Positions 1 to 29,767 of a stretch of DNA of 29,767 bases are shown piece by piece. How positions within the stretch are numbered: the first letter of the stretch is position 1; each line of letters opens with the position of its first letter. The DNA is taken from IMG/VR virus record IMGVR_UViG_2534681604_000009; one strand, written 5' to 3'. This DNA is from a virus. Its lineage: Duplodnaviria; Heunggongvirae; Uroviricota; Caudoviricetes. Both the position numbers and the translations under genes were made by a program. The notes below the pieces were generated by a model that made no database searches, was not told the DNA's origin, and saw only the letters and a list, made by a program, of their open reading frames with translations.

Positions 1-219
1 TTACATCCACATAATTTGCTGCCCTGACGGCAACGGGTGCGGCCTTACGGCGTGGACTTCTCCCGGCTTCACGATGTATCGCTGTACCGACTCATAAGTG
101 ATGAACGTGGCGCTGCAATTCACGTTCTGGCACTGGTGATAACGCTCTTTTGTCGTGTCAGTGATATAGCGGCTTGTACGCGCATGTGCGGCATGTTGGC
201 ATAAAGGACAATGAAACAT
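1..219 (-). CDS. ogr: Late gene transcriptional activator Ogr (C4 zinc finger)
   Basis: The ORF track 1..333 translation contains MFHCPLCQHAAHARTSRYITDTTKERYHQCQNVNCSATF...GQQIMWM, which I recognise as P2 Ogr (72 aa) with CxxC...CxxC zinc-binding cysteines. I trimmed the start to the internal Met that gives a 72-aa product. The stop codon lies at the window edge. Confidence 0.88.
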   Translation of the reverse strand: MFHCPLCQHAAHARTSRYITDTTKERYHQCQNVNCSATFITYESVQRYIVKPGEVHAVRPHPLPSGQQIMWM

Positions 220-301
220 CGCGAGCACCTCTTCCGGTTTTGTTGATGGTGCCATTTTAGTTAATTTATCCTTATAAAACAAACAGATAAACAAAAAAAC
301 A

Positions 302-1465
302 TCACTCATCATCTTCTGTTTCATACTCCACATCAGAAAGTCTTACCTCAAGCTCCAAGGACGTCGTGAAGCCGCTATTATTCAGAAAATGTGTCACCTT
401 AGTGATTGTCCAGTCCTGCTCGTCTATGACGCGCTTAAAGCCAGACACTTTAACCGGTGTTTCCGTGTAAATATCTGCCCGACCGGTAGCCAGGCTGATG
501 GAGAACTCCGCAACGCCCCGTTGCAGTTTATCCCACTTCGCCTGAGCGGCGCGCATGGCCTGCGCTTTTGTGGCATATACCGTAGTCAGGGCAAAAACGT
601 TGTCAGCTTCACCGGCCATGTATTCACCTTCGCGCGCTTCCGGTACTTTTGGCGCTTTCTTCTGCGTGACTGGTTTCGCTTTCGGGTGCTCCAGTGCGCG
701 CAGGTGTTTCTCTTTCTTTTTGCGTTTCAGTTTTACCTTCTGCTTTTGCGGTTTCGGGTCTTTGGTGTGTAGCCATTTTGCCGTTACACCGGTGTAGGCT
801 CCACGGTCAGCAATCGCAAAATGATGACGGTCGCCGTCGCTGCGGGTGATGGTGACCTGCGGGATTTTTTTACCGCTGGCCGTCCCCCCCTGCCCCGCTT
901 TGAGAAACAACAGTTTTCCCATTTTTACCGACACCTCCCCGCCGTTGCGTTCAGCAAGACGGGTCAGGAATTTCGCATCAGACTCCTGCGACTGGTCGAT
1001 GTGCGGGATTTTAATTCCGGCCAGTGGCGGAGCGACACTGGCTTCCAGCCTGTTACGGGAGGCTATCGCCTCAACAATCGCACCGAGCGTGGTGTCATGC
1101 CAGGAGCCTTCACGGCGGGAATTGAGCGTGCCACGAAAATCTGCACTCCGGGCCCGGATGGTGACCACATCCGGCGCGCCCCGGTGTTCTACCTCATCAA
1201 CGGTGAATTTCCCTTTGCATACCAGGGCAAAACCTTTCCAGCCGATATACACCGTCAGGACAGCGCCACGAACCGGCAGCCCGACCTGCCCGTCGGCATC
1301 GTTCAGTTCAATATCAAGCTGGTCAGCCTCAAAACCCCGGTTATCCGTCAGGATCATACTCATCAGACGGTCGCTGATATTGCCGGTAATATCCCTGCTG
1401 TCGAGCATCAGCATGTAATCCGGCGTCAGCGTACTGCCTGCATCAAATGTCAGCGCATCCAGCAT
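302..1465 (-). CDS. D: Tail protein D (late control gene D protein)
   Basis: 387-aa ORF with an ATG start (cat at 1463..1465 on the + strand). Its length and its position between U and ogr match P2 gpD. It has a lysine-rich internal linker (KPQKQKVKLKRKKKEK). Confidence 0.9.
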   Translation of the reverse strand: MLDALTFDAGSTLTPDYMLMLDSRDITGNISDRLMSMILTDNRGFEADQLDIELNDADGQVGLPVRGAVLTVYIGWKGFALVCKGKFTVDEVEHRGAPDVVTIRARSADFRGTLNSRREGSWHDTTLGAIVEAIASRNRLEASVAPPLAGIKIPHIDQSQESDAKFLTRLAERNGGEVSVKMGKLLFLKAGQGGTASGKKIPQVTITRSDGDRHHFAIADRGAYTGVTAKWLHTKDPKPQKQKVKLKRKKKEKHLRALEHPKAKPVTQKKAPKVPEAREGEYMAGEADNVFALTTVYATKAQAMRAAQAKWDKLQRGVAEFSISLATGRADIYTETPVKVSGFKRVIDEQDWTITKVTHFLNNSGFTTSLELEVRLSDVEYETEDDE

Positions 1466-1944
1466 TATCCCGCCCCCGTCATACCCGTGAATCTGGTCGC
1501 CATACTGCCAGCCTTACCGATGAGCGATTCCGCCTGTTTACCGATATCGCCATAAAGCGCGGCCAGTGATTCATCAACGCGGGTGAGCGACAGCGTAAAA
1601 TCAATTTTCCGGGGTGTGCCGTCTGCAAAGAAAATACTCCCTGTTTCACTCACCCTGCTGATGACATACATGCCGTAAATCATGCCGGTGCCATCCAGCA
1701 ACGGCCACGCCCGGCCTTCCTCTGCCATCAGTCTGAGCGTGGTCATCGTCAGCTTTCCGCCGGTCAGTTCAGGATAAAGCACACCGGCAAGCGTGATGTT
1801 TTCTTCACCCACACCGAGAAACTGGTAGGCATCCCGTTTACCGATACGGGAATTTGACGGCCAGCGATAATCTGATTCACGCTGCATGGTCTGGTGTGGC
1901 AGCGTCTGGCGCATAAAAACAAACATACCTAACGCGAGCATCAT
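1465..1944 (-). CDS. U: Tail protein U
   Basis: 159-aa ORF immediately downstream of T, with its stop overlapping the D start. Position and size match P2 gpU. Confidence 0.88.
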   Translation of the reverse strand: MMLALGMFVFMRQTLPHQTMQRESDYRWPSNSRIGKRDAYQFLGVGEENITLAGVLYPELTGGKLTMTTLRLMAEEGRAWPLLDGTGMIYGMYVISRVSETGSIFFADGTPRKIDFTLSLTRVDESLAALYGDIGKQAESLIGKAGSMATRFTGMTGAG

Positions 1945-1958
1945 TTTTCGTCACCTCC

Positions 1959-4406
1959 TTAACCGTCATGCATCATGCTGGCACGGGCGCGCGCACGTTT
2001 ATCCCGCTCGTATTTTTCGAGCGCATCCTGTAACTGGCGGTCAAGCTGTGCCCCCGGCGCAGTACCGCCCTTCAGGCTGATGTGATATTCGTTTTTACTC
2101 TGGTCCACATAAGAGCGACCAGCCGGTGCCGTGACCGGCTGATAAGCCTGATAGCCTGCATAAGAGCTGGTCGCCGGAATATAACCACCGGTGCCATACG
2201 TGGCGGCATTAGTCCTTGCGGCGGTCTGGTCAAGTGTGCCTGACTCTTTGTTGATGACACCGAGTTTTTCCAGTACCCAGTCAATACCACTGCGCAGTTT
2301 GTTGAACGCATTAAGCGGCAGCATCAGCGCGTCAGCCAGTGCCTGCCCGAACATGACGCCCGTGTCACGGCAACGGTTCAGGGTGTCCTGGGTGGCTTTG
2401 ACCGGGGCAATCAGGTTTTTAAACCACTGCCACGCGGCCTGTAACTTTTCACCCAGCCAGTCAAACACCGGCTTAAGTGGCGTGAACAGTTCCCCCACCG
2501 GCGCAAATGCCGCTTTCAGCCCTTCCACCACACCGCCAAAGAATGCGCTGACAGGCTCCCAGTATTTACGGATAAGTAACGCTCCGGCGACAATGGCGGC
2601 CACCACGGCCACTACCGGCCAGCTAATCGCCCCGATGGCCGTCATAACGGCACTGCCAACCGTCGTGAAGATTGCCCCCATTGCGCCTGCTGCTGCGATA
2701 ATGGCATTGATGCCGGTGATAACCGGCCAGGCTACGAGACCAATGGCACCGATGACACCAATCAGCGCCAGTGCACCACCGACAATGAGGCCGATGGTTG
2801 ACGCCAGTGATTTGTTTTTCTGGATCCAGCCGTCGAGTTTTAACACATATTTTGTGGCCGTCTGCGTGAGATTACGCAGTGCGCCTTCCTGCTGGTCAAA
2901 CAAGTCTGTCCCCACCGCCTCATAAGCGGACTGAAACTCCTTAAAGTCACCGCCGAGGTTGTCCTGCATGATATTTACCAGTTCTGCGGTCTTCCCGTCT
3001 GAGGCTTTAAACGCAGCAGTCAGTTTGTCCAGCTTTCCGGTTGACGCGGCAGTCATCAGCACAGCGGCGGCTGAGCTGGCCTCCTCCCCGAAAATAGTTT
3101 TCATGTATTCAGCCTGCTGGGCAGTACCGAGCCGGTTTTTCTCAAAACTGGCCTGCATTTCTTTCAGAATGGTAAATACTGGCCGGGTATTCCCCTTACT
3201 GTCTGAGGTTTTCACGCCAAGCTCTTTGAGTGCATCCCATGCTTTTCCCGTCGGTGCCTGCAGGCGGCTTAACACGGCACGGCTTCCCGTCCCCGCCATT
3301 GAGCCTGTGATTTTTGCATCATGCAGTACCCCGACCATTGCGGCGGTTTCTTCAATGCTGACACCGGCATTTTTTGCCACAGGTGCGGCATAGGTCAGCG
3401 CATCGCTCATGCCGTCAAAATCGGCGGCGGTTTTGTTCATCGTCATGGAGAGAACATCCCCGATATGAGCGACCTTATCGTTTGAAAGCTGAAAGGCGGA
3501 TTTCATCCCCATCAGCAGGGCGGCGTTTTCCTCCATCGTGCGGCGGTTTGCCAGCGCCATGTTCAGCGTGACCGGCGTTGCCGCCTGAATGGCATCAACA
3601 TCCCCACCGGCTTTTGCAATGATAATCTGTGCACCGGCTGCATCATCCGCCGAGGCGGCGGTATTGTCGCCGAGCTGGCGCGCCTGCTTGCGGAGTGCTG
3701 TCATTTCGGCGGAGTCTTTTGCCACTCCTAGCACGGCCTGCAATTCTGAGTTTTTCTGCGCAAACTCATAACCGGGCATCAGCAGCTTAACTCCGGCCAT
3801 CGTTCCCGCCGCCGCAATCCCCACACCGGCAGCGCCCACCGAGGCCATATTTCCGGCCAGCTCCTTTCCTGTCTGATAACGCTGTTTTACTGCGTTAAGT
3901 TTTGCCTGTTGCGCACTGACACGCGCCAGCGCATCACGCTGACGGTTAAGCTGTGTGGTGGTTTCGCTGATACGGTTTTTCAGCCCTCGTTCATCATGCG
4001 CCAGATTACGGGTATTAATACCCGCCTGACTCAATTCCTGACGCTGGCGCTGTACCGACAATCTCAGGCTGTTATATTTCGCCTGTAACTCAGACGCATT
4101 TTTACGCGCGGCTTCCATTGCCTTTGCCTGTGCATTTGTCGGTCGTTCAGTATTTTTAAACTGGACAGCCAGAGCTGCGGCTTCCTGTCTGGCTTTTTTC
4201 AGTTCCTGACCAGTCACGGCGAGCTGTGCGCTGGTCTTGCGAAATCCCTCAATACGGGATGCGTGACCGTTCAGCTCGCGCAGTGATTTTTGTGTTTCCC
4301 GGATATCCCCCGACAGCGACTTACTCGCTGTGCGGATGGATTTAAACGGGCGGGATGCCTGGTCAACAGCCCTGAGCAATACCTGTAATTTTACATTGTT
4401 ACTCAT
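1959..4406 (-). CDS. T: Tail tape measure protein T
   Basis: 815-aa ORF with a coiled-coil-rich N-terminal half and a hydrophobic Gly/Ala-rich central segment. It sits downstream of E/E', which is the standard chaperone then tape-measure arrangement. The size equals P2 gpT. Confidence 0.9.
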   Translation of the reverse strand: MSNNVKLQVLLRAVDQASRPFKSIRTASKSLSGDIRETQKSLRELNGHASRIEGFRKTSAQLAVTGQELKKARQEAAALAVQFKNTERPTNAQAKAMEAARKNASELQAKYNSLRLSVQRQRQELSQAGINTRNLAHDERGLKNRISETTTQLNRQRDALARVSAQQAKLNAVKQRYQTGKELAGNMASVGAAGVGIAAAGTMAGVKLLMPGYEFAQKNSELQAVLGVAKDSAEMTALRKQARQLGDNTAASADDAAGAQIIIAKAGGDVDAIQAATPVTLNMALANRRTMEENAALLMGMKSAFQLSNDKVAHIGDVLSMTMNKTAADFDGMSDALTYAAPVAKNAGVSIEETAAMVGVLHDAKITGSMAGTGSRAVLSRLQAPTGKAWDALKELGVKTSDSKGNTRPVFTILKEMQASFEKNRLGTAQQAEYMKTIFGEEASSAAAVLMTAASTGKLDKLTAAFKASDGKTAELVNIMQDNLGGDFKEFQSAYEAVGTDLFDQQEGALRNLTQTATKYVLKLDGWIQKNKSLASTIGLIVGGALALIGVIGAIGLVAWPVITGINAIIAAAGAMGAIFTTVGSAVMTAIGAISWPVVAVVAAIVAGALLIRKYWEPVSAFFGGVVEGLKAAFAPVGELFTPLKPVFDWLGEKLQAAWQWFKNLIAPVKATQDTLNRCRDTGVMFGQALADALMLPLNAFNKLRSGIDWVLEKLGVINKESGTLDQTAARTNAATYGTGGYIPATSSYAGYQAYQPVTAPAGRSYVDQSKNEYHISLKGGTAPGAQLDRQLQDALEKYERDKRARARASMMHDG

Positions 4407-4826
4407 TCGTGTTTCCGCTTCGCCGGAGCGCCTTTTCGCGCCATGTGATGAGTTCGGTCAGGCTCATGGGATACAGTTCTGATGGCGGCCAGTGAAATAT
4501 CACTGCCACATCCGCCATCAGGTCATCGACCGAGAGATTTTTCGGAAACGTCACTGCACCGAGTTCGGCGACAAAAAACCGACCACCTTACCGGCCAGTG
4601 CCACAAGGTCAGGCAGTTCCAGCGCGGCGACCTCCTGCTCGGTCAGCATCGGTGCCGTCATGCGCGGCAGCACTTTAATCAGTGCATCGACTTCGGAGTT
4701 TGCGACCGCAGCCAGACTGACACCGCGCAGCGTCCCGGCATTAGGTTTCATCAACGTGACCTGTTCGATTACCTGCTCACCACGCTTGACCGGATTGTCC
4801 AGGGTAATCACATTTTCTTTGTTCAT
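4399..4826 (-). CDS. E+E': Tail assembly chaperone E+E' (programmed -1 frameshift product, 142 aa)
   Basis: Manual translation: the 0 frame reads ...GKVVGFL through GGT TTT TTG. After a -1 slip on T_TTT_TTG the reading frame stays open for 57 further codons (VAELGAVTFPKN...RRSGNTNE) to a TAA at 4399..4401, overlapping the T start. The 142-aa total matches P2 gpE+E'. Confidence 0.72.
4551..4826 (-). CDS. E: Tail assembly chaperone E (unshifted product, 91 aa)
   Basis: 91-aa ORF MNKENVITLDNPVKRGEQ... directly upstream of T. The slippery site lies near its 3' end. Confidence 0.85.
   Translation of the reverse strand: MNKENVITLDNPVKRGEQVIEQVTLMKPNAGTLRGVSLAAVANSEVDALIKVLPRMTAPMLTEQEVAALELPDLVALAGKVVGFLSPNSVQ
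4572..4578 (-). other. Slippery heptamer T_TTT_TTG for the -1 ribosomal frameshift
   Basis: The + strand reads caaaaaa at 4572..4578, which is TTTTTTG on the coding (-) strand in X_XXY_YYZ register with the E frame. Confidence 0.7.
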
Positions 4827-4882
4827 GGTTTTCTCACTTCTGAATCAGGGTTAACCGGTCAGCCTGGCTGACCGGATGAAAA

Positions 4883-5401
4883 TCACAGGCCGATATTGCG
4901 GCGGTGTTGCTCCAGCCGGTCGACGCCGTTCACCTTCTCAATCATGTTGATGGTGTCGATTTCGACCAGCTCCTTACCGTCCATCGTCAGCCGGAAATAG
5001 GTGCAGACCACAGAGATTTTCGACTCGGTGTCTTCTCCCTGTTTCCCCTCGCCGGTGTCGATTTCTTTCTGACGTCCACGCATGACCACTTCGACGGCCA
5101 CCGTTTCGCCGGTATCGTCACGCTGGTAAGAACCAGCAAAACGAATCGGCACGGCATCCACGCCGGTTGCGGCGTAAAGCTCCCAGATAACCGAATCCGG
5201 GAAGCCCCCGAGCGACCACTCCATTGACAGCGCATCGTCATCAAGGCCGAGGTCTACCGGTGCGCTGCCGTTCATCCCCGCACCGCGATAGTTTTCGAGC
5301 TTACGGGTCAGTTTTGGCAGCGTGACGGACTTTGCAACGCCCTGATAGCTGTAGCCGTTCAGAAAGACGTTCATTAACTTGAGTTTGCGCGGCATTGCCA
5401 T
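4883..5401 (-). CDS. FII: Tail tube protein FII
   Basis: 172-aa ORF downstream of FI with an ATG start confirmed. Size and synteny match P2 gpFII. Confidence 0.9.
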   Translation of the reverse strand: MAMPRKLKLMNVFLNGYSYQGVAKSVTLPKLTRKLENYRGAGMNGSAPVDLGLDDDALSMEWSLGGFPDSVIWELYAATGVDAVPIRFAGSYQRDDTGETVAVEVVMRGRQKEIDTGEGKQGEDTESKISVVCTYFRLTMDGKELVEIDTINMIEKVNGVDRLEQHRRNIGL

Positions 5402-5413
5402 CGGTCAGGCTCC

Positions 5414-6604
5414 TTAATTGCTGTTAACCGAAGTGACCAGACTTGCCAGGTATCTGGAAGTAATACGCTGGCGCAGGGTCAGATTTTCAAGAGGAGGCAC
5501 CGGGGTATAGTCGTAGTCGATATACAGTTTTCCGGCCTTGAGGGTTTCCGCATCGTTGGATTCTTCGCTGAACCAGCATGTGCCATCCACGATATAACCG
5601 TTGTTTTTCAGCTCACGGAATTTGGCATTGATGCCGTCAATGATGTCGCGAATCAGCGTTGCGGTGATGGGCTTATCAATAGCCCACATGTGCGCCTCAG
5701 CCATAGTGTCGGCCAGTACCTGCGCGGTGCGGGTGTAGCTTTCAAAGAGGAACAGCGGGTCATCGGAGCAGGTACGGTTACCCCAGAATCGGAAACCGTC
5801 GCGGCGAACCAGCGTTGTGACGCCTGCCTCGTTCAACAGGTCAGCATCAGTGCCGGACTTCTGCAAATCCCAGAATACAGATGCGCTGATGCCGGTAACA
5901 CCGTTTACCCCGACGTTGGACAGCGTTTTATGCCAGCCCTGCTCCTGGTCGATTTTAGCGCGCAGACCCAGCGCACGGGCGGTGGCATACGCGGTGGCGG
6001 TGGTACTGGTGACCGTATCCCATGCGAGGAAATCCGGCCAGATGACCATCAGCTCACGCTGGCTGAAATTCTGGCGGTAGGCTTTCACCTCGGAAATGGT
6101 TTTACAGCCCCATGCGCTGATATACCCGAATGCATTCAGTTCCTGGCATACCGATGCCAGTGCAACAGCCACCTCTTTGGTGTCCAGCCCCGGCACACCA
6201 AGAATGCGCGGTTTAACGCCGGTAACCGACTCAGCCCCCATCAGGGCTTTCAGTCCGGTGTACTGACCGTTTTCGTCGGTGGTGCCGATGATATTGGAAA
6301 CGGTCTGCGCGAGTTTCGTTTCCTCGTCGTCGCCGGTGCCGTCTTCCACACGCACGACAACGGTGACCGGTTTTGACTGGTCGGCGATGGCCTGCAACGA
6401 TGCCGCCAGCGTGCCTTTTTTACCAGCCTTTGCAATTGCGCTCTGCACATTGGTAATCAGCACCGGTTTATTGAGGGGGAAGGTTTCCGCATCCGCATCG
6501 CTGGCCGTGCAGACCATGCCGACAATGGCAGTGGATACGGTGGAAATGACGCGGGTGCCGTCGTTAATCTCCAGCACCTGCACGCCGTGATGATAGTCAC
6601 TCAT
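5414..6604 (-). CDS. FI: Contractile tail sheath protein FI
   Basis: 396-aa ORF and first gene of the FI-FII-E-T-U-D block. A GGAG sequence lies upstream of the ATG at 6602..6604 (- strand). Confidence 0.9.
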   Translation of the reverse strand: MSDYHHGVQVLEINDGTRVISTVSTAIVGMVCTASDADAETFPLNKPVLITNVQSAIAKAGKKGTLAASLQAIADQSKPVTVVVRVEDGTGDDEETKLAQTVSNIIGTTDENGQYTGLKALMGAESVTGVKPRILGVPGLDTKEVAVALASVCQELNAFGYISAWGCKTISEVKAYRQNFSQRELMVIWPDFLAWDTVTSTTATAYATARALGLRAKIDQEQGWHKTLSNVGVNGVTGISASVFWDLQKSGTDADLLNEAGVTTLVRRDGFRFWGNRTCSDDPLFLFESYTRTAQVLADTMAEAHMWAIDKPITATLIRDIIDGINAKFRELKNNGYIVDGTCWFSEESNDAETLKAGKLYIDYDYTPVPPLENLTLRQRITSRYLASLVTSVNSN

Positions 6605-6700
6605 CCGTTTAACTCCGTGGTTAATGGGTGCAACTATTGTCTGTTGGGCAGTGCATGAGACGCTATTTGACCTGACTGGTCAGTGGATGAAACAACAGAT
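6605..6700 (-). promoter_or_regulatory. Region expected to hold the Ogr-dependent late promoter of the FI operon
   Basis: Placed by synteny with the P2 late promoter P_F. I could not find a clean TGT-N12-ACA element; a CTGACTGGTCAG palindrome lies around 6671..6683. Confidence 0.3.
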
Positions 6701-6729
6701 AAAGAAAAGGCGGGCAATCAGCCCGCCTG
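6701..6729 (-). terminator. GC hairpin (GGCGGGC-aatca-GCCCGCC) with a U-tract on the - strand; possible insulator or terminator upstream of FI
   Basis: The inverted repeat is at 6709..6715 and 6721..6727. The + strand aaagaaaa at 6701..6708 gives UUUUCUUU after the stem on the - strand. Confidence 0.35.
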
Positions 6730-6781
6730 CCTTGATTTGTACTCACTCAGTTTCCAACTGACAAATTACGTAACCAAAACC

Positions 6782-6797
6782 CTGTCAAATCTGACAG
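6782..6797. repeat. Inverted repeat CTGTCA-aatc-TGACAG
   Basis: Read directly from the sequence at 6782..6797, about 150 bp upstream of the cargo ORF. Confidence 0.5.
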
Positions 6798-6818
6798 TCT
6801 GCTTTGAGCGAGGAGCGG

Positions 6819-6840
6819 ACGATGAATTCGAATTCATCGT
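6819..6840. repeat. Perfect 22-bp palindrome ACGATGAATTC|GAATTCATCGT (candidate operator)
   Basis: Read directly from the sequence; it is its own reverse complement and contains two abutting GAATTC hexamers. It lies about 105 bp upstream of the cargo ORF start. Confidence 0.5.
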
Positions 6841-6945
6841 AAAAATTTTTATGGCCAAGTAGCTCTATAAGGCCTTTCATTAAAGCTATCTTTGTCACAA
6901 AGCTTATGCAAAAAGTGACTTTATCTTTAAATCTAATAAGATAAC

Positions 6946-7761
6946 ATGATTGACGAAACTCCAAAATCAACTTTACTTAAGCAAAAACGAGGCATGCAAT
7001 TGAAAAAGATTAGGAAAATCAATAAAAAAATCATTGATGAATTGCTATCTCTTCGCGAATCAAGAGGAGCTATAGAAGACTTCTCAATGTCTTTCCTACT
7101 AAATTTTGCAGAAAATTGTCGACTTATGCATTCACTTATTTCAACGAAAGATAAGAAAATAGATATTTACAAAACAGCATATCGACAATATTTTGTATTT
7201 CTAATCAGTTGCTGGGAAACCTATTTTAGAGACGTTTTTGTTTTCGTGCACTCAGTTGATGAATCTAGAATTGCAACACTACTATCTAAAATGAGAACAG
7301 AAACATCTATCAATATAAATACCGAGATAAATCTATCAGAATTATTGAGTAAAAGCTTTAACTTTCAAAACTTAAACGACCTTGAAGAAGCATATAATGG
7401 CATGTGGGGTGAGAGCTTTTTAGACTACATATGTACAACTAATATATCGCCTTGCGGTCTGAGTGGCCAGATTTCCCAAGGTTTATCGATAGAAAATATA
7501 TTTCCAGACTGGAGAGCCCTCATAGAGGAAGCATTTTACATTAGGCACAAAGTGGTTCACGATGCAAACTTCAGACCTAAAGTCAACATTGAATTAATCA
7601 GTAAGGTAGAGACTTTGTTTTTAATAATCCCTCAATTTGCAACGCATATCATATCAGAAAGATTCAACTTAAAAAAAATCGTCATTTCAGATGGTCAAAA
7701 TAACCATACCTATATTCTCAATGTCAGTGATATATTATCTGATGATTGGGTTGTTAGTTGA
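6946..7761 (+). CDS. Hypothetical protein, AT-rich cargo ORF at the Z/fun-equivalent variable locus (candidate defence or abortive-infection gene)
   Basis: 271-aa ORF in opposite orientation to the flanking late genes, visibly AT-rich (about 30 percent GC in the 60-nt blocks I counted). It lies between G and FI, the position of Z/fun in P2. An R-x4-H motif (IRHKVVHD, codons 7543..7560) is present. The start is uncertain: 6946 has a weak SD and an alternative ATG is at 6994. Confidence 0.7.
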   Translation: MIDETPKSTLLKQKRGMQLKKIRKINKKIIDELLSLRESRGAIEDFSMSFLLNFAENCRLMHSLISTKDKKIDIYKTAYRQYFVFLISCWETYFRDVFVFVHSVDESRIATLLSKMRTETSININTEINLSELLSKSFNFQNLNDLEEAYNGMWGESFLDYICTTNISPCGLSGQISQGLSIENIFPDWRALIEEAFYIRHKVVHDANFRPKVNIELISKVETLFLIIPQFATHIISERFNLKKIVISDGQNNHTYILNVSDILSDDWVVS

Positions 7762-7784
7762 TGATGGAATTGTAAGTATATTAA

Positions 7785-7834
7785 CACAAAAAACAAAGAA
7801 ACTAATGAAGTCCGCTTCTGGCACAGAGCGGACT
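7785..7834 (-). terminator. Rho-independent terminator after G (end of the V-W-J-I-H-G operon)
   Basis: Stem aGTCCGCT (7809..7816), loop tctggcacag, stem AGCGGACt (7827..7834). On the - strand it is followed by the U-rich tract UUCAUUAGUUUCUUUGUUUUUUGUGUU. A weaker T-run lies on the + strand side, so it may act in both directions. Confidence 0.5.
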
Positions 7835-7894
7835 GTCAGATTAGTTTTTACTCTGTGCCATAGATGAGTAATCTCACACCAGATCTAATACGAT

Positions 7895-8473
7895 TTATTG
7901 TGGCATTTCAGGCCATTCTATATCCGGAGCATCTTCCGGCTGAACGCGATTCAGTAGCACACGGTATTTTTTCCAGTGTGTCAGACTTAACTTTTCTTCC
8001 TCGGTAGCCATATCTAAATCGACAGCATCCTGCAGCGTGGCAATAATTTCACCGGCATATGCAATCTGCTCTTTCCTCTGAGACTCCGCCGCTCTGACAA
8101 GTGCATCACGCTCTGCATTCTCATCATTCACCCACGCATTTCCGTTCCATTTCTGATAATCCCCATCCGGGGAAATGGCTGTCACGTCAGGTGGTAATGC
8201 ACCAAGTTCAGAAATATATATGGCTGCTCCTGTTTTTGTTTCATAGACAGTTTTCCCACGATGGTCCTCTATCAAATGCCATTTCATTTCGTCTGCATTG
8301 AAAACGGCAGCATAGCCAGCCGGAATATCTGGAGGTGCAATGTCTGTACTGTTTGCAGGCAGACCAGTATGCGGCGGAATATATGCATCGCTTTCGCCAA
8401 TAAATTCATTGCTTCCATCCAGTAAATTAAATACACGAATAGTTTGTGCCTCTGCACTCATTCTGAAAGTCAT
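7895..8473 (-). CDS. G: Tail fibre assembly chaperone G
   Basis: 192-aa ORF immediately downstream of H, with a TAATG stop/start overlap. Position matches P2 gpG. Confidence 0.85.
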
Positions 8474-10251
8474 TATGCCAGCCTCACAATATAGTTAAAT
8501 GCGATGTTTTTAACGGTGTTTTCTGAATTACCCGTAGCATTTACCGTGATGGTATGTCCGTGCGCCCCCAATGCCACAGTGTGTGCATGGGCACCAATAC
8601 CTACGGTGTGGTTATGTTGACCAATGTCGACAGTATGAGCATGGTTCCCTGCTGCACTTGATGTTCCATTAAATGATGGATTATCAAAACCTGTATAACC
8701 GGTTTCACTGTTGGTTCTGGCATTACCCCTGTAAATGGTATGGGTATGATTACCTGTTGTATTGGTGGTTTTGGTGCCATGGTTAAACGTGCTGACTGTC
8801 TTCGTGCCGTAATCAAATGAACTTGTCGTTTTCGTTCCTAAATCCGTATTTGACGCACTGGCGCTGTGAGTATGCGATTTAATACCGTCCTGTTCCTGAG
8901 ACAATACAGCACGACCACTAGCGGGTTTACCCTTGATTATCCAGCCGCGCAAATCTGGAATCACTCCTGACGGATAAGCGACTGCAAGCAGGGGATAGGC
9001 TGCTTTATCAAAAGTCTGCCCCTGCATAATGGCATAGCCTGTAGGTACTGAATCAGAAGGCCACGGGATCGGAGCACCTGCCGGAAAGTTGTTGTACCCG
9101 TCATGATGAATCAACTTCCAGCCTTTAAAAACACCTGCGCAAACTGCCGCAAAACCGATTACATCTCCATTAAAATCAATGCCAATAACAGTATTGTATC
9201 CCTGAGTATTGCTGTGTGCAGAGTTGATGTAGTGCTTCCAGGTGTGTCCTCCAGGCATTCCATTCTTTGCTGAGGAAGCATTAAAAAAGCCACCACGCGT
9301 ACGTAAATCAGTAGCAATATCACTTATATTTTCGGCGTACTCATTTAATCCCGCTCCTTTAGGTACTCGCTTGTTTGCATTGTCATTAGCAGCTTTCACT
9401 GCTTTCGGAGTCGCGGCAAGCGTTTCAGAATCGCTGTTGGTGGCACTACTTAGCTGGACAAGCCCTTTTCGTGCCGTGGTGGCGTCCTGTGCGGTGTATT
9501 TGCCATTAGCAAGGTCATATGCTGTCTTAACCGCCTTTGGCGTTGCTGCGAGCGTCTCAGATTCGCTGTTGGTGGCACTACTTAGCTGAACAAGACCTTT
9601 TCGCCCCGTGCTGGCGTCCTGAGCGGTATATTTTCCGTTAGCAAGGTCATACGCTGCCTTAACCGCCTTCGGCGTTGCGGCCAGCGTTTCAGATTCACTA
9701 TTGGTCGCGCTGCTTAACTGAGTAAAACCTTTTGCAGTCAGTGAGGCGTCCGGATGGCGTCGTGACTGTTCGTGCTCTGCAATTTTGTCATCAACGTAAT
9801 CCTGCGTCGCCATCACCGTTGTGGTGTCGATGGTCAGATCCACTGAGGCCACACTGCTGACGATAATGACCATGCGGCAGGTCTGCGAACGTCCTGAGCC
9901 TTCGGCAAGGGCAGGCTTATAACTTTCGGCCATGTTCGCCACGGCAATTAACGCACCGGTATCATCGTACAGACCAAGTTCACGCATCCAGAAACCGCCC
10001 ACCTCCGGCGGGATGACCAGCTCTGCGATAATATAATTACTGTGTCGATTGTCCTGACTGATTTTATTCAGGGCATGTCGCCAGACCTCATTAACAAGTT
10101 TTGTCTGTCCGGCATCCGGCACCGGCAATTGACCGCCACCGTCCCCGACGGCCATCGTGGTAATGTTGACCTTCCTGCCTCCCGGTGCAGTCGCCGCTGC
10201 CAGCTTTGCTGCACCGGCAGTAGTGATAACGGTTTGGAACTTTACGCTCAT
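8473..10251 (-). CDS. H: Tail fibre protein H
   Basis: 592-aa ORF with a conserved P2-like N-terminus, internal tandem repeats and a C-terminal region rich in HxH motifs (HTH, HAH, HNH, HGH). Confidence 0.9.
9382..9725. repeat. Tandem repeat of about 126 bp, about 2.7 copies, inside H
   Basis: Three near-identical protein units [35 protein letters not shown](S/T)T(G/A)RKGLVQ at H residues about 179..290. The DNA repeats are visible at 9400..9720. Confidence 0.7.
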
Positions 10252-10261
10252 TATTCCTCAC

Positions 10262-10792
10262 TTATCCTGGGTAAACCGTAATAACATCGCCGTCATAAGC
10301 CACACCACCGGCAAACAGATAACCGGGGATGTCCTGGGTAATATTCAGACCAATAAGGTGACGACTTGCAGGTTTGGCATCGGCAATCAGCCGTTCCATT
10401 TCCAGATACATCTCCTCCGTGATGCCGCTTTCCAGTACGCCGATATCAAGCCGGAAGGTGCCGGGCGGGTCGCTGTTTTCCCACCACTCCGTCACGTTGA
10501 TGAGATAGCCGAGCGGCTCCACCACACGCCGGATTGCGCCGACAGTGCCTTTATGACAATGAATGAAATAGGCATCGCGGATAACGGCGCGTTTTGTCGC
10601 TTCCGGCCACTTTTCATCCCACCTGTCGACCGAAAACGCCCACGCCAGCCACGGCAGCAGATTTGCCGGACAGGTATCCGGGTTCCACAGCTCACGAATA
10701 CTGACCGGCGTTTTTTCAATTTCCGCACAGGCTTTTGCGGCGGCGACTTCAAGCAGTGATGAGCCGGTCGGCAGCAGTCGCGAATCACTCAT
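10262..10792 (-). CDS. I: Baseplate assembly protein I
   Basis: 176-aa ORF overlapping the J stop by 8 nt. Synteny and size match P2 gpI. Confidence 0.88.
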   Translation of the reverse strand: MSDSRLLPTGSSLLEVAAAKACAEIEKTPVSIRELWNPDTCPANLLPWLAWAFSVDRWDEKWPEATKRAVIRDAYFIHCHKGTVGAIRRVVEPLGYLINVTEWWENSDPPGTFRLDIGVLESGITEEMYLEMERLIADAKPASRHLIGLNITQDIPGYLFAGGVAYDGDVITVYPG

Positions 10793-11693
10793 CCGAGCCT
10801 CCGGTCACGACGCGGTATTCGGTACAGAAAGACGCCTGCGTACTGTTGAGCACGATGTCGGCCAGCGGTGCAGCCAGTTCGACACGCTGCACACCTTCCA
10901 CATGCAAAGCGGCATAAATGGCAGACAGACGGATGTCGCGCCCCAGCCGGTGCTGTGCCGTGATGTACGCTTCCAGCTTTTTCACGGCGGCAGCGCGGAT
11001 GGGTTCACTTTCTGGACCAGGGTAAAGGTAAAGCGTGGCGTTTATCTGGTATTCAACGATGGCGGCAGACTGCACGGTCACGCGGTCGGCCACCGGCCTG
11101 ACGTCCTCGCCATTAAGGGCGTTGCGCACCACCGCCAGCAGGTCTTCGGATGCGACACCGTTATTTTCGCGAGACAGCACGGAGATAGTGACGCAGGCCG
11201 GAGACGGACTGGTGACAGAGATATCCGCGACACGCCCGTCGGCACTGCGGCCATGATACTGATAGGCTCCCACCGACCCGGCGACGCTTAAGCCCTCAAA
11301 CGCCTGCTGAATACGCAGACGGTAATCGGTGTCAGACTCCATCACTTCCGGTGTCGGCGGGATGGTCGAATCATCTGCCGGGGTGATAGTCAGGCGCGTG
11401 GTGTTGTAATTGGCACCAATCACATCAAGGTCATTACCGGCGGCACAGGCCAGCATCACCGCCCGTGCGGCCTCATTCACGCGCTGACGCCAGATAAGCT
11501 CACGATAAGCATTCTCCTCCAGCAGTTTGACGAGAGGCTCGGATTCCAGCGTCAGGGTACGGGCGACCGCCTCCTGCTGGTCTTCCGGGTAAAGGGAAAT
11601 CAGTGTCGTCTTGCGTTCGGCAAGAATGGTTTCAAAGTCCAGCTCCTCGACCACATCCGGTGCGGGTAGCTGGTTCAGGTCGATAATCGGCAT
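10785..11693 (-). CDS. J: Baseplate assembly protein J
   Basis: 302-aa ORF. Synteny and size match P2 gpJ. Confidence 0.9.
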   Translation of the reverse strand: MPIIDLNQLPAPDVVEELDFETILAERKTTLISLYPEDQQEAVARTLTLESEPLVKLLEENAYRELIWRQRVNEAARAVMLACAAGNDLDVIGANYNTTRLTITPADDSTIPPTPEVMESDTDYRLRIQQAFEGLSVAGSVGAYQYHGRSADGRVADISVTSPSPACVTISVLSRENNGVASEDLLAVVRNALNGEDVRPVADRVTVQSAAIVEYQINATLYLYPGPESEPIRAAAVKKLEAYITAQHRLGRDIRLSAIYAALHVEGVQRVELAAPLADIVLNSTQASFCTEYRVVTGGSDE

Positions 11694-11697
11694 GGTT

Positions 11698-12045
11698 TCA
11701 ACTCACAGGGATGGTTAACGAAAGTGGCTGGCCGGTGTCGTTGTGCTGACCGGTTAACGTGACCGTCATTCGCCCGTCAAAACTGCGCGCCGTGGTGACG
11801 GATGACAGGGTGACGCGGGGTTCCCATTTCAGCACTGCCATGTAACAGGCGACCTTAATCTGCAACTCAAGCGCCGGAGTCTGCGGCTGGTCAATCATTG
11901 ACGCCAGCAACGAGCCGTAATCTCGACGCATCACCCGTGAGCCGACCGGTGTGCGCAGGATATCGCCGATACTCTGGCTGATATGCTCAAGGTCAGTGAC
12001 AGTCAGGCCATCACTGCGATTCATTCCGAGATAACGTGCTGTCAT
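11698..12045 (-). CDS. W: Baseplate wedge protein W (gp25-like)
   Basis: 115-aa ORF between V and J, overlapping V by 4 nt. Confidence 0.88.
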   Translation of the reverse strand: MTARYLGMNRSDGLTVTDLEHISQSIGDILRTPVGSRVMRRDYGSLLASMIDQPQTPALELQIKVACYMAVLKWEPRVTLSSVTTARSFDGRMTVTLTGQHNDTGQPLSLTIPVS

Positions 12046-12677
12046 AGAGGACTCCCGGTTGTGCCGCCGCTGTCGCCGGGGTGTTTATGGGTATGCAGTA
12101 CCTTACCGTTTGATGAGAGTTCACCGCCGGTGTGTTCAATGTTGCCGCGCATCGTCCCGCCCTTCTGCACTTCCAGCGTGCCGGTAGTCAGCTTGTTGGT
12201 GCAGACCACCTCCGGCGTGTCCAGAGTGACGCGGGTTGATGCTTTCACCGTGACCACCGGCACCGTGGCAGTAACAGAATCAGAAGCAGTCACGCTGGCC
12301 GTTTTAATTCCGCTTACCGTGAGTGCACTGGTTTCAGGTTCATACTCAATCACCGCCCCGTCAGGGAAACGGATATGCAGGGCATCCGCCGACGCAGACG
12401 GCGCGGGGTTATCACCGGAATAAATCCCCGGCAGAACAAACGCCGTGTCAAGTTCACCACCCACGGCCAGAATCAGCACCTGTTCCCCCACGGAAGGTGC
12501 CCACCATGTGCGCGAACGACCGGCGCGATGGGTCAGCCACTGAAGCCAGTCGGTGCACATGCCGCCGGTCTGCACACGGCAACGACCGGCGTCAAGGTCG
12601 GTTTCGACGACAAGGCCGGTACGAATCATGTTGCGCAGTGCGCGCGCGAGTTCCTGAATATTTGCGAGAGTGTTCAT
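12042..12677 (-). CDS. V: Baseplate central spike protein V
   Basis: 211-aa ORF and first gene of the V-to-G block. Confidence 0.88.
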   Translation of the reverse strand: MNTLANIQELARALRNMIRTGLVVETDLDAGRCRVQTGGMCTDWLQWLTHRAGRSRTWWAPSVGEQVLILAVGGELDTAFVLPGIYSGDNPAPSASADALHIRFPDGAVIEYEPETSALTVSGIKTASVTASDSVTATVPVVTVKASTRVTLDTPEVVCTNKLTTGTLEVQKGGTMRGNIEHTGGELSSNGKVLHTHKHPGDSGGTTGSPL

Positions 12678-12743
12678 AACGGGAAGGATGCCGCCGGGTC
12701 ATACCGGCGGCAATGTGACGATGAGGTGTCAGGAATGGCACAA
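12678..12743 (-). promoter_or_regulatory. S/V intergenic region; expected Ogr-dependent late promoter for the V operon, with a hairpin
   Basis: Placed by synteny with P2 P_V. A 9-bp-stem hairpin is at 12689..12712 (tGCCGCCGG-gtcata-CCGGCGGCa). Only an imperfect TGT-N12-ACC element is present on the - strand. Confidence 0.35.
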
Positions 12744-13196
12744 CTAACGGTCGAGGTGAGCCAGAATAATCTCTTCAATCATCTGCACATCCTCACCGGT
12801 AAAGCCGAGCAGAGGACGCGCCGGATAATCAATTTTCTTACCGTCTTTCCGGGTTTCTTCCGACAGACCGAACTGATGCACGCTGGCGATTTTCGGTGAC
12901 TTCCCGCCGTAAAACTCCATTGATGCCTGTTCCGGGCTGGCGCGGATATGCAAAAAACGACTGGTGATAAGTTTCGCAAACATTTTTCGCTTAACACGAC
13001 CAGTCTTTTTTCTGGCGCTCTGCTGCTGGCGTGGCGCGTAGGGTGTGCCGTCCGGGGCTTTCTGAGCCATCACCCGACGCTGCTGACTCTGCCGCAGACG
13101 TTTCGCCAGTTCGGCACTCAGTCGCCGACGCCCTGACGGTGACAGCGACTCAATCAGTCCGGTCAGCCGGTCTTCAAAACGCTTAAACTCATTCAT
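12744..13196 (-). CDS. S: Tail completion protein S
   Basis: 150-aa ORF overlapping the R stop. Synteny and size match P2 gpS. Confidence 0.85.
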   Translation of the reverse strand: MNEFKRFEDRLTGLIESLSPSGRRRLSAELAKRLRQSQQRRVMAQKAPDGTPYAPRQQQSARKKTGRVKRKMFAKLITSRFLHIRASPEQASMEFYGGKSPKIASVHQFGLSEETRKDGKKIDYPARPLLGFTGEDVQMIEEIILAHLDR

Positions 13197-13656
13197 CCCA
13201 CTTGCTCACCAGTTCGCCATTAATATAAAGCTCCATCGGGCGGGTGACCGGCTCCGGCGGCGTGGGTTCCGGGATATTCTTCACATGCAGCGCGCCGTCC
13301 ACCTCACTGACCAGCGTGCGCTCGGTCAGCATCAGGCTGATGCTGATATCAAAGCTGCTGTCATTGTTGATGTCTGCATAAAACGTGAAGCCCTTTTTCT
13401 GGCCTGCGTCGGTGGTCATGATGTCGGGCTGATTTTCCCGCAGCCACGCCAGCACCGGCACGATGAGCAGGTCAAAATCACCGGTAAAGTCGGTCACAAT
13501 GACATTGAGCGTGTAACGCTTTTCGAATGACATAGACGTCGCCAGTGTGGAGGCAATACTCCCGTTATCCACGAATATCCGCAGCATCTCGGGACTGGTT
13601 TTCAGCACCGTGACGGCATCAGTCAGCGCCCTGCGCAGGCTGTCGGGTTTGAGCAT
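13189..13656 (-). CDS. R: Tail completion protein R
   Basis: 155-aa ORF. Synteny and size match P2 gpR. Confidence 0.85.
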   Translation of the reverse strand: MLKPDSLRRALTDAVTVLKTSPEMLRIFVDNGSIASTLATSMSFEKRYTLNVIVTDFTGDFDLLIVPVLAWLRENQPDIMTTDAGQKKGFTFYADINNDSSFDISISLMLTERTLVSEVDGALHVKNIPEPTPPEPVTRPMELYINGELVSKWDE

Positions 13657-13909
13657 CGTTTTCGTCCTGACAGTGTTTAATCATTTTTACCTGGCTGGCA
13701 CAGCGTGCCAGCGCGTTCTCAAGCTGCCGGATATCGGCACTTAAATCGCCGTTCTTCTGCGGGTCACTGCCCGGCATCGGGCAAAGACTCACTTTCGGGC
13801 AGGCGTTGTGGACAATCACTGGCGTCAGTGCAGGCGGGGCGCTGGTGCAACCGGCGCACAGCATCAGGCAGGTCAGCACCGTACCAGCGGCGAAAATCTT
13901 CGTTTTCAT
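13619..13909 (-). CDS. lysC: LysC, Rz1-like outer-membrane lipoprotein spanin
   Basis: I trimmed the track ORF 13619..14026 to the internal ATG at 13907..13909, which is preceded by GAGG. The product MKTKIFAAGTVLTCLMLCAGC... has a lipoprotein signal and lipobox, and at 96 aa matches P2 LysC. It starts inside lysB in another frame and runs into R. Confidence 0.75.
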   Translation of the reverse strand: MKTKIFAAGTVLTCLMLCAGCTSAPPALTPVIVHNACPKVSLCPMPGSDPQKNGDLSADIRQLENALARCASQVKMIKHCQDENDAQTRQPAQGAD

Positions 13910-14189
13910 TAAGTAACCTCGTGATGGTTTTCTCGCGCTGTGCTTCACGCTTCGCGGCGTTCTCCAGCTCCTGACGCAGTGCCACCTGCGCCAGCTCGTT
14001 TTTGTCTGCCCTGGTGAGGGCAACATGAAGCTGATTTTTCAGCATGGTGATGGTCACCTGCTGTTCACCGGCGACGCTGTTCGCCCTGTCCAGTGAGGTG
14101 CGCAGGCTGGCATTTTTGTGTTTCACCAGAAACAGACCGGACACCGCCAGCGATAACAACACGACCAGCATAATCATCAGCTTTGACAT
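13764..14189 (-). CDS. lysB: LysB, Rz-like inner-membrane spanin
   Basis: 141-aa ORF with an N-terminal transmembrane helix (MSKLMIMLVVLLSLAVSGLFLV) and a charged coiled-coil periplasmic part. Confidence 0.8.
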   Translation of the reverse strand: MSKLMIMLVVLLSLAVSGLFLVKHKNASLRTSLDRANSVAGEQQVTITMLKNQLHVALTRADKNELAQVALRQELENAAKREAQREKTITRLLNENEDFRRWYGADLPDAVRRLHQRPACTDASDCPQRLPESESLPDAGQ

Positions 14190-14602
14190 AGTTCCCGCTC
14201 CTCAAAACGCTGACGGCAGGCCGTACGTATCAGCCGGAAGAACACCGATGCCACGAGATAAATCAGCGCGGTAAAAATCCACCCGGCAGCGACCAGCGAG
14301 ATAAACGTCGCCACCATCACCACCAGAGCCACTGACCGCCTGCACCACGTCACCGGCTGCAAAAACAGCGACGAGACAATCTGCACATCCAGAGATTCTG
14401 GCGGCAGCTCGCGCCCGTAGCGTTCCAGCACATACTCAGTGGCATACACGCCGACACCACCGGCAACCACACAGATAACCGTCGCCAGAATCGCCCAGGC
14501 GGCGACAAAATTGACGGCCACGCTCTGCGGGTAAATCAGGGACAGTGCCAGCATCAGCGCCAGCGACACGTTCAGCATCAGTGAAAGGGATAATTTTTTC
14601 AT
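14177..14602 (-). CDS. lysA: LysA, multi-pass membrane protein (lysis timing, putative antiholin)
   Basis: 141-aa ORF with several hydrophobic segments, located between K and lysB as in P2. Confidence 0.8.
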   Translation of the reverse strand: MKKLSLSLMLNVSLALMLALSLIYPQSVAVNFVAAWAILATVICVVAGGVGVYATEYVLERYGRELPPESLDVQIVSSLFLQPVTWCRRSVALVVMVATFISLVAAGWIFTALIYLVASVFFRLIRTACRQRFEERELCQS

Positions 14603-14616
14603 GGTGTTTACTCCGT

Positions 14617-15114
14617 TTAAGCCGGTACGCCGCCAGCGGTACGCCAGACGGTGACCAGTTTTTCCAGTGAATGCTCACGCTGACCGTAACCGGCCCCCGG
14701 CAGGGACGCCCAGATATTGCGACAGCGTGAAATGGCGCGCTCAATGCGCCCCGCCCGGATGTCATCCAGCGCACCGCGTTCGCGGATCAACTGAATGGCG
14801 AGTCTGTCCTGCGACAACGGACTGAAATCCGGCAGGGCAAGCTGTTTGCGGTAGTGCGGCCAGAACAGGTAAAGCTGCTGATAGCGACCGGAGGCCGTGG
14901 ATTTTTCACCGCGACGGTTAAACACCTTCGCCGGTCGGCCATGCGCGAACGGGTGGTCACTGTAGTCGGTGAAAATTTCCGGCTTTCCGTCCAGTCCGGT
15001 GACTATCACGTCATAGCCCCGGTTTTTCGTCAGCGGATGATTCGCCGTCCCTTCGGACACTGCCAGCATGTCGAGAAAGGCCGCGATATTCTGATGCGTG
15101 TTAATTACCGGCAT
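14617..15114 (-). CDS. K: Endolysin K (lambda R-like lytic transglycosylase)
   Basis: 165-aa ORF with clear similarity to lambda R as I remember it (FLDMLAVSEGT, GYDVIV, FTDYSDHP, NIWASLPGAGYGQ). Confidence 0.9.
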   Translation of the reverse strand: MPVINTHQNIAAFLDMLAVSEGTANHPLTKNRGYDVIVTGLDGKPEIFTDYSDHPFAHGRPAKVFNRRGEKSTASGRYQQLYLFWPHYRKQLALPDFSPLSQDRLAIQLIRERGALDDIRAGRIERAISRCRNIWASLPGAGYGQREHSLEKLVTVWRTAGGVPA

Positions 15115-15395
15115 TACGGTTTCCCCCTGCCCTTAAAACGGCGCTGAATGGCAATCTCAATCACCTGATAACCGGCGATACCCAGCATGGAGCCGATGCC
15201 GCACACCGCAGGCAGTGACAGGTCAGGAAACTGCACCAGAACAACACCGGCAACCATCGAGACAAAACCACCGAGCAACATGCGCCCGATAAACAGACGC
15301 GGGGTGATGGGTTCACCACCGGCAAGCACCTTGCCGACAACAATCAGCACCCCAATCATGAAAAGCGACAGGACGCTTTTTTCTTCTGCTGTCAT
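15114..15395 (-). CDS. Y: Holin Y
   Basis: 93-aa ORF with hydrophobic helices and a basic C-terminus, located upstream of K. Confidence 0.85.
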   Translation of the reverse strand: MTAEEKSVLSLFMIGVLIVVGKVLAGGEPITPRLFIGRMLLGGFVSMVAGVVLVQFPDLSLPAVCGIGSMLGIAGYQVIEIAIQRRFKGRGKP

Positions 15396-15398
15396 GCG

Positions 15399-15602
15399 TT
15401 ACTCCCACAGATTGACAGTTTCAGCCACGGGCGCGGTCTGAACGTCGGGCAGTTCGACGGCGGTGCCGTGCGGCAGCACCGCGCCCAGTTCAGCCAGTCC
15501 CGGATTTGCGGCGAGCACGGCCTCGACCACGCCCTCAGTGCGCCCGTAATACCGGACACAGATGGCGTCGAGCGTGTCGCCCTGTAGCGCAAAGGTCTTC
15601 AT
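15399..15602 (-). CDS. X: Tail protein X (LysM-like)
   Basis: Trimmed from the track ORF to the Met that gives the 67-aa product MKTFALQGDTLDAICVRYYGRTEG... The ATG at 15600..15602 overlaps the L stop. Confidence 0.8.
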   Translation of the reverse strand: MKTFALQGDTLDAICVRYYGRTEGVVEAVLAANPGLAELGAVLPHGTAVELPDVQTAPVAETVNLWE

Positions 15603-16111
15603 CAGATTTGACTCACGATGCAGCGCGGCTTGTCCTGGATTCGCGCCACCGCCCAGCGCATATCCCGCCACAGTTCATCAATGGTGCTGTCAATGCTGTC
15701 AGCCTTCTTGTCGCCTTTCGCACTGGCATCCACGCCGCGATAACGCTCATAAAGCGACGCGGTCGCCATCGCGCACACGGCGCGCTCGTAGTAAAAAACC
15801 TTGATGCTTTCACCGTCGATGTCGTCCGCCGGAACGTCCGCCAGACGCGTAAAACCGGCAGCAATTTTCTGTTCGCGGTACTCGTACAGCTCCGCATTCG
15901 TTTCAGCCATGCCTGACTTGATGGCCTCACGCAGACGGGCGGGGGCGACGGTCTGCTCAAGGCGCATACGTTCCCGGACGCGCTTCGGGTCGATATCGGG
16001 AAAAAAGAACGTGTTTTTAATCACCGGCTCGTCGCCTGCCGGTTGCGGGATGACCACCGTACCCTCACCGGACACGGGAGCCTCCTTTCGCGGAATAATC
16101 AGCGTCATCAT
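15602..16111 (-). CDS. L: Capsid completion protein L
   Basis: Trimmed from the track ORF to the ATG at 16109..16111, which is preceded by AGAGG. This gives a 169-aa product MMTLIIPRKEAP.... Confidence 0.85.
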   Translation of the reverse strand: MMTLIIPRKEAPVSGEGTVVIPQPAGDEPVIKNTFFFPDIDPKRVRERMRLEQTVAPARLREAIKSGMAETNAELYEYREQKIAAGFTRLADVPADDIDGESIKVFYYERAVCAMATASLYERYRGVDASAKGDKKADSIDSTIDELWRDMRWAVARIQDKPRCIVSQI

Positions 16112-16210
16112 GACTACCTCTGAAAAGTCGGGCGGTGGACGCCGGTGCAGTGTCAGGTGATTCACCCTCACTGACCGGCGTGCCGCCCTGGCGCGGGGCG
16201 CATTCGGTTG

Positions 16211-16954
16211 TTAACTGGCTTTCTTTTTCGGGCGTCCACGTTTTGCCGGTGTCACGCTCCGGGTCTTACGCGGGGCGCGGGTGGCCGCTTTGGGCTGCGG
16301 CTCCGGCTTCGGTTTCAGCTCCCGCTCCAGTCGTTCAATCTCTTTTTTGACGCCTGCCTGACAGTCGAGCTGTGTCGCACGTTGCAGGTGCGCCAGCGCA
16401 CCGGCGGCATCACCAGCGTCACGCAGAAACAGACCGGTGATTTTGTGCAGCTTTGCGCGCACTTCATCAGGCATGTCTGCCGTGGCGGTAAGTTCAAGGG
16501 TCTCCGTCAGCAGGCGGGTATCCACGGATTCACCGGCAGCGTGAGCGCGCATGGCCGCAAGCGCCACCTCCTCGGTGAACATGTACGGCGGGGTGCGGCG
16601 GTGTTTACCCGGCATGGTCAGACCGTACTTCAGGGCATAACGGGCAATCTCCAGCGCACCGGCAATATCGCCGGTATCCAGACGCCACAGCATGACCGTC
16701 ATCAGAATGTCATCCTGTGCGCCTTTGCCCTGCTCCAGCACGCCGTTCACCCACGGCAACCAGAACGGCAGCAGTTCGCGCTTTTTCGCGGCCTTCAGCT
16801 CTTTTGAATAAATCGCTTTCAGTGTGCGCTGGTCTGCGGCGAGCTTAACCAGCATCTGCTCATAGACAGTTGCATGTCGCAGCGGGGCGGCTTCCCGCTG
16901 CGCGGTCATCGCTGCCGAGACCCGCATCATGTGGCGCTGTGCGGGACTCGTCAT
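16211..16954 (-). CDS. M: Terminase endonuclease (small) subunit M
   Basis: 247-aa ORF between N and L with a basic C-terminal tail. Confidence 0.88.
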   Translation of the reverse strand: MTSPAQRHMMRVSAAMTAQREAAPLRHATVYEQMLVKLAADQRTLKAIYSKELKAAKKRELLPFWLPWVNGVLEQGKGAQDDILMTVMLWRLDTGDIAGALEIARYALKYGLTMPGKHRRTPPYMFTEEVALAAMRAHAAGESVDTRLLTETLELTATADMPDEVRAKLHKITGLFLRDAGDAAGALAHLQRATQLDCQAGVKKEIERLERELKPKPEPQPKAATRAPRKTRSVTPAKRGRPKKKAS

Positions 16955-16957
16955 CGG

Positions 16958-18031
16958 TTACGCTCCCGGCTCTGCGGTCGCTTTAGCCGGTGTGGAGAAG
17001 TCACCGACCTTGATTTTTTCCACCAGACAACCGGCGGCGTAGTCTTCCACCACGTAATCAATGTTCATTGACTCGTAGTTCTCCACGCGGTCGAGTTTCG
17101 GGTTTTCCTCAATCACGCGGCGATGGCTGTCATCCATGTAGTAGATGGACAGGTTTTCCAGCTTCGTGATGAGCATCGCATCCGCCGGGAAGTACGGGAC
17201 GCGTACCGCCGGCAGGTTACCGATGCGTTTCTGGCTGATGATGACGTCAGCGGCCAGCATTTCGCTGTTGTCCTGCTCCTTGTTGACGATGGGGAAATAC
17301 TTGTCCGCCAGTAGCTGACGCCCCACAATCACCACAAGGTCAGGGTCTTCCTGATACCACGGCTCAATCAGGTTGTTGGTCGCATCCATCACCAGTGCAT
17401 CAAGGCTGGCATAATCACCGCCCTTACCCACGCGGATAACCTCAGAGGTGGTGCGGCCTTCCTCGTCAGTGACCTTGCTCATCACGCGCGCCGGGGCTTC
17501 ATTGCGGTATTTCTGCAGCCAGCCGACCGCCACATCCTGCAGCATCGGATTGCTGCTGCGGTCAGAGGTTTCGGCACGCTTCACGCCGTTAAAACCGGCC
17601 ATGATGAAATCAAGGGACTGGCGTTTGATAATGGCGTTACGGATACGGAGCTGGAAATCCTGATAACGCGCCCACAGGTCCAGCGTTTTGTAGCGGATAT
17701 AAAAATCGAAGTTAATCTGGTCGCATTCGTACTTACTGGACGCCAGCTTCGAGAAGTCCTTCGGCTGACGCTCGGTGCCACCGGCGGTGTCGGTGGTGCT
17801 GGCGATGGAGCCGGTGACACCGATGCCAATTTTTTCCCCTTTCATTTCGCTGACCGGCACAATGTTGATGCGGGTCAGAAAGTCAGAGGACTCCTGCATG
17901 GTGTTCATCAGGGTCTGGGTGACCGACGGTTCAACGGTGAATTTTTTCGACACATCACCGGCGTCGATGCCGTTCAGTTCGGCAACACGGGACAGGTAGG
18001 CATTAAATTTAAAGCGGGTTTCCTGGCGCAT
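16958..18031 (-). CDS. N: Major capsid protein N
   Basis: 357-aa ORF. Synteny and size match P2 gpN. Confidence 0.9.
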   Translation of the reverse strand: MRQETRFKFNAYLSRVAELNGIDAGDVSKKFTVEPSVTQTLMNTMQESSDFLTRINIVPVSEMKGEKIGIGVTGSIASTTDTAGGTERQPKDFSKLASSKYECDQINFDFYIRYKTLDLWARYQDFQLRIRNAIIKRQSLDFIMAGFNGVKRAETSDRSSNPMLQDVAVGWLQKYRNEAPARVMSKVTDEEGRTTSEVIRVGKGGDYASLDALVMDATNNLIEPWYQEDPDLVVIVGRQLLADKYFPIVNKEQDNSEMLAADVIISQKRIGNLPAVRVPYFPADAMLITKLENLSIYYMDDSHRRVIEENPKLDRVENYESMNIDYVVEDYAAGCLVEKIKVGDFSTPAKATAEPGA

Positions 18032-18089
18032 AGTTTTTCCTGAAATTAAGGGTTAATCGTGAAGGTTTTCCCGGACTGGCTGACGCCGG

Positions 18090-18944
18090 TCAGCAGTTCG
18101 TCATCAGGGCGTCACCGCCACCGCCGGTGGCCTTGCTGCGGCGCTGCTGGGTCAGACTTTCGGTGCTGTCGAGACTGTTTTTCAGGCGGGTGAATGCCTG
18201 GCTGGTTTCATCCGCCCTGTCAGTCACCTCCTGCTTAAGAGCGGAAAAGGCAGTTTCCATCTCAGCGAGGCGCTGCTCAGTGGCGCTCAGTTTTTCCTGC
18301 ACATGTTCAGCAACAGCGGTCACCGCTTCATGCACGTCATTCAGACGGGCGTCATCGCTGGCCTGTTTGCGGCCAAAAATGGATTTCACCTTTTCGGTCA
18401 GGGCGGTGAACACGGTTTCAGGCAGGTCTTCAAATTCCAGCTCAACGGGCGTTGCCACTGAAATCAGGTTTTCAGGGCTTAATTTGAAGCGGTTCAGAGG
18501 GTTGTGTTTTGCCGTGCGGCAGAATTCCAGGTATTCCGTGCCGAGGCTTGCCGGGTCATCGGTGACGGCCAGCCCCACCAGATAACATTTGCCGGTGTTG
18601 GCAAAGTTCGGCTGAATTTCCATTGAGGTGTAGACCTTCTGCGCGGCCTTGTTCATCGCGATAAGGTCATCGGTCGGGGTGATTTTCGCAAACAGCGCCC
18701 ATTTGCCTTTCAGCGCCGAATCATCGTCAATCTTTTCGGCCTTCAGTTCGGCCACATCGCCATAACGCTTAAAAATACCGTCAGGCAGGATGCCGCGCAG
18801 ATGTTCCAGGTTAATGCGGCAACCATAGACTCGCGGGTCAAAGGTTTCGGCCATTTCCTGAATATCCTGCGCACTGATGACACGCCCGTCACAGGTGTCA
18901 CCCTCAACGCCGATACGAAAGAATTTTGAGACTTTTTTTGCCAT
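18090..18944 (-). CDS. O: Capsid scaffolding protein O
   Basis: Trimmed to the ATG at 18942..18944, giving a 284-aa product MAKKVSKFFRIGVEG.... The track ORF carries an N-terminal extension. Confidence 0.85.
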   Translation of the reverse strand: MAKKVSKFFRIGVEGDTCDGRVISAQDIQEMAETFDPRVYGCRINLEHLRGILPDGIFKRYGDVAELKAEKIDDDSALKGKWALFAKITPTDDLIAMNKAAQKVYTSMEIQPNFANTGKCYLVGLAVTDDPASLGTEYLEFCRTAKHNPLNRFKLSPENLISVATPVELEFEDLPETVFTALTEKVKSIFGRKQASDDARLNDVHEAVTAVAEHVQEKLSATEQRLAEMETAFSALKQEVTDRADETSQAFTRLKNSLDSTESLTQQRRSKATGGGGDALMTNC

Positions 18945-19010
18945 TGTCAGGAGTCCTGAATAGTGATTAGAGGAGTCACATGTCGGCATCAGTTTCCCGA
19001 CGATGCGCAT

Positions 19011-19117
19011 CCTCCGCCATCAGTCCCGGATGGCTTATCACTGACACAACAGCACCTTAGCGAATCGCAGGGCGCGACTCAGTAGCCTTGCCGTGTATTC
19101 ATCACGGCGAGGTATTC
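19011..19117. promoter_or_regulatory. Divergent O/P intergenic region; expected to hold the Ogr-dependent late promoters P_O and P_P
   Basis: Placed by synteny with P2, where O and P are divergently transcribed. I could not identify an exact TGT-N12-ACA element. Confidence 0.35.
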
Positions 19118-20890
19118 ATGACCATCACCACAGACACCACTCTTTTACACGACCCGCGTCGTCAGGCGGCGCTGCTGTACTGGCAGGGATTTTCCGTGCC
19201 GCAGATTGCCGCCATGTTGCAGATGAAACGCCCGACGGTGCAGAGCTGGAAACAGCGCGACGGCTGGGACAGCGTTGCCCCCATCAGCCGTGTCGAAATG
19301 AGTCTGGAAGCGCGGCTGACCCAGCTCATCATCAAACCGCAGAAAACCGGCGGTGATTTCAAGGAAATTGACCTGCTGGGACGCCAGATTGAACGACTGG
19401 CACGGGTAAACCGCTACAGCCAGACCGGCAACGAGGGAGACCTTAATCCGAACGTCGCTAACCGCAACAAAGGCGGGCGGCGCAAACCGAAAAAGAATTT
19501 TTTCAGTGACGAGGCCATCGAAAAGCTGGAGCAGATTTTCTTTGAGCAGTCTTTCGATTATCAGTTGCACTGGTATCGCGCCGGGCTTGAGCACCGCATC
19601 CGCGATATCCTGAAATCCCGCCAGATTGGCGCGACGTTTTATTTTTCCCGCGAGGCGCTGCTGCGCGCCCTGAAAACCGGTCATAACCAGATTTTTCTGT
19701 CGGCCAGTAAAACGCAGGCGTATGTGTTCCGTGAATACATCATCGCCTTTGCCCGTCTGGTTGACGTTGACCTGACCGGTGACCCGATTGTCCTGGGCAA
19801 TAACGGCGCAAAACTGATTTTTCTCGGCACCAACTCCAACACCGCGCAGAGCCATAACGGCGACCTGTACGTCGACGAGATTTTCTGGATCCCGAATTTT
19901 CAGGTGCTGCGTAAGGTGGCATCAGGTATGGCCTCACAGAGTCACCTGCGATCGACCTATTTCTCCACCCCGTCCACGCTGGCGCACGACGCCTACCCGT
20001 TCTGGTCGGGTGAACTGTTCAACCGGGGACGCGCCAGCGCCGCCGAACGCGTGGAAATCGACGTCAGTCATAACGCCCTTGCCGGTGGGCTTCTCTGTGC
20101 GGACGGCCAGTGGCGGCAGATTGTCACCATTGAGGACGCCCTGAAAGGCGGCTGCACGCTGTTCGACATTGAGCAGCTCAAACGCGAAAACAGTGCCGAC
20201 GATTTTAAAAACCTGTTCATGTGTGAATTTGTTGACGACAAGGCATCGGTGTTCCCGTTCGAGGAGCTGCAACGCTGCATGGTCGACACGCTGGAAGAAT
20301 GGGAAGACTATGCGCCGTTTGCCACCAATCCGTTCGGCTCCCGCCCGGTATGGATTGGTTACGACCCGTCACACCGTGGCGACAGCGCCGGATGCGTGGT
20401 GCTGGCACCGCCGGTGGTGGCCGGTGGCAAATTCAGAATACTTGAGCGTCACCAGTGGAAAGGCATGGACTTTGCCACTCAGGCTGAATCCATCCGCAAA
20501 CTCACCGAAAAATACAACGTCGAATACATCGGAATTGATGCCACCGGCCTCGGTGTCGGCGTGTTCCAGCTCGTGCGCTCGTTCTATCCCGCCGCGCGCG
20601 ACATCCGCTACACGCCGGAAATGAAAACCGCAATGGTGCTCAAGGCAAAAGACGTCATCCGCCGTGGCTGTCTGGAATATGACGTCAGCGCCACCGACAT
20701 CACCAGCTCGTTTATGGCTATCCGCAAGACCATGACCAGCAGCGGACGCAGCGCCACCTATGAGGCCAGCCGCAGCGAGGAAGCCAGCCACGCCGACCTC
20801 GCCTGGGCAACCATGCACGCCCTTTTAAATGAGCCACTCACCGCCGGTATCAGCACCCCGCTGACATCCACCATTCTGGAGTTTTACTGA
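19118..20890 (+). CDS. P: Terminase ATPase (large) subunit P
   Basis: Trimmed to the ATG at 19118, which is preceded by GAGG. This gives a 590-aa product MTITTDTTLLHDPRRQ.... Confidence 0.9.
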   Translation: MTITTDTTLLHDPRRQAALLYWQGFSVPQIAAMLQMKRPTVQSWKQRDGWDSVAPISRVEMSLEARLTQLIIKPQKTGGDFKEIDLLGRQIERLARVNRYSQTGNEGDLNPNVANRNKGGRRKPKKNFFSDEAIEKLEQIFFEQSFDYQLHWYRAGLEHRIRDILKSRQIGATFYFSREALLRALKTGHNQIFLSASKTQAYVFREYIIAFARLVDVDLTGDPIVLGNNGAKLIFLGTNSNTAQSHNGDLYVDEIFWIPNFQVLRKVASGMASQSHLRSTYFSTPSTLAHDAYPFWSGELFNRGRASAAERVEIDVSHNALAGGLLCADGQWRQIVTIEDALKGGCTLFDIEQLKRENSADDFKNLFMCEFVDDKASVFPFEELQRCMVDTLEEWEDYAPFATNPFGSRPVWIGYDPSHRGDSAGCVVLAPPVVAGGKFRILERHQWKGMDFATQAESIRKLTEKYNVEYIGIDATGLGVGVFQLVRSFYPAARDIRYTPEMKTAMVLKAKDVIRRGCLEYDVSATDITSSFMAIRKTMTSSGRSATYEASRSEEASHADLAWATMHALLNEPLTAGISTPLTSTILEFY

Positions 20891-21924
20891 TGAGCAAGAA
20901 AAAAGGGAAAACACCGCAACCTGCGGCAAAAACAATGACCGCCAGCGCCCCGAAAATGGAGGCATTCACCTTTGGCGAGCCGGTGCCGGTACTCGACCGC
21001 CGTGACATTCTGGATTACGTCGAATGCATCAGTAACGGCAGATGGTATGAGCCGCCGGTCAGCTTTACCGGTCTGGCCAAAAGCCTGCGTGCTGCCGTGC
21101 ATCACAGCTCACCGATTTACGTCAAACGTAATATTCTGGCCTCGACATTTATCCCGCATCCGTGGCTTTCCCAGCAGGATTTCAGCCGCTTTGTGCTGGA
21201 TTTTCTGGTGTTCGGTAATGCGTTTCTGGAAAAGCGATACAGCACCACCGGTAAGGTCTTCAGACTGGAAACCTCACCGGCAAAATATACCCGCCGTGGC
21301 GTGGAGGAGGATGTTTACTGGTGGGTGCCGTCCTTCAACGAGCCGACACCTTTCGCGCCCGGCTCCGTGTTTCACCTGCTGGAGCCGGATATTAATCAGG
21401 AGCTGTACGGCCTGCCGGAATATCTCAGCGCCCTTAACTCTGCCTGGCTGAATGAGTCGGCCACGCTGTTCCGCCGCAAGTATTACGAAAACGGCGCACA
21501 TGCCGGATATATCATGTATATCACCGACGCATTGCAGGACCGCGATTACATTGACTCACTCCGCGAAAACATGGCTAATTCGAAAGGCCGCAATAACTTT
21601 AAAAATCTGTTTCTCTATGCCCCACAGGGAAAGCCAGACGGCATCAAAATTATCCCGCTCAGTGAAGTGGCGACAAAGGACGATTTTTTTAATATCAAAA
21701 AATCCAGCGCCGCAGATCTGCTGGACGCGCACCGCATCCCCTTTCAGTTGATGGGCGGCAAGCCGGAGAATGTCGGGTCGCTGGGTGATATTGAGAAAGT
21801 GGCAAAGGTCTTTGTCCGCAATGAGCTTATCCCGCTACAGGACAGGATTCGGGAAATAAACGGCTGGCTCGGCCAGGAGGTCATCCGCTTTAAAAACTAC
21901 TCACTGGACACTGACAACGGCTGA
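20890..21924 (+). CDS. Q: Portal protein Q
   Basis: 344-aa ORF whose ATG overlaps the P stop (TGATG). It is the last gene before cos. Confidence 0.9.
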   Translation: MSKKKGKTPQPAAKTMTASAPKMEAFTFGEPVPVLDRRDILDYVECISNGRWYEPPVSFTGLAKSLRAAVHHSSPIYVKRNILASTFIPHPWLSQQDFSRFVLDFLVFGNAFLEKRYSTTGKVFRLETSPAKYTRRGVEEDVYWWVPSFNEPTPFAPGSVFHLLEPDINQELYGLPEYLSALNSAWLNESATLFRRKYYENGAHAGYIMYITDALQDRDYIDSLRENMANSKGRNNFKNLFLYAPQGKPDGIKIIPLSEVATKDDFFNIKKSSAADLLDAHRIPFQLMGGKPENVGSLGDIEKVAKVFVRNELIPLQDRIREINGWLGQEVIRFKNYSLDTDNG

Positions 21925-21929
21925 ACATC

Positions 21930-21951
21930 GCCGCCTGCGGGCGGCTTTTTT
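21930..21951 (+). terminator. Rho-independent terminator after Q
   Basis: GCCGCC-tgcg-GGCGGC stem-loop followed by TTTTTT at 21946..21951. Confidence 0.6.
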
Positions 21952-22093
21952 ACACCCCGTCATCACGCCCTCACACGCTCACCACCGCACAAAACACCCC
22001 GCAGACACACCAACGCCCCGGCGCACAATCTAAACGCCATCACGACGCGCTCAGGCGCTGAAAAAATAAAATTAGCACCACCGCCTGCGCGCA

Positions 22094-22112
22094 GTGCTTT
22101 CCCCGCCTCGCC
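22094..22112. other. cos: cos cohesive-end sequence (19 nt)
   Basis: The + strand gtgctttccccgcctcgcc is the reverse complement of GGCGAGGCGGGGAAAGCAC, which I recall as the P2/186 19-nt cohesive end. It lies where P2 cos sits, between Q and the right-end variable locus. Confidence 0.7.
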
Positions 22113-22253
22113 CGCCCGCTTCATGGGGCGGTTTTAATGCAGGTGCATCATCCCCCCGGCAAGCGCCTGTTCTGGTGCTCGCTGTCAAAAGATATATTTG
22201 AAAATGAATGCAAATTTATGCACCTAATGCAGGCGAGGCTAAAAAGAACATCT

Positions 22254-23576
22254 TTAGTTTGTTTTTTTAACTCCACTGTATTCAGCTATCATCCTCTCAA
22301 CCGCTGGAAGCAACTCAGCAGGAACGCAAATAGACCTATCTGCCTTTCCAACATCTTTTGGCGTTTTGTAAGTACCATTATAATTAAGGACGCATTCTTT
22401 AAGAATTTCAAAAAGAGAAACAATAGGGTCCACGCCATAGCTATCAATAAACTTTCGATAGCCATCATTATCAGATAACGATGAAATATCTCCATGAACA
22501 AACTTACACCTAAGCTCATAGATTATTCCTATTTTTGAATCAATATCAATAATTTTCGCCGCATCTCTGCAAACACCGCCAATAATTGAATTTTTATTAC
22601 CATTATTGGTTCCATACATAGCATCCAATGCTATAAATTGATTCAAAAACCTTTCACGTTTGTCATCCCTCCACCCGTGCGCTATAAAGGAAAGAGCAGA
22701 CAACATCCTTTTATCAGGTGATGAAAGTATTTTTGTAAGTATCGCCAAGGCTGAATCCGTTATATTTAAATTATATACAGACGGAATATTCACTCGAAAC
22801 TCACTTTCATGATATTTCCCGACACCAAAAGACTCAACTAGATTATTAACAGCAACTCGATTAATCACAAAAGGATTATCAACTGCAAGACATAAAGCTC
22901 CAAACAAACTATCAAACATTTTCACCGCTTTATCCTCTGATGAAGCATATGCCACCACCAAGCAGGATTTTGACTGTCGAAAATATTTCCCAATTGGTTT
23001 ATGCCGCATATATTCATCATCATAAAAATCAACAGGAACCTTGATGTCAGTTTTGTCTTTAATATCAGAAAGTAATTCCACCCCTAGCCCCGGGCCATAT
23101 AAAAATAAATTTTCTCTAAGCTCAAGCTTCCCATCAAAGCCAGCACACCCAAGATTATAAATATATGGACAGGATTTTATTCGTGAACGTATATAATACT
23201 TAAACATCTCACTAAGATTTTTTCTATGAACTTGCGTTATAATATCATCAACACAAATCTTATCAGGATTAAGCGACAGAAAATCAGCATCAATGCGATT
23301 GAAGGCTTCAGAACAAAAACCTAACAATAATCTTTTCGCATTGTGAAGGTCACTTATACCTAATTGGGGACCATATGCTTTTAATAACCTACTAGCACAT
23401 TTTGCAATCTCCTCATCATTATATGCAAGCCAAAAAACAAAATCTTCTAATGCTTTACCGACTTGAATACAAGGCTGCTCCTTACCATGACTATAAAAAA
23501 AACTTTTGCATAATTTGTTTATCATGCCATTAGAGAACGCAACCTTCATAGATACTTCATCCCTTAACGCACTCAT
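22254..23576 (-). CDS. Hypothetical protein, AT-rich cargo ORF at the tin/old-equivalent variable locus (candidate defence or abortive-infection gene)
   Basis: 440-aa ORF co-oriented with and just downstream of A, visibly AT-rich (about 33 to 35 percent GC in the blocks counted). An R-x4-H motif (ELRCKFVHGD, codons 22494..22511) lies in the C-terminal third. An alternative start at Met10 (23549) has an AGGGA SD-like sequence upstream. Confidence 0.72.
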   Translation of the reverse strand: MSALRDEVSMKVAFSNGMINKLCKSFFYSHGKEQPCIQVGKALEDFVFWLAYNDEEIAKCASRLLKAYGPQLGISDLHNAKRLLLGFCSEAFNRIDADFLSLNPDKICVDDIITQVHRKNLSEMFKYYIRSRIKSCPYIYNLGCAGFDGKLELRENLFLYGPGLGVELLSDIKDKTDIKVPVDFYDDEYMRHKPIGKYFRQSKSCLVVAYASSEDKAVKMFDSLFGALCLAVDNPFVINRVAVNNLVESFGVGKYHESEFRVNIPSVYNLNITDSALAILTKILSSPDKRMLSALSFIAHGWRDDKRERFLNQFIALDAMYGTNNGNKNSIIGGVCRDAAKIIDIDSKIGIIYELRCKFVHGDISSLSDNDGYRKFIDSYGVDPIVSLFEILKECVLNYNGTYKTPKDVGKADRSICVPAELLPAVERMIAEYSGVKKTN

Positions 23577-23659
23577 CGATAATAATTCATTATAAGTTAT
23601 TAATACACGACTACTAAAGTATTGCTTCAGATTTGTTAATGTATCATGATGCCATCAGT

Positions 23660-25927
23660 TTAAGAAAACATCACCCAATCGTCTTTTACAGCATAACTAA
23701 ACCGCTCACCTTCATAAATTACTGTTGCCCCGCGCGCCAACGCCTCAAGCTCCCATCGCTGCGGCCTGATACCGTTCTGAGCAAGGTCAACACGGATACG
23801 GGTGATTTGCAATCGTTCAGACCGGGTCAATCTGGCCGATGGTGCAATTTCATGTGGTTTTAACGGGCTTCCGTTTCTTTGCTGACGGTTTGGTGTTCTC
23901 AGGTCGTGTTTTAATGCGCCCCTGAGCGCCCTCACGACCTCCGTGTCATTCCATTCGATAACACCGTCATCAACCAGATTAAGCACTGCTGCGGCGTGTT
24001 CAGAAGGTGTGGGAGCCGGTAACGAAGTATCATCACCGGTGAGCTTTCCACAGTTATTGACAGGACTCCGAGGCGCGGCGATGCCGCTTTTTAAAGTCAA
24101 AGGCTCAACGACCGGAACTTTCGGCACAATGCGCCAGTCCGTCGTTCTGGTGATATGAATATGACGCGCGCCGAGATGCGGCGCGTAAATGCCGACCACT
24201 CTCTCGACTTCTTCCTCATACTCGTTAACGTCATCCGACGGGCTACGGGCAACCCTGACAGTCTGACAATCGCGCGGGACATTTGCCCCACCCTGCGCGC
24301 TGATATACAACGCAAAATCACCACTGTCTGCGGCAGCGCGAGCAGCCTCGACGCGTTCGTCAAACTCATCCGCAATACTGACGCCGCGAGGCAATTTGCG
24401 TAGTTCACGGTAAGCCCCCATTGTCGGCAGTCCAACCGTTTTAAATTGCGGGATGCGCCACGTTGACGCCCATGCGGTAACAGCCGCCGCAGTATCTTTC
24501 AGCGGTCTGCCGGTATCGTTATCGAGCTGACCATCCAGTGCATAGCCGTCGATATTTTTCGAAATGTATTTCGCGATATATCCCGCAGCACCGCCCCGGT
24601 TAAGGTGTTTTGCCTGAAAACGGTTTCGCGCGGCTCCTCTTTCGTCGCCATCCTCTTTGAGCGCATAGCGACGCATGATTTCGATAATCTGGTTACGCTG
24701 GCGTGGATTACAAAAAAGCATCATATGCCAGTGCGGCGTTCCGTCGTGGTGTGGCTCGACGACTCGCAAACCGTAGACCTGTAAATCATTATCCTTGAAT
24801 GCCGTGCGCATCAGGCTCCAGATACGGCAGAGATAACGCTGCGCATCCTTTGGATTAAATGCCTCATCATTCCAGCCGTGATTAAGCTGGACGGTTTTAT
24901 TTTCGCCTTTTCCAACCTGACGTGTCGGGTGATACTTTGACGGCGCGGTAAGCGTGATAAACATCCCCACATCACCCTCTGAGGCGGCGTAACGCTCAAT
25001 ACCGGCAATGGTGTTCATCAGCTCCATCCGGCGAATTTCAGGATTAGAAATACTGCCCATCACCTTACTGATAAGGTCGATGCGCTCGCCGGTTTCCTTG
25101 TTTTCAAGGTCACACGATTTAAGAAATTCCAGATTTGCCTGGCGGCGCGCACGCACATCACGAATGGCATGTTTACTGGCATAAGGAGAACGGTCTTTAT
25201 TCACCTCCCCAACAGCAATCAGTAACGCCTCATGCCAGCGCATACGCTGGCCTTTAAGCTGATGAGTCCACCACTCATCGTTAAACAGACGGGCAATGGC
25301 AGAATATGCCTGCCTCGTGGTCATCTGTCCTTTACGGTATTTTTTCCAGTAGAGAGGGGAAATATTGAAAGCACGTGCAGCGCCAGCAACATGACCATAG
25401 AGGTGAGCCTGCGCCTCATCCGTAAACAGCGATTCTTTCTCGCCATGCGCATCCACCCAGGCATCGCAGAGTTCCTCATACATCATGAAAAGCTGTGATG
25501 AGATACGGGCGGCAAACTTTTTCAGCTCCTTGTCATTCATCCCCGGCAGGCGCGCATACTGGTCGCGCTCTGCCAGAAACAGCAACGACGCGTCGGTGTT
25601 CATTTCATGGCGCTGATTCACGCGCTCAATGCGCGGCCATAAACGACGCTGAAAAGTGGATGTGAGGAAATAAAACCCGTGCACCGGGCTTTTATTGCGC
25701 CGGATGTAGTCATAGCGTGAAGTAAACAGCGAGCGCAAAAAGTAAGGCAGGCGGTTAATCGTGGATAAAACACCTTGCACCTGACGCATCTCGTCACGTG
25801 TAAGGGGTCTTTCGCGCCCGACAGCCTCGCGTGGCGCGTTCCATGCATAAGCACCGGTAAACGCCTTACCGGTGCCTGCGGCAAATGCTGACGGAGGGAC
25901 AAAACGCCCGGAGGCTTTAACGGCCAT
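23660..25927 (-). CDS. A: Replication initiation protein A (rolling-circle HUH nickase)
   Basis: Large ORF with an HUH-like motif (PHWHMMLF) and paired tyrosines (YIAKYISK). The track ORF begins with TTG at 25969; I prefer the ATG at 25925..25927 (MAVKASGRF...), but the start is uncertain. Confidence 0.88.
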   Translation of the reverse strand: MAVKASGRFVPPSAFAAGTGKAFTGAYAWNAPREAVGRERPLTRDEMRQVQGVLSTINRLPYFLRSLFTSRYDYIRRNKSPVHGFYFLTSTFQRRLWPRIERVNQRHEMNTDASLLFLAERDQYARLPGMNDKELKKFAARISSQLFMMYEELCDAWVDAHGEKESLFTDEAQAHLYGHVAGAARAFNISPLYWKKYRKGQMTTRQAYSAIARLFNDEWWTHQLKGQRMRWHEALLIAVGEVNKDRSPYASKHAIRDVRARRQANLEFLKSCDLENKETGERIDLISKVMGSISNPEIRRMELMNTIAGIERYAASEGDVGMFITLTAPSKYHPTRQVGKGENKTVQLNHGWNDEAFNPKDAQRYLCRIWSLMRTAFKDNDLQVYGLRVVEPHHDGTPHWHMMLFCNPRQRNQIIEIMRRYALKEDGDERGAARNRFQAKHLNRGGAAGYIAKYISKNIDGYALDGQLDNDTGRPLKDTAAAVTAWASTWRIPQFKTVGLPTMGAYRELRKLPRGVSIADEFDERVEAARAAADSGDFALYISAQGGANVPRDCQTVRVARSPSDDVNEYEEEVERVVGIYAPHLGARHIHITRTTDWRIVPKVPVVEPLTLKSGIAAPRSPVNNCGKLTGDDTSLPAPTPSEHAAAVLNLVDDGVIEWNDTEVVRALRGALKHDLRTPNRQQRNGSPLKPHEIAPSARLTRSERLQITRIRVDLAQNGIRPQRWELEALARGATVIYEGERFSYAVKDDWVMFS
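24050..24078 (-). other. ori: Candidate origin of replication (A-protein nick region) inside the A coding sequence
   Basis: The - strand reads GCGCCTCGGAGTCCTGTCAATAACTGTGG, encoding APRSPVNNCG of gpA. P2 ori is known to lie within gene A, and this matches my recollection of the nick-region sequence, which I cannot verify here. Confidence 0.4.
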
Positions 25928-26192
25928 ATGAGCCAAAAGCCTCAGAACAACGCTTGCTGAGTTGCTCAACCTGCGCGTTTAAATCAGCAAAAGACTTTGC
26001 GCCTCCGGTCAGAATATCGTGATGCATCAGGCCGGAAACGAGCTGGCTTAATTTCGGGTAATAACCAACCACCGCCAGCCATTCCTGACCGACGTTTTTA
26101 CCGCTTTCCGCTCTCTTTTTCTCGTGGAGAATAAACTGAAAGCTGTCACTGGTAACGACATAACGTTCGCCAATTTCAATACGAATACTCAT
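25917..26192 (-). CDS. Hypothetical early protein
   Basis: 91-aa ORF with an ATG start, located directly upstream of A in the early operon. Confidence 0.6.
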   Translation of the reverse strand: MSIRIEIGERYVVTSDSFQFILHEKKRAESGKNVGQEWLAVVGYYPKLSQLVSGLMHHDILTGGAKSFADLNAQVEQLSKRCSEAFGSYGR

Positions 26193-26413
26193 GCCATTCT
26201 CCGGTAATGCTTGTTTTTTGCTTCAAAGACTGACTGACAGGAAACACAACGCGTGGCTGACGGGTAAGCCGCACGACGGGCAGCAGGTATTGGCGCGTCA
26301 CACTCTTCGCAAACCAGCGCAGAAGCACCGCAATGTTTTACCCTTGCCGCGTTAATCTGGCGCTCCAGTAATTCAGCCTGTTGTTCCTGAATAAAATCTA
26401 CGTTGTCCGGCAT
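26189..26413 (-). CDS. TraR/DksA-family C4 zinc-finger protein
   Basis: 74-aa ORF with C-x2-C-x17-C-x2-C (CEEC...CVSC), the TraR/DksA zinc-finger signature. It sits where the P2 early-operon zinc-finger ORF lies. Confidence 0.8.
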   Translation of the reverse strand: MPDNVDFIQEQQAELLERQINAARVKHCGASALVCEECDAPIPAARRAAYPSATRCVSCQSVFEAKNKHYRRMA

Positions 26414-26703
26414 TACCAGTTCCTTTTGTCGTTCAGTTTCTTAAATTCATCAGCGCAATAGCTGGTGACTTCTGTCGTTAATTTTGTCAGTTCATCCACG
26501 GAGGAAATTTGCTTATGAAATACAGCGCGTTTAACAAGTAAATTGACCACATCAGACAGGAGATTTAATTTATCCGCATAAATGGCTATAGTTGATTCAA
26601 CCATATCCCCAGTGTTTTTATCGCGTTTAATATCAGCTAGCGACAAATCACCATTTTTCATAACTGAAATCTTCAGCCAGTTATTAAGCAATATATTTTT
26701 CAT
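26413..26703 (-). CDS. Hypothetical protein (AT-rich small ORF in the early operon)
   Basis: 96-aa ORF with an ATG start, noticeably AT-rich, coupled by an ATGA overlap to the upstream ORF. Confidence 0.55.
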   Translation of the reverse strand: MKNILLNNWLKISVMKNGDLSLADIKRDKNTGDMVESTIAIYADKLNLLSDVVNLLVKRAVFHKQISSVDELTKLTTEVTSYCADEFKKLNDKRNW

Positions 26704-26945
26704 TCGCTATATGCCCTCTCCGCAGAATCAATCATTTCCCGGCCATTATCGGTAATACAGAAACCTTCTCTTGATTTGGTCACAAGCCCCCATTTCCCCA
26801 TTGCTATAAATGCTTTTTCCACACGACTAGGCCAGGAGCGGAAGACATCGCTTGATGGATGTAGTGGAGTCTTGTCATCTAATTTTTTAAGTAATGAAAG
26901 TTGATAATCTGTTAAGCGTTTCCTGAACCATTTTGTATTTGTCAT
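26700..26945 (-). CDS. Hypothetical protein (AT-rich small ORF in the early operon)
   Basis: The track ORF starts at TTG (26951); I prefer the ATG at 26943..26945, which is preceded by AGGAAAG...GGAG. Product about 81 aa. Confidence 0.55.
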   Translation of the reverse strand: MTNTKWFRKRLTDYQLSLLKKLDDKTPLHPSSDVFRSWPSRVEKAFIAMGKWGLVTKSREGFCITDNGREMIDSAERAYSE

Positions 26946-26959
26946 CTCCAACTTTCCTG

Positions 26960-27172
26960 TTATTTATTGAGTCCTAGATTATGGAATTTGGCAGACTCCT
27001 GACTGAGCAACTCGACTATCTCCACGCGGGATAACTCCGCCTTTGTGATGTGGCGAATCATGGCATCAAGATGAGACGAAAAGCGCGTTGCTGCGTCGGC
27101 CTGTGCTTCGGTTCTGGCCTGTTGCAGCATTAATGCGTATTTACCGCACTGATTTTCAGAAACTGTATGCAT
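26960..27172 (-). CDS. Hypothetical early protein
   Basis: 70-aa ORF with an ATG start, between B and the AT-rich pair. Confidence 0.55.
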
Positions 27173-27235
27173 GACTTTCTCCAGGCAAAAAGAAGCCCCG
27201 CACGATTAAGTGCGTTAAAAACTCTGGTTAATTAC

Positions 27236-27742
27236 TTAATGCAGATATTGCTCTGGTTTTACCGACGTCAGAATTGTCGGTGCATACTCAAACAGACTGA
27301 ATAATTCACGTAATGCACGGAATAAAGCATCACGCCAGTAACATGATTCTTCATTAATTCGCCAGTACGGCTGGTTGAATTCTTTTTCAGTCAATCCGGC
27401 ATGCATAAATAAAGTACGACGCTGACTGACTGTTAAAAAACTAATATATGCATACTCACTTGCGCCAACCTGACGGCGTTTTGAGAATGCCCCACGCAAT
27501 TCATCAATTGCACAAACCAGCCGTTCACGTTCGACGTCGTTCATTTCTTCAAAACGCATCGTTGCGTGACGCTGTTTTAACTGCGCATGAAAGCAAACCG
27601 TTAACCGTTCGCGCTCCATCATCTGATTATAATAATCACATGTATCCTGCCAGCGAGGAACGGCAAGATGCTTACCAATTATCCGGCGCATAGCTGCTGG
27701 CTGTTTTTCAACGAGATTGAGCGTCATCACTGTCATTTCCAT
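27236..27742 (-). CDS. B: Replication protein B (helicase-loader-like)
   Basis: 168-aa ORF MEMTVMTLNLVEKQPAAMRRIIGKHLAVPRWQD..., which matches my recollection of P2 gpB. The start could be 27742 or 27736. Confidence 0.85.
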   Translation of the reverse strand: MEMTVMTLNLVEKQPAAMRRIIGKHLAVPRWQDTCDYYNQMMERERLTVCFHAQLKQRHATMRFEEMNDVERERLVCAIDELRGAFSKRRQVGASEYAYISFLTVSQRRTLFMHAGLTEKEFNQPYWRINEESCYWRDALFRALRELFSLFEYAPTILTSVKPEQYLH

Positions 27743-27903
27743 ACCCTCCGGCTTTTCAGAAAGGTCAGAGCCTTTTTTAACGGACTCTGTTTTTTGGTGC
27801 GGATAATGATTCCCTTACGCCCCTTACCGTGGGTGATGGTGAAGTCAATCGCCCTGGGGCTTTCGTTACGCAATAACTGAGCAATACAACGAGGCTCGTT
27901 CAT
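27733..27903 (-). CDS. Small hypothetical protein between cox and B
   Basis: The track ORF 27733..27993 starts at TTG and overlaps cox by 80 nt. An internal ATG at 27901..27903, preceded by GGTGGAAAGG, starts just after the cox stop and gives a 56-aa product. The start is uncertain. Confidence 0.45.
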   Translation of the reverse strand: MNEPRCIAQLLRNESPRAIDFTITHGKGRKGIIIRTKKQSPLKKALTFLKSRRVWK

Positions 27904-27913
27904 CCTTTCCACC

Positions 27914-28285
27914 TTAAGCCGCACGGCCATGTCTTGATTTGCTGTAACTAATGCGATTTTTCCAGTCGTGCCATTCTGTCGGAGCTTCATCAACTAGCTG
28001 GGCTGCGTACTTGTCCCACTCACGGCGATTAATCCATAATTCAGCTTTCCCTCTTGGTTTTAATGGGTCTGTCATGTAGAAGGCTGGCAGCTTTCCTGCT
28101 TTAGCCATTTCAGCCACCGCGCGTGGTGTCTTACCGATGTAAAGAGCAAAACCTTCTTTCGACAGCAAATCAGATGGGCGCTCTGAAATCTGAATGCTTT
28201 TACGTTTGGCTTCATTTTCGAAACTTGCCTCATCGCTAGTCGGACAAGAAATTTCTACATTTGTCGTCACTTTGCTATCCTCCAT
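27914..28285 (-). CDS. cox: Cox-like HTH regulator / excisionase
   Basis: The segment FALYIGKTPRAVAEMAKAGKLPAFYMTDP aligns with the P2 Cox HTH (FAKLIGKSTGAVRRMIDKGKLPVIDMTDP, from memory). It is divergent from C. The 123-aa ORF implies an N-terminal extension of about 30 aa relative to P2 Cox, and the true start is uncertain. Confidence 0.75.
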   Translation of the reverse strand: MEDSKVTTNVEISCPTSDEASFENEAKRKSIQISERPSDLLSKEGFALYIGKTPRAVAEMAKAGKLPAFYMTDPLKPRGKAELWINRREWDKYAAQLVDEAPTEWHDWKNRISYSKSRHGRAA

Positions 28286-28378
28286 AAGATTTGCGATTCA
28301 CCAACTGGAGCCATCTAGAGCCTTTTTGAGCGAATCACAAATTGCCAAGTAACAATATAATTGGAGATTAGCAAAATT
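28286..28378. promoter_or_regulatory. Immunity switch region with divergent early (cox side) and repressor (C side) promoters and operators
   Basis: Intergenic region between divergent cox and C. It holds an imperfect direct repeat GCGATTCAC (28293..28301) and GCGAATCAC (28330..28338), and a TATAAT hexamer at 28356..28361. Exact promoter assignments are not resolved. Confidence 0.5.
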
Positions 28379-28678
28379 ATGTCAAGTGAACAAAGTGAGA
28401 AACTAAAGCTCATCCGTGAATCCGAACGCCTTAAAACTAAGGAACTTGCTGAATTAATTGGAATTAATTACTACACATATCATGGATATGAATCAGGAAA
28501 ATCAAAAATGCCTATGGAAGCAGGTATGAAGCTGTTTAAGCATCCACGCTTTCGCAAGTATCGTGACTGGTTCATGTTTGATGAAACAGATCCAGCAGCT
28601 GGACAAATAGCCCCGGCTCTCGCACACATTGGGCAAGACTCAACAACCTTGCACCACTCAGACCAGAAGACTGGCTGA
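28379..28678 (+). CDS. C: Immunity repressor C
   Basis: The track ORF begins with TTG at 28361; the ATG at 28379 gives a 99-aa product. The C-terminus ...GQIAPALAHIGQDSTTLHHSDQKTG closely matches the P2 C C-terminus as I recall it, while the N-terminal half differs. Confidence 0.85.
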   Translation: MSSEQSEKLKLIRESERLKTKELAELIGINYYTYHGYESGKSKMPMEAGMKLFKHPRFRKYRDWFMFDETDPAAGQIAPALAHIGQDSTTLHHSDQKTG

Positions 28679-28771
28679 CGATTTATTCAGCATATGTGTG
28701 TAGTAAATGTACGAAAGAAAATTGCATTAATTTTCAAGTAGTAGAAGTAAACAGCGTCATCGGAGGGCTTT

Positions 28772-29767
28772 ATGTCTATTAAAAAGCTCGATGATGGTCG
28801 TTATGAAGTGGACGTCAGACCGCAGGGTGCGGATGGAAAACGTATCAGGCGGAAATTTAAAACTAAAGGTGAAGCTCAAGCATTCGAACGTCATGTACTG
28901 GTTAACTACCACAACAAAGAGTGGTTGGAGAAACCAGCCGACCGCCGAACTCTTACAGAGTTGTTAGGCAGATGGTGGATATATCACGGAAAATCACATG
29001 AGCGTGGAGATATTGAACGGGGGCGTTTAACGACAATAATCGCCAAATTTGCAGAAATGGGAGTGTCCAGAGCTGACCAGCTAACAAAGAAAACGATAAC
29101 TGATTATCGCGTTGTAATGATGAACGATGGTCTGAAACCAGCCAGCGTAAATCGACATCTGGCAATAATGAGCGGGATGTTCACCAAGTTAATTGACGCC
29201 GGTGAATACCACTCTCACAACCCGTTCCGTGAGATTAAACGGTTACGTGAAGCTGTTACGGAAATGGCTTTTTTGTCCAGTGAAGAGATTACGCGGCTGT
29301 TATCCATGCTTGATGGTGATGAATTAAATGCAACTCTGGTCTGCCTTTCTACTGGTGGACGCTGGAGTGAAGTGTCTAATTTAAAAGCTGAACACATCAT
29401 TAACCAGATGGTTACGTTTATGAAAACTAAAAACGGAAAACGCAGGACAATTCCCGTTTCGCAGGACCTGATTAAACGGATCAAGACCAAAAATTCAGGC
29501 AGGCTTTTTAATGCCAGTTACTACAAAGTGCGTAACGCTCTCAGGGAAGTAAAACCCGATTTACCTGACGGACAAGCAGTACATGTTTTGAGGCATACAT
29601 TTGCCACACATTTTATAATGAATGGAGGTAACATAATCACATTGCAGCGCATCCTGGGTCATTCTAACATTCAGCAAACTATGACCTACGCACACTTTGC
29701 ACCGGATTTCTTACAAGATGCTGTGACTCTTAACCCGGTGTCAGGAATGTCCATAATGCGTCCATAA
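28772..29767 (+). CDS. int: Tyrosine integrase
   Basis: 331-aa ORF downstream of C on the same strand, with GGAGGG upstream of the ATG. It has tyrosine-recombinase motifs (HVLRHTFATH, TMTYAHF). The stop codon is the last codon of the window. Confidence 0.9.
   Translation: MSIKKLDDGRYEVDVRPQGADGKRIRRKFKTKGEAQAFERHVLVNYHNKEWLEKPADRRTLTELLGRWWIYHGKSHERGDIERGRLTTIIAKFAEMGVSRADQLTKKTITDYRVVMMNDGLKPASVNRHLAIMSGMFTKLIDAGEYHSHNPFREIKRLREAVTEMAFLSSEEITRLLSMLDGDELNATLVCLSTGGRWSEVSNLKAEHIINQMVTFMKTKNGKRRTIPVSQDLIKRIKTKNSGRLFNASYYKVRNALREVKPDLPDGQAVHVLRHTFATHFIMNGGNIITLQRILGHSNIQQTMTYAHFAPDFLQDAVTLNPVSGMSIMRP

Follow-up and report, generated by a model that had tools for sequence, protein, structure and literature searches.

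The inverted repeats of the Z/fun hotspot of phage P2 were reportedly described by Nilsson, Karlsson & Haggard-Ljungquist in 2004, in Mol Biol Evol 21:1. A review that cites Nilsson et al. 2004 states that fun is flanked by inverted repeats which enable site-specific recombination (PMC8987985). The locus considered here, within a window (the whole stretch of DNA that was analysed, 29,767 nt, from IMG/VR record IMGVR_UViG_2534681604_000009), has the same position between genes G and FI and the same sequences as that hotspot: the repeats of GenBank AJ512676 end exactly at the two 24-bp elements designated B and A below, and between otherwise near-identical backbones the cargo differs, with the break exactly at these repeat ends. 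As in the P2 hotspot, a low-GC foreign cargo with its own promoter (a predicted one here) lies between the repeats, and other enterobacterial prophages carry this cargo as well. It differs from the P2 hotspot in that the cargo is a HEPN gene of the RiboL-PSP type and not the fun/orf30 cassette, and in that the repeat is recognisable over 33 nt only. The border repeat is thus a feature described before and not a new one, and the cassette is a new cargo of the already known Z/fun hotspot. Two palindromes beside the cassette joint (palindrome 1, 6782–6797; palindrome 2, 6819–6840), which had been noticed in a sequence-only reading of the window, are absent from the published description of the hotspot as represented by one review and by the GenBank features.

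The morons of temperate phages (Juhala et al. 2000; Cumby et al. 2012) provide a second comparison. Like a moron, the cassette is a single non-essential gene of lower G+C content placed between two conserved late genes and transcribed against them, and it has its own putative promoter, with hairpins at both ends; unlike morons, its borders are not generic promoter/terminator signals, but conserved, sequence-specific 24-bp elements common to several phage families. Integron cassettes and their attC sites are a third: here too cassettes occur in arrays split by imperfect palindromes (B, 15–27 nt and A, ~66 bp in total), and the complementary extreme flanks, ...AAY on the 5' and RTT... on the 3' side, recall RYYYAAC and GTTRRRY. 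In contrast to attC, A and B are conserved in sequence and not in structure alone, and each half is itself a hairpin; moreover, in P2-like phages the two halves stand on either side of the cargo and are inverted in order. The loci inspected have no annotated IntI integrase or attI. The system resembles an integron in outline, and membership is not claimed.

The window is a P2-like prophage with a low-GC insert that holds a single plus-strand ORF (6946–7761) and is flanked by FI and by the tail-fibre genes G and H. The placement of the locus between FI and G (Z/fun) in the sequence-only reading was correct, as judged from the ORFs, the annotation of relatives and Pfam matches in one relative (L185). 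Its left neighbour in the backbone, the tail sheath gene FI (5414–6604, minus strand), is an ORF that matches, at ~96% DNA identity, sequences annotated as phage tail sheath protein in L003–L006, and Pfam Phage_sheath matches the FI gene in L185. The right neighbour, the tail-fibre assembly gene G (7895–8473, minus strand), is an ORF whose relatives are annotated as tail fiber assembly protein; Caudo_TAP matches gene G in L185. Between the FI late-promoter region and the hotspot, the backbone has a strong bidirectional intrinsic terminator at 6708–6728, with an 8-bp stem (7 G-C pairs), T-runs on both strands and fold energies of −18.4 and −17.7 kcal/mol (z −3.6 and −3.2), which is kept in all P2-like relatives. 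A near-perfect palindrome, TGACCTGACTGGTCA, was seen at 6670–6684, a short way upstream of FI and within its late-promoter region; P2-like relatives retain it with small changes, and it may be the activator site of the late promoter.

The FI-proximal inverted repeat of the Z/fun locus (6730–6820) belongs to the backbone; it is homologous to repeat_region 1942–2032 of AJ512676, and is kept in P2-like phages with other cargo. It ends with border element A, GTCTGCT-TTGAGCGAGG-AGCGGAC (6797–6820, plus strand), a 24-bp hairpin that forms the left crossover region (RNA fold of the plus strand, −12.3 kcal/mol, z −3.1). Its counterpart in the right crossover region is border element B, GTCCGCT-TCTGGCACAG-AGCGGAC (7810–7833, plus strand), a 24-bp hairpin with which the G-proximal repeat ends on its inner side (−17.2 kcal/mol, z −4.2). 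The inverted repeat is extended outward by TGTCAGATT at 7834–7842, whose partner is AATCTGACA at 6788–6796. The reverse complement of 6788–6820 was identical to 7810–7842 at 28 of 33 positions; beyond these inner 33 nt, the arms in this window aligned no better than shuffled sequence. In AJ512676 (the Z-region of P2-EC30) the “left inverted repeat” ends exactly at B, and the second repeat region begins exactly at A and extends to the backbone terminator; positions 6730–6820 and 7810 onwards of the window are homologous to both repeat regions. Searching the literature for the border sequences as text gave no matches. A tRNA-like and a sigma-54 reading of element B were considered and dropped, as neither matched by eye. 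A separate perfect 10-bp inverted repeat, TGGCACAGAG / CTCTGTGCCA (7819–7828 and 7851–7860, 22 nt apart), overlaps B, and its hairpin would be mutually exclusive with that of B itself; the partner CTCTGTGCC was found again downstream of B at many other loci.

The joints of the cassette were observed directly. Backbones with other cargo (E. coli R8, P24A7b, fiAA91-ss and a P2 isolate) were homologous to the window from FI to ...AAATCTGACAGTCTGCTTTGAGCGAGGAGCGGAC, ending at 6820. In P2-like backbones with other cargo, homology reached 6820 (...GAGCGAGGAGCGGAC), divergence was complete from 6821, and homology resumed at GTCCGCTTCTGGCACAGAGCGGACTGTCAGATTAG, from 7810. The related loci L003–L006 and many IMG/VR loci likewise diverged directly after ...GCGGAC and directly before GTCCGCT.... 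A 97.3–97.7% identical counterpart of the cassette itself (6801–7829) was recovered from phage PhiR11_1 (for which a literature search returned nothing relevant) and from 28 of the 5,426 complete E. coli genomes; these copies were always in lambdoid prophages, close to the side tail-fibre genes, for instance at the bioA/ybhB attachment site. Judged from the bases at which the lambdoid and P2-like versions differ, the left crossover falls inside A, between 6806 and 6820, and the right one inside B, at or before 7825. A further locus, L186, carries the same cassette with a perfect palindrome 2 in a different P2-like backbone that has no palindrome 1; there the cassette runs into B, which is separated by 18 nt from an A-like element with a second cassette behind it.

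Because homology breaks at 6820/6821 and the cassette homology of the lambdoid prophages begins at 6801, palindrome 1 is assigned to the backbone and palindrome 2 to the cargo. The G/FI-junction comparison across cargos that had been suggested with the sequence-only reading therefore gave a divided answer: palindrome 1 goes with the backbone, and palindrome 2 with the cargo except for its first 2 bases. The alternative that the palindromes mark a recombination junction, at which the cargo was acquired, was borne out by the homology break and by the lambdoid homologues of 6801–7829 in so far as a junction does lie here; what defines this junction is the border repeat already known, rather than the palindromes. 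Read from the sequence, the region is the left joint of a cassette (“moron”) that would have been swapped into the P2-like Z/fun hotspot, without a two-site operator. Homologous recombination over 16–20 bp and site-specific recombination would be expected to leave identical joints.

The cargo ORF (6946–7761, plus strand; 271 aa as called) encodes a HEPN-fold protein of the RiboL-PSP-HEPN type with the R-x4-6-H motif and the four-helix HEPN core that characterise the HEPN superfamily, and its G+C is about 0.30 vs. 0.55. A DNA-binding domain was not seen in the protein; the single-gene cassette encodes no regulator, and none of the PADLOC models matches it. Unlike HEPN toxins and abortive-infection proteins (HEPN/MNT, AbiV, the HEPN domain of Csm6), the cassette is without a partner antitoxin gene. 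The cargo is a putative defence-type gene. In lambdoid prophages (L001 1105–3669; L002 3105–5669) an FRG-domain gene and a 350-aa gene precede the HEPN cassette; only the HEPN gene moved into the P2-like locus, and so it presumably works alone.

Homologues of the cargo protein are ~254 aa long and upstream DNA homology stops near 6963, so that the start is probably ATG 6994 or TTG 7000 and the 271-aa call, by this reading of the sequence, probably 16–18 codons too long. GAGG precedes TTG 7000 by 7 nt, and ATG 6946 has no obvious ribosome-binding site. The distances earlier given from the palindromes to the 271-aa ORF are right for ATG 6946; with the probable later start, both palindromes lie ~50 nt further upstream. 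The best hit of a position-weight scan was a sigma-70-like promoter candidate, GTGACT-16-TAAGAT (6915–6942, plus strand; predicted start near 6949), and a stricter consensus scan gave no plus-strand promoter in the leader. From the predicted start, the palindrome centres are ~120 bp (palindrome 2) and ~160 bp (palindrome 1) upstream. Among 5,426 E. coli genomes the leader (6815–6960) was found solely with this cassette, and it was not found in plasmids; the idea that the leader is a portable regulatory module was rejected, as it occurs with no other gene. Rfam returned only a sub-threshold PrrB/RsmZ match (20 bits vs. a gathering score of 44), and a tRNA/tmRNA search found none.

Palindrome 1, CTGTCAaatcTGACAG, had been described as CTGTCA-aatc-TGACAG and is exactly at 6782–6797, wholly inside the FI-proximal repeat of the backbone. 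As a structure it is unremarkable: hairpins of this kind (a 4-nt loop and arms of 6 bp or more) number 22 in the window, vs. 8.6 ± 2.8 in shuffles. Its variation between copies was seen directly. CTGTCA is present in only one of 29 distinct P2-like left flanks (this one), CTATCA in 16, and the others vary; L186 has CTATTA at the position, and the palindrome is missing from L186 and from 9/9 lambdoid copies. As 28 of the 29 flanks and L186 differ, the hairpin represents a lineage-specific, single-base (A-to-G) change, and the palindrome is perfect in this lineage only. No second copy was present in the window with up to 3 mismatches allowed. The sequence CTGT-N8-ACAG, once in the window at 6782, could be taken for a LexA (SOS) box that would make the cargo or the neighbouring late promoter damage-inducible; however, 30 kb should hold ~0.45 such sites by chance (29767/4^8), and the LexA consensus, TACTGTATATATATACAGTA, is matched at only 10 of 20 positions. 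Further against a LexA box, the CTG is absent from 28 of 29 related flanks, the palindrome lies ~130 bp upstream of the promoter candidate, and it is absent from the other hosts of the same cassette. We consider damage-inducible control through palindrome 1 extremely improbable. When the minus strand is read, GGTTTTGGTT comes after palindrome 1; as RNA, the stem of the palindrome would persist in most relatives by means of a G-U pair (CUGUCA/UGAUAG), and on that strand it could act as a predicted weak back-up terminator ahead of 6708–6728.

Palindrome 2, ACGATGAATTCGAATTCATCGT (6819–6840), takes its first 2 nt from the last 2 of A, and its other 20 nt are the start of the cassette. The claim of a perfect 22-bp palindrome was confirmed (11-nt arms, 100% complementary, no spacer), and it is the longest spacerless palindrome in the window; the second-longest perfect one, CGGGTATTAATACCCG (4009–4024, 8-bp arms), is inside the tape-measure ORF 1959–4406. 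Of 200 shuffles that preserved the dinucleotides, 2 gave arms of at least 11 nt; calculated analytically, 0.007 such palindromes would be expected per window and 0.0008 in the cargo of 989 bp. All nine lambdoid copies examined have ACGCTGAATTCGAATTCATCGT (starting ACGCTG...), in which 10 of 11 pairs are matched. This 10/11 form, with 0.24 expected per window and 0.024 per cargo, and with at least one in 27% of 300 block shuffles, is much less remarkable than the perfect form. The palindrome was perfect in 9/9 other P2-borne copies, i.e., seven contigs identical over 6730–6946, one short contig identical where covered, and L186. The 14-bp core, TGAATTCGAATTCA, was invariant in all 19 copies; since identity between the cassette copies is never below 97%, the presence or lack of conservation in this comparison is uninformative about selection on the dyad. 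Even with up to 3 mismatches permitted, palindrome 2 occurs only once in the window; it is also absent 5' of homologues at 79–88% protein identity, whose upstream DNA is unrelated beyond ~30 nt. The species-representative genomes gave no copy of palindrome 2 and no relative of the cargo protein. Owing to the dyad of palindrome 2, the same peptide, D-E-F-E-F-I-V, is encoded on both strands across it, by ORFs 6683–6862 (plus) and 6785–6970 (minus); there is no evidence that either ORF is a gene. Directly after palindrome 2 lies an A5T5 tract (6841–6850), itself palindromic and likely an intrinsic bend.

These features could be those of an operator or upstream site at palindrome 2 for a dimeric transcription factor that controls the cassette's own promoter. 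As the cassette has no regulator gene of its own and is carried by two unrelated phage backbones, such a factor would have to come from the host. A perfect 22-bp dyad is rare by chance, its 14-bp core is identical across all copies, the A5T5 tract adjoins it, the only plausible promoter lies downstream of it, and TGAAT-N4-ATTCA is present once in the window. ARG boxes have the form TGAAT-N4-ATTCA with an A/T centre, and palindrome 2 presumably resembles both an ARG box and the LacI-family operators with a central CG. For ArgR, however, there is no tandem box 3 bp away (the 18-mers at 6800–6817 and 6842–6859 are unlike a box), and the centre is TCGA and not A/T-rich. More generally, palindrome 2 has the dyad symmetry of an operator, but its centre is ~120 bp upstream of the predicted start and it neither overlaps nor adjoins the promoter predicted at 6915–6942; its outer arm is mismatched in 9/9 lambdoid copies; and it was found neither upstream of homologues nor elsewhere in the window. 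Neither palindrome is kept with the gene with both half-sites intact, and no cognate regulator nearby or regulon sites were found. The proposal that the palindromes bind a dedicated dimeric regulator was therefore not supported, given the ~120 bp to the promoter, the lack of second sites and the lack of an encoded regulator; their treatment as paired elements also failed, since they do not travel together and neither L186 nor the lambdoid copies have palindrome 1. With the copies all 97% identical or more, we still allow for a host-factor site at palindrome 2 and regard it as unlikely.

Palindrome 2 might instead work as an RNA or single-stranded DNA hairpin and shield the 5' edge of the cassette, as a weak terminator or as an insulator, from incoming plus-strand transcription. 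A simple scan did list it as terminator-like on the plus strand, its RNA hairpin has a 9-bp stem of −9.8 kcal/mol, and in lambdoid prophages there is a plus-strand gene upstream of it. The scan's terminator call, however, is due to the A5T5 tract; five A precede the five T, so that no U-run directly follows the stem, and the stem has only 3 G-C pairs (z −1.3), in place of the G+C-rich stem with a direct U-run of an intrinsic terminator. The lambdoid copies, the sole context with an upstream plus-strand gene, all have a C-A mismatch in the stem, whereas in the P2-like context nothing is transcribed toward palindrome 2 on the plus strand. Nor were hairpins significantly enriched just after A in other cargos, when the first 50 nt of 31 cargos were compared with internal windows (p 0.06 and 0.36). 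A hairpin function of this kind appears to us decidedly improbable.

Quasi-palindrome mutation by template-switching is reportedly the subject of Ripley 1982 and of Dutra & Lovett 2006. In this process, replication template-switching turns imperfect inverted repeats perfect by single-base changes. Both palindromes are, in like manner, one base away from their relatives, imperfect to perfect, and so bear the signature of the process; the direction is clear for palindrome 1 (imperfect in 28 of 29 relatives), and for palindrome 2 the ancestral form could be either. We consider it probable, on balance, that the cassette joint simply has a quasi-palindrome on each side, each made perfect in this lineage by a single base change, and neither with a dedicated regulatory role. 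According to this explanation, cassettes would be exchanged between phages through crossovers within A and B, and the single-gene HEPN cassette, also present in lambdoid prophages, would have replaced the former content between A and B. Palindrome 1 would be a part of the backbone repeat, perfected in this lineage by one A-to-G change; palindrome 2 would be a quasi-palindrome made of the first 20 bp of the cassette and the last 2 bp of A, and perfect in the P2-borne copies; and both would have gained their perfect form through template-switching during replication. We infer the exchange mechanism, the template-switch origin and the absence of function from the joints, from the element to which each palindrome belongs and from the variation between copies, which were seen directly, and it is most likely that neither palindrome has a dedicated regulatory role. 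Against this explanation stand the rarity of a perfect 22-bp palindrome (2/200 shuffles; 0.0008 expected in the cargo), the unchanged core in 19/19 copies, and the A5T5 tract next to palindrome 2, which is typical of promoter-upstream DNA.

As a regulatory finding the palindromes carry little weight, for they are not a unit and nothing ties them to control of the cargo. Of use is the precise structure of a cassette swap in a phage defence hotspot that is well known, with the same HEPN cassette in lambdoid and P2-like prophages and both crossovers within the 24-bp border elements. The wide spread of these elements is a more interesting lead than the palindromes: they stand at more than 100 distinct sites and sometimes link cassettes into arrays. 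This gives a testable handle on the movement of defence genes between unrelated prophages, and the border repeats could serve to delimit cargo cassettes computationally, replacing reliance on flanking genes.

In an exact-pattern scan, element A was found in 55 IMG/VR loci and element B in at least 120; the loci examined contained 103 distinct A sites and at least 145 distinct B sites, which takes both elements far beyond the P2 Z/fun locus. At the 67 A sites with 25 nt available on both sides, 27 different cargos directly followed ...GCGGAC and 20 upstream contexts preceded A, with 5 cargos standing behind at least two of these contexts. The cargo start after A tends to R-T-T (T at +2 in 91% and at +3 in 67%), and the cargo end before B to A-A-Y (A at −3 in 74% and at −2 in 90%), so that the inverted repeat reaches 3 nt into the cargo. 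Both A and B may be read as 9-6-9 sites, in which inverted arms of 9 bp enclose a centre of 6 bp; this centre is GAGCGA in A and TGGCAC in B.

Sites for ArgR and PepA adjoin cer, and palindrome 2 could similarly be an accessory-protein site beside a core site A, aiding a site-specific recombinase for this cassette. It abuts A and overlaps its end by 2 nt, A and B can be read as core-like sites of the 9-6-9 form, the flanks favour R-T-T after A and A-A-Y before B, and site-specific recombination has been proposed for this locus in the literature (PMC8987985). But the 26 other cargos found after A start with unrelated sequences, with no enrichment of hairpins there, and palindrome 2 is therefore not a general part of the site; in addition, no recombinase for A/B exchange was identified, and short-homology recombination accounts for the joints equally well. 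An accessory role of palindrome 2 is in our estimation very improbable. A broader proposal takes A and B as two heterospecific core sites of a putative recombinase, i.e., as a natural “recombinase-mediated cassette exchange”, with palindrome 2 as a cassette-specific accessory or regulatory site. It fits the evidence equally well as short-homology recombination plus chance, and taken as a whole we hold it to be quite unlikely. If true, P2-like, lambdoid and Rac-like prophages would trade accessory and defence cassettes through this core-site system, which would also build small B-18 nt-A arrays. Nilsson et al. are said to have already proposed site-specific exchange at the Z/fun locus in 2004, and what would be new is the breadth, the core-site reading and any role of the palindrome.

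Adjacent cassettes were connected by 13 distinct B-(15–27 nt)-A units. Tandem units of this type were seen at L186 2360–2430, at L001 3957–4020, and in L114, L129, L090, L149 and others. One P2-like Z/fun locus holds an array of two cassettes, the HEPN cassette and then a Zn-ADH plus LysR cassette. In E. coli ATCC 43896, a MFS transporter / ChaC-like / LysR cassette lies between A and B (L073 9356–12445), within the nin-region island of a Rac-like prophage; the same MFS-ChaC-LysR cargo start stands behind A in a P2-like Z locus (L034), and therefore cassettes other than the HEPN cassette are also shared across phage families.

Follow-up and report, generated by a model that had tools for sequence, protein, structure and literature searches.

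The RiboL-PSP-HEPN proteins were grouped with the Abi-like HEPN families by Anantharaman et al. (2013, PMC3710099), and they were predicted to be active RNases distantly related to AbiD and AbiF. Tha is a tail-activated HEPN anti-phage system of Staphylococcus aureus prophages (PMC11087260). In phage P2, the junction between genes G and FI is a second defense-enriched hotspot (PMC9519451). In the P2-like SopEPhi, this G–FI site is occupied by the SopE cassette of Salmonella phages, which lambdoid prophages carry as well (Mirold et al. 2001, as summarized in PMC7380047). In our literature searches, we found neither a reported experimental test of any RiboL-PSP-HEPN member nor a paper on the protein described here, which is encoded at the G–FI junction of a 29,767-nucleotide P2-like phage sequence (hereafter, the window).

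The flanking genes of the window correspond to P2 FI and G by their position and flanking DNA: a tail sheath gene (396 aa; 5414–6604, minus strand) and a tail-fiber assembly gene (192 aa; 7895–8473, minus strand). Between them lies a 271-aa ORF (6946–7761, plus strand), as an earlier note on this DNA had described; PGAP gives the same annotation on a 97.7% identical copy. The note had regarded this ORF as the sole plus-strand gene of the late block. This holds for 302–19010, where the other long ORFs are all on the minus strand, but the terminase and portal pair (19088–21924) is also on the plus strand, as in P2. The ORF is AT-rich, as claimed, with a GC fraction of 0.30–0.36 along its length versus 0.52–0.58 in the flanks (~0.33 for the gene versus 0.52 for the whole window). 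The junction had also been called a variable locus of P2-like phages, in agreement with the residence of Fun(Z) there in P2 and with its documented status as a defense hotspot (PMC9519451); the G–FI cargo differs between P2, P2-EC67, and the window. A homologue of Fun, which the note had left as an option, is excluded because the best BLASTP match to P2 Fun(Z) (NP_046777) has an E value of 1.1 over 14 residues. The ORF of the P2-EC67 Z region (ORF1) is likewise without similarity to the window protein.

The ORF itself is real, but its length of 271 aa is probably an overestimate by 18 residues. The true coding sequence probably begins at TTG 7000 instead of ATG 6946 and encodes a 253-aa stand-alone protein (7000–7761, plus strand). 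This start is preferred because the homologues begin at the aligned position, where 8 of 11 homologous loci have TTG or GTG, most of the 11 with a GAGG-, AAGG-, or TAGG-type Shine–Dalgarno sequence ~7 nt upstream. In the window, we read a GAGG sequence at 6989–6992, 7 nt before TTG 7000. One homologous locus (L029) has ATG followed directly by TAA where the window has ATG 6994, and the annotation of PhiR11_1 places the start at the equivalent of TTG 7000. Homologues of ~254 aa span 93% of the query, and residues 1–16 of the 271-aa form have pLDDT values below 50 in the AF2 model. The gene is present in 28 of 5426 complete E. coli genomes, and the full 816-nt ORF was matched at 97.4–97.8% identity in every one. 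The dN/dS value between the window gene and a lambdoid copy is 0.12 (12 synonymous and 6 nonsynonymous differences), and a second value is 0.16. The gene is therefore subject to purifying selection.

The AF2 model of the protein (pLDDT 84, pTM 0.84) has a four-helix up-and-down core, and its fold is HEPN. The Pfam HMM PF18735 (HEPN_RiboL-PSP) matches residues 58–220 with an E value of 6e-6 and 26.7 bits, for which the curated cut-off is 28.4 bits. The same HMM matches 29 of 33 relatives at E ≤ 1e-3 and gives 32–40 bits, above the cut-off, in all 10 homologues tested. Membership in PF18735 is therefore assigned at the family level, with the window protein alone falling just short. The R-x4-H motif pointed out in the note (YIRHKVVHD) is present at the end of the helix formed by residues 189–205 in the model, and the RHKVVH sequence conforms to the R-x4-6-H motif of PF18735. 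Its codons occupy 7543–7560 (plus strand), and R200 and H205 of the 271-aa form correspond to R182 and H187 of the 253-aa form. R200, H201, and H205 never vary in an alignment of 33 homologues, nor do E91, T92, R95, and N139-F140-Q141; 23 columns are invariant across relatives of only 38–81% identity. A fusion to an endoRNase L-PSP domain, from which PF18735 takes its name but which does not strictly define it, is absent: the best 150 of 454 related clusters (from 1.84 billion proteins) are short, mostly 240–290 aa, and are matched in a single stretch. No ParB neighbor was seen in the homologous loci examined.

Searches against other collections placed the protein in no further family. No PADLOC-DB v2 family (including AbiD, AbiF, AbiV, ApeA, the PD systems, and the PDC candidates) matched at E ≤ 10, no PHROG model matched, and Foldseek searches of the model against the PDB and BFVD gave no significant match. 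The sole NCBIfam match (YggS, E = 0.08) and the sole match of the family profile in a search of PDB sequences (T4 β-glucosyltransferase, E = 0.02) are taken as chance.

Homologues are rare, and their spread across phyla is patchy: 100,044 species genomes contained 11 loci. They are found in defense islands, integrative elements, and accessory-gene (moron) loci of other prophages. The Tolumonas homologue is in an island with NACHT, AbiGi, and SduA_C, the Proteus homologue shares its island with DUF4238, HNH, and type II Thoeris, and the Parashewanella homologue belongs to an integrative element that also carries TIR genes, ResIII, and a type I restriction–modification system. Other contexts are a CBASS locus with an integrase and a TIR/Nmad2/MazG_C cluster. 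A homologue in a second P2-like prophage adjoins a TIR-like effector, the lambdoid prophage copies adjoin the FRG protein PDC-S15, and some relatives stand alone among housekeeping genes.

The palindromes noticed upstream of the gene are real (6782–6797, 6797–6820, and a perfect 22-nt palindrome at 6819–6840 followed by A5T5). The last of these, ACGATGAATTC/GAATTCATCGT with A5T5 (6819–6850, plus strand), is internal to the shared cassette described below and is kept in the lambdoid copies; lying upstream of the HEPN gene, it is a terminator-like insulator. A GC-rich hairpin of the P2 backbone at 6708–6728, which has an equivalent in P2, lies outside that cassette, between it and the FI promoter region. 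The claimed downstream hairpin also exists: the extended structure at 7797–7848, centered on the element R (see below) and followed by U-rich tracts on both strands, has a folding energy of −26.2 kcal/mol on the plus strand (z = −3.6) and −22.7 kcal/mol on the minus strand (z = −5.0), and none of 200 shuffled sequences folded as well. It likely terminates transcription in both directions, from the HEPN gene and from the V operon (…H, G). Silencing of the gene by antisense late transcription, in the style of Tha, is unlikely because the R-centered hairpin looks like an efficient minus-strand terminator. A scan for σ70 promoters upstream of the gene at a threshold of 9 of 12 matches found none. 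By eye, we tentatively place one at 6915–6942 on the plus strand (GTGACT, 16 nt, TAAGAT; 8 of 12 matches).

Here, we propose that the gene encodes a normally silent prophage HEPN RNase that aborts or excludes infection and thus constitutes a candidate single-gene anti-phage system, a reading to which we assign a probability of roughly 55%. The suggestion of a single-gene defense or exclusion protein had already been made in the note, and the location in the G/FI defense hotspot and the homologues in defense islands and mobile elements support it. The gene is carried as a self-contained moron cassette, in which the insulating terminator and a putative promoter region of its own precede the gene and the bidirectional terminator follows it. 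The lysogen would make a low level of protein, helped by the weak TTG start and the AT-rich gene, and the protein may be held inactive until infection by another phage serves as the presumed trigger. Not every HEPN domain is an RNase. The window protein is predicted to act upon infection as a metal-independent endoribonuclease that cuts through its R-x4-H site; as in other HEPN RNases, the two subunits of a dimer would probably share a composite active site. Cleavage of cellular RNA, phage RNA, or both would lead to abortive infection or exclusion, so that the prophage and the clonal host population would be protected.

The C-terminal tail of the protein (VSDILSDDWVVS; 7723–7758, plus strand) resembles the C terminus of Tad2/DUF2829 proteins. 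When the C-terminal profile of the family was compared with the PDB, Tad2 (8v3e) and ModTad2 (9eib) were matched with an E value of 6e-4, followed by AcrIIA7 (8kbi and 9kzr) and SPO1 Gp34.65 (8sme and 8wje); together, these structures account for 6 of the 14 PDB matches, and the matching motif is 14 residues long. Helix α3 near the Tad2 C terminus helps to form the gcADPR pocket (10.1101/2023.05.01.538930), and the matched segment may include this helix. The tail could bind a TIR-derived nucleotide such as gcADPR or His-ADPR, and the protein would be either a signal-activated RNase effector or a modulator of Thoeris that the prophage carries as a sponge or decoy. Besides the profile matches, PF11195 recurs below its cut-off of 25 bits in 7 of 10 homologues (13–18 bits, profile positions 40–73 only), two family members reach an E value of ~1e-4, and TIR-type genes lie one or two genes from the HEPN gene in ~5 of 20 contexts. 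However, the match covers only 14–33 residues, less than half of a Tad2 domain, and no full-length Tad2-like (PF11195/DUF2829) domain above the cut-off was found. Defense islands often hold TIR genes anyway; TIR neighbors occur in some relatives only, whereas the window cassette, which spreads as one gene, has no TIR gene and no ThsB beside the HEPN gene. The ThsB neighbors in Proteus and Parashewanella are dissimilar (E = 1.0), in contrast to their HEPN partners, which share 45% identity; no conserved HEPN–ThsB gene pair is therefore evident. We consider a link to TIR signaling unlikely.

The protein could instead be the toxin of an addiction or stabilization (toxin–antitoxin type) module that serves mainly to retain the cassette or prophage in the cell, more than to stop other phages; the cassette would then encode an unrecognized small RNA or peptide as antitoxin. 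A need for low expression is suggested by the weak TTG/GTG start, which is conserved, and ~200 bp of conserved noncoding DNA moves with the gene. Against this, the cassette lacks an MNT or other partner gene, its only small ORFs overlap its boundaries, and the upstream DNA beyond the Shine–Dalgarno sequence is not conserved among distant homologues. No MNT-type nucleotidyltransferase neighbor was present at any locus examined, and the window cassette comprises one gene. Rfam gave no RNA family above threshold; the sole match in 6500–8000, PrrB_RsmZ, reached 20 bits where the gathering score is 44 and is taken as chance. We consider such a module improbable.

The gene travels on a 1029-bp cassette (6801–7829, plus strand; ~33% GC) with 97.7% identity to copies in lambdoid and Mu-like prophages, and the same pair of hairpins brackets it in all three unrelated prophage types. 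In the window, the left hairpin L is GTCTGCT-TTGAGCGAGG-AGCGGAC (6797–6820, plus strand; outer P2 flank AATCTGACA at 6788–6796), and the right hairpin R is GTCCGCT-TCTGGCACAG-AGCGGAC (7810–7833, plus strand; outer P2 flank TGTCAGATT at 7834–7842). The general forms, 24 nt each, are GTCCGCT-NTGAGCGARN-AGCGGAC for L and GTCCGCT-TCTGGCACNN-AGCGGAC for R, each being an imperfect inverted repeat of the other. L and R bound arrays of mostly defense-gene cassettes in many enterobacterial phage contigs, and the junction in tandem arrays consists of R, a 15–18-nt spacer, and then L. The stems contain only a few compensatory pairs (GTCTGCT/AGCAGAC and GCCCGCT/AGCGGGC), and selection for the hairpin structure itself is therefore unsupported. 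L and R are not plain intrinsic terminators: T-runs are absent from their flanks at other loci, which limits a terminator reading to the particular P2 context of the window. The literature searched contains no description of a hairpin-delimited cassette system or of this hairpin sequence. As a tentative possibility, the HEPN gene may be cargo of a cassette system in which the hairpins serve as exchange sites between P2-like, lambdoid, and Mu-like prophages. A moron, as Hendrix and colleagues reportedly use the term, is an insert that separates genes neighboring each other in related phages, with deviant base composition and with a promoter and a terminator of its own. The variable G–FI cargo, the deviant GC content, and the terminator-like hairpins at both ends agree with that description.

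Hairpin-bounded cassettes also hold nondefense cargo (an alcohol dehydrogenase with a LysR regulator, TerC, and TauE). This cargo, together with the relatives found alone amid housekeeping genes, would be compatible with lysogenic conversion or RNA processing apart from defense, for example in host RNA metabolism or the regulation of prophage transcripts. Most of the informative contexts are nevertheless defense islands or mobile elements, the rare and patchy distribution is typical of defense genes, and the HEPN subgroup is classed with Abi proteins (PMC3710099), which makes a nondefense role highly unlikely. Finally, a decaying hitch-hiker, carried by recombination and devoid of current function, would fit the low frequency in E. 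coli (28 of 5426 genomes) but is barely credible, being contradicted by the selection analysis (dN/dS 0.12–0.16), the full-length state of all 28 copies at 97.4–97.8% identity, and the 23 invariant columns despite 38–81% identity.

If the phenotype of the proposed anti-phage RNase is confirmed, the gene would represent a compact one-gene system of 253 aa from a family held in Pfam since the 2013 HEPN survey, and one more system in the underexplored second hotspot of P2-like prophages. A ready loss-of-function control is at hand in the invariant R-x4-H site, and the Tad2-like tail together with the recurrent TIR neighbors suggests a testable way in which the enzyme might be switched. The recombination process behind the rapid swapping of defense cassettes is a question posed in a preprint on P2/P4 hotspots (10.64898/2026.02.27.708500). 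The shared 1-kb cassette and the hairpins that bracket other defense arrays bear on it, and hairpin-mediated exchange, if true, would give a sequence-level handle on content swapping in defense hotspots.

Among the known HEPN systems, Tha shows no detectable sequence homology to the window protein, and Tha-1 (80alpha gp03) was rejected as a homologue (hhalign probability 0.6%). Tha also differs in its host phylum, in its place beside the integrase in 80alpha, and in having a cognate inhibitor, Ith. HEPN–MNT toxins, AbiV, the C-terminal domain of AbiA, ApeA, and Csm6 differ in that the window cassette has no MNT, RT, CARF, or other partner, and none of the PADLOC models for HEPN-MNT, AbiV, AbiA, ApeA, and Csm6 matches the window protein. 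P2 Fun(Z) shares with the window gene the G–FI locus, the antisense orientation to the late operons, the AT-rich composition, and the same flanking L and R elements, but it is a 527-aa protein unrelated to the window HEPN (E above 1). The SopE cassette resembles the HEPN cassette as a single gene within constant flanks, but its cargo is a type III effector, and SopEPhi does not carry the L and R hairpins. Within the RiboL-PSP-HEPN family, the window protein is distinguished by standing alone as prophage cargo and by the addition of an N-terminal helical hairpin and the C-terminal Tad2-like tail.

The plus-strand ORF at 6946..7761, which can encode 271 aa, is AT-rich (GC 0.30–0.36 versus 0.52–0.58 in both flanks) and is the sole plus-strand gene of its block; the remaining long ORFs within 302–19010 all lie on the minus strand. 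Its neighbors are a 396-aa tail-sheath gene (5414..6604, minus strand) and a 192-aa tail-fiber assembly gene (7895..8473, minus strand), and the DNA on both sides shares 91–94% identity with the corresponding FI-side and G-side sequence in P2, Wphi, and other Peduoviridae. The AT-rich antisense ORF, its position between G and FI, the upstream palindromes and downstream hairpin, and the motif YIRHKVVHD had all been described in the earlier note and are borne out here. The equivalent P2 interval holds fun(Z), which is likewise antisense to the late genes, and the G/FI locus is a second defense-enriched hotspot of P2, the source of three systems of Vassallo et al. (PMC9519451). At least 10 contigs encode this exact protein, and in all cases with visible flanks it maps between the G and FI genes of a P2-like prophage. 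The possibility that it is a Fun homologue was ruled out, since it is unrelated by sequence to P2 Fun(Z), and the Z-region protein of P2-EC67 was rejected as its identity for lack of similarity. A sub-threshold Rfam match to PrrB/RsmZ at 6701–6838 on the minus strand (20 bits, where the gathering score is 44; E 0.04), which overlaps the hairpin-rich left boundary, is probably due to chance. Elsewhere in the window, a 439-aa ORF (22254..23576, minus strand) lies between the portal gene and a 769-aa ORF (23660..25969), which, judging by position, is probably the P2 replication gene A. The interval would then correspond to the P2 old/tin hotspot, and the 439-aa ORF, without a Pfam or PADLOC match, may be another uncharacterized hotspot cargo.

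The sole Pfam match of the window protein was PF18735 (HEPN_RiboL-PSP), with an E value of 6e-6 and a score of 26.7 bits, just short of the 28.4-bit cut-off. The profile was matched by 29 of 33 relatives, and all 10 relatives tested singly scored 32–40 bits; as a profile-based assignment, HEPN_RiboL-PSP is firm at the family level. The structure prediction called for in the earlier note, an AlphaFold2 model from the 33-sequence alignment, had a pLDDT of 84 and a pTM of 0.84. A Foldseek search of the model against PDB and BFVD gave nothing significant, and none of the PADLOC models, including those for the systems of Vassallo et al., matched the protein. Arg200, His201, and His205 (numbered in the 271-aa form) are invariant across the family alignment, as are Glu91, Thr92, Phe94, and Arg95 on the long central helix and Asn139-Phe140-Gln141 in an inserted region. 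In the survey of Anantharaman et al., “Ribo L-PSP-HEPN” is one of the Abi-like HEPN families, for which catalytic activity and a distant kinship to AbiD and AbiF were predicted; the authors also describe proteins in which it is fused to the mRNA endonuclease L-PSP (PMC3710099). Unlike these fusions, the window protein and its relatives are unfused.

The ORF is real, but its length of 271 aa is likely an overestimate. About 70 relatives were found, mostly of 250–260 aa with 93% query coverage, and their first residue aligns with window residue 17–19. At the aligned start, 8 of 11 loci have TTG or GTG, mostly with a Shine–Dalgarno sequence of the GAGG/AAGG/TAGG type ~7 nt upstream; non-ATG starts were observed at window position 7000 and in the homologous loci L005, L006, L008, L011, L025, L026, and L029. 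The L029 homologue has ATG-TAA at the position of the window ATG 6994, and the modeled residues 1–16 have pLDDT values below 50. Based on these alignments and the model, the product is most likely a 253-aa protein starting from TTG 7000. The retention of a weak start codon across genera may reflect selection for low expression, and a conserved TTG/GTG would suit a potentially toxic protein whose translation is selected to stay low.

The gene is under purifying selection: the window and lambdoid copies differ at 12 synonymous and 6 non-synonymous positions (dN/dS 0.12), and comparison with an 80%-identical homologue gave a dN/dS of 0.16. Its GC content is 27–37% in most hosts and 50–55% in two GC-rich hosts, in every case below that of the locus (32% to 67%). 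The family is small: a search of 1.84 billion representatives yielded 454 clusters (E ≤ 1e-3), and the closest relatives (best 150 of the 454 clusters) are nearly all stand-alone proteins of 240–290 aa. Of 100,044 species genomes, only 11 encode a member, and these are spread across Gammaproteobacteria, Desulfobulbia, Bacteroidota, Bacillota, and Myxococcota. The genomic company of the relatives is rich in defense genes. A Proteus island combines a relative with DUF4238, HNH, and type II Thoeris; a Parashewanella integrative element carries one together with TIR genes, ResIII, VspR, and a type I restriction–modification system; and in a Tolumonas island the companions are NACHT, AbiGi, SduA_C, and ParE. 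One relative adjoins a CBASS operon and an integrase, and another is terminal in a TIR/Nmad2/MazG_C/UDG cluster. Others reside on Bacteroides conjugative transposons or adjoin integrases, and a few stand alone amid housekeeping genes. In a P2-like prophage of Enterobacter kobei (L005, 7834–9930), a homologue and a TIR-like effector lie between the baseplate gene V and the tail-completion gene S, a further variable locus of P2-like phages and again antisense to the late genes. TIR-type neighbors (ThsB_TIR, TIR_2, or the TIR-like effector) were observed at L005 8983–9933 and in three other HEPN loci, L006 8855–10296, L008 7012–9433, and L027 1434–5171.

The C-terminal tail raises the question of a link to TIR signaling. 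In 7 of 10 homologues, the last ~30 residues match the C-terminal half of the Tad2-like (DUF2829) Pfam profile below threshold. A profile of the family C terminus searched against PDB matched Tad2 (8v3e) and prophage ModTad2 (9eib) with a best E value of 6e-4, aligning SVSDILAEDWNIVE of Tad2 with svkDILaeDWeive of the family consensus; the next matches were AcrIIA7 and SPO1 Gp34.65, and these four account for 6 of 14 matches. The window tail (7723–7758, plus strand; residues 260–271 of the 271-aa form) reads …SDILSDDWVVS (consensus DILAeDWeive) and matches the extreme C terminus of the Tad2/DUF2829 anti-Thoeris proteins and of AcrIIA7. In Tad2, the β4-to-α3 loop and helix α3 near the C terminus contribute to the gcADPR pocket (10.1101/2023.05.01.538930), and the segment matched by the tail is inferred to include α3. 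This resemblance and the TIR-type genes adjoining the HEPN gene in ~5 of 20 contexts would suit a protein tied to a TIR-derived signal. However, at two loci the ThsB neighbors show no similarity to one another although their HEPN partners are 45% identical, which counts against a fixed HEPN–ThsB partnership, and the window cassette has no TIR gene; we consider a link to a TIR signal quite unlikely.

The HEPN gene resides in a cassette shared between prophage types. Window positions 6801–7829 recur at 97.7% identity in the lambdoid phage PhiR11_1 and in E. coli prophages at the bio-ybhB site, where the flanks are not P2-like, and the segment also occurs in Mu-like prophages, adjoining an invertase. 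The allele is present in 28 of 5426 complete E. coli genomes, in none of them (0/28) in a P2 context. In the lambdoid and Mu-like prophages, the cassette is preceded by a 456-aa FRG protein (PADLOC candidate PDC-S15) and a 350-aa protein without a family match; this trio is conserved in PhiR11_1 (L001, 2003–4567) and in L003, L020, L021, and L022. The boundaries are marked by two related 24-nt hairpin elements, L (6797–6820; GTCTGCT-TTGAGCGAGG-AGCGGAC) and R (7810–7833; GTCCGCT-TCTGGCACAG-AGCGGAC), with the outer inverted flanks AATCTGACA and TGTCAGATT just outside. The L/R pair also brackets Fun(Z) in P2 and ORF1 in P2-EC67, where the GenBank record annotates inverted repeats. One P2-like prophage carries two cassettes in the order FI, L, HEPN, R, 18 nt, L′, ADH+LysR, R, G; the second, in the Z/fun locus of L013 (6933–9193), encodes a zinc alcohol dehydrogenase and a LysR regulator. 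Its end was also seen with a lambdoid right flank (L037 and L129), and this second cassette is thus common to P2-like and lambdoid phages. The lambdoid and Mu-like copies of the HEPN cassette keep L, have a degenerate R, and show an upstream R′ with a 16-nt spacer, the same junction type as in the two-cassette prophage. The SopE cassette, common to the P2 G/FI locus and lambdoid phages, is a conceptual precedent (PMC7380047), but SopEΦ lacks the L/R hairpins.

These elements extend well beyond the HEPN gene. When IMG/VR was scanned with the 15-mer GTCCGCTTCTGGCAC, at least 83 of the matches listed (78 unique contexts, with diverse flanks) had the complete hairpin, whereas the 3′ stem is expected by chance in ~1.3% of 15-mer matches. 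L elements, for which the scan did not select, were found in the expected order and orientation in at least ~60 loci; by our own calculation, ~0.3 chance matches are expected over ~1.2 Mb. Among the matches listed, L/R arrays comprise up to three or four cassettes of 0.3–6.5 kb each. The inter-cassette junction, R followed by 15–18 nt and L, was observed in many enterobacterial phage contigs (L/R at L013 6865–6932 and 9194–9217 and at L001 4855–4918 and 5908–5931; also L079, L053, L069, L103, and L149). The cargo of the listed loci forms at least 76 protein clusters, mostly defense genes: Shango SngA with helicases, retron-type RTs, SIR2, BrxC/D, CAP12-type TIR, a pPIWI-associated nuclease, three other HEPN families, GmrSD_N, and FRG. 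Non-defense cargo includes LysR, ADH, TerC, and TauE. P2 tail genes are nearby in only ~20% of the listed loci; elsewhere, lambdoid-type neighbors recur (DUF968, antiterminator Q, NinI-like phosphatase, SRAP, UmuC, and NEL effectors). An R-like sequence occurs in 2202 of 5426 (41%) complete E. coli genomes, at 1–5 places each, unannotated throughout. Compensatory stem changes are few, leaving selection on the structure unproven. The literature searched held neither a match to the hairpin sequence nor a description of L/R elements; according to a 2026 preprint on P2/P4 hotspots, how recombination brings about the rapid swapping has yet to be clarified (10.64898/2026.02.27.708500).

Here, we propose, as the reading with the most support, that the HEPN protein is a prophage-encoded endoribonuclease, probably dimeric and normally silent, which would be unleashed by an infection-borne trigger and thereby abort or exclude the infection; we give this explanation a probability of roughly 0.55. 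The HEPN fold, invariant motif, selection, defense-rich contexts, and known hotspot support the candidate single-gene defense role suggested in the earlier note. The protein is a new member of the single-gene HEPN Abi-like defense candidates in an already known prophage hotspot, and its interest is heightened by the Tad2-like tail and the hairpin-bounded cassette architecture. Functionally, the nearest precedent comes from S. aureus prophages: Tha consists of one 301-aa protein, which has a HEPN domain at its C terminus and an R-x4-H motif. Once triggered by the tail proteins of an incoming phage, Tha cleaves RNA non-specifically (PMC11087260). We also considered whether antisense late transcription silences the HEPN gene in a Tha-like manner; this seems unlikely because the hairpin at 7797–7848 on the V-operon strand (ΔG −22.7 kcal/mol, z −5.0), with a U-rich tract after it, resembles a strong terminator of V-operon transcripts. 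As Tha-1 (80alpha gp03) has no sequence relationship with the HEPN family, Tha is an analogue of the putative defense RNase rather than a relative.

Follow-up and report, generated by a model that had tools for sequence, protein, structure and literature searches.

The question raised by this locus is whether a short motif shared by two cargo genes of one prophage marks an RNase active site or has arisen by chance. The window, i.e., the whole stretch of 29,767 nucleotides that was analyzed (IMG/VR record IMGVR_UViG_2534681604_000009), is a P2-like prophage carrying one low-GC single-gene cassette in each of two known accessory hotspots. Pfam searches with the ORFs flanking both cargo genes identified sheath, tube, tail-fibre assembly, fibre, portal, terminase, replication gene A and integrase. 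P2 has two accessory hotspots (Rousset et al. 2022, PMC9122126; PMC13586616): gpA and gpQ enclose the one called old/tin, and G and FI the one called Z/fun. According to these flanking ORFs, a gene for a 440-aa protein lies in the gpA-gpQ hotspot and a gene for a 271-aa protein at the Z/fun position (Table 1); their GC contents are 35.3% and 32.8%, respectively, and that of the window is 52%.

Table 1. Positions in the window of the two cargo genes and of the features discussed in the text
Feature	Position	Strand	Basis or remark
Mobile cassette of ~1.03 kb with the 271-aa gene	6802..7829	+	megablast match confined to window 6801..7829
271-aa cargo gene, RiboL-PSP-HEPN family	6946..7761	+	ORF; between tail sheath FI and tail-fibre assembly G
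HEPN domain of 271-aa protein, ~aa 43-240	7072..7665	+	core helices H43-63, H69-104, H189-205, H215-240
E91-T-Y-F-R95, E-x3-R of core helix 2 (H69-104)	7216..7230	+	second conserved HEPN element
Predicted catalytic R200-H-K-V-V-H205	7543..7560	+	end of core helix 3 (H189-205), pLDDT 96-98 blocks
C-terminal tail of 271-aa protein, beta hairpin and short helix 'HTYILNVSDILSDDWVV'	7666..7758	+	model: E246-248, E253-257, H260-264
440-aa cargo gene, gpA-gpQ (old/tin) hotspot	22254..23576	-	ORF; flanked by portal and replication gene A (Pfam)
HEPN domain of 440-aa protein, ~aa 274-398	22383..22757	-	all helical; core helix 3 at aa 345-360
Predicted catalytic R356-C-K-F-V-H361	22494..22511	-	end of core helix 3, pLDDT 88-89 blocks
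F314-I-A-L-D318-A-M-Y-G322, end of core helix 2, conserved acidic D318	22611..22637	-	alignments A2 and A3
N-terminal alpha/beta domain of 440-aa protein, aa 1-273	22758..23576	-	secondary structure of the model
Y189-M-R-H-K193, chance match to YIRHK	22998..23012	-	columns variable in A2; within the N-terminal domain

The initial annotation of this DNA had pointed out that both cargo proteins contain R-x4-H within a longer similar string, and had regarded the sharing as notable. RHKVVH and RCKFVH are indeed present in the two proteins (Table 1). The eight residues quoted for each were also correct, and the range given with them covers six of the eight because I199 and D206 flank 7543..7560, as L355 and G362 flank the motif of the larger protein. 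One explanation would be coincidence, i.e., two unrelated folds in which R-x4-H has no catalytic meaning, and the raw frequencies favor it. When the two proteins are shuffled with their composition preserved, the bare R-x4-H turns up in 25% and 29% of cases (R-x4-6-H in 58-64%), and it is also present in 12 of the 29 large ORFs of the window, including tail, terminase, portal and replication proteins; the frequency of the motif alone is therefore consistent with chance. When aligned without gaps, RHKVVHD and RCKFVHG give a BLOSUM62 score of 17, which ranks 37 among 115,010 inter-protein 7-mer pairs and is reached in all of 500 shuffles. BLASTP between the two proteins yielded no significant HSP, the best being YIRHKVV/YMRHKPI with E = 2.3. 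By shuffling, 7-mer ranking and BLASTP alike, the pairwise sharing does not go beyond chance.

A further resemblance had been seen between Y-M-R-H-K in the 440-aa protein and Y-I-R-H-K in the smaller one. The string is present, 167 residues upstream of R-x4-H (about 165 in the initial annotation), and the echo itself is a chance match: these positions vary among homologues (EMQHE, DIRDE and others), and Y198 of the 271-aa protein is variable too. The idea that YMRHK represents a second, degenerate site was rejected because the string is not conserved in the alignment of 27 close homologues of the 440-aa protein (alignment A2). Judged from the sequences, the signal of the motif appears only at the level of families and not as a pairwise resemblance.

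HEPN domains, metal-independent RNases whose activity relies on an R and an H, are defined as a four-helix up-down bundle built from two alpha-hairpins, in many cases with extra residues inserted between the second helix and the third, in which the canonical R-x4-H lies at the end of core helix 3; the R is usually followed by a polar N, D or H, and an acidic residue of helix 2 typically occurs within E-x3-[KR] (Anantharaman et al. 2013, PMC3710099). The four-helix bundle is found here, and in the structural models of both proteins the motif stands at the C-terminal end of a helix that is followed by a loop and then by a long helix, as in that definition.

The 271-aa protein is identical to WP_000564685.1, whose database name is 'HEPN domain-containing protein'. 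It matches PF18735 (HEPN_RiboL-PSP) with 26.7 bits (E = 6e-6, model positions 7-173 of 191), just below the Pfam gathering cut-off of 28.4 bits. The same Pfam model was matched at E<=0.01 by 55 of its 59 homologues (best 6.8e-12), and all nine homologues with 45-58% identity that were scanned singly exceeded the cut-off (28.9-39.6 bits). From these sequence matches, the protein is clearly a member of the RiboL-PSP-HEPN family when assessed at the family level. In its model, R200-H205 closes H189-205, and a loop and then H215-240 follow; a large insert (aa 106-185) separates core helices 2 and 3. R200, H201 and H205 are invariant in 59/59 homologues (alignment A1), H201 being the polar residue expected after the R in HEPN proteins, and E91, T92 and R95 of the second conserved element are also invariant in A1. 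A Foldseek search of the model against PDB returned nothing. The gene belongs to a mobile cassette that has 97.7% identity to copies carried by a lambdoid phage and by a prophage remnant of E. coli, with a 15-bp boundary repeat, GTCCGCTTCTGGCAC, at 7810..7824.

The 'Ribo L-PSP-HEPN' family falls within the AbiD/AbiF-related clade and has been described as distantly related to AbiD/AbiF (Anantharaman et al. 2013), and our literature search retrieved no experimental study of it. The 271-aa protein aligns to 167 of the 191 positions of PF18735 and keeps R-x4-H as the family definition requires. Unlike in the description of the family, its gene stands alone, without endoRNase L-PSP fusion or ParB neighbour; the protein itself also carries additional helices at its N-terminus, the large insert mentioned above and, at its C-terminus, a small beta hairpin, and it is found on temperate phages. 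With regard to the hairpin, positions 40-73 of the 73 positions of PF11195 (Tad2-like/DUF2829) were matched in 15 of the 59 family members with 13-19 bits (best E = 1.2e-4), every match lying below the gathering cut-off of 25 bits, and the protein of the window itself gave no match to PF11195. As a weaker possibility, this RiboL-PSP-HEPN protein may bind a nucleotide signal through its Tad2/DUF2829-like C-terminal hairpin.

The 440-aa protein is also named 'HEPN domain-containing protein' in RefSeq and matches PHROG 23812 over its full length; tblastn against 50,697 phage records found no match, and Pfam, NCBIfam and PADLOC gave nothing for the protein or its relatives. In its model, R356-H361 ends helix 344-359, followed by a loop and helices 370-397 (model numbering), and helix 4 of the HEPN domain (aa 371-398) is kinked. 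Among the 27 close homologues in A2, R356 is present in 27 and H361 in 26, and R307-E-R-F-L-N312 and F314-D318 are invariant (R306..N311 and F313..D317 in A2, whose numbering is that of the protein minus 1). In a wider alignment of 91 sequences (A3), which includes relatives with only 12-20% identity to the 440-aa protein, R356 and H361 are the sole invariant columns (91/91), and D318, A319 and G322 are at least 90% conserved. The family departs from the usual HEPN pattern in two details: the R is followed by C or S in close homologues and by S, N or C in the wider family, i.e., by small and partly polar residues rather than by the typical N, D or H, and the acidic D318 at the end of helix 2 lies within 'ALDAxxG', not E-x3-[KR]. 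K358 is mostly replaced by E in the wider family, so the K and V that the two cargo motifs share are not general. A profile of this family retrieved 228 cluster representatives at E<=1e-3, most of which aligned through their own C-termini and only with profile positions ~270-390. The 440-aa protein is a member of a HEPN family of roughly 400-460-aa proteins outside the current Pfam and PADLOC models. Its N-terminal domain, for which Pfam, PADLOC, NCBIfam and PDB sequence searches gave no match, presumably serves as a sensor or regulatory part.

We also compared the two families directly by hhalign. Whole alignments of close homologues gave a probability of only 1%, a further point in favor of coincidence, and with the domains alone the motif aligned in register but with P = 0.084; neither result is significant. 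The comparison became informative only after the profile of the 440-aa family had been widened: with the diverse C-terminal profile, the motif helices aligned in register to the 271-aa family with P = 1.3e-4, a probability of 53% and 22 columns. PDB sequence and profile searches with both proteins and with A1, A2 and A3 found no relevant match. The assignment of R-x4-H to the HEPN RNase signature, which the initial annotation had offered as suggestive, is therefore supported for both proteins by the PF18735 family, the position of the motif, its conservation and the profile comparison. Based on these sequence and model data, the shared R-x4-H is supported as the HEPN active site in both proteins, with catalysis as a prediction, and coincidence now seems very improbable and already looks refuted. 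Since the two proteins fall into different HEPN families, they share a common superfamily fold and active site, not a recent common origin. The HEPN label of both is already in public annotation (RefSeq/UniRef 'HEPN domain-containing'), and this interpretation is mostly known.

Because HEPN active sites are composite and formed across dimers, and both genes reside in one prophage, it could be proposed that the two proteins act together, e.g., as a heterodimer with one composite active site. The distribution of the genes argues strongly against this. A survey of 5,426 complete E. coli genomes found the 271-aa gene in 28 of them and the 440-aa gene in 46, and only one genome contained both, 1.1 Mb apart (~0.24 genomes expected by chance). 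Moreover, other phages and islands carry one of the genes without the other, and the families differ outside the motif. A functional link between the two genes was rejected because of these co-occurrence counts, and joint action is already unlikely in the extreme. The two genes are separate acquisitions, not a working pair.

The two proteins were compared individually with characterized HEPN proteins. HepS, a solo HEPN abortive-infection protein of the Gifsy-1 prophage, has <250 aa and R100-H105 (PMC13043305). Like HepS, the 271-aa protein is a HEPN protein with R-x4-H that is encoded singly, without a partner gene, at an accessory site of a temperate prophage, and both are frequently located in prophages. 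Relatedness to HepS in sequence or structure was not found; by analogy, HepS is the best model for how the 271-aa protein may work.

The 440-aa protein can be compared with ApeA, a HEPN nuclease that cuts tRNA anticodons and is encoded by one gene (Gao et al. 2020; bioRxiv 10.64898/2026.01.26.701840). ApeA forms a doughnut-shaped decamer or dodecamer with a deoxydinucleotide-binding pocket (bioRxiv 10.64898/2026.01.26.701840). The 440-aa protein could be a shortened, divergent ApeA and would then, like ApeA, act as an oligomer that cuts tRNA anticodons upon activation by 5'-phosphorylated deoxydinucleotides. Older annotation uses the term HEPN_Apea: WP_063267205, which is 99% identical to the 440-aa protein, appears in Table S5A of Rousset et al. 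2022 among the arrangements of the P2 hotspot, as a single gene labelled 'HEPN_Apea', and the UniRef name of one homologue (P0098) is 'Apea-like HEPN domain-containing protein'. The order of domains agrees too: within one polypeptide, the non-HEPN domains come first and the HEPN domain lies at the C-terminus. However, Pfam HEPN_Apea had no match at E<=10 in the 440-aa protein, 26 close and 10 intermediate homologues, nor at E<=0.01 in 90 distant ones; the PADLOC ApeA model had no match at E<=1; and profiles A2 and A3 found no PDB sequence. The architectures differ as well. ApeA is mostly alpha-helical with three domains, and the HEPN_ApeA region alone spans residues 335-583 of Ec2ApeA, whereas the protein studied here has 440 aa in all; its N-terminal part is mixed alpha/beta rather than consisting of largely helical N and Mid domains, and its HEPN domain is compact (~125 aa), without the large insertions of the split, insertion-rich domain of ApeA. 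Membership of the ApeA family in this shortened form is therefore improbable. Another solo HEPN system, DARNA/PD-T7-3, is a ssDNA-activated HEPN tRNase (bioRxiv 10.64898/2026.02.22.705581). In DARNA, the HEPN domain is N-terminal and followed by an all-helical Pds5-like C-terminal domain, an order that is reversed in the 440-aa protein, and the PADLOC PD-T7-3 model gave no match.

Taken as a whole, the explanation that we consider likely is that the prophage carries two independent HEPN-family cassettes encoding predicted RNases with a presumed abortive role in defence. Both genes are probably independent single-gene anti-phage suicide nucleases and are regarded as candidates. In the proposed mechanism, the R and H at the end of core helix 3 would face the acidic residue of helix 2 (E91 in the 271-aa protein and D318 in the 440-aa protein). 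The lysogen would make each HEPN protein in an inactive state, and pairing of HEPN domains would create a composite active site. The signal for activation would come from an infecting phage and be perceived by the regions outside the HEPN domain. Once switched on, the enzyme would cleave RNA of the host, with tRNA anticodon loops or mRNA as the most likely targets, so that translation stops and the infection is aborted. We infer the RNase activity, RNA target, trigger and defence phenotype of both proteins in this scheme, which by analogy would parallel the solo HEPN defence proteins HepS, ApeA and DARNA as mechanistic precedents (references above).

The genomic contexts of homologues bear on the defence role. 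In Enterobacter, the gpA-gpQ hotspot is again the site of a homologue, and a P2-like prophage of Enterobacter kobei has one at a different cargo site; a further example lies in the accessory region of a lambdoid phage. Three islands also carry homologues, one in Vibrio with CBASS and a HEPN/RES-NTD1 plus RES-domain gene, a second with Schlafen, helicase and Ymh, and a third in which NACHT, AbiGi, MtlR and a Shedu domain occur. PADLOC detected no known or candidate defence model for either cargo protein, nor for 90 distant relatives of the 440-aa protein. The proteins could also be genuine HEPN RNases with a function other than defence, such as toxins for addiction or stabilisation of the prophage, or regulators of RNA made by the phage itself; the Tad2-like tail of the 271-aa protein could instead point to a part in anti-defence. 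We consider all of these unlikely. In the window, neither gene has a partner or antitoxin gene next to it, and the contexts of the homologues have no such neighbour in common; Rfam RNAs and antitoxin-like tandem repeats were sought near both genes and none were found. Genes of CBASS, RES, Shedu, NACHT and AbiG are found around homologues, and the closest functional precedents for solo prophage HEPN genes are defence proteins. In addition, the Tad2-like match spans ~30 residues, is sub-threshold and is absent from the 271-aa protein of the window.

Previous work on the P2 hotspots counts in part against the preferred defence reading. The systems cloned and validated by Rousset et al. 2022 include neither the 271-aa nor the 440-aa gene. 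Their pFR103 (E. coli S88), a 'putative HEPN' of the P2 hotspot that was tested, is among the additional systems and not the validated ones, so that the mere presence of a HEPN gene at this site does not guarantee activity against a small panel of phages. The identification of the 440-aa protein with the product of pFR103 was rejected because the cloned sequence encodes a different protein.

The outcome is mostly clarification rather than discovery: by inspection, the motif could not be told from a chance match, and it is now resolved into a predicted HEPN active site in both cargo genes. That one P2-like prophage carries HEPN domains in both of its cargo genes agrees with the view of prophage hotspots as reservoirs of anti-phage genes, and the analysis provides two well-defined single-gene candidates with clear catalytic positions, R200/H205 and R356/H361. 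It also draws attention to the family of the 440-aa protein, which has at least 228 cluster representatives and is missed by current detection tools. Tentatively, and with more doubt than confidence, this protein may stand for a large clade of immune proteins, each a single polypeptide that combines a compact C-terminal HEPN effector with a sensor N-terminus, and such a clade would be separate from ApeA, DARNA and HepS. In such a clade only the R and H would be universally kept, and the fast-diverging N-terminal domains of ~270-300 aa may act as the sensors. As it would be distinct from these three systems, invisible to Pfam and PADLOC and without a solved structure, the clade could have a new trigger or mode of activation. 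Knowledge of the trigger and RNA target of the 440-aa family would extend the small set of solo HEPN immune proteins with an understood activation, namely HepS, ApeA and DARNA.

The window is a P2-like prophage, whose large ORFs were assigned by Pfam scans (see table). The initial annotation placed two cargo genes in two hotspots, and the flanking Pfam assignments agree with this. The 271-aa ORF lies between FI and G, the interval known as the Z/fun site of P2 (PMC13586616), in the orientation opposite to the flanking late genes, and the 440-aa ORF lies between Q and A, the old/tin hotspot as defined by Rousset et al. 2022 (PMC9122126). Their GC contents are 32.8% and 35.3%, respectively, compared with 52% for the window and 45-56% for neighbouring genes. 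Neither Rfam RNAs nor antitoxin-like repeats were found in the window. The tail fibre gene H contains an internal 132-bp tandem repeat (2.5 copies, 84% matches), consistent with three Phage_fiber_2 repeat stretches detected by Pfam in its protein.

Features of the window and of outside loci carrying the 271-aa gene cassette (L002, L012), its Enterobacter kobei homologue (L003) or the Vibrio homologue P0084 of the 440-aa protein (L004-L006)
Feature	Coordinates	Strand	Basis
baseplate hub D	302..1465	-	Pfam
tape measure	1959..4406	-	Pfam
tail tube FII	4883..5401	-	Pfam
tail sheath FI	5414..6604	-	Pfam
271-aa gene cassette	~6802..7829
GTCCGCTTCTGGCAC, inverted, 3 mismatches	6806..6820	-
palindrome ACGATGAATTCGAATTCATCGT, then AAAAATTTTT	6819..6840	+
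271-aa ORF	6946..7761	+
R200-H-K-V-V-H205	7543..7560
aa 241-271 of 271-aa protein	7666..7758
GTCCGCTTCTGGCAC, exact	7810..7824	+
tail-fibre assembly G	7895..8473	-	Pfam
tail fibre H	8473..10251	-	Pfam
132-bp tandem repeat	9404..9733
terminase P	19088..20890	+	Pfam
portal Q	20890..21924	+	Pfam
440-aa ORF	22254..23576	-
R356-C-K-F-V-H361	22511..22494
replication protein A	23660..25969	-	Pfam
integrase	28772..29767	+	Pfam
GTCCGCTTCTGGCAC pair, L012	4812..4826, 5865..5879
GTCCGCTTCTGGCAC pair, L002	3957..3971, 5010..5024
gene trio	L002 1105..3669; L012 1960..4524
V/S cargo site	L003 6001..7933
P0084 unit	L004 5079..8521; L005 5079..8521; L006 349..3791

Both R-x4-H motifs exist as first described. 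Bare R-x4-H is at chance level in both proteins, being found in 25% and 29% of their shuffles, respectively; of the window's 29 large ORFs, 12 contain it, structural and replication proteins among them. The pairwise resemblance at the motif is also within chance: the aligned 7-mers have a BLOSUM62 score of 17, which is rank 37 when every 7-mer pair between the two proteins is scored, every shuffle reaches 17, and BLASTP between the proteins gave no significant HSP. The extended pattern R-x-K-h-V-H-[DG] occurs at ~1e-4 in shuffles, a value without weight because the pattern was framed post hoc, with the data already seen. What stands of the proposed shared R-x-K-h-V-H motif is R and H, which are conserved in the families, whereas K and V are not general (position 358, K in the 440-aa protein, is mostly E in its wider family). 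The supposed echo between YMRHK (aa 189-193 of the 440-aa protein) and YIRHK proved a coincidence, as YMRHK is variable in the 440-aa family and Y198 in the 271-aa family.

A total of 71 homologues of the 271-aa protein were detectable, the majority with a precomputed match to PF18735 (HEPN_RiboL-PSP). The 271-aa protein itself reaches 26.7 bits, below the cut-off of 28.4, with 167 of 191 model positions covered; nine individually scanned homologues (45-58% identity) score 28.9-39.6 bits, and 55 of the 59 sequences in the family alignment (the 271-aa protein and 58 homologues) match at E<=0.01. R200, H201, H205 and R210 are invariant in this alignment, as are E91, T92 and R95, giving an E-x3-R element of the kind typical of helix 2 in HEPN domains (PMC3710099). 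In the AlphaFold model built from the family alignment (pLDDT 83.9, pTM 0.84), E91 lies in the long helix preceding the motif helix (H189-205), which R-x4-H terminates before a loop and a long helix. Anantharaman et al. described the 'Ribo L-PSP-HEPN' family as keeping R-x4-6-H and as distant kin of AbiD and AbiF (PMC3710099). In addition, aa 241-271 have the family consensus PYIFxxxDILAxDWxxV and form a beta hairpin and a short helix in the model. Repeated sub-threshold matches to the C-terminal half of PF11195, the Tad2-like/DUF2829 domain (Thoeris anti-defence), fall in this region in 15 of 59 homologues (best E=1.2e-4), and the window protein itself has no PF11195 match. These ~30 residues may act as a small element for ligand binding or oligomerisation.

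Close homologues of the 440-aa protein number 26, and in the close-family alignment (27 sequences) R356 is invariant and H361 is kept in all but one. When 1.84 billion cluster representatives were searched with a profile, 228 proteins matched at E<=1e-3, most of them 400-460 aa long, with the match confined to profile positions ~270-390 and lying at their own C-termini. When 90 of these (12-20% identical) were aligned with the window protein, R356 and H361 were the sole invariant columns, and D318, A319, G322, G362, Y376 and P384 were at least 90% conserved. Neither the 440-aa protein nor its close and distant relatives had a match in Pfam, NCBIfam or PADLOC; the family is sizeable and is missed by current detection models. 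The protein matches PHROG 23812 end to end, and a tblastn search of 50,697 deposited phage genomes gave no match to it. Its AlphaFold model, likewise from the family alignment (pLDDT 77.9, pTM 0.69), is numbered one below the protein because M1 is absent from the first alignment row. Here, R-x4-H terminates helix H344-359 (model numbering), after which come a loop and a long helix; D318 is in the long helix preceding the motif helix. In both models the motif has the place of R-x4-6-H in HEPN domains (PMC3710099). Structures listed for the model were 8xdj (7.3), HI0074 (6.9), AbiA (6.9), 1wwp (6.8), 4nqf (6.5), Csm6 (6.4) and 2hsb (6.3), as well as 7ae2, 5yep, sacsin, YutE, Csx1 and AbiV. Both proteins have a HEPN fold in their models.

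Profile-profile alignment of the two proteins gave a divided answer. With close-homologue profiles, hhalign was not significant either for whole proteins (1% probability) or for the domain regions, where the motif was in register but with P=0.084. With the C-terminal-domain profile of the diverse 440-aa alignment, the motif helices were in register over 22 columns (P=1.3e-4, 53% probability), and therefore the HEPN fold and active-site helix are common to both proteins. The two belong to different HEPN families. Reading R-x4-H as the HEPN signature was correct, on grounds beyond the motif alone: family conservation, PF18735 for the 271-aa family, the helix-end position and the diverse-profile alignment. 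Very probably, each is a HEPN domain whose active site looks functional. Of 5,426 complete E. coli genomes, 28 carry the 271-aa gene and 46 carry the 440-aa gene; functional linkage was rejected since only one genome has both, 1.1 Mb apart. That one prophage carries both is coincidental, each gene having been acquired independently.

The HEPN reading largely repeats existing annotation, as the exact sequences of both proteins are already in public databases. The 271-aa protein is WP_000564685.1, 'HEPN domain-containing protein' (Escherichia fergusonii), with near-identical E. coli variants named 'RiboL-PSP-HEPN domain-containing protein'; the 440-aa protein and its 99%-identical variant WP_063267205 (RefSeq) are both named 'HEPN domain-containing protein'. 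In Table S5A of Rousset et al. 2022, WP_063267205 stands for a single-gene arrangement of the P2 hotspot labelled 'HEPN_Apea'; it was not one of the systems that these authors cloned (PMC9122126). Their pFR103 'putative HEPN' (strain S88), which is tabulated with the additional tested systems and not with the validated ones (PMC9122126), encodes a different protein and was rejected as the 440-aa protein. The 'HEPN_Apea' label, and 'Apea-like' in one UniRef entry, conflict with the silence of Pfam: 2025 Pfam-A gave no HEPN_Apea match at E<=10 for the 440-aa protein, its 26 close and 10 further homologues, or at E<=0.01 for the 90 distant relatives.

ApeA has three predominantly helical domains with an insertion-rich HEPN_ApeA region (residues 335-583 in Ec2ApeA), forms decamers or dodecamers, is activated by 5'-phosphorylated deoxydinucleotides and cuts tRNA anticodon loops (bioRxiv 10.64898/2026.01.26.701840). 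The 440-aa protein shares its order of N-terminal domains followed by HEPN, but fails current ApeA and HEPN_Apea models, is shorter, and combines a compact HEPN domain with an N-terminal part of mixed alpha/beta structure. In DARNA (PD-T7-3) the domain order is reversed (bioRxiv 10.64898/2026.02.22.705581). As a functional analogue, HepS comes closest to the 271-aa protein: its stand-alone HEPN gene fills an accessory slot in a temperate prophage, and HepS is activated by a phage structural protein to cut tRNAs (PMC13043305); no sequence or top-ranking structural relationship between the two was detected.

Each gene is a single-gene mobile cassette, and homologues of both occur in prophage or defence-island contexts. 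The 271-aa gene rides a ~1.03 kb cassette, with one 97.7%-identical copy adjoining the side tail fibre genes of lambdoid Escherichia phage PhiR11_1 and another, also 97.7% identical, in an E. coli prophage remnant beside ybhB. In both places, exact 15-bp direct repeats of GTCCGCTTCTGGCAC bracket the cassette, 1,053 bp apart (two hits in 0 of 200 shuffles); the window keeps a single exact copy, downstream, and the upstream inverted copy may be chance. GTCCGCTTCTGGCAC may be a cassette-boundary or recombination motif. A perfect 9-bp-stem palindrome with an EcoRI site, ~105 bp upstream of the gene start, is kept with the following AAAAATTTTT in all three contexts and could be an operator or insulating terminator. 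Outside P2, the gene is the third of a conserved trio, after a 456-aa gene (FRG-domain protein by L002 annotation) and a 350-aa hypothetical protein; the trio is present in the lambdoid phage and the prophage remnant, and the P2-like prophage received the last gene only. In Enterobacter kobei, a P2-like prophage carries a 52%-identical homologue at a third cargo site, flanked by baseplate spike V and tail completion S, and therefore P2-like phages have at least one further insertion site for such cargo. This homologue adjoins a 316-aa gene with a weak nucleoside 2-deoxyribosyltransferase-like match. Of other 271-aa homologues, one adjoins a DUF4062 gene and one lies in an island with NACHT, AbiGi, MtlR and Shedu-domain genes.

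Of the homologues of the 440-aa protein, one was found at the same hotspot, gpA-gpQ, of Enterobacter hormaechei. A Vibrio homologue shares its island with CBASS and a HEPN/RES-NTD1 + RES-domain gene, and one from Pseudoalteromonas lies in an island that also has Schlafen, helicase and Ymh genes. Vibrio P0084 has constant flanks in three places, a 222-aa gene without Pfam match upstream and a 374-aa HNH_5 gene downstream, with a phage-type integrase beyond them in two; these three genes may be a mobile unit or system absent from the P2 context. No partner gene was conserved across the contexts examined for either protein.

Based on established HEPN biochemistry and on HepS, ApeA and DARNA, each protein would form dimers or higher oligomers with composite active sites and be inactive in the lysogen. 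An infection cue, sensed outside the HEPN domain, would switch the enzyme on; the sensing part would be the N-terminal alpha/beta domain in the 440-aa protein, and in the 271-aa protein its insert and termini. The active enzyme would cut tRNA or mRNA, aborting infection. A role in anti-phage abortive infection is somewhat favoured, and its chief competitor is action as a toxin or in some other way that benefits the phage. The prophage offers two candidate solo HEPN genes, one of them from a sizeable family that current detection models miss.

Follow-up and report, generated by a model that had tools for sequence, protein, structure and literature searches.

Anti-phage systems of E. coli P2-like phages cluster in a hotspot that lies between gpA and gpQ (Rousset et al. 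2022), and the P2-like prophage studied here carries a lone ORF in the gap between gene A and cos. The question raised by this locus is what that ORF encodes and whether its product is one more defence system. We evaluated it within the whole 29,767-nt stretch of DNA that was available (hereafter the window), and the coordinates of the features discussed are collected in Table 1.

A lone AT-rich gene between A and cos

The preliminary description of this DNA had reported a single AT-rich ORF of 440 aa, co-oriented with A, at a locus where P2-like phages exchange anti-phage genes; its coordinates and the 83-bp spacer that separates it from A were reproduced here, as was its low GC content, which we measured as 0.353, and the locus is the documented hotspot introduced above. 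The same description had set the product apart from the P2 proteins Old and Tin, in agreement with our searches of Pfam, PADLOC and NCBIfam, which gave no OLD, ATPase, TOPRIM or Tin signal. The likeness to old and tin is one of A-cos position, moron character and a part played in exclusion or defence by the lysogen (the latter proposed here), whereas the proteins themselves are unrelated to the 440-aa protein.

On the side facing the packaging genes, the 19-mer GGCGAGGCGGGGAAAGCAC at 22094-22112, which we take to be the cohesive-end sequence of P2 cos, lies 141 bp beyond the stop codon of the ORF. The backbone at this end is 94-97% identical to P2-like phages over positions 22000-22150, and it is at about 22150, on the cos side, that P2-like phage records cease to match. 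The ORF itself is well supported as a coding sequence, with 0 in-frame stops, whereas the five alternative frames across this interval have 17-73, and 440 stop-free codons would be expected by chance at the composition of the ORF with a probability of only ~3e-16 (2.6e-16). Its GC content stands far from that of the rest of the window (0.529) and of gene A (0.53), and the difference extends to third codon positions (GC3 of 0.27 as against 0.54 in gene A). The 440-aa ORF is a horizontally acquired gene, foreign to the phage backbone.

Table 1. Features of the A-to-cos locus and its surroundings (positions in the window).
Feature	Position	Strand	Description and basis
Portal gene Q	20890..21924	plus	Beyond cos, as is the terminase gene, also on the plus strand
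P2-type cos cohesive-end 19-mer	22094..22112	minus	Right-hand boundary of the variable locus; exact match
440-aa ORF	22254..23576	minus	Complete, with ATG start and stop codon; AT-rich moron with an N-terminal domain and a predicted C-terminal HEPN domain
C-terminal tail, residues 401-440	22257..22376	minus	Predicted short strands and a helix at 420-434
HEPN domain, residues ~274-400	22377..22757	minus	Predicted; conservation and predicted structure
Codons of R356-C-K-F-V-H361	22494..22511	minus	Predicted R-x4-H catalytic dyad; conservation
N-terminal domain, residues 1-~270	22767..23576	minus	Mixed alpha/beta
Alternative start M10 (MKV...)	23547..23565	minus	AAGGGA at 23560-23565, 10 nt upstream of the ATG at 23547-23549
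Spacer of 83 bp, gene A stop to 440-aa ORF start	23577..23659	minus	Sequence read directly
Gene A, replication endonuclease	23660..25969	minus	Left-hand boundary of the variable locus; RefSeq annotation; Phage_GPA

Spread and selection

Evaluating how widely the gene occurs, we found that 46 of 5,426 complete E. coli genomes, or ~1%, have it (~99% identity) in the equivalent place between A and Q, and its product is ~99% identical to the RefSeq proteins WP_063267205 and WP_053264581. Beyond E. coli, a search of 5.8 billion proteins returned 26 clusters at 45-99% identity, with hosts in Escherichia, Citrobacter, Enterobacter, Serratia, Vibrio, Shewanella, Pseudoalteromonas and Idiomarina. Reaching further, a search with a profile against 1.84 billion representative proteins gave 225 proteins at E<=1e-3, mostly 390-480 aa long, and most of these matches cover only residues ~270-390 of the query. 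A near end-to-end match was seen in 33 of the collected proteins, namely all 26 close clusters plus seven relatives at a greater distance. The family as a whole amounts to at least 225 clusters at 50% identity, in many bacteria, and a tblastn search among phage records and plasmids found no copy of the gene.

The orthologues are AT-rich in every host (GC 0.34-0.40), and dN/dS is 0.17 between the E. coli gene and those of Enterobacter or Serratia and 0.27 between those of Vibrio and Pseudoalteromonas. The gene is real and under purifying selection.

A predicted compact HEPN domain in the C-terminal part

Standard family searches gave little for this protein. Pfam returned two noise-level matches (E ~0.15) for the protein and none for any of the 26 close homologues, and NCBIfam and PADLOC gave no match, while PHROGs placed the protein in an unannotated family (phrog_23812). 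Extending these searches to 61 remote relatives, Pfam returned HEPN_Apea (at 0.018), AbiU2 and RiboL-PSP, each below threshold and each in one member, and PADLOC returned noise. Against the PDB, phmmer with the sequence gave noise (E of 0.23 or worse), a profile of the full-length protein gave nothing and Foldseek gave noise.

Conservation was more informative. The protein contains the motif LRCKFVHGD with R356 and H361, and in its close homologues R356 is invariant and H361 is kept in 25 of 26. These two residues form the sole invariant columns among the 61 relatives, which are 14-39% identical, and again among 43 isolated C-terminal domains, with the same conservation in 12 full-length-like relatives; R290, D318, G322 and G362 are nearly invariant among the 61. 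That an arginine and a histidine should be the only invariant residues across such divergent members is the pattern expected of a catalytic dyad, and we predict from it that R356-x4-H361, backed by D318 in helix 2, forms a metal-independent RNase site. A point against this reading is that the residue that follows the predicted catalytic arginine is C or S in this family, where N, D or H would be more usual in HEPN domains.

Turning to predicted structure, AlphaFold modelled the full-length protein with a pLDDT of 81.9 and a pTM of 0.72, and the C-terminal domain alone with a pLDDT of 85.3 (above 90 in its core). In the model, residues ~274-400 are a compact HEPN four-helix domain of ~125 aa, made up of H1 (289-300, with R290), H2 (306-321, with D318), an insert helix (328-338), H3 (345-360) and a kinked H4 (371-380 plus 384-397). 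The R-x4-H motif falls at the end of helix 3, with R356 closing the helix and H361 opening the loop to the next one, and the acidic residue of helix 2 is D318 in 'ALDAL', which aligns with the E of 'ALESL' in the defence protein ApeA. The HEPN arrangement described by Anantharaman et al. (2013) consists of an acidic residue in H2, an insert between H2 and H3, a kinked H4 and a set position of the motif; the modelled topology of residues ~274-400 matches it with the motif in place, and the domain therefore has the features of a HEPN domain. Comparison of the C-terminal domain with known proteins gave figures of 5.6 for AbiA, 5.5 for Csx1 and 5.3 for AbiV. The tail that follows (residues 401-440) is limited to the close subfamily and is modelled with low confidence.

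An N-terminal domain of its own

For the N-terminal ~270 aa, profile searches and structure comparison with the PDB recognised no family or fold. Among the matches listed by the profile search, this domain is paired only with the present HEPN domain or occurs in short fragments. In the distant full-length relatives its conserved positions (L84, F87, A211, A217, G226 and P265) are hydrophobic or structural residues alone, which argues against a second enzyme domain. We therefore propose, from this conservation pattern, that it serves as a sensor, regulatory or oligomerisation module. A bolder reading, which we consider possible and put forward tentatively, is that these ~270 aa adopt a new fold that senses an infection cue new to HEPN defences, in which case the single-protein abortive-infection RNases would gain a family of their own here, apart from ApeA, HepS, DARNA and Tha.

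Relationship to ApeA and to other HEPN systems

The top PDB match of the HEPN domain profile was the defence protein Ec4ApeA (cryo-EM structure 9hxm), found with hmmsearch at E=0.0032 in two collinear pieces. In this alignment H1-H2 matches '..RKKISSAFRFFRNG...RFTAYWSALESL' and the catalytic helix matches 'LHRLYLLRNTIVH', and between the two aligned pieces (H2-H3) ApeA has ~100 additional residues that are absent from the 440-aa protein. With an ApeA alignment built from 6 diverse Ec4ApeA-like genes recovered from plasmids, hhalign returned a probability of 57.6% and an E of 1e-4 for H1-H2 and an E of 4e-3 for the catalytic helix. What the two proteins have in common can be written as '..R...a..F...g.....RF....iAL(D/E)aL' plus 'LY.LR..(I/L)VH'. 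The sequence link to ApeA appears weak and concerns the HEPN core only, yet it is consistent.

ApeA is a single-gene HEPN defence (Gao et al. 2020) whose protein, with a predominantly alpha-helical monomer, forms decameric or dodecameric rings with a ligand pocket and cleaves tRNA anticodons (10.64898/2026.01.26.701840). Both ApeA and the protein studied here are products of a single gene in which an N-terminal region without known homology precedes a C-terminal HEPN domain with R-x4-H. They differ in length (~590-620 aa in ApeA, the present protein being ~170 aa shorter), in the HEPN domain (split by a large insert and ~250 aa long in ApeA, compact here) and in the N-terminal part (mostly helical and followed by a Mid domain in ApeA, alpha/beta here). 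Comparing residues 1-262, in two alignments, with the 6-sequence ApeA alignment, hhalign gave probabilities of only 0.1-0.5%, and Pfam at E<=10 found no match to HEPN_Apea (PF18739) in the 440-aa protein or in 25 close homologues. We rejected membership in the ApeA family, given that the Pfam and PADLOC models are unmatched, the ApeA N-terminal and Mid domains are absent and the HEPN domain is compact.

Single-protein HEPN anticodon nucleases are established defences, and several resemble the present protein in organisation. HepS, from the Gifsy-1 prophage, is an anticodon nuclease that a structural protein of the phage switches on, and HepS and Tha (the latter from S. aureus prophages) are, like the protein proposed here, prophage-borne single HEPN abortive-infection proteins that defend the lysogen, although they belong to another phage family and another locus; no sequence similarity or top-ranked structural similarity of either to the 440-aa protein was detected. 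DARNA is likewise an E. coli single-protein HEPN defence, activated by ssDNA/SSB and cleaving tRNA anticodon loops. Its catalytic histidine, H122, places the HEPN domain at the N-terminal end, as opposed to the C-terminal one here, and PADLOC and profile searches found no similarity between the two. The minimal HEPN toxins (HepT/MNT type VII; TTHA0636, HI0074, 8xdj) are stand-alone proteins of ~120-140 aa with a paired MNT antitoxin gene, whereas the HEPN domain here is fused to a 270-aa N-terminal domain. A HepT/MNT toxin-antitoxin pair was rejected on the size of the protein, 440 aa, and on the lack of a neighbouring antitoxin gene.

Prior records of the protein

The protein is present in earlier resources under several labels. 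RefSeq/PGAP names it 'HEPN domain-containing protein', and Table S5A of Rousset et al. (2022) lists WP_063267205 at P2 loci as HEPN_Apea. Table S10 of DefensePredictor (Science 2026) lists WP_052908764 (440 aa, with WP_063267205 as cluster representative) as a 'Predicted novel defense gene', with a mean log-odds of 8.53 where the stringent cut-off is 4; the nearest known system given there is ApeA, with an HHblits probability of 80.7% over 8.6% of the protein. The DefensePredictor table of tested systems does not include the protein, and a literature search by accession and PHROG found no experimental report on the protein or its relatives and no further mention. The gene is thus already catalogued and predicted to be defensive, apparently without an experimental test in the literature.

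Two further candidates for a prior record were set aside. Identity with the 'Putative HEPN' of Rousset et al. (pFR103, strain S88) was rejected, as its sequence is different, and a domain-centric screen (NAR 2026) was found irrelevant, as single-gene systems are excluded there.

Read against these records, the claim of the preliminary description that the gene is undescribed and of no recognised family was overstated, the RefSeq name and both published tables having flagged the protein already. Its reading of the protein fared better. The R-x4-H motif that it had picked out in the C-terminal third is present, and the HEPN domain that it had offered as an unproven model gains from the invariant R and H, the four-helix topology and the place of Ec4ApeA as top PDB profile match. 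The architecture that we find, a family-specific N-terminal domain followed by a predicted C-terminal HEPN domain, also fits that model. Among the checks it had suggested, the profile search of the PDB gave a match, that to Ec4ApeA, and Pfam, PADLOC and Foldseek gave noise or nothing.

Genomic neighbourhoods of the relatives

We then considered where relatives of the gene reside. The Enterobacter orthologue is the only gene at the same A-cos site, and the Serratia orthologue, also carried by a P2-like prophage, occupies a moron site elsewhere, flanked by V and S. Outside P2-like phages, the Vibrio orthologue shares its island with a HEPN-RES gene and with CBASS (SAVED + DncV-like), and the Pseudoalteromonas orthologue belongs to an integrase island that also encodes a Schlafen-like ATPase and a helicase of the DEAD/ResIII type. 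More distantly, a full-length relative at ~19% identity is found in an island at smpB, where Kiwa and a type IV restriction enzyme are its neighbours, and another relative follows a KAP NTPase. The gene is mobile between P2 moron sites and defence islands.

Probable function and competing explanations

Taken together, we interpret the 440-aa ORF as a moron of the P2-like prophage that probably encodes a single-protein HEPN RNase effector of the abortive-infection type with a family-specific N-terminal domain. Defence is indicated by the HEPN fold, by the neighbourhoods of the relatives and by the score from DefensePredictor; it is by analogy alone that we suggest a substrate, a trigger and an abortive outcome. 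By that analogy the protein likely follows the same logic as ApeA, that of an autoinhibited RNase switched on by an infection cue. It would be made in the lysogen from its own promoter and would dimerise through its HEPN domains, as HEPN RNases do, and the N-terminal domain would hold it inactive until the cue appeared, be it a phage protein or a nucleic-acid product. Once activated, the protein would cleave cellular RNA, which would arrest translation and stop the incoming phage, the likeliest targets being tRNA anticodon loops as in ApeA, DARNA, HepS and PrrC/RloC.

If confirmed, this role would add one more family to the single-protein HEPN RNase defences and one more validated cargo to the cos-proximal hotspot of P2. 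The trigger of a sensor domain without known relatives would be new biology, and a compact HEPN core with a distant tie to ApeA would help to trace how effectors evolve by sensor swapping. It would answer no long-standing question: a specialist would anticipate a gene of this kind at this place, with this likely mechanism, and the gene is already flagged in two published resources; what is new here is a HEPN defence candidate with an N-terminal domain unrelated to that of ApeA, at a locus where such genes are expected. Roughly half of the tested hotspot or predicted candidates show no phenotype on standard phage panels. The validation rate of DefensePredictor is 45%, and among the additional P2 systems of Rousset et al. 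(2022) defence was seen with 3 of 8; a different P2-hotspot gene, the 'Putative HEPN', stands there among the additional tested systems only and not among the validated ones.

An unlikely alternative is that the HEPN RNase serves the prophage itself, either as an addiction or stabilisation toxin or as a narrow weapon against competitors that share its cos and capsid machinery, whether P2-like phages or P4-type satellites. Cos and the packaging genes are immediate neighbours of the gene, one cargo of the P2 hotspot is known to act against P2 relatives (Rousset et al. 2022), and toxins commonly use HEPN domains (Anantharaman et al. 2013). However, there is no antitoxin-like gene beside the ORF, whose flanks are just 83 and 141 bp, and an Rfam scan of the whole window matched no RNA family. 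Close homologues also occur outside P2-like phages, in the Vibrio and Pseudoalteromonas defence islands, so that a portable general defence fits better than a role specific to P2.

It is rather improbable that the HEPN-like domain is no RNase at all and instead binds a nucleotide or other ligand or acts as a scaffold, which would make the protein regulatory or accessory. Non-catalytic HEPN families exist, yet these have lost the Rx4-6H motif (Anantharaman et al. 2013), whereas here the R and H are precisely the residues that divergent members retain.

We consider it very improbable that the gene is a non-defence cargo that benefits the host, for instance in stress or virulence. The hotspot does hold plasmid-partition systems and a cytolethal distending toxin as well (Rousset et al. 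2022), but the 440-aa protein lacks a signal peptide, searches of Pfam and NCBIfam linked it to no virulence or metabolic family, and the three lines of evidence for defence named above weigh against such a role.

The slimmest chance is that of a stranded part of a multi-gene system, inactive alone, with the Vibrio HNH gene as its candidate partner: the same 222-aa gene and 374-aa HNH_5 gene flank the homologue in four Vibrio contigs and an HNH gene also follows a remote homologue, but these two HNH proteins show no relationship, on which ground a conserved HNH partner was rejected, and the second is a stand-alone type IV restriction enzyme. No partner gene is conserved among the relatives, the gene stands alone in E. 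coli, Enterobacter, Serratia and Pseudoalteromonas, and it is intact and kept by purifying selection.

A possible promoter and an alternative start codon

The spacer between A and the ORF contains a candidate promoter. A perfect -10 hexamer, TATAAT, lies there on the minus strand at 23589-23594, 12 nt upstream of M1, and may, judging from its sequence, be part of the ORF's own promoter; the corresponding -35 element is weak (3 of 6 matches), and because of this a consensus scan did not call the promoter. The start codon may in turn lie further downstream than annotated. Several close homologues start at the position of M10, which is preceded by AAGGGA (Table 1), and with TATAAT only 12 nt from M1 these observations suggest that the true product may be one of 431 aa that begins at M10. 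In the 440-aa model, residues 1-7 have a pLDDT below 50.

A second putative HEPN moron in the same prophage

A further AT-rich ORF (6946-7761, 271 aa) occupies a second hotspot of this prophage, the fun(Z) position, which has the tail-fibre assembly gene on one side and the sheath gene on the other. This ORF has an R-x4-H of its own (IRHKVVH) and a Pfam match to HEPN_RiboL-PSP just below threshold, and the prophage therefore carries two unrelated putative HEPN morons, which could act on different phages or serve as backups for one another.

A second putative HEPN gene in the same prophage

Alongside the 440-aa ORF in the A-to-cos hotspot, the prophage carries AT-rich cargo in a second P2 hotspot, at the fun(Z) position, where a low-GC stretch (window 6600-7900) encloses a 271-aa ORF (see table). 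This ORF possesses its own R-x4-H motif (FYIRHKVVHD) and matches the Pfam family HEPN_RiboL-PSP with E=6e-6 and 26.7 bits, slightly below the 28.4 cut-off, such that the prophage holds two mutually unrelated putative HEPN morons, one per hotspot. No PADLOC model covers the 271-aa ORF, and the 28 complete E. coli genomes that contain it label it 'hypothetical protein'. Comparing window 22000-23700 and window 6650-7890 separately with complete E. coli genomes, we found that the top matches to the two cargos came from separate strains (99.3% and 97.7% identity, respectively), and that among the top matches listed for the latter query, the flanks of the 271-aa cargo did not match the window. Judged from these sequence matches, the two-moron combination does not seem to occur within a single prophage in complete E. 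coli genomes.

Coordinates of the features evaluated
Feature	Sequence	Position	Strand	Remark
Sheath gene FI	window	5414-6604		one border of fun(Z) hotspot
271-aa AT-rich ORF	window	6946-7761	+	cargo of fun(Z) hotspot
Tail-fibre assembly gene	window	7895-8473		other border of fun(Z) hotspot
Start region of 440-aa ORF	window	23547-23594	-	
Homologue of 440-aa gene	L003 (Vibrio)	8001-9278		
Homologue of 440-aa gene	L004 (Vibrio)	7964-9241		
Orthologue of 440-aa protein	L010 (Serratia quinivorans)	8001-9218		53% identical
Homologue of 440-aa gene	L011 (Pseudoalteromonas)	8001-9179		
Ec4ApeA-like gene and neighbour	L013 (Klebsiella variicola plasmid pKP91)	1490-3319 and 3488-5138		

Start codon of the 440-aa ORF

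The annotated start, M1, lacks a Shine-Dalgarno sequence and has a perfect TATAAT 12 nt upstream, while the second candidate, M10, is preceded by AAGGGA and coincides with the position at which several homologues begin; the true product may instead be 431 aa long. Upstream of gene A, within the early and immunity region, there are additional low-GC stretches (0.38-0.44) with numerous small ORFs, at window 26400-27000 and 28000-29500.

Mobility of the 440-aa gene, and a plasmid-borne ApeA-like gene

The Serratia orthologue of the 440-aa protein is likewise carried by a P2-like prophage, but its gene is inverted and occupies another moron site, flanked by baseplate gene V and tail-completion gene S; the gene therefore moves from one P2 hotspot to another. 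Beyond these prophages, the Vibrio and Pseudoalteromonas proteins share 90% identity (dS 0.18) despite belonging to two bacterial orders, and the same small 198-aa integrase-family gene follows the gene in both L004 and L011, which together suggest that the gene was recently transferred as part of a small mobile cassette. On the Vibrio cassette there are two further genes, one coding for an unknown protein of 222 aa and the other for an HNH_5 protein of 374 aa.

A gene resembling the HEPN defence protein Ec4ApeA (100% identical to PDB 9hxm across the 46-aa fragment used as search query) occurs widely among the large conjugative plasmids of Enterobacterales (>100 records), with 'hypothetical protein' as its sole annotation, and on pKP91 it adjoins the anti-phage gene ppl.

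What the first reader, a model, noticed from the sequence alone, without database searches (positions are those of the whole stretch)
26413..26945. Translationally coupled pair of small AT-rich ORFs inserted in the early B-to-A operon
Between B and the TraR-like zinc-finger gene lie two small ORFs (about 81 and 96 aa), joined by an ATGA overlap and lower in GC than neighbouring early genes. This gives one more ORF in the B-to-A interval than I recall for P2. Small coupled pairs of foreign composition in phage early operons are often toxin-antitoxin modules, anti-defence proteins or superinfection-exclusion factors. The 81-aa protein (…YQLSLLKKLDDKTP…ITDNGREMI…) could be a small DNA-binding protein.
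Basis: partly seen in the sequence, partly recalled or inferred. Interest (0 to 1): 0.5.

Follow-up and report, generated by a model that had tools for sequence, protein, structure and literature searches.

The report
Extra winged-helix gene beside P2 orf81
In this P2-like prophage only the 81-aa ORF is extra compared with phage P2, and it encodes a rare, uncharacterised small winged-helix (probably DNA-binding) protein; its 96-aa partner is the ordinary P2 gene orf81, so the pair is not a toxin-antitoxin or foreign two-gene insert.

Summary
On the minus strand, an 81-aa ORF (26700-26945) and a 96-aa ORF (26413-26703) share an ATGA overlap. They lie between orf80 and the TraR-like orf82 of a P2-type early operon, which makes five ORFs between B and A against four in P2.

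- The 96-aa ORF is the orthologue of P2 Orf81 (DUF5405, 78% identity). It is as AT-rich in P2 itself.
- Overlapping stop and start codons are the rule throughout this operon, so the coupling is not a special sign.
- Only the 81-aa ORF is extra. It came in as part of a ~430-bp recombination block (about 26565-26993). That block also replaces the last codons of orf80 and the N-terminal half of orf81.
- The ORF occurs in 54 of 5426 complete E. coli genomes, against 1603 genomes that carry a P2-like orf82-orf83 segment. It also occurs in two Yersinia-plating P2-like phages.
- 43-45%-identical relatives sit in the same slot after orf80 in Lelliottia-type P2-like prophages that lack orf81 and orf82. 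The two genes are therefore independent of each other.

The likeliest role is a dispensable DNA-binding accessory factor made early in lytic growth. Its function is untested. Interest is modest.

The parts
26700..26945 (-). Extra 81-aa ORF absent from P2. It encodes a basic, stand-alone, predicted winged-helix protein (family phrog_11056).
26955..26958 (-). AGGA Shine-Dalgarno-like motif 9 nt upstream of ATG 26945, within the 14-nt gap after the orf80 stop codon.
   Evidence: Read directly from the sequence.
26700..26703 (-). ATGA stop/start overlap between the 81-aa ORF and orf81.
   Evidence: Equivalent overlaps join all the B-to-A genes in P2.
26413..26703 (-). 96-aa orthologue of P2 Orf81 (DUF5405). 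Predicted N-terminal four-strand beta meander plus a two-helix hairpin.
26565..26993 (-). Mosaic block that differs from P2. It covers the last ~25 nt of orf80, the whole 81-aa ORF and the first ~135 nt of orf81. The flanks are 93-100% identical to P2.
   Evidence: Alignment and sliding identity. The N-terminal half of Orf81 is 59% identical to P2 and the C-terminal half 94%.
26960..27172 (-). orf80 homologue (DUF2732). It is the constant upstream neighbour of every member of the 81-aa family.
26189..26413 (-). orf82 homologue, a TraR/DksA-type zinc-finger protein. Its start overlaps the orf81 stop (TAATG).
25917..26192 (-). orf83 homologue (second DUF5405 paralogue), followed by replication gene A (23660-25969).
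27199..27214 (-). Hairpin followed by a T-run between B and orf80. P2 annotates the same element as a putative rho-independent terminator, and transcription must read through it to reach orf80-A.
   Evidence: P2 annotation. The element is conserved in the alignment.
28357..28385 (-). Pe-like early promoter (TTGACA-17-AATTAT). It is the promoter-like site on this strand placed to drive the whole cox-to-A operon; the scan's other minus-strand site lies inside B.
   Evidence: Its position matches Pe in the P2 annotation.

Best explanation
The interval holds two unrelated, independently distributed accessory genes of the P2-type early (Pe) operon.

(1) Window 26413-26703 is the orthologue of P2 orf81 (DUF5405, function unknown). 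Here its N-terminal half is a non-P2 allele.

(2) Window 26700-26945 is a rare extra gene. It encodes a basic 81-aa protein that consists of little more than one MarR-like winged helix-turn-helix with a basic N-terminal arm.

The extra gene did not arrive as a mobile insertion. It came in on a ~430-bp block exchanged by homologous recombination between diverged P2-like phages, with crossover points inside orf80 and orf81.

Both genes are co-transcribed from Pe after derepression. Like all their neighbours, they are translated through overlapping or closely spaced stop and start codons.

Inferred, not shown: the winged-helix protein binds DNA through helix 3 (conserved P-S-R/K-V-x-K-A-F/Y) and its beta-hairpin wing. 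It would act as a dispensable modulator of phage or host transcription or DNA transactions early in lytic growth. It sits in the same accessory stretch as the RNA-polymerase-binding TraR-like Orf82.

My confidence in the identity and evolutionary parts is about 0.9. My confidence in the DNA-binding regulator mechanism is about 0.45. The single confidence value given for this explanation (0.55) is a compromise between the two.
For: Identity of the two genes:
- Orf81: Pfam and PHROG hits plus 78% identity to P2 Orf81.
- The extra ORF is absent from P2 and from the 73 other matching phage records. It is present in Yersinia phages vB_YpM_115 and vB_YpM_117.

How it got there:
- Block boundaries lie within the coding sequence of orf80 and orf81, and the flanks are 93-100% identical to P2.
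- The block's Orf81 N-terminal half is 100% identical in all 22 loci that carry the block, while the C-terminal half varies between 92 and 100%.

Frequency:
- 54 of 5426 complete E. coli genomes carry the ORF, against 1603 with a P2-like orf82-83 segment.
- The orf81 N-terminal allele occurs at >=95% identity in the same number of genomes, 54.

The gene is real and long resident in this slot:
- Relatives of 74 aa and 43-45% identity (P0007, P0129) lie directly after orf80 in other P2-like prophages.
- Divergence between the two types is pN 0.42 and pS 0.87. The neighbouring orf80 gives 0.39 and 0.89.
- Among close alleles there are 8 synonymous and 5 non-synonymous variable sites.

Fold:
- AF2 topology is H1-b-H2-H3-b-hairpin-H4.
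- Weak hits all fall in wHTH families: Mrr_N, HTH_45, wHTH-PRTase_assc, MotA-like, S19e, Sso10a.
- Net charge is about +4, and 32 residues are invariant across the two types, including S40, K44 and A45 on helix 3.

Expression:
- No promoter-like site lies between B and the ORF, and a Pe-like promoter lies upstream of cox.

The B-to-A interval is modular:
- The minimal form is orf80+orf83. Other forms add orf81, orf82, the wHTH gene or ORFs of 250-358 aa.
- The int-to-gpA stretch is reported as a minor accessory and defence location in P2-like phages.
Against: - No experiment or family annotation shows DNA binding.
- The structure model rests on a 5-sequence alignment and has a mean pLDDT of only 73.5.
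- No Pfam wHTH family reaches its threshold.
- No candidate operator was identified.
- The C-terminal helix, which could mediate dimerisation, is not conserved in the 74-aa relatives.
- The wing is acidic in the 74-aa type (E57, D59).
- 3 of 23 copies examined are disrupted: two by a frameshift and one split by an IS-like insertion. Selection in prophages is therefore weak.
- Winged helices can also serve as protein-binding modules.
Confidence: 0.55

Rival explanations
1. The 81-aa winged-helix protein works through protein-protein contacts rather than DNA binding. It could be a host-takeover or anti-defence factor that binds RNA polymerase or sigma, as the T4 MotA N-terminal domain does, or that binds a host immunity protein. 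It would be expressed early in the lytic cycle.
For: - It sits in the early lytic operon next to the TraR-like RNAP-binding gene.
- In the 74-aa relatives it occupies the place of orf81 and orf82.
- There is a weak sequence hit to the MotA-like activator family phrog_1345 (E 0.0038).
- The family is very narrow, which is typical of arms-race genes.
Against: - The MotA signals are sub-threshold and no stronger than those for generic DNA-binding wHTH proteins.
- The protein is basic, and basic residues are conserved on helix 3 and the N-terminal arm.
- There are no hits to anti-defence or defence models.
- A recent survey found only two types of recognisable anti-defence system, in 28 P2-like prophages.
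Confidence: 0.2
2. The two ORFs form a toxin-antitoxin or otherwise obligate two-gene module.
For: The genes are small and adjacent and share an ATGA overlap. In complete E. coli genomes the extra ORF and the linked orf81 N-terminal allele have the same count, 54 and 54.
Against: - The 96-aa gene is P2 orf81 and occurs without the 81-aa ORF in P2-type phages and in the 14 surveyed loci that carry orf81 alone.
- The 81-aa family occurs without any orf81 in loci L003 and L057-L060.
- Neither protein hits a toxin, antitoxin or PADLOC model.
- There is no promoter of their own.
- Stop/start overlaps are general in this operon.
- Linkage between directly abutting sequences inside one 430-bp block is expected without any functional tie.
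Confidence: 0.03
3. The extra ORF is a lysogenic-conversion or superinfection-exclusion gene that is expressed from the prophage.
For: P2-like prophages are known carriers of exclusion and defence cargo. About 8% of the defence systems found in P2-like phages lie between int and gpA.
Against: - The ORF lies inside the C-repressed Pe operon with no promoter-like site in front of it.
- It is only 81 aa, with a plain wHTH and no effector domain.
- There are no PADLOC hits.
Confidence: 0.05
4. The extra ORF is a decaying remnant with no current function, carried along by recombination.
For: 3 of 23 copies are disrupted: frameshifts in L006 and L054 and an IS-like split in L052. It is present in only about 3% of E. 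coli P2-like prophages (56 of 1838 places).
Against: - Most copies are intact. In the protein database the intact cluster has 103 member sequences, against about 15 truncated ones.
- Two sequenced plaque-forming phages carry it intact.
- Relatives at 43-45% identity keep the reading frame, with 32 invariant residues and pN well below pS.
- Synonymous changes outnumber non-synonymous ones among close alleles.
Confidence: 0.1

Closest known systems
Bacteriophage P2 Orf81 (NP_046792; Pfam DUF5405, PHROG 265)
   Same: The 96-aa ORF has the same position between orf80 and orf82 and the same length class. It is 78% identical overall and 94% in the C-terminal helical half. It has the same low GC, and its stop overlaps the orf82 start in the same way.
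   Different: The N-terminal 44 residues (predicted beta meander) are only 59% identical to P2 because they belong to the exchanged block. The protein is 96 aa against 100 aa in P2. Function is unknown in both. The PHROG label 'replication initiation protein' is an annotation, not a tested function.
MarR/ArsR-type winged helix-turn-helix DNA-binding domains, and small stand-alone viral wHTH proteins such as STIV F93
   Different: There is no sequence-level family membership, because every Pfam or NCBIfam wHTH hit is below its cut-off. The protein lacks the N- and C-terminal dimerisation helices of MarR proteins. DNA binding is untested.
T4 MotA N-terminal (activation) domain / PHROG 1345
   Different: MotA is about 211 aa and has a separate C-terminal DNA-binding domain; this statement is from my own knowledge. 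Here only 81 aa exist. The similarity is no better than to generic wHTH proteins.
Accessory-gene hotspots of P2-like phages (old/tin, Z/fun, tail-CI, int-to-gpA)
   Same: Gene content varies between otherwise near-identical P2-like genomes and is exchanged by local recombination.
   Different: The orf80-orf83 slot is inside the essential early operon. The papers I read do not single it out as a hotspot. Its cargo here is a tiny wHTH protein rather than a recognisable defence system.

Membership tests
P2 Orf81 / DUF5405 (PF17399), for the 96-aa ORF | Scores above the Pfam gathering threshold on the DUF5405 model | tested here: met
   91.6 bits against a cut-off of 21.6, E 4.3e-26, covering residues 6-91. 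Also phrog_265 at E 2e-48.
P2 Orf81 / DUF5405 (PF17399), for the 96-aa ORF | Full-length similarity to P2 Orf81 and the same position between orf80 and orf82 | tested here: met
   78% identity over 93 aa. Synteny is shown.
PHROG 11056 (unknown function), for the 81-aa ORF | Full-length match to the family profile | tested here: met
   E 4.7e-59, residues 1-81 on profile positions 1-81 of 81.
Winged helix-turn-helix DNA-binding domain (MarR-like), for the 81-aa ORF | H1-b1-H2-H3-b2-b3 topology and significant structural similarity to solved wHTH domains | tested here: met
Winged helix-turn-helix DNA-binding domain (MarR-like), for the 81-aa ORF | Sequence membership in a curated wHTH family | tested here: not met
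   The best Pfam hits are wHTH-PRTase_assc at 15.4 bits (cut-off 27), Mrr_N at 15.2 (29.5) and HTH_45 at 14.4 (25.5). NCBIfam hits are also sub-threshold. A profile search of PDB sequences finds nothing significant.
Winged helix-turn-helix DNA-binding domain (MarR-like), for the 81-aa ORF | Sequence-specific DNA binding | not testable with these tools
   This needs EMSA, DAP-seq or ChIP. The only indirect support is the basic net charge and the conserved basic residues on helix 3.
Type II toxin-antitoxin module | The two genes co-occur as an obligate pair | tested here: not met
   orf81 occurs without the 81-aa ORF in P2 and in the 14 surveyed loci that carry orf81 alone. The 81-aa family occurs without orf81 in L003 and L057-L060.
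Type II toxin-antitoxin module | Homology of either product to a known toxin, antitoxin or defence family | tested here: not met
   Pfam, NCBIfam and PADLOC give no such hit.
Type II toxin-antitoxin module | An autoregulated promoter of its own in front of the pair | tested here: inconclusive
   The consensus scan finds no sigma-70-like site between B and the ORFs. A consensus scan cannot exclude a weak promoter.
Type II toxin-antitoxin module | Toxicity of one product that is neutralised by the other | not testable with these tools
   This requires expression experiments.
Foreign insertion (moron-type or mobile-element-borne) | Discrete insert between intact flanking genes, with its own signals, flanking repeats or clearly deviant composition | tested here: not met
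   The boundaries lie inside orf80 and orf81. GC is 41.1%, similar to B, C and int. Relatives occupy the same slot in diverged P2-like phages and have diverged about as much as orf80.
T4 MotA-like transcription activator (PHROG 1345) | Two-domain architecture with an N-terminal activation domain and a C-terminal DNA-binding domain, and a significant profile match | tested here: not met
   Only residues 44-80 match profile positions 51-87 of 210, at E 0.0038. The protein is 81 aa in total.

The most novel reading that the evidence does not exclude
The position directly after orf80 may be an unrecognised cargo slot inside the P2-type early operon, holding interchangeable host-takeover or counter-defence factors. 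Its occupants would be the TraR-like Orf82 with Orf81, the wHTH protein, or both. Under this reading the wHTH protein is a new, narrowly distributed factor that targets host or satellite transcription, or an immunity system. The linked allelic N-terminal beta domain of Orf81, which is always co-inherited with it in E. coli, could be a co-adapted partner.
Probability: 0.12. Interest if true: 0.5.

Novelty: new member of a known kind. Interest (0 to 1): 0.2.

Why it matters
This result corrects a tempting reading. Small, coupled, AT-rich ORFs in a phage early operon are not necessarily a toxin-antitoxin or anti-defence pair. Here one of the two is a standard P2 gene, and the coupling is the operon's normal arrangement.

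What remains is a very narrow family of 74-81-aa stand-alone winged-helix proteins. I found it only in P2-like prophages of Escherichia and of Lelliottia-type relatives, and always directly after orf80.

The survey also shows that the B-to-A interval of P2-like phages is modular. Only orf80 and orf83 are near-constant. That is useful for annotation and for choosing deletion targets.

If the protein proves to regulate phage, host or satellite genes, it would add a small piece to P2 biology. Nothing here points to a new kind of system.

Tried and rejected
- Toxin-antitoxin or defence reading: rejected on Pfam, NCBIfam and PADLOC scans and on the comparative distribution.
- Remote homologues of the 81-aa protein: the word-indexed search, an exhaustive phmmer over 1.84 billion representatives and a profile search found only near-identical copies, frameshifted fragments and the 74-aa type P0007/P0129. 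One 1511-aa repetitive hit (P0008, E 4e-4, no aligned stretch) was judged spurious.
- tblastn against 50,697 phage records: only the two Yersinia phages.
- PDB sequence searches: nothing for Orf81. For the wHTH profile there were only chance-level eS28 hits.
- BFVD Foldseek: no hit at E <= 0.001.
- Link between the wHTH gene and the immunity type: 19 of 20 IMG/VR copies carry the long Cox (74-78% identical to the window's), and where the integrase was captured it is 99-100% identical to the window's. However, L035 carries the wHTH gene with a P2-like cox and a different integrase. The 74-aa type occurs with a 91-aa cox. The Scandinavium and Pseudescherichia loci have the window-type int, C and cox without the wHTH gene. 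I therefore see no functional tie.
- Orf81 N-terminal domain as generally hypervariable: rejected. In distant phages both halves diverge alike, so the P2-versus-window contrast is a recombination mosaic.
- Literature: I found no paper on this ORF, on DUF5405 or DUF2732 function, or on the vB_YpM_115/117 genomes.

Full report
**Context**

The window is a P2-like (Peduovirus) prophage. Its early operon lies on the minus strand at the right end of the window:

| Gene | Coordinates | Strand |
|---|---|---|
| int | 28772-29767 | + |
| C-type repressor | 28361-28678 | + |
| long Cox (123 aa) | 27914-28285 | - |
| B | 27236-27742 | - |
| orf80 (DUF2732) | 26960-27172 | - |
| 81-aa ORF | 26700-26945 | - |
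| 96-aa ORF | 26413-26703 | - |
| TraR/DksA-type orf82 | 26189-26413 | - |
| orf83 (DUF5405) | 25917-26192 | - |
| A | 23660-25969 | - |

The 1.9-kb B-to-A stretch is 96-98% identical to P2 and its relatives over about 80% of its length. It is 98.5% identical over its whole length only to Yersinia phages vB_YpM_115 and vB_YpM_117.

**Checking the observation**

- The 81-aa ORF starts at ATG 26945, with AGGA 9 nt upstream. A TTG at 26951 would give 83 aa.
- Its TGA overlaps the ATG of the 96-aa ORF (ATGA, 26700-26703).
- The TAA of the 96-aa ORF overlaps the ATG of orf82.
- GC is 41.1% for the 81-aa ORF and 35.4% for the 96-aa ORF. The values for orf80, orf82, orf83 and A range from 47 to 53%.
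- P2 annotates four ORFs between B and A (orf80-83). The window has five.

Two qualifications apply. P2's own orf81 has 37.3% GC, and B, C and int have 42-44%, so the composition does not mark a recent foreign arrival. One- to eleven-base overlaps also join orf80/81, 81/82, 82/83 and 83/A in P2, so the coupling is not special to this pair.

**What the two ORFs are**

The 96-aa product is a DUF5405 protein (91.6 bits against a cut-off of 21.6; phrog_265). It is 78% identical to P2 Orf81 over its full length. It is therefore the P2 orf81 orthologue.

The 81-aa product matches only phrog_11056, which has no known function, at E 5e-59. It reaches no Pfam, NCBIfam or PADLOC threshold.

Aligning the window, P2 and vB_YpM_115 shows that the difference from P2 is not a clean insertion. 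A block at about 26565-26993 is divergent or absent in P2, and the flanks are 93-100% identical. The block comprises the last ~25 nt of orf80, the entire 81-aa ORF and the first ~135 nt of orf81.

Consistent with this, Orf81 residues 1-44 are 59% identical to P2 and residues 45-96 are 94% identical. This is the signature of homologous recombination between diverged P2-like phages.

**Distribution**

- The ORF's DNA is found in 54 of 5426 complete E. coli genomes (56 places). It is always annotated in the order DUF2732 | hypothetical | DUF5405.
- A P2-like orf82-orf83 segment is found in 1603 genomes (1838 places). About 3% of E. coli P2-like prophage copies therefore carry the ORF.
- The window-type orf81 N-terminal allele is found at >=95% identity in the same number of genomes, 54. 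Five further genomes have other alleles at 77-81%, and these lie directly after orf80 with no extra ORF.
- Twenty IMG/VR contigs carry the ORF, 19 of them at 97-100% nucleotide identity over the full ORF and one (L052) split by an insertion.
- Among 23 copies compared there are 8 synonymous and 5 non-synonymous variable sites. Two copies have a 1-nt frameshift (E. albertii L006 and L054). One copy (L052) is split by a ~770-bp insertion with a 9-bp duplication.
- In all 22 block-carrying loci the Orf81 N-terminal half is 100% identical, while the C-terminal half varies between 92 and 100%. This suggests a young block moving among slightly different backbones.

**Remote relatives and independence of the two genes**

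Exhaustive searches found only one diverged lineage: the 74-aa proteins P0007 and P0129, at 43-45% identity. Both lie in P2-like prophages (a metagenomic contig, and Lelliottia and related genomes) with the gene order int, C, cox, orf78-like, B, orf80/DUF2732, wHTH, orf83/DUF5405, A. They are in the same slot immediately after orf80, and those prophages have no orf81 and no orf82.

Divergence between the 81-aa and 74-aa genes is pN 0.42 and pS 0.87. The adjacent orf80 gives much the same (0.39 and 0.89). The gene therefore looks like an old, selectively maintained occupant of this slot rather than a recent import.

Each of the two genes occurs without the other, so an obligate pair such as a TA module is ruled out on comparative grounds.

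**Survey of the B-to-A interval**

I surveyed 30 genome loci recovered with gpB. The interval proves to be modular:
- orf80 + orf83 is the minimal content, with a gap of about 560 bp.
- P2-type phages add orf81 + orf82.
- Some phages lack orf82 only.
- Some carry an extra ORF of 250-358 aa in front of A.

The papers I read recognise old/tin, Z/fun and a tail-CI hotspot in P2-like phages. They note that 8% of the defence systems found in P2-like phages lie between int and gpA. None of them mentions this ORF.

**Structure of the 81-aa protein**

An AlphaFold2 model was built from a 5-sequence alignment (pLDDT 73.5, pTM 0.61). It shows H13-24, a bridge at residue 28, H32-36, H40-51, a hairpin at 55-58 and 61-64, and H66-80. 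This is a canonical winged helix with an extra C-terminal helix.

Independent weak sequence hits all fall in wHTH families and on the same region, roughly residues 23-80: Mrr_N, HTH_45, wHTH-PRTase_assc, MotA-like phrog_1345, S19e and Sso10a.

The protein has a net charge of about +4 and a basic N-terminal arm (KWFRKR). Thirty-two residues are invariant between the two family types, including L11-T12-D13 and Q15 in helix 1, and S40, K44 and A45 on helix 3.

Against dimeric DNA binding: the C-terminal helix is truncated in the 74-aa type, and the wing is acidic there. BFVD gave no significant match.

**Structure of Orf81**

**Expression**

On the minus strand the scan finds two promoter-like sites: a Pe equivalent upstream of cox (28385-28357) and one inside B (27653-27626). 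None lies between B and the 81-aa ORF. The hairpin that P2 annotates as a putative terminator between B and orf80 is conserved.

Both ORFs are therefore most simply read as part of the C-repressed early transcript. This argues against a function that must be expressed in the lysogen. It is an inference from a consensus scan, not a measurement.

**Most likely mechanism**

Shown:
- gene identities
- the mosaic origin of the block
- rarity of the extra ORF
- independence of the two genes
- purifying selection on the 81-aa family
- the predicted fold

Inferred:
- The 81-aa protein binds DNA through helix 3, the wing and the basic arm.
- It acts as a dispensable early-lytic modulator of transcription or DNA transactions (about 0.45).

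Rivals: protein-binding takeover or anti-defence factor (0.2), decaying remnant (0.1), exclusion gene (0.05), TA pair (0.03).

**Novelty and verdict**

The 96-aa ORF is already known. It is P2 orf81, though its function has not been characterised.

The 81-aa ORF is an uncharacterised but already catalogued family: PHROG 11056, and 'hypothetical protein' in RefSeq. It has a very common fold and sits in a phage region that turns out to be modular. I rate it a new member of a known kind, with interest about 0.2.

The most novel reading the data leave open is that the post-orf80 position is a cargo slot for interchangeable host-takeover or counter-defence factors (TraR-like Orf82 with Orf81, or the wHTH protein). 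The linked Orf81 N-terminal allele might then be a co-adapted partner. I give this a probability of about 0.12.

Noticed in passing
window 22254-23576 (-), within the AT-rich block ~22100-23650: A 440-aa ORF lies in a block of 32-35% GC, well below the prophage's 52%. It sits just downstream of gene A, which is the position of the P2 old/tin defence hotspot. It has no Pfam or PADLOC hit and only a full-length match to phrog_23812 (unknown function). It is a candidate uncharacterised defence cargo.
   Followed up: partly
window 6946-7761 (+): A 271-aa ORF is transcribed against the surrounding tail genes, at what looks to me like the position of the P2 Z/fun hotspot (placement from memory, not checked against P2). 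It has a just-sub-threshold HEPN_RiboL-PSP hit (26.7 bits against a cut-off of 28.4, E 6e-6) and no PADLOC or PHROG hit.
   Followed up: partly
L052 (IMGVR_UViG_646862326_000003) 2188-3210: In this prophage the 81-aa ORF is split. Nucleotides 1-43 and 35-246 lie ~770 bp apart with a 9-bp duplication, which looks like an IS1-type insertion. The E. coli IHE3034 copy, which matches only query bases 1-222, may be the same allele. In locus L055 an IS1 likewise interrupts gene B.
   Followed up: partly
L006 (Escherichia albertii NBRC 107761) 4298-4544; L054: An extra A after nucleotide 127 of the 81-aa ORF frameshifts it into 68-aa and 59-aa pieces. This explains the truncated database proteins P0004, P0005 and P0006.
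   Followed up: yes
window 27914-28678: The immunity region is not P2's. Cox is 123 aa and only 35% identical to P2 Cox. The repressor is 105 aa from the listed TTG start and 51% identical to P2 C. Most carriers of the 81-aa ORF share this int/C/cox type. L035 and the 74-aa relatives do not, so the association appears to be linkage only.
   Followed up: yes
L011, L027, L029, L030 (about 4620-6100 in locus coordinates): Some P2-like prophages of Scandinavium, Serratia and Pectobacterium carry an additional ORF of 250-358 aa directly in front of gene A. It is further cargo in the B-to-A interval and I did not identify it.
   Followed up: no
L056 (E. coli EC11, NZ_CP027255) 1064-1862: This P2-like prophage has orf80, orf81 and orf83 but lacks the TraR-like orf82. 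orf81 and orf82 are therefore separable too.
   Followed up: no
L009 (NZ_JAVHZE010000081.1, 'Kocuria sabuli', 620-bp contig): A 620-bp contig in an actinobacterial assembly encodes an enterobacterial P2-type gpB at 88% identity. This is probably contamination of that assembly.
   Followed up: no
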